NCBI GenBank assembly: GCA_037443365.1
Contig: JBBIOM010000044.1
Span: 1 to 13,371 of the forward strand
Origin: Armatimonadota bacterium
GTDB taxonomy: Bacteria > Sysuimicrobiota > Sysuimicrobiia > Sysuimicrobiales > Humicultoraceae
Length of the DNA: 13,371 nucleotides
Direction of reading: 5' to 3'
Shown here: positions 1-13,371 of the stretch, one piece after another
Numbering within the stretch: position 1 is the stretch's first letter
Layout: every line of letters begins with the position of its first letter
Made by a program: the position numbers and the translations under genes
Notes under the pieces: generated by a model
What the model saw: only the letters and a program-made list of their open reading frames with translations
Database searches by the model: none
What the model was told of the DNA's origin: nothing

Positions 1-33
1 GGGGGCGCCTACGAGGCGGAGATTGTTCGGGGC

Positions 34-666
34 CTATCCTTCCTCCTGGCAGAGGCCCGTCAGATGCGCGGTGCTGTTGAGCGCTATCACGCGGGGCGCC
101 GGGGTGCCCATCTCGATGACGTTGATGCACGCGCTGCCCTGCGCGATCCGGGTGTGATGTGAGAGCGGCGCGCCCAGGCACTCCAGAAGAATCGTCTTGT
201 TGACCCCGCCGTGCGCGACCACGGCGATCGCCTGGCCTGCGTGCCGCGCGGCCAGGGCCCCGATCGCGGTCACCGCGCGCGATTGCACCCCTGCCATGGT
301 CTCGCTGCCTGGAAAGGTGGACTCAACGGGCGAGTCGCGCCTGGCCTGTATGGGCCGGCCGTCGTTGTCCCTGACCTCTGACATCAGGCGGCCCTCCCAT
401 TCTCCCTGGGACATCTCCCGCAGTCCGGGCACGGTGTGTAGGAGCAGCCCGTGCGCGGCGGCTATGGGCTCGGCCGTGGCACGGGCCCGGCCGAGCGGGC
501 TGGAGTAGACCGCAACAAGAGGAACCGCGCGCAACGCCTCGACCAACCCGCGCACCTGCTCTCGCCCGCGAGCGCTCAGGGGCGCATCCAGGGTTCCCTG
601 CAGGCGCCCTTCGGCGTTCCAGGTGGTCTCGGCGTGGCGGATCAGGTAGATGACCGTGGAATGCAT
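34..666 (-). CDS. Histidine phosphatase (phosphoglycerate mutase-like; CobC/GpmB/PspA branch), ~210 aa
   Basis: The translation has LIRHAETTWNAEGRLQG (RHG-type phospho-His motif, here RHA), SSPLGRARATA, LREMSQGEWEG and VVAHGG (second His). I moved the start from the ORF-track 744 to ATG 666, just upstream of the motif; GTG 675 is an alternative. Confidence 0.9.
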   Translation of the reverse strand: MHSTVIYLIRHAETTWNAEGRLQGTLDAPLSARGREQVRGLVEALRAVPLVAVYSSPLGRARATAEPIAAAHGLLLHTVPGLREMSQGEWEGRLMSEVRDNDGRPIQARRDSPVESTFPGSETMAGVQSRAVTAIGALAARHAGQAIAVVAHGGVNKTILLECLGAPLSHHTRIAQGSACINVIEMGTPAPRVIALNSTAHLTGLCQEEG

Positions 667-678
667 GCGACGCACATC

Positions 679-687
679 ATGATAGCA
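679..687 (-). promoter_or_regulatory. Putative extended -10 promoter element (TGcTATCAT) for the histidine phosphatase
   Basis: The minus strand reads TGCTATCAT, matching TGnTAnnnT, 12 nt upstream of ATG 666. No good -35 and no SD are present, consistent with a very short leader. Confidence 0.4.
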
Positions 688-768
688 GGTTCTTACCCCT
701 CGGCGGCGTATAGAAAGGCAACTCGCACCGCCGGCCCCGAGCACCCGGCGCCTTTGGAGGGATGTCGC

Positions 769-1719
769 CTGGCCTCATACCTGACCCGACGGCTGTTGCT
801 GGCCGTTCCTACAATGCTGGGTGTGCTGATTGCGGTCTTCCTGCTCATCCGGCTGGTCCCTGGCGATGTCGTGACACAGATGATCGGGCTCGAGGGGAGC
901 CTGCGCGAGGGGCGGGTGGAAGAGCTGCGCCAGCTGTTTGGCCTGGACAAGCCTCTCCACCACCAGTTCGCGGAGTACATCGCGAAGGTCGGACGGGGAG
1001 ACATGGGCAAGTCGCTGCGGACCGGCCGACCCGTCGGCGGCGAACTCGCGCGGCGCTTTCCGGTGACGGTGCAGCTGGCGCTGATGGGCCTGCTGGTCGC
1101 GCTGACAATCGGCATCCCGGTTGGAATAGCGGCCGCTCTGCGGCGCGGGAGGGCCGGTGACTACCTGGCCACGGGCTTTGTCATGCTGGGACTCTCGGTC
1201 CCCTCGTTCTGGCTCGGGGTCCTGCTCATCCTGCTGTTCGCCCTTCGCCTGGGCTGGCTCCCGCCCACCGGCTACATCTCACCGGCCGAGAGCCTGGTGG
1301 CGAACCTGCGCCACATGGTGCTGCCGGCGTTATCGCTGGGCATGGTGCTGGCCGCGGCCATCACCCGCATCGTGCGCAGCAGCCTGCTCGAGGTTCTGGC
1401 ACGGCAGTACATCCGGACCGCGCGCGCCAAGGGCCTGGCGGAGTCGGCGGTCATCCTGAGGCACGGCCTTCGCACCGCCCTGATCCCGGTCGTGACCGTG
1501 ATCGGCCTTCAGTTCGGCACGCTGCTGGGCGGCACGGTCATAATCGAGCAGATCTTCAGCCTGCCGGGCATCGGGCGGTTCGCGCTGGAGGGGATCAACC
1601 TGCGCGACTACCCGGTGATCCAGGGAGCCGTGCTGTCCATCTCCCTGTCCTTCGTGCTGGTCAACCTGTTCGTGGATCTCCTCTATGGCTTCCTCGACCC
1701 TCGTATCCGATACCAGTAG
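769..1719 (+). CDS. ABC transporter permease, DppB/OppB/NikB family, ~316 aa
   Basis: It has the typical N-terminus (x)ASYLTRRLLLAVPTMLG...IRLVPGD, then GLDKPLHHQF, GDMGKSLRTGRPV, the EAA-loop YIRTARAKGL and the C-terminal RDYPVIQG...LDPRIRY. The start is placed at CTG 769, 8 nt after GGAGG (756-760); TTG 754 is the alternative. Confidence 0.93.
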   Translation: MASYLTRRLLLAVPTMLGVLIAVFLLIRLVPGDVVTQMIGLEGSLREGRVEELRQLFGLDKPLHHQFAEYIAKVGRGDMGKSLRTGRPVGGELARRFPVTVQLALMGLLVALTIGIPVGIAAALRRGRAGDYLATGFVMLGLSVPSFWLGVLLILLFALRLGWLPPTGYISPAESLVANLRHMVLPALSLGMVLAAAITRIVRSSLLEVLARQYIRTARAKGLAESAVILRHGLRTALIPVVTVIGLQFGTLLGGTVIIEQIFSLPGIGRFALEGINLRDYPVIQGAVLSISLSFVLVNLFVDLLYGFLDPRIRYQ

Positions 1720-2569
1720 CTGGTCCCCGACGCCGCGGGCTAGCGCCGGGACGCGGCTGGCGCGGCATGTGGGCGCCCGCGTCGGCGGCGCGCTGCTGCT
1801 CGCGGTCCTGGTCGGGGCGGTCGGTGCCCCGGTGCTCACCCGGCACGACCCGGTGGAGATCGCTCCAGTCCGCAGGCTGCAGGGCCCCAGCGCAGCGCAC
1901 CCATTGGGCACCGACATGTACGGCCGGGACACGCTATCGCGCGTGCTGCACGGCGGGCGCGTCTCGCTCGCGGTCGGAGCGCTCGCGGTCGGGCTGGCGC
2001 TCGCGGTGGGAGGGAGCATCGGCGTGGCGTCGGGGTTCCTGGGCGGCTGGGCAGACACGCTGGTGATGCGGCTGTCGGACGTCCTGCTGGCCTTCCCGGC
2101 GATCCTGCTCGCTATCGCGCTGTTGGCGTTCCTGGGGGGCGGTTTCTGGAACGTGGTGCTGGCGATCGCCATCGTTTACACTGCGCCGTTCTCGCGCGTG
2201 GCGCGGGCCGCCGTGCTCACGGTGCGGCACGAGGAGTACGTGGACGCGGCCCGCGCCATCGGGGCGGGGAGCACCCGGATCCTGCGGCGGCACATCCTCC
2301 CAAACGCGATCGCGCCGCTGATCGTGGAGTGCACACTGCGCCTGGCGCTGGCGATACTCGCCGAGGCCGCCCTCTCGTTTCTGGGGCTGGGCACTCAGCC
2401 GCCGACGCCCACCTGGGGGCAGATGATCGCCGAGGGCCGCGCTGTGATGACCTTCAGCTCGTGGCCGGCGATAGGACCCGGGATCGCGATCAGCGTAACG
2501 GTACTGGGATTCAACCTGCTGGGAGACGGCATTCGTGACGCCCTTGATCCTCACACGCACGGTGCTTAG
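1685..2569 (+). CDS. ABC transporter permease, DppC/OppC/NikC family
   Basis: Motifs are HPLGTDMYGRDTLSRVLHGGRVSL, EEYVDAARAIGA, RHILPNA, LSFLGLGTQPPTPTWGQMI and GFNLLGDGIRDALDP. The start is uncertain: ATG 1685 overlaps the upstream gene by 35 nt, and GTG 1769 is possible. Confidence 0.93.
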   Translation: MASSTLVSDTSSWSPTPRASAGTRLARHVGARVGGALLLAVLVGAVGAPVLTRHDPVEIAPVRRLQGPSAAHPLGTDMYGRDTLSRVLHGGRVSLAVGALAVGLALAVGGSIGVASGFLGGWADTLVMRLSDVLLAFPAILLAIALLAFLGGGFWNVVLAIAIVYTAPFSRVARAAVLTVRHEEYVDAARAIGAGSTRILRRHILPNAIAPLIVECTLRLALAILAEAALSFLGLGTQPPTPTWGQMIAEGRAVMTFSSWPAIGPGIAISVTVLGFNLLGDGIRDALDPHTHGA

Positions 2570-2613
2570 CAGTAAGTAGAAGGACACACCACACAACGAA
2601 GGAGGAGACCGCA

Positions 2614-4167
2614 ATGCGCACCATGGTTATGCTTCTCTGTGCAGGCCTGTTGGTTGCGGCCGGCTTCCAGCCGTCCGTGGCCCAGACCTCGGGCCCGCGC
2701 TACGGCGGAACGCTGCGCGTCGGGATGCAGGGCGACCCGGTCGGATTGGACCCGCACCTTACCACGGCGACGTTAAGCCGCAACATGATGGAAAACGTCT
2801 ATGACACGCTGGTGTTCTACAGCGCGGACGGCCGGTTCGTCCCGGGCCTGGCCGAGTCGTGGACGGTGTCGCCGGACAACCTGGTGTGGACCTTCAAACT
2901 CCGGCGCAATGTGAAGTTCCACAACGGGAGACCGATGACGTCCGAGGACGTCGTCTACACCATCAACCGCATACGCGATCCAAGGACACGGGCGCCGCGC
3001 GCCGGGGACTTTGCGGACGTAGACACCGTGACCGCGCCGGATCCGTACACGGTGGCGTTCAAGCTCAAGAAGCCCTACAGCCCGTTGATCGCCAAGCTCT
3101 CCCACTCTGTGTGGGCCGCGATCGTGCCGCGAGAGGTGGTAGAGAGAGACGGGGACCTGCACACCAACCCGATGGGCACCGGGCCGTTTCGGTTCATCGG
3201 CTACACCCCGCAGCAGCGGCTCACCCTGGTACGCAACGGCGACTACTGGGGCTTCGACGAGACGGGACGACGGCTTCCATACGTAGACCGGATCGAGTTC
3301 GTCTTCTACCCGGATGCGATCGCACGCACCACCGCGCTGCGCACCGGTACGGTGGATTTCATCGAGTACGTTCCCTCATCGGAGGTGCGCGCGCTCCGGG
3401 CCGACCCGAACGTGGAAGTACTGGGCGGGCCCTCGGCCAACTTCCGCGCGATCTACATCAACTGCGCGGTTGCCCCGTTCAACAACGTCAAGGTGCGGCA
3501 GGCCCTGGCCTGGTCGGTCAACCGCAAGGAGATCATCGACACCGCCCTGTTCGGCGTCGGCGGCATTGAGGCGACCGGCAGCGTGATCCCTCCGGGCAAC
3601 TTCTACGCGCTGTCGAAGAACGTCTACGACAAGCCCGACATCGACCGTGCGAAGCGTTTGCTGGCCGAGGCCGGGCACCCCGGTGGGGTTGACGCCGAGT
3701 TCTACGTCACCACCACATACGACTTCCTGCGCACGCCCGCGGAGGTCATCCAGGCGCAGGCGGCCCGCTCGGGCTTCCGGCTCCGCATCGTGGCCGCGGA
3801 CTGGAGCGTCTACCTTCCCACGGTGTTCGCAAAGCGGTACGTGCTCACGCTCCTGGGCACCTCCGGGCAGGTTGACCCGGACGACTACCTCTTCAACAAC
3901 TTCCGGACCGGCGATGCGCGCAACTACGTGAACTTCTCAGACCCCGTCTTCGACAGGCTGGTCGAGGAGGGCCAGACCGTATCCGGCGAGGCGCAGCGCA
4001 AGCGCATCTACGACCAGGCGCAGATGCGGCTGCAGGAGATGGTACCGATGGTCTTCCTGTTCCACTCGACGACATACGAGGCGGTGCGGAAGTGGGTCCA
4101 GGGCTTCGAGCACTGGCCCAACCAATCGTACTACGGCCTGCGCCGCACCTGGATGGTGGCACGATAG
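2614..4167 (+). CDS. ABC transporter solute-binding protein, family 5 (DppA/OppA/NikA-like), 517 aa, Sec signal peptide
   Basis: A strong SD (AAGGAGG) precedes ATG. A hydrophobic signal peptide ends SVA|Q. Motifs include GGTLRVG...LDPH, PGLAESWTVSPD..WTFKLR..VKFHNG, GTGPF and PFNNVKVRQAL. Confidence 0.95.
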   Translation: MRTMVMLLCAGLLVAAGFQPSVAQTSGPRYGGTLRVGMQGDPVGLDPHLTTATLSRNMMENVYDTLVFYSADGRFVPGLAESWTVSPDNLVWTFKLRRNVKFHNGRPMTSEDVVYTINRIRDPRTRAPRAGDFADVDTVTAPDPYTVAFKLKKPYSPLIAKLSHSVWAAIVPREVVERDGDLHTNPMGTGPFRFIGYTPQQRLTLVRNGDYWGFDETGRRLPYVDRIEFVFYPDAIARTTALRTGTVDFIEYVPSSEVRALRADPNVEVLGGPSANFRAIYINCAVAPFNNVKVRQALAWSVNRKEIIDTALFGVGGIEATGSVIPPGNFYALSKNVYDKPDIDRAKRLLAEAGHPGGVDAEFYVTTTYDFLRTPAEVIQAQAARSGFRLRIVAADWSVYLPTVFAKRYVLTLLGTSGQVDPDDYLFNNFRTGDARNYVNFSDPVFDRLVEEGQTVSGEAQRKRIYDQAQMRLQEMVPMVFLFHSTTYEAVRKWVQGFEHWPNQSYYGLRRTWMVAR

Positions 4168-4189
4168 ACATAGAAGGAGGGAAACGGAC

Positions 4190-4807
4190 GTGAGGATCGT
4201 CGCCGTCGTGGCAGCAGTGGTGGCACTGGTGCTTGCCGGCTCGCTGGCGGCGGCCGTGGACGCGGCCGCCCCGAAGCTCGTCGTCAAGGGCGATGCCAAG
4301 GCCTGGGCGGAGATCGCCGCCGCGATGACCAAGCTACAGAAGCTCAAGTCCTACCGGGCCAAGGGAACGGTAGCGGGTCCAACAGGCGCCATGGTCACCC
4401 TGATGGAAGTGATGAACCCCGGCAGCTTCTACTCCAAGACGACGGTGGGCGGGAACACCGTCGAGGTGATACAGGTTGGGACCGCGGTCCGCATGCGGAC
4501 CGGGAGCGGTGCGTGGATCTGCGACACTCAGCAGCGAGACCAGCTCGGCGCGGATCCCGAGAAGATGTGGGGTGAGGTAACCGCGGCCCGGGGCCCGGCG
4601 GAGACCATCGCGGGCATACGGACCCAATCCTACACCTTCGTGTGGAAGAACGACATAATGACCACGAAGAACCGGCTGTTCGTGGCGACCACCGACGGCC
4701 TTCCCCGGCGCGCGCAGGTTCTGGGCGACGACGGCTCGGTGACCATGACAACCGACTACTACGATTTCGACGCGCCCATCAAGATAGCGCTGCCGCCGTG
4801 CAAGTAA
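4190..4807 (+). CDS. Exported hypothetical protein, possibly LppX/LprAFG- or LolA-like beta fold, 205 aa
   Basis: AAGGAGG precedes a GTG start. The protein has an Ala/Val-rich signal peptide, a helix followed by LKSYRAKG, alternating beta-strand patterns and a C-terminal TDYYDFDAPIKIALP resembling LppX/LprA-like proteins. The fold is inferred. Confidence 0.75.
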   Translation: MRIVAVVAAVVALVLAGSLAAAVDAAAPKLVVKGDAKAWAEIAAAMTKLQKLKSYRAKGTVAGPTGAMVTLMEVMNPGSFYSKTTVGGNTVEVIQVGTAVRMRTGSGAWICDTQQRDQLGADPEKMWGEVTAARGPAETIAGIRTQSYTFVWKNDIMTTKNRLFVATTDGLPRRAQVLGDDGSVTMTTDYYDFDAPIKIALPPCK

Positions 4808-4821
4808 GGCCTTGAAGCCAG

Positions 4822-4860
4822 CGGGGCGTTCCTGGGACTCGCCGTGCCCGGGACGCCCCG
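4822..4860. terminator. GC-rich hairpin between convergent genes, probable bidirectional terminator
   Basis: CGGGGCGTTCC-T-GGG (4822-4836) pairs with CCC-GGGACGCCCCG (4847-4860), with one G-U pair, one bulge and a 10-nt loop. It lies between the stops at 4807 and 4862. There is no U-tract on either side. Confidence 0.6.
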
Positions 4861-4861
4861 G

Positions 4862-6496
4862 CTAGCCTCCACCCGTGGTGCCCCGGGCGCCCCCGGCATC
4901 AGGGATTGCAGCGTGCTCCTCGATGATGCGCGCCACCAGGTCCATGGGCACGTCGCCCCGCACCTCTCCTTCCCCGACCCTGACGGGAAGCACGAAGCGC
5001 AGGCTCGCTCCCTGCCGCTTCTTGTCGCGCCAGAGCGCCTCGGCCAGGCGGGAGGTCGCCACGCCCGAGAAGTCGGTGGGCAGGCCGAACCGCCTAAGGA
5101 GGGCGGTCTGACGGTCCTCTAGAGATCCGGCGGCGATCCCCATCGCCACCGCGACCCGGGCGGCCAGCGTCATGCCGATGGCCACGGCCTCGCCGTGCGT
5201 GTACCGATGGAACCCGGTCGAGGACTCGATCGCGTACCCGAAGGTGTGCCCGTAGTTGAGGAGCATGCGCCGGCCCTCTCCCTGCTCGTCCTCCTCCACG
5301 AAGCGCGCCTTGATGCGCAGGCACCGCTCCACGAGTTCGGGCATGAGGCGGCTGCCCTCGTCCAGCAGGTCCGCGGCGTGTGCCTCGAGGAACGCGAACA
5401 GGTCGGCATCGGCGATCACACCGTACTTCACGGACTCCGCCAGCCCCGCGCGCAGAGACCGCAGGCCGACACCTCGTATCGCCGCCACGTCCACGAGGGC
5501 CACCCGTGGATGGTGGATGATCCCAATGAGGTTCTTGGCGCGGAAGTGGTTGAGGGCCGCCTTGCCGCCGACGCAGCTATCGATCTGCGCGAGGAGCGTG
5601 GTCGGGACGTGCACGATAGGAATGCCTCGCATGTAGGTGCCGGCGACGAAGCCCGCGGCGTCGAGCACCTCCTCTCCTCCCATCGCGACCAGGCATCCGG
5701 TTCGATCAACCTCCTCACGGACGAGCCGGCCGTAGAGCCCTCCCGCGCTCTCCCAGGTCTTGACGCCCTCCCCGGCGGAGACCTCGATGAGGACTGGGTC
5801 CAGGCCTGCTCCATTGAGCGCGTCGCAGGCCTGCTCGCCGTAGCGGCGCGCCGCAGCGGGAGAGGCCAGAATCGCGGCTCGCCCCGAGAGATCGGCCTCG
5901 CGGGCGTAGTACCCCAGGAGGCCGAGGATGCCGTCTCCTACCACCGCGCGGTACGGACGCGCCCCGCTCGGGCTCACGCCGATCGCGGCGACGGGCTCGC
6001 GTTCGGCCAGGAACGCCAGGACACGGCGCATGACGCCGTCCAGGTCTTCGTTGCCCACGTCGATCACCAGGTCGGCCGACATGTACTTGCCCGAACGCCT
6101 CCCCCAGAGCCGCTCCAGGTTCTCCAGCACCCGGCCCCTGAGCAGCGGCCACTGATCGGCGCGGCCCACTCGCCGGGCGATGACCTCCGGAGACGCAACG
6201 AGCGCCACAAGCCAACCCCAGGCCCGCAGGGCAGCCAGGTTCTGCTCCCGCTCCACGACCCCGCCCCCGGTGGCGACCACGCCGGGTGACTGCGTCACCT
6301 CGGCGATCAGCGCCTCCTCGAGGGCGCGGAAGTGGGCCTCGCCGTGCCTTTCGAATATCGAGGAGATCGCCGCGTCCTCGCGGCTCTCGATCAACTCGTC
6401 CGCGTCCACGAAGGGCAGACCCAGCACGAGCGAGAGCTCCCGGCCGACCGTGCTCTTCCCGGTGGCCGGCATCCCTATCAGGGCGATGTTCCTCAC
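4862..6496 (-). CDS. aroKB: Shikimate kinase / 3-dehydroquinate synthase (AroK-AroB) fusion-like protein, ~544 aa, with atypical active-site residues
   Basis: The N-terminal kinase domain has GMPATGKST (P-loop), FVDADE, IFERHGEAHFRALE and ATGGGVV. The C-terminal DHQS domain has GEGVKT, TYMRG, VPTTLLAQIDSCVGGK, KNLIG, AESVKYG, LLNYGHTFG, HGEAVAIG and DKK. The start is GTG 6496, 9 nt after GGAGG; ATG 6532 is an alternative. The ORF-track extension to 7063 is spurious because it overlaps the upstream gene. Confidence 0.9.
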   Translation of the reverse strand: MRNIALIGMPATGKSTVGRELSLVLGLPFVDADELIESREDAAISSIFERHGEAHFRALEEALIAEVTQSPGVVATGGGVVEREQNLAALRAWGWLVALVASPEVIARRVGRADQWPLLRGRVLENLERLWGRRSGKYMSADLVIDVGNEDLDGVMRRVLAFLAEREPVAAIGVSPSGARPYRAVVGDGILGLLGYYAREADLSGRAAILASPAAARRYGEQACDALNGAGLDPVLIEVSAGEGVKTWESAGGLYGRLVREEVDRTGCLVAMGGEEVLDAAGFVAGTYMRGIPIVHVPTTLLAQIDSCVGGKAALNHFRAKNLIGIIHHPRVALVDVAAIRGVGLRSLRAGLAESVKYGVIADADLFAFLEAHAADLLDEGSRLMPELVERCLRIKARFVEEDEQGEGRRMLLNYGHTFGYAIESSTGFHRYTHGEAVAIGMTLAARVAVAMGIAAGSLEDRQTALLRRFGLPTDFSGVATSRLAEALWRDKKRQGASLRFVLPVRVGEGEVRGDVPMDLVARIIEEHAAIPDAGGARGTTGGG

Positions 6497-6554
6497 GACG
6501 AAAGCCCTCCGGGACCGGGGCCTCTGGCGCATGGCCACCCCGTTGTTGCGAGAG

Positions 6555-6563
6555 AGTATACCA
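6555..6563 (-). promoter_or_regulatory. Extended -10 promoter element (TGgTATACT) upstream of aroKB
   Basis: The minus strand reads TGGTATACT, a near-consensus TGnTATAAT, in the intergenic gap about 58 nt upstream of the GTG start. Confidence 0.6.
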
Positions 6564-6564
6564 C

Positions 6565-6589
6565 GCGCGGCGGTCAGCCAGGGCCGCGC
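6565..6589 (-). terminator. Hairpin immediately after the citryl-CoA lyase stop, possible terminator or 3' stabiliser
   Basis: GCGCGGC (6565-6571) and GCCGCGC (6583-6589) form a perfect 7-bp stem with an 11-nt loop. There is no clear U-tract. Confidence 0.35.
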
Positions 6590-7434
6590 TATCCTTGGGG
6601 AGGCTCCGTGAGGTCTCGCTTCGGGACGCCCGTGTAGGTGTAGCCGGCCTCGGGCGGGACCGGCCCCTTGATGCGGCCTCCCTGCTGTCTCTGCTCCCAG
6701 GCATGGGCGAGGATGCCCGCGGCCCGCGAGAGAACGAAGAGGCCGCGGCCGAGTGCCGGCGGAAAGCCGAGCTCGGAGAAGACAACCGCGGTGACGCCGT
6801 CTATGTTCATTGGGATCCGAATGCCCTTGCGCCTCTCGATGGCGGCTTCGACGGCGCGGCCGATGCGCGCGAACCTGCCTGTGACCGTGCCCCGCTCCTC
6901 GGCCCTGGCGATGAGCTCCAGCAGGCGCACGGCACGGGGGTCGGTGTGGTGAAAGCGGTGTCCAAACCCGGGCACGAAGGCGCCTGAACCCAGGCGGTTC
7001 AGCTCCTCCTCGACCACCTCGTCCAGGAGGCGTCCTCCGCCGCCCGGACCCCGCTGGTCGCATCCCGCCGCGATGGCGGCGTAGAGCTCCATCGCCTGCT
7101 GCCCCGCGCCGCCGTGGATGTCGCCCAGGGAGTTGACCCCCGAGGCCACGGCGTTGTTGAGGGGGAGTCCGCAGGTGACCGACATCCGCGCGATCGCAAT
7201 GGACGGGGCCTGCGGACCGTGGTCCACCGAGGCCACGAGCGCGGCCTCCAGCAGCGCGGCCTGGTCAGGGGACGGCAGCTCTCCGCCGAGCAGCAGCCAG
7301 ATCATGGCTGGGAAGCTGATCGAGCCGATGAGCTGCTCGATCGGGTACCCCCTGATGGCTATCTGGCCCGGGGCGATGTCGATGATCGCCGTCTGCCACC
7401 ACGCACGTGATGGATCGTTGGCCTGGTCCGTCAT
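6589..7434 (-). CDS. Citryl-CoA lyase-like protein (short citrate synthase family), 281 aa
   Basis: Motifs are [43 protein letters not shown] and [13 protein letters not shown], retaining the citrate synthase His/His/Asp/Arg residues. It lacks the large N-terminal part of a true citrate synthase. It has a GGAGG SD and an ATGA overlap with the CoA-transferase. Confidence 0.88.
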
Positions 7435-8633
7435 ATCGCCCCCTCCACACGCAGCCCGGCGATCTCATCTTCGGAATAGCCGAGATTCCTGAGCACCTCG
7501 TCGGTGTGCTCGCCCAGGCGCGGCGGCGGGCTCCCGGCAGTGGGGCGCCAGCCCGATATCCTGAACCCGGTGGTCGCGATCGCGATGCCGCACCCGACGC
7601 CGGGCGCCTTGTCGAACTCCTGTATGAGCCCCCGCCCTGCGATCTGCGGGTGGGCCAGGATCTCGGGCACCGAGAGCACCCGGCCGGCCGGAACCCCGGC
7701 CTGGTTCAGCAGTGGCTCCCACTCGGCCGCCGTGCGCGCGGCCAGGGCGGCTTCGATCTCGGCGCTCAACACGGCGCGGTGGCGCAGGCGATCTTCCCTC
7801 CGCGCGAACCTGGGATCCCCTACCAGGTCCGGGCGCCCCACCACGCGGGCGAGAGCCTCGAACTGCTCCTGCTTGTTGGCGGCGATGTTGAGCAGGCCGT
7901 CCCGCGTGCGGAACGCGCCCGACGGGCTCGCGGTGAAGTTGTCGTTGCCCATGGGCCTGGGGTGCTCGCCGGCGATCAGGTAGTTCGAGACGATCCACCC
8001 CATGGACAACAGCGTCGCCTCAAGCATGGAGACATCAATGAAAGCGCCCCTGCCGGTCTGCCGGCGCGCGAGCAGCGCCGAGGTGATCGCGAACGCCGCG
8101 GTGAGCCCTCCGATGGTATCGCATATCGGAAACCCTGTCCGCAGCGGCCCGGTCTGCTCGCTGCCGGTGAGGCTCATCGCCCCTGAGAGCCCCTGGATGA
8201 TCTGGTCGTAGGCGGGGTTGTCCCGCATCGGGCCGTCGCTTCCGAATCCGGAGATCGCGCAGTAGACCAGGCCGGGGTTCGTGCGGGAGAGATCGTCGTA
8301 GCCCACGCCCAGGCGCACCATCGCCCCGGGCCGGAAGTTCTCCACCAGCACATCCGCGGTCGCCACGAGCCGCTCGAACACGGCGCGGCCCCGGGCGTGC
8401 TTGAGGTTCAGCGTGACCGACCGCTTCGCGGCGTTCTGGGCCAGGAACGACGCGCCCATCAGCCGCTGGTTCAGCGCCGCGTCGGCGCCGAGCTGCCGGG
8501 CCAGATCGCCCGTCCCGGGCACTTCCACCTTCATTACCTCGGCACCCACCAGCGCAAGCTGGAAGGAGCAGAACGGGCCTGCCAGCACGTTCGTGAGGTC
8601 GAGGACCCTGATGCCCTCAAGCGGACGCTGCAC
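7431..8633 (-). CDS. Class III CoA-transferase (CaiB/BaiF/Frc family), 400 aa
   Basis: Motifs are [74 protein letters not shown], the catalytic Asp in PICDTIGG and the C-terminal [12 protein letters not shown]. Confidence 0.95.
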
Positions 8634-9345
8634 GGGCGGAAGCCCTTTCGTCGAATGGCTTTCGGTCGCCGCCCAGCGCGGCGGTCAGGTCCGCTGCGGC
8701 GCGCATGAGCGCCAGTGACATGCGCTTCACTGCCGCCGGTCGAAACCGGTAGAGCGGACCTGACAGCGACAGCGCCCCGACGAGCTCCTGCCCCACGCGG
8801 AAGACCGGGCAGGCGACAGCCGCGGTCTCGGGGTTACGCTCTCCGAAGGAGGCGGCGATCAGGTCACGGCGGACGAGTGCGAAAGCAGCGCCCTTGGCCC
8901 CGCCAAGCGCCAGAAGCACCCTCCCCGCCGCCCCGCGATCCAGCGGAAGGTGGTCGCCCTCGCGCACGTGATCGCGGATCGGCGCCGGGGAGTCCACGCG
9001 GTGGAGACAGACGCGGACCGCGCCGTGGCGAACGTAGAACGAGGCGCTCTCGCCACTGTCGTTGGCGAGATGGCGCAGGACCGGCACGACACGGCCGGCC
9101 AGGGAAAACCCGCGCTGGTAGAGGCTACCGAGGCGCATGGGCGTGGGGCCCAGCCGGTACCTGCCGTCGGAGACCCGCCAGAGGTAGCCGTACCTCTCCA
9201 GCGACGCGCACAGGCGCAGGATGGTGCTCTTGTACATCCTCGTGCGCGCGGCGATCTCGGCCAGGGTGAGGCCGTCGTCGCCCTCGCGGAAGGCGTCGAG
9301 GATGGCAAGCGCGCGCTCCACCGCCGCCACGCCGCTCGTCTTCAC
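8617..9345 (-). CDS. IclR-family transcriptional regulator, 242 aa
   Basis: The N-terminal wHTH reads [14 protein letters not shown]...[30 protein letters not shown]...YRLGP. The effector domain has [17 protein letters not shown] and AAVACPVF...[10 protein letters not shown]. It starts at GTG and overlaps the CoA-transferase by 17 nt. Confidence 0.95.
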
Positions 9346-9387
9346 GGCTTCAACCGTGCCCTCATCCTGGAGTAATGAGGCACGCCG

Positions 9388-11115
9388 TCACCAGCGGTAG
9401 ATGTCGTTGATGTCCCAGTGACCAGCGGTCGGGACTGGATCGTTCACCATCGGCACGTCTATGACCGTTGGCCTTCCACTTCCTAGCGCTGCGGCAAGGG
9501 CCGGGGCCAGGTCGTCGGCCCGCTCTATCCGCACACCCTCCGCGCCGTAGGCGCGCGCGAGCGCCGCGAAGTCCGGGCTGTAGGGCTGCCCGGCGCACTG
9601 GAACTCGCAGCCGAAGGTGCGGCCGTAGTGGGAGCCCATCAGCCCGGCGATCGTGCCGTGGGCGCTGTTGTTCATCACCACCCAGACCACGCCGATGCCC
9701 TGCTCGACCGCCGTCGCGAGTACCGACGGGTTGGCGCTGAAGGCGCCGTCGCCCACCATCGCGAGGCACGGAACGTCGGGCCTCGCCAGCTTGGCGCCGA
9801 GTGCCGCCGCGGGGCCGTATCCCATGGTCGCCAGGCCGCCCGGCGGAAGGTGGGTCCGCGGCAGGTAGATCGGGAACTGCTGGCCGACCCCGTTCTTGTT
9901 CCAGCCCACGTCGGTGACCAGGACCCCCTCCCTGGGAAGGGCGGAACGGATCTCGGCCAGGATGCGCTGCGGCGCCAGCGGAAACGACGAGGAGCGCGAG
10001 GGGCCCTCGAGGCCGGCCAGCCAGGCCTGCCGCTCCGACTGGATGCCGGCGAGCCCTGCGTGGCCGTCTCCTCCGCCCGCCGATTTCTCGCGCAGCGCGG
10101 AGAGGATCGCGCGCAGCCCGGCCCGCGCGTCCGTGACTGCCCCCACCGCCACGGGGAACGAGCGGCCGATCTCCTGGGGGTCTATGTCAAGGTGTATCAA
10201 CTCGGTCGGAGGGATGGCGAAGGTGAATCGCGGATCCCACGAGCTGGAGTCGGCCTCGGCAAAGCGGGTCCCGACCGCCAGGATCAGGTCGGCCTCGCGC
10301 GTCACGCGGTTGGTCAGCTCGGTCCCCCAGAACCCGGTCATTCCGAGAATGAGCGGATGGTCGTCAGGCAGCGCGCCCTTGCCCATCAGGGAATAGGCCA
10401 CGGGCGAGCCGAGATGCTCGGCAACGAGCCGCAGCTCCTCCGAGGCCCCAGACGAGATCACCCCTCCTCCGGTGTAGATGACCGGGCGGCGCGCTGCCAA
10501 CAGCCGCCGCGCGATCTCCTGGGCGGCGCCGGAGTCCAGCCCTGGAGGAGCCAGCGGGGCCGGTGGCTCAGGGGCAGGCCCCTCGGCAGCCATCGAGAAG
10601 ACGTCCATCGCCACGTTGATCAGCACCGGCCCGGGCCGGCCGCTGGTGGCCAGGCTGTAGGCGCGCGGCAGGATGCGCGAAAGCCCGCGCGGATCTGCCA
10701 CCCTCCAGGCCCGCTTCACGAACGGACGGAAGACCTCCCACTGGTCGCCGTCGGTGTGGTACTGGATCTCCTGGTGCGGGTGGCGGCCGTAGAAGTAGCC
10801 GGGCACATCGCCCGCGATCACCAGCAGCGGGATCGAGTCCAGCGCCGCGTTTGCCACGCCGGTGGCGGCGTTGGTCAGGCCTGGTCCCAGATGCGTCATC
10901 AGGACACCGCAGCGCCCGGACGCCCGCGCATAGCCCTCGGCCATGTGCGCCGCGATCTGCTCGTGGCGCGTCATGACAAAGCGCATCCGGCTGTCGGCGA
11001 GCGCGTCGAGGAGCGCGATCACCGTGTGACCGCAGAGCCCGAAGACGTACTCGGTTCCTGCACCCTCCAGGAATCGCACAATCTGGTGCGCGACGTTGTG
11101 CTGCTTGGTTCCCAT
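9388..11115 (-). CDS. Thiamine-diphosphate-dependent enzyme, acetolactate synthase large subunit / IolD / cyclohexanedione hydrolase superfamily, ~575 aa
   Basis: Motifs are VFGLCGH, RHEQIAAHMAEGYAR (catalytic Glu), GPGLTNA, GRPGPV, HLDIDPQEIGR, DVGWN, GGLATMGYG and the ThDP motif GDGAF...VMNN. ATG 11115 lies 10 nt after GGAGG; TTG 11124 is too close to the SD to be the start. Confidence 0.93.
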   Translation of the reverse strand: MGTKQHNVAHQIVRFLEGAGTEYVFGLCGHTVIALLDALADSRMRFVMTRHEQIAAHMAEGYARASGRCGVLMTHLGPGLTNAATGVANAALDSIPLLVIAGDVPGYFYGRHPHQEIQYHTDGDQWEVFRPFVKRAWRVADPRGLSRILPRAYSLATSGRPGPVLINVAMDVFSMAAEGPAPEPPAPLAPPGLDSGAAQEIARRLLAARRPVIYTGGGVISSGASEELRLVAEHLGSPVAYSLMGKGALPDDHPLILGMTGFWGTELTNRVTREADLILAVGTRFAEADSSSWDPRFTFAIPPTELIHLDIDPQEIGRSFPVAVGAVTDARAGLRAILSALREKSAGGGDGHAGLAGIQSERQAWLAGLEGPSRSSSFPLAPQRILAEIRSALPREGVLVTDVGWNKNGVGQQFPIYLPRTHLPPGGLATMGYGPAAALGAKLARPDVPCLAMVGDGAFSANPSVLATAVEQGIGVVWVVMNNSAHGTIAGLMGSHYGRTFGCEFQCAGQPYSPDFAALARAYGAEGVRIERADDLAPALAAALGSGRPTVIDVPMVNDPVPTAGHWDINDIYRW

Positions 11116-11133
11116 TGATACCAACCCTCCGAG

Positions 11134-12153
11134 CTAACTGACGCGTATGACTGCCTTGGCGAACTGGGCGCCGAGAGCGGCCTCCAGCCCGGCCCCCACT
11201 TCGTCCAGCGGGAATTCCTGCTCGACGAGGTGGCCTGCCCGTAGTCCTCCCTCAATCAGATTGAGCGTCCGGCGGAAGTCGCGGGGGTGGTCGTAGATCA
11301 GTGAGCTGACCAGCGTGACCCCCTCCCGAACAAGGCGCAGCGGCGAGAAGGGCACATCCTCCGCCGTCAATCCCAACAGCACGACGCGCCCGCCCCGGGG
11401 AGCCGACCGGAGGCACCACGCCGCCCCTGCCGCGGCCCCTGAGCACTCGAATAGCGTCGCCGGCTCCCCGGTATCGCGCATGCGCGCTGCGACCGCCTCC
11501 CCAACCTCCTGGCTCATCGGCATCGCCTCGGCCGCCCCCAGCGCCCGAGCCTTCTCCACCCGCCGGGTATCCAGGTCCAGCGCGGTGACCGAGATGCGCG
11601 CGGCGCTCAGCAGGTGCGTGAGCAGGAGCCCTATGGCGCCGCACCCCAGCACCAGGGCGCGGTCTCCCGGGACCAGCCCTGCTGTGGCAAGCGCGTGCAC
11701 CCCCACTGCCAGCGGCTCGGTCATCACAAGGTCCTGGTCTGGGATGGTGTCCGAAGCGACCCAGGCGTGGCTGGCCGGCACGGCCGCGAACTCGGCGAAC
11801 ACCCCGTCCACATTGACACCCAGGACGCGCTTGTTCGGGCACACGGTGCCTTGTCCGCGCCGGCACAGCGCGCACTGGGTGCATGGTATGTTGGGTTCCA
11901 CCACGACCCGCCGGCCCGCCAAGTCGCTAGTGACACCGTCGCCGACCGCGGCAATCCGGCCTATCGCCTCGTGTCCCAGGATCAAGGGGTAGGGCGCTGG
12001 CCGGTGGCCAGCGTACAGGTGCACGTCCGACCCGCAGATGCCAACACGCTCAACCCGGACCAGCACCTCGCCCGGCAGGGGGGCGGGGATCGGAACCTCG
12101 TCCAGGCGCAGATCTCGCGGCCCGTGCAACCGGGCGGCGCGCATTGTGCTCAC
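11134..12153 (-). CDS. Zn-dependent medium-chain dehydrogenase (sorbitol/threonine dehydrogenase-like), probably NAD-specific, 339 aa
   Basis: It has GICGSDVH and GHE (catalytic Zn), CTQCALCRRGQGTVC (structural Zn), and the Rossmann GCGAIG with an acidic residue after beta2 (LDLD). A GGAGG SD is present, and there is a GTGA overlap with the aroD stop. Confidence 0.93.
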   Translation of the reverse strand: MSTMRAARLHGPRDLRLDEVPIPAPLPGEVLVRVERVGICGSDVHLYAGHRPAPYPLILGHEAIGRIAAVGDGVTSDLAGRRVVVEPNIPCTQCALCRRGQGTVCPNKRVLGVNVDGVFAEFAAVPASHAWVASDTIPDQDLVMTEPLAVGVHALATAGLVPGDRALVLGCGAIGLLLTHLLSAARISVTALDLDTRRVEKARALGAAEAMPMSQEVGEAVAARMRDTGEPATLFECSGAAAGAAWCLRSAPRGGRVVLLGLTAEDVPFSPLRLVREGVTLVSSLIYDHPRDFRRTLNLIEGGLRAGHLVEQEFPLDEVGAGLEAALGAQFAKAVIRVS

Positions 12154-12932
12154 GGCTCAACCTCCCGTCTTAGGCCTACGACGCCAAGCAGCCTGTCGGC
12201 GAGAGCCATCTCGATCTGGCCCGGCGCCGAGGCCGCGATCCCAACGGCGAATGTGAGATCTGATCCGAAGTACCCCCCGCCTATCCGGCTGATTGCGCCC
12301 TCGGCGCCCATCGACATCAGAATCGCGGGGATATCGAGGAACGTACGGCGGGCCTCCAGCCCTGCCCCCAGCAGCACAAGGACGTCCTCTGGGGACCTGG
12401 GCATCACCGCTACCTTGGCGACATCGGCCCCTGCTTTGTGCATCGCCCGCAGCGTTGTCAGGAGCGCCTCAGCAGGGGGCGTTCCTTCAAAGTCGTGCCA
12501 GGAGCGTATGACCCCCACCTCGGATCCCATGCACGTTGCTGCAACCTTCTCGGCCAAGGCCGGCTCCGTAGCCATCTCAATATCCACAAGGGCAGGCCGC
12601 CCGGTTGACGCCGCGGCCTCAAGTATGGCGAGCCGATGCACCTCGTCCTGGGGACGGGCCCCACCCTCTTCGTGCCGCCGGTTCGTGAAGATCAGCGGGC
12701 GGCGCGCAGAGGCAGAGAGATCGGCGAGGAGCGCCGGCACCTCGGCGGGCGCCAGGTCCGGGATGAAGTCGGCGCGCCACTCGATGCAGTCCGGGCCGAG
12801 CGCCCCCAGATGCGCGGCCTGTGGGGCCAGCGCCGAGCGCTCTGCTGCGGTCAGCGGCACGCACGTCAGCACCGCCGGCCCGCCCAGCACGCGGTCACCT
12901 ACCCGGATCGGCCTCCTGGCCTGCAGTCGCAT
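12150..12932 (-). CDS. aroD: Type I 3-dehydroquinate dehydratase, 260 aa
   Basis: Motifs are IEWRADF, IFTNRRHEEGG, VDIE, SWHDFEGTP (catalytic His), DVAKVAVMP (Schiff-base Lys), MSMGAEGAISR and SAPGQ. The key motifs look intact. Confidence 0.93.
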   Translation of the reverse strand: MRLQARRPIRVGDRVLGGPAVLTCVPLTAAERSALAPQAAHLGALGPDCIEWRADFIPDLAPAEVPALLADLSASARRPLIFTNRRHEEGGARPQDEVHRLAILEAAASTGRPALVDIEMATEPALAEKVAATCMGSEVGVIRSWHDFEGTPPAEALLTTLRAMHKAGADVAKVAVMPRSPEDVLVLLGAGLEARRTFLDIPAILMSMGAEGAISRIGGGYFGSDLTFAVGIAASAPGQIEMALADRLLGVVGLRREVEP

Positions 12933-12958
12933 CGGCTCGCCCCCTCACGGGCCTGCCG

Positions 12959-13354
12959 CTACCGGCTGGGGTTCTCTCCCGGAGGAGTGTAGGCCCACAG
13001 AAGCACCAGCGGCTCAGTGCCCGTGTTCACGTGCTGGTGCTTGAGGTCCTTCGGCACGAATATCATGTCGTGCTGTCCGAACGGCTGCCGGTTGCCGTCG
13101 GCGTCGACCGCCTCCCCGCTGCCCGAGAGGACCACGTTGATCTCCTCGGACCCGGGATGCTCGTGCAGCGAGCTCGACTCGCCCTGCGGAAAGACGGTTA
13201 TCCCGGCGACCAGGAACTCGGAGCCGCAGATCTCACGATCCACGGTCCGGAACACCTTGCGGCGGAACCCTGGGTTGTCGAGGCCGATCCAGGACTGCTT
13301 GCCCTCGGTGAACGTGCGGATCACCTTGACGCCGGGCTGCTGCTTAACGCTCAT
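12959..13354 (-). CDS. Cupin-domain protein (monocupin, 3His-1Glu metal site), 131 aa
   Basis: Motif 1 is HEHPGSEEINVVLSGSG and motif 2 is DMIFVPKDLKHQHVNTG. A full SD (TAAGGAGG) lies 7 nt before ATG. Confidence 0.9.
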   Translation of the reverse strand: MSVKQQPGVKVIRTFTEGKQSWIGLDNPGFRRKVFRTVDREICGSEFLVAGITVFPQGESSSLHEHPGSEEINVVLSGSGEAVDADGNRQPFGQHDMIFVPKDLKHQHVNTGTEPLVLLWAYTPPGENPSR

Positions 13355-13371
13355 AGCGCACCCTCCTTAGT

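Follow-up and report, generated by a model that had tools for sequence, protein, structure and literature searches.

A conserved gene cluster of an Armatimonadota bacterium and its proposed role in a non-aromatising, oxygen-independent breakdown of hydroaromatic acids

The window analysed here, a stretch of 13,371 nucleotides from an Armatimonadota bacterium, is an entire contig and carries seven co-oriented genes on its minus strand between positions 6589 and 13354. Their products are, in order, a cupin, the type I dehydroquinase AroD, a Zn-dependent medium-chain dehydrogenase (MDR), a ThDP-dependent enzyme, an IclR-family regulator, a CoA-transferase and a citryl-CoA-lyase-like protein (CCL). 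Successive pairs from the cupin to CCL are separated by 26, -4, 9, 42, -17 and -4 nt, the MDR gene overlapping aroD by 4 nt. Coordinates, strand and family assignments thus bear out the first-pass annotation, which had described seven co-oriented genes with gaps of at most 42 nt. A gene for an AroK-AroB fusion lies 92 nt downstream of the run. The last 55 bases of the window are the first 55 bases of another contig, C9 (an exact suffix/prefix match), on which the upstream genes were located by tblastn with proteins of a second genome of the genus, G002 (88-93% identity to the window genome, G000). The features are as follows.

4862..6496, minus strand: AroK-AroB fusion (shikimate kinase / 3-dehydroquinate synthase); SKI, DHQ_synthase and DHQS_C domains
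6589..7434, minus strand: CCL, a short lyase of citrate-synthase fold; NF004864 'citryl-CoA lyase', 410 bits (cut-off 261)
7431..8633, minus strand: family III CoA-transferase; CoA_transf_3, 406 bits
8617..9345, minus strand: IclR-family regulator; HTH_IclR and IclR_C
9388..11124, minus strand: ThDP-dependent enzyme of the acetolactate-synthase superfamily; all three TPP domains
11134..12153, minus strand: MDR, of the polyol-dehydrogenase type; ADH_N and ADH_zinc_N
12150..12932, minus strand: type I 3-dehydroquinate dehydratase AroD; DHquinase_I, 187.8 bits; TIGR01093, 178 bits (cut-off 139)
12959..13354, minus strand: metal-binding monocupin, 131 aa; Cupin_2, 59.7 bits
13317..13371, no strand: contig-end overlap with C9, 55 identical bases; the cluster goes on outside the window
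C9:77-1486, same strand as the cluster: acylating aldehyde dehydrogenase (tblastn, G002 protein)
C9:1486-2955, same strand as the cluster: TctA (tblastn, G002 protein)
C9:3499-4533, same strand as the cluster: TctC (tblastn, G002 protein)

The upstream continuation on C9 comprises a CoA-acylating aldehyde dehydrogenase and TctCBA. The window therefore holds most of a cluster on the scale of 12 genes: TctCBA, the acylating aldehyde dehydrogenase, the cupin-to-CCL genes and then AroK-AroB. The transporter and aldehyde dehydrogenase that had been predicted beyond the contig end are thus present; aroE is missing from the genome. Gene order is unbroken, including the Tct/aldehyde dehydrogenase side, in four other genomes of the genus (G002, G004, G005 and G006), and is also kept in the more distant genome loci L084, L086 and L087, where MDR is 57-61% identical, and in the metagenome locus L169. 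This kept order across genomes rules out chance as the origin of the seven-gene arrangement.

The best solved relatives of AroD are all AroD enzymes, and E89, H146, K173, R216, S235 and Q239, all the canonical dehydratase residues, are invariant in 11 sequences; its identity as a dehydroquinase can be regarded as established as far as sequence allows. AroD is the single PF01487 match in the window genome, which has no PF01220 (type II dehydroquinase) match. The AroK-AroB fusion starts with a GTG at 6496, with GGAGGG ahead of it, and scores 295 bits against TIGR01357, under the cut-off of 305; it is the sole PF01761 match of the genome and the sole tblastn match to the second fusion of its relatives, and its role is biosynthetic. 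The genome thus has no AroD, AroK or AroB outside the cluster, and a search for aroE with the AroE of the closest relatives gives no match. AroE (PF08501) is found in none of the eight genus genomes as against 31 of 33 other relatives, and PF01220 in one of eight, as a broken remnant only, as against 32 of 33; two of the positive relatives, G015 and G024, are unpublished genomes, and without them the counts for the other relatives are 29/31 and 30/31. With no further AroD or AroK-AroB in the genome and no aroE, some of the cluster's genes must serve biosynthesis too. Genus member G007 has gyrBA-M50-AroD-MDR-AroK only, with the flanking modules absent, so that the aro genes can stand apart from the remainder. 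The AroK-AroB fusion, the continuation on C9 and the sole-copy status of AroD and AroK-AroB alongside the missing aroE had been overlooked in the first-pass annotation.

In MDR, residues C40/H61/E62 and C91/C94/C97/C105 and the motif GCGAIG...D193 are invariant in six orthologues; the solved proteins most similar to it are RspB, sorbitol dehydrogenase and threonine dehydrogenase. MDR adjoins AroD at every orthologue locus seen, and is proposed to be an NAD-dependent quinate/shikimate 3-dehydrogenase. In the genus it may double as shikimate dehydrogenase, reducing dehydroshikimate for aromatic amino-acid synthesis: this second role is suggested by the sole copies of AroD and AroK in genomes that lack AroE, and by the bare AroD-MDR-AroK set of G007. 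The full-cluster genomes outside the genus (G041, G042 and G043) all have AroE, so MDR is no general substitute for it.

The ThDP enzyme falls under every NCBIfam cut-off, and its orthologues are 53-77% identical across phyla. A specific likeness to IolD or CDH, the precedents named in the first-pass annotation, is not supported: among solved relatives BbmA (283 bits), E. coli acetolactate synthase (ALS, 258) and glyoxylate carboligase (Gcl, 217) score above CDH (169), and IolD is not among its 25 best NCBIfam families. It is no nearer to these known ring-cleaving members than to carboligases or decarboxylases. We nevertheless propose it as a C-C cleaving ring opener, and its gene as the marker of the cluster family.

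A metagenome scan yielded at least 568 relatives of the ThDP enzyme, of which the best 80 loci were retained; 31 of these are flanked by 4 kb or more on each side, and their counts are to be read with the reservation that the loci are not phylogenetically independent and their ORF calls are crude. In these well-flanked loci an AroE-type dehydrogenase occurs in 20, AroD in 10 and either in 22, leaving nine with neither; the AroE-type genes exceed shikimate-dehydrogenase cut-offs. CCL occurs in 13 and an HMG-CoA-lyase-like gene in 15, never together, so that 28 of 31 have one or the other. An IclR gene lies beside the module in 15, and the transporters are TRAP (14), Tct (5) or MFS (6). Conservation of the linkage, on which the first-pass annotation had staked its interpretation, is therefore seen well beyond the genus. 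In 'minimal' loci, where neither AroD nor AroE is present, the ThDP gene is accompanied by a type II dehydroquinase (L178, L180) or by a PQQ dehydrogenase of 902 aa (L174). The same ThDP gene is thus associated with two dehydroquinases that are not homologous and with dehydrogenases of three kinds. Parts of the cluster recur in two MAGs, one from Streptosporangiaceae (L094) and one from Clostridia (L096), and in Rugosimonospora africana (L107). In a cultured carrier, Azoarcus sp. KH32C, the set lies on plasmid pAZKH in the order IclR | HPPD-like, sugar-phosphate isomerase, CoA-transferase, citryl-CoA lyase, ThDP protein, shikimate dehydrogenase and aroD, with no aldehyde dehydrogenase in the cluster. 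A ThDP tree places the window in an MDR-associated clade (7/9 members) where AroE-type genes are confined to L169 and AroD to the window type and L094, which makes the hydroaromatic link weaker here than in the other clade. The gene-set variants are interleaved along the tree, indicating that swaps occurred several times.

The CoA-transferase appears nearest to succinate-dicarboxylate CoA-transferases, with human SUGCT as best solved relative (256 bits) and the succinate-glutarate CoA-transferase as best NCBIfam family (289 bits, under the cut-off of 750). It had been taken as the route to the CoA ester, but the commonest candidate is the acylating aldehyde dehydrogenase, present in 25 of the 31 loci, and this alters the regiochemistry that is likely; an ordinary Aldedh occurs in four, and no locus has both. 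A CoA-transferase is present in all four ordinary-Aldedh loci and absent in 20 of the 25 acylating ones. The acylating enzyme is a divergent aldehyde dehydrogenase, nearest to SauS (470 bits) and acetylating succinate-semialdehyde dehydrogenase (280 bits). CCL, whose best solved relative is the Hydrogenobacter citryl-CoA lyase 6hxp (142 bits), would, on our proposal, cleave a thioester resembling citryl-CoA to acetyl-CoA and a 2-oxo acid. The HMG-CoA-lyase-like genes that stand in for it elsewhere exceed NF004283 (286-301 bits, cut-off 246). Both lyase families are known for tertiary 3-hydroxy-3-substituted acyl-CoAs, which fits a chain with quinate C1 intact.

The His/His/Glu/His metal site of the cupin is intact, with H64, H66, E70/E71, H106 and H108 invariant across eight orthologues, and its completeness makes an oxygenase role possible. 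A Foldseek search with the AF2 model (pLDDT 78) returned generic monocupins only, with KdgF-type ring-opening cupins among the matches, not as the best. Among the best 80 of the at least 568 relatives the cupin is present in five loci and an AP_endonuc_2 protein in 34, with both in none (4, 19 and 0 of the 31 well-flanked loci). The latter, a TIM-barrel protein, has as solved relatives at E<=0.001 only the IolI inosose isomerase (56 bits) and two uncharacterised proteins, with neither AsbF nor QuiC1 among them, and has no NCBIfam match. The cupin is accordingly proposed as a ring-preparing enzyme, a ketol isomerase or dehydratase, and the counterpart of this IolI-like protein in other variants.

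We consider it somewhat probable that the cluster belongs to a widespread family through which hydroaromatic acids (quinate, shikimate, 3-dehydroquinate) are degraded without aromatisation and independently of O2. The steps below, with their order and regiochemistry, are inferred from protein families and gene context. The Tct transporter would import the substrate, and MDR would oxidise quinate to 3-dehydroquinate or shikimate to 3-dehydroshikimate. AroD would interconvert these two, channelling shikimate to dehydroquinate with the tertiary C1 alcohol kept. The cupin, or the IolI-like protein in other variants, would then ready the ring, either isomerising the ketol at C3/C4 or forming a vicinal dicarbonyl through dehydration. 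The ThDP enzyme would next cut the C3-C4 bond, giving an open-chain aldehyde-acid that retains C(OH)(COOH). The acylating aldehyde dehydrogenase would turn the aldehyde directly into a CoA thioester; otherwise an ordinary aldehyde dehydrogenase and the CoA-transferase would do so together. Finally CCL, or elsewhere the HMG-CoA-lyase-like enzyme, would act on the citryl-CoA-like ester, releasing acetyl-CoA together with a 2-oxo acid of five carbons: 2-oxoglutarate if C5 is deoxygenated, and otherwise 4-hydroxy-2-oxoglutarate. A single regiochemistry cannot cover all variants unless missing genes are encoded elsewhere.

The cluster could instead consist of two unrelated interleaved units, although we regard this as unlikely: a housekeeping AroD-MDR-AroK(B) shikimate operon, with MDR as a non-orthologous shikimate dehydrogenase, and an inserted carboxylate module of Tct, aldehyde dehydrogenase, cupin and ThDP-IclR-CoA-transferase-CCL. 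The latter might act on a 2-oxo tricarboxylate such as 4-carboxy-4-hydroxy-2-oxoadipate, which would be decarboxylated, oxidised to citrate and split via citryl-CoA. G007, with AroD-MDR-AroK and neither flanking module, agrees with such a division, as do the sole-copy aro genes with aroE missing, the position of the cluster against AroKB-aroE-aroC in L087 and L169, and relatives of the module with no AroD or AroE nearby (L096, L107, L185, L204). However, two exact insertions around AroD-MDR are less parsimonious than a double loss in the reduced G007; the AroD-MDR-ThDP order is also found in L191, between MFS transporters; and ThDP orthologues adjoin AroD, AroE-type genes, type II dehydroquinase or PQQ dehydrogenase on many unrelated contigs without other aro biosynthesis genes, pAZKH included.

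Alternatively, the cluster may serve hydroaromatic catabolism with the ThDP enzyme acting as a 2-oxo-acid decarboxylase, a reading that also seems improbable. Ring opening would then fall to another enzyme: the cupin, the TIM barrel or an AroD-type Schiff-base enzyme might, for instance, convert 3-dehydroquinate to 3,7-dideoxy-hepto-2,6-diulosonate in a retro-aldol cleavage. The later steps would be ThDP decarboxylation, acylating oxidation to a CoA ester and lyase cleavage, in that order. The closeness of the ThDP enzyme to the ALS, Gcl and decarboxylase families suits this chemistry, and KdgF-type ring-opening cupins do occur among the fold matches. The acylating aldehyde dehydrogenase and the ThDP enzyme are moreover the most constant pair (25/31 loci), which follows the logic of a 2-oxo-acid decarboxylase and an acylating dehydrogenase and resembles, at family level, the SauS-Xsc pair. 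Yet AroD carries every canonical dehydratase residue, and the predicted product is a secondary beta-hydroxyacyl-CoA, whereas both lyase families are known for tertiary ones. An ordinary aromatising route is very improbable. Here dehydroshikimate from MDR and AroD would be converted to protocatechuate by a dehydratase that escaped recognition, the cupin would be the O2-dependent ring-cleaving dioxygenase, and the ThDP, CoA-transferase and lyase genes would handle the ring-fission product. The complete 3-His/1-Glu-type metal site of the cupin and its weak match to a gentisate 1,2-dioxygenase cupin domain (29 bits, cut-off 442) would allow this; the classical qsu/qui genes belong to the same families, AroE, AroD and AP_endonuc_2, and in Azoarcus the HPPD-like gene lies beside a TIM-barrel gene, as the two parts are fused in QuiC1/QsuB. 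However, the TIM barrel has IolI rather than AsbF or QuiC1 among its solved relatives, mutual replacement of cupin and TIM barrel is unexpected for a dioxygenase and a dehydratase acting in sequence, and the window is without a known ring-cleavage dioxygenase family. The scan of 17 window ORFs found no Pfam family of dehydroshikimate dehydratases or ring-cleaving dioxygenases, as the first-pass annotation had observed.

The non-aromatising route thus retains the core of the interpretation first put forward, a path free of O2 and protocatechuate in which a ThDP enzyme would open the ring and a CoA-dependent lyase would free acetyl-CoA at the carbon of the tertiary alcohol, while a specific IolD/CDH likeness and the CoA-transferase as main CoA route are not supported. 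A literature search found no published description of such a pathway, in agreement with the earlier statement that none was known with this gene set, and the cluster family is apparently new to the literature. If the proposal is correct, quinate and shikimate would be catabolised without protocatechuate, an aromatic ring or O2, by a route found in many bacteria.

All seven genes described in the first-pass annotation lie on the minus strand, and that description proved correct in every particular when coordinates, families and spacings were rechecked. The spacings, from the cupin gene to that of the citryl-CoA-lyase-like protein (CCL), are 26, -4, 9, 42, -17 and -4 nt. A fused AroK-AroB gene (AroKB) follows 92 nt downstream of CCL.

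12959-13354, minus strand: Cupin_2 protein
12150-12932, minus strand: type I dehydroquinase (AroD); TIGR01093 178.1 bits (cut-off 139.3), PF01487 187.8 bits
11134-12153, minus strand: zinc medium-chain dehydrogenase (MDR); ADH_N and ADH_zinc_N, both above cut-off
9388-11124, minus strand: three-domain ThDP enzyme (TPP_enzyme_N, M and C)
8617-9345, minus strand: IclR regulator
7431-8633, minus strand: family III CoA-transferase (CoAT)
6589-7434, minus strand: CCL, short citrate-synthase fold; NF004864 410 bits (cut-off 261)
4862-6496, minus strand: AroK-AroB (shikimate kinase/dehydroquinate synthase) fusion

The window is the whole of contig C44. The genome (G000; 2.22 Mb, ~70% G+C, 69 contigs, 97.7% complete) carries the cluster across a contig break, the last 55 bases of the window being the first 55 of contig C9. 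In the same orientation C9 encodes a 470-aa aldehyde dehydrogenase, TctA and TctC, and the aldehyde dehydrogenase gene is predicted to end 38 nt before that of the cupin. Unbroken contigs of the genus have the order gyrB-gyrA-M50 peptidase-TctC-(TctB)-TctA-aldehyde dehydrogenase-cupin-AroD-MDR-ThDP-IclR-CoAT-CCL-AroKB; the transporter and aldehyde dehydrogenase foretold past the contig end are present both in C9 and in these contigs. A scan of 4700-13371 returned no promoter-like sites and two terminator-like ones, both on the opposite strand and without excess over shuffled sequences.

The surroundings of the cluster vary. Three genus members have an insert of ~2.9 kb between CCL and AroK-AroB (scanned loci L044 15846-18602, L047 2022-3434 and L045 about 2006-4058); in genomes G002 and G005 it contains a called 470-aa alkaline phosphatase gene, and it is absent from the window and from G004. 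A 205-aa ORF (window 4190-4807, plus strand) without Pfam or NCBIfam matches lies between AroK-AroB and peptide-type ABC transporter genes; it is kept at ~81% in genus member L048 and partly in L047, and occupies the place held by aroE-aroC in the relatives L087 and L169. A histidine-phosphatase gene (34-744, minus strand) and a peptide/nickel-type ABC transporter (two permeases and an SBP_bac_5 protein; within 34-4167, plus strand) appear unrelated to the cluster.

Conservation of the linkage was assessed from the MDR and from the ThDP enzyme. An alignment of six MDR orthologues was used in a scan of one genome per species, and 80 loci of 101 relatives were retained. Of these 80, L084, L086 and L087 (MDR 57-61% identical) keep all eight genes in order; three further loci resemble genus members and were left out of the independent count. 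In a Streptosporangiaceae MAG (L094), AroD and an AroK-AroB fusion are followed by a TIM barrel and MDR, then by CCL-CoAT-IclR, and then by Aldedh-ThDP with an ABC transporter. In a Clostridia MAG (L096) the blocks are CCL-IclR-CoAT and Aldedh-MDR-ThDP-cupin-transporter, and in Rugosimonospora africana (L107) they are CCL-CoAT-IclR and MDR-ThDP-transporter.

Six aligned ThDP orthologues (mean column identity 72%) served as the query for a scan of metagenome contigs, which gave at least 568 relatives; in the best 80 loci the identity is 53-76% and the G+C content 0.39-0.71. Neighbourhoods were compared by tblastn with proteins from the window and from Pfam-annotated loci. In thirty-one of these best 80 loci the ThDP gene is flanked by 4 kb or more to either side.

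Partners of the ThDP gene in the 31 well-flanked loci (from the best 80 of at least 568 relatives)
Acylating aldehyde dehydrogenase 25; ordinary Aldedh 4; both 0; either 29
CCL 13; HMG-CoA-lyase-like protein 15; both 0; either 28
AP_endonuc_2 TIM barrel 19; cupin 4; both 0; either 23
AroE-type dehydrogenase 20; AroD 10; both 8; either 22

A CoA-transferase is present in 10 of the 31, including all 4 with an ordinary Aldedh, and transporters of the TRAP (14), Tct (5) and MFS (6) types occur in these loci. No locus among the best 80 of at least 568 has both the cupin (5 loci) and the TIM barrel (34 loci). The AroE-type proteins score above the cut-offs for shikimate dehydrogenase, the AroDs above that of TIGR01093 and the HMG-CoA-lyase-like proteins above that of the subfamily model NF004283. 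Even minimal-looking loci (IclR, Aldedh-CoAT-CCL-ThDP) have hydroaromatic partners, with a type II dehydroquinase in L178 and L180 and a 902-aa PQQ dehydrogenase in L174. The partners thus comprise two non-homologous dehydroquinases, three kinds of dehydrogenase, two unrelated lyase folds and two routes from aldehyde to CoA ester, and such analogous replacement indicates that the chemistry is conserved rather than the particular proteins. On a FastTree phylogeny of 36 ThDP orthologues, drawn without support values, the lyase and ring-preparation variants are interleaved, which points to repeated exchange.

Cultured bacteria carry related clusters. Plasmid pAZKH of Azoarcus sp. KH32C encodes, beside an IclR regulator, an HPPD-like protein, a sugar-phosphate isomerase/epimerase, a CoA transferase, a citryl-CoA lyase, a ThDP-binding protein, a shikimate dehydrogenase and a type I AroD. 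The Aldedh/CoAT/CCL version is represented by Nonomuraea gerenzanensis and Streptomyces sp. NBC_01450. The central claim of the first-pass annotation, that quinate or shikimate would be cleaved without O2 via a citrate-like intermediate, was open to refutation by a lack of conserved linkage, and it withstood this test in the ThDP and MDR neighbourhoods. Its assignment of individual steps needs revision, so that the earlier interpretation is supported in part.

Two observations concern the minimal variant. ThuA-like proteins (PF06283) are encoded beside IclR and Aldedh-CoAT-CCL-ThDP in L173 (913-1998), L174 (5003-6079) and L180 (2990-4156); they may fill the ring-preparation step in this variant, which has neither cupin nor TIM barrel. 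In L173 the minimal locus is followed, at 9549-12045, by inositol-pathway genes for an IolC-like kinase fused to DUF2090 and for an IolB/KduI protein.

The window ThDP enzyme has the three-domain architecture of its superfamily, and its catalytic Glu (E55) and GDG...NN motif (G458-D-G460 and N485-N486) are invariant in six orthologues. IolD does not appear in the top 25 of its 51 NCBIfam families, a list that goes down to 276.8 bits. Among its solved relatives are BbmA (283.7 bits), acetolactate synthase (ALS, 258.1 bits), glyoxylate carboligase (Gcl, 217.7 bits) and cyclohexane-1,2-dione hydrolase (CDH, structure 2pgn; 169.5 bits), and it is no closer to IolD or CDH than to other subfamilies. 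Since it reaches no NCBIfam cut-off, the enzyme forms a subfamily of its own. We infer from its context that it would cleave a cyclic vicinal dicarbonyl.

The step that prepares the ring would fall to the cupin or, in other variants, to the IolI-like TIM barrel. The metal site of the cupin is complete, and on that ground the protein may have an O2-dependent role; its mutual exclusion with the TIM barrel argues for isomerase or dehydratase chemistry. A fold search with the cupin returned generic monocupins only (TM1287, KdgF, DddK and sugar-phosphate isomerases). The TIM barrels of the related clusters match IolI, not AsbF or QuiC1, and show no similarity to solved dehydroshikimate dehydratases at E<=0.001. 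A search of G000 with two TIM-barrel queries gave nothing above 45 bits.

Family tests of the aldehyde dehydrogenase were made with the G002 protein, which is 93% identical to the C9 copy. It scores 470.6 bits against SauS (cut-off 600), 359.8 against AdhE and 319.9 against the EutE type, all below the respective cut-offs, and among solved structures it is closest to 8cei (280 bits), an acetylating succinate-semialdehyde dehydrogenase. Lying nearer to acylating than to hydrolytic families, it is predicted to be of the CoA-acylating kind. If such an enzyme forms the thioester directly, the aldehyde would have to be at C3. In Azoarcus the cluster includes a CoA-transferase and lacks an aldehyde dehydrogenase, a gene set that would fit an acid at C3; the window type has both enzymes. 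The CCL consists of the C-terminal citrate-synthase domain only (about 270 aa; PF00285 match limited to profile positions 162-353), agrees with the citryl-CoA-lyase model and has the citryl-CoA lyase of Hydrogenobacter thermophilus (6hxp) as its best solved relative.

Taken together, the families and their gene context suggest the following sequence. A hydroaromatic acid would be oxidised at C3 and kept at, or returned to, the level of dehydroquinate, so that the tertiary alcohol at C1 survives. An isomerase- or dehydratase-like metal enzyme would prepare the ring, the ThDP enzyme would open it, the resulting aldehyde would be converted to a thioester, and a retro-Claisen split of the ester would release acetyl-CoA and a 2-oxo acid. 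Loss of the C5 oxygen by dehydration would make the ester homocitryl-CoA and the products acetyl-CoA and 2-oxoglutarate; if a dione is made by oxidation, the oxo acid would be 4-hydroxy-2-oxoglutarate, the "C5 4-hydroxy-2-oxo acid" of the first-pass annotation. As argued there, C1 of quinate would be the sole carbon able to give a citryl-CoA-like ester. We consider it slightly the more probable case that the cluster represents a widespread breakdown of hydroaromatic acids that neither aromatises the ring nor depends on O2.

The ThDP enzyme could also act in hydroaromatic catabolism as a 2-oxo-acid decarboxylase, after the ring has been opened by other means. Its standing as a separate subfamily, less similar to CDH than to BbmA, acetolactate synthase and glyoxylate carboligase, makes this possible. 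In its own clade on the ThDP tree MDRs are the usual company (7 of 9 members) and AroE-type genes are not, and AroD is nearby in the window type and L094 only; clade members such as L096 and L185 might use a related substrate. A further view, and the one taken at first, is that of a pure shikimate-biosynthesis operon with an unrelated insertion. It is retained as a rival, and was dropped as the main reading because ThDP orthologues are linked to aro-type genes in unrelated contigs. The pathway run in reverse, as a synthesis of dehydroquinate from acetyl-CoA and 2-oxoglutarate, was rejected: the context is one of transporters and IclR, LacI or GntR regulators, and hydrolytic cleavage of a dione would be irreversible. 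Catabolism with ring opening by the ThDP enzyme is the reading we prefer.

In this genus part of the cluster probably also serves biosynthesis. The window AroD is the only dehydroquinase of G000 in a genome-wide profile search (one match to PF01487, none to PF01220), and all 18 of its solved relatives at E<=1e-10 are dehydroquinases. The Schiff-base lysine (K173), the general-base histidine (H146) and the substrate-binding E89, R216, S235 and Q239 are invariant in 11 aligned sequences; at a constant offset of +3 they correspond to K170, H143, E86, R213, S232 and Q236 of the Salmonella enzyme. By its curated model and these residues, the protein is predicted to be a type I 3-dehydroquinate dehydratase. 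The AroK-AroB fusion is the sole dehydroquinate synthase and shikimate kinase of G000, and DAHP synthase, EPSP synthase and chorismate synthase are encoded elsewhere in the genome. No shikimate dehydrogenase was found in G000 with PF08501 or TIGR00507 (best E 0.004), and tblastn with the AroE of the closest cluster-bearing relatives gave no matches there. The same absence extends through the genus in a survey of 41 related genomes.

Dehydroquinases and AroE in 8 genomes of the genus and 33 other relatives
AroE (PF08501): own genus 0/8; other relatives 31/33 (the two misses 78% and 89% complete)
Type II dehydroquinase: own genus 1/8, a broken remnant; other relatives 32/33
Type I AroD: own genus 6/8; other relatives 2/33
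Two unpublished genomes, G015 and G024, are among the positives in the counts for other relatives; leaving them out gives 29/31 for AroE and 30/31 for type II dehydroquinase.

An MDR orthologue (62-93% identical) occurs in all five other genus genomes with a type I AroD and always adjoins it. In the most divergent member, G007 (73% complete), the locus consists of gyrBA-M50-AroD-MDR-AroK alone, and a search of this genome for Tct, aldehyde dehydrogenase, cupin, ThDP enzyme and CCL found none of them. The ligands of the catalytic zinc (C40, H61, E62) and of the structural zinc (C91, C94, C97, C105), the Rossmann motif G170-C-G-A-I-G175 and the NAD-type D193 are invariant in six MDR orthologues. 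With RspB, sorbitol dehydrogenase and threonine dehydrogenase as its best solved relatives, the protein is placed by sequence in the polyol-dehydrogenase branch. It contains no Shikimate_dh_N domain and does not group with AroE/YdiB; it could be a functional analogue of AroE only, not a member of that family. As AroE is absent from the genus and the MDR always lies beside AroD, we infer that the MDR stands in for AroE in the genus, acting at C3 of shikimate/dehydroshikimate, and the gene context is good evidence for this role. It was rejected as a general substitute, since the three cluster-bearing genomes outside the genus (G041, G042 and G043) all have AroE; in L087 and L169, aroE directly follows AroKB.

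More distant MDR homologues gave no clue to the substrate. Those 43-45% identical (L088, L090, L091 and L092, around 10001-11020; Bacteroidota and Acidobacteria/Acidobacteriaceae) adjoin only MFS transporters, apart from one with an Amidohydro_2 protein and one with a glyoxalase-fold protein.

Other aro genes of these genomes are variously arranged. The genus has a second aro operon, MFS-aroC-GNAT acetyltransferase-aroB-chorismate mutase (CM_1)-aroA (G004:C38, L080); the canonical aroB is gone from it in G000 (C27 2056-6746, L077), which leaves the window fusion as the only AroB. Two short type II dehydroquinase fragments in G004 (C19 417-671; profile positions 1-39 and 103-134) look like a decayed aroQ in a genus otherwise without one. 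Extra AroK-AroB paralogues occur in L087 (15535-20914), L169 (14559-19859), L111 (10957-14592) and L103 (12496-16104); in L087 and L169 two copies, ~41% identical, flank aroE-aroC beside the cluster. In actinomycete loci the fusion stands right behind a canonical aroC-aroK-aroB(-aroQ) operon.

The full proposal joins two claims. One is a widespread O2-independent route in which quinate or shikimate would pass through 3-dehydroquinate, C3-C4 ring cleavage and a homocitryl-CoA-like thioester to acetyl-CoA and 2-oxoglutarate (or 4-hydroxy-2-oxoglutarate). Its enzymes would be interchangeable at each stage: dehydrogenases of AroE, MDR or PQQ type, dehydroquinases of type I or II, an IolI-like TIM barrel or a cupin, an acylating dehydrogenase or a dehydrogenase with CoA-transferase, and a lyase of the citryl-CoA-lyase or HMG-CoA-lyase fold. 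The other is that in one genus the catabolic MDR and AroD would have displaced AroE and AroQ, making the zinc MDR the shikimate dehydrogenase of aromatic amino-acid biosynthesis. That both hold together we regard as possible but rather unlikely.

Several described systems resemble parts of the cluster. In myo-inositol catabolism of Bacillus subtilis (IolG, IolE, IolD, IolB, IolI), a cyclitol is likewise oxidised to a ketone, prepared by a xylose-isomerase-like TIM barrel and opened without O2 by a ThDP enzyme of the ALS superfamily, with a cupin-type protein acting nearby, and the TIM barrels of the cluster family are nearest to IolI. The cluster ThDP enzyme differs in not being IolD-like by NCBIfam, and the proposed substrate in having a carboxylate and a tertiary alcohol; the companions are AroD and AroE-type genes instead of IolG, and the inositol route ends with a kinase and an aldolase, whereas the cluster ends with a CoA thioester and a Claisen-type lyase. 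The CDH route of Azoarcus sp. 22Lin (alcohol dehydrogenase, ThDP hydrolase, aldehyde oxidation) shares the O2-independent oxidation of an alicyclic vicinal diol, ThDP-dependent C-C cleavage to an aldehyde-acid and oxidation of the aldehyde. However, CDH scores 169 bits against the window enzyme, below ALS and Gcl, and we know of no CoA-lyase step in that route.

Classical qui/qsu catabolism proceeds by quinate/shikimate dehydrogenase, dehydroquinase and dehydroshikimate dehydratase, then protocatechuate dioxygenase. Its entry enzymes are the same by function, a C3 dehydrogenase and a dehydroquinase (AroE-type or AroD in 22 of the 31 loci). The window dehydrogenase is an MDR, not AroE/YdiB, and the cluster has the ThDP enzyme, acylating aldehyde dehydrogenase and lyase in place of dehydratase and dioxygenase; no dehydroshikimate dehydratase and no protocatechuate or other ring-cleaving dioxygenase is recognisable in the window, which does not conform to the classical pathway. 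The MDR resembles AroE/YdiB in position and proposed role, adjoining AroD where the genome lacks AroE and, in G007, lying between AroD and AroK, but is non-homologous, with the MDR fold, catalytic and structural zinc sites and an NAD-type Asp.

Citryl-CoA and HMG-CoA lyases convert a 3-hydroxy-3-substituted acyl-CoA to acetyl-CoA and an oxo compound; CCL passes NF004864, and an NF004283 protein replaces it in other variants. Unlike the 6hxp and HMG-CoA lyase systems, the cluster has a catabolic context and a CoA-transferase or acylating dehydrogenase as partner, not citryl-CoA synthetase, and its lyase substrate is probably one carbon longer than citryl-CoA. Sulfoacetate degradation pairs the acylating sulfoacetaldehyde dehydrogenase SauS with the ThDP sulfoacetaldehyde acetyltransferase Xsc. 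The same two families are neighbours here (aldehyde dehydrogenase best match SauS, 448-470 bits; ThDP enzyme against Xsc, 278-298 bits), but the scores lie under the cut-offs of 600 and 620-676, there are no sulfonate genes, and the partners are aro-type genes and lyases.

None of these nearest systems has the present gene set; the known part of the finding is the O2-independent ThDP cleavage of an alicyclic ring. A literature search of partial coverage found neither a ThDP-dependent or non-aromatising quinate/shikimate pathway, for which a prior description is possible, nor, within the same partial coverage, an MDR-type shikimate dehydrogenase.

Quinate and shikimate rank with the most abundant alicyclic acids released by plants. 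Along the textbook bacterial route they are first aromatised to protocatechuate, and O2 is then required. To our knowledge, their mineralisation in anoxic soils, sediments, the subsurface and gut communities is poorly explained at the level of genes. If the proposal is true, a ThDP route to acetyl-CoA and a 2-oxo acid of the TCA cycle would fill this anoxic gap. It would also establish a new ring-cleaving ThDP subfamily. A large family of genes, with at least 568 relatives in metagenomes, now goes by the names "thiamine pyrophosphate-binding protein", "acetolactate synthase" and "citryl-CoA lyase" and would acquire a function. Direct tests are feasible in the cultured carriers Azoarcus sp. KH32C, Nonomuraea gerenzanensis, Streptomyces sp. 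NBC_01450 and Rugosimonospora africana. The exchange of AroE for an MDR would, if true, add a new case of non-orthologous displacement to a core pathway targeted by herbicides and drugs, and would correct the auxotrophy predictions for these genomes.
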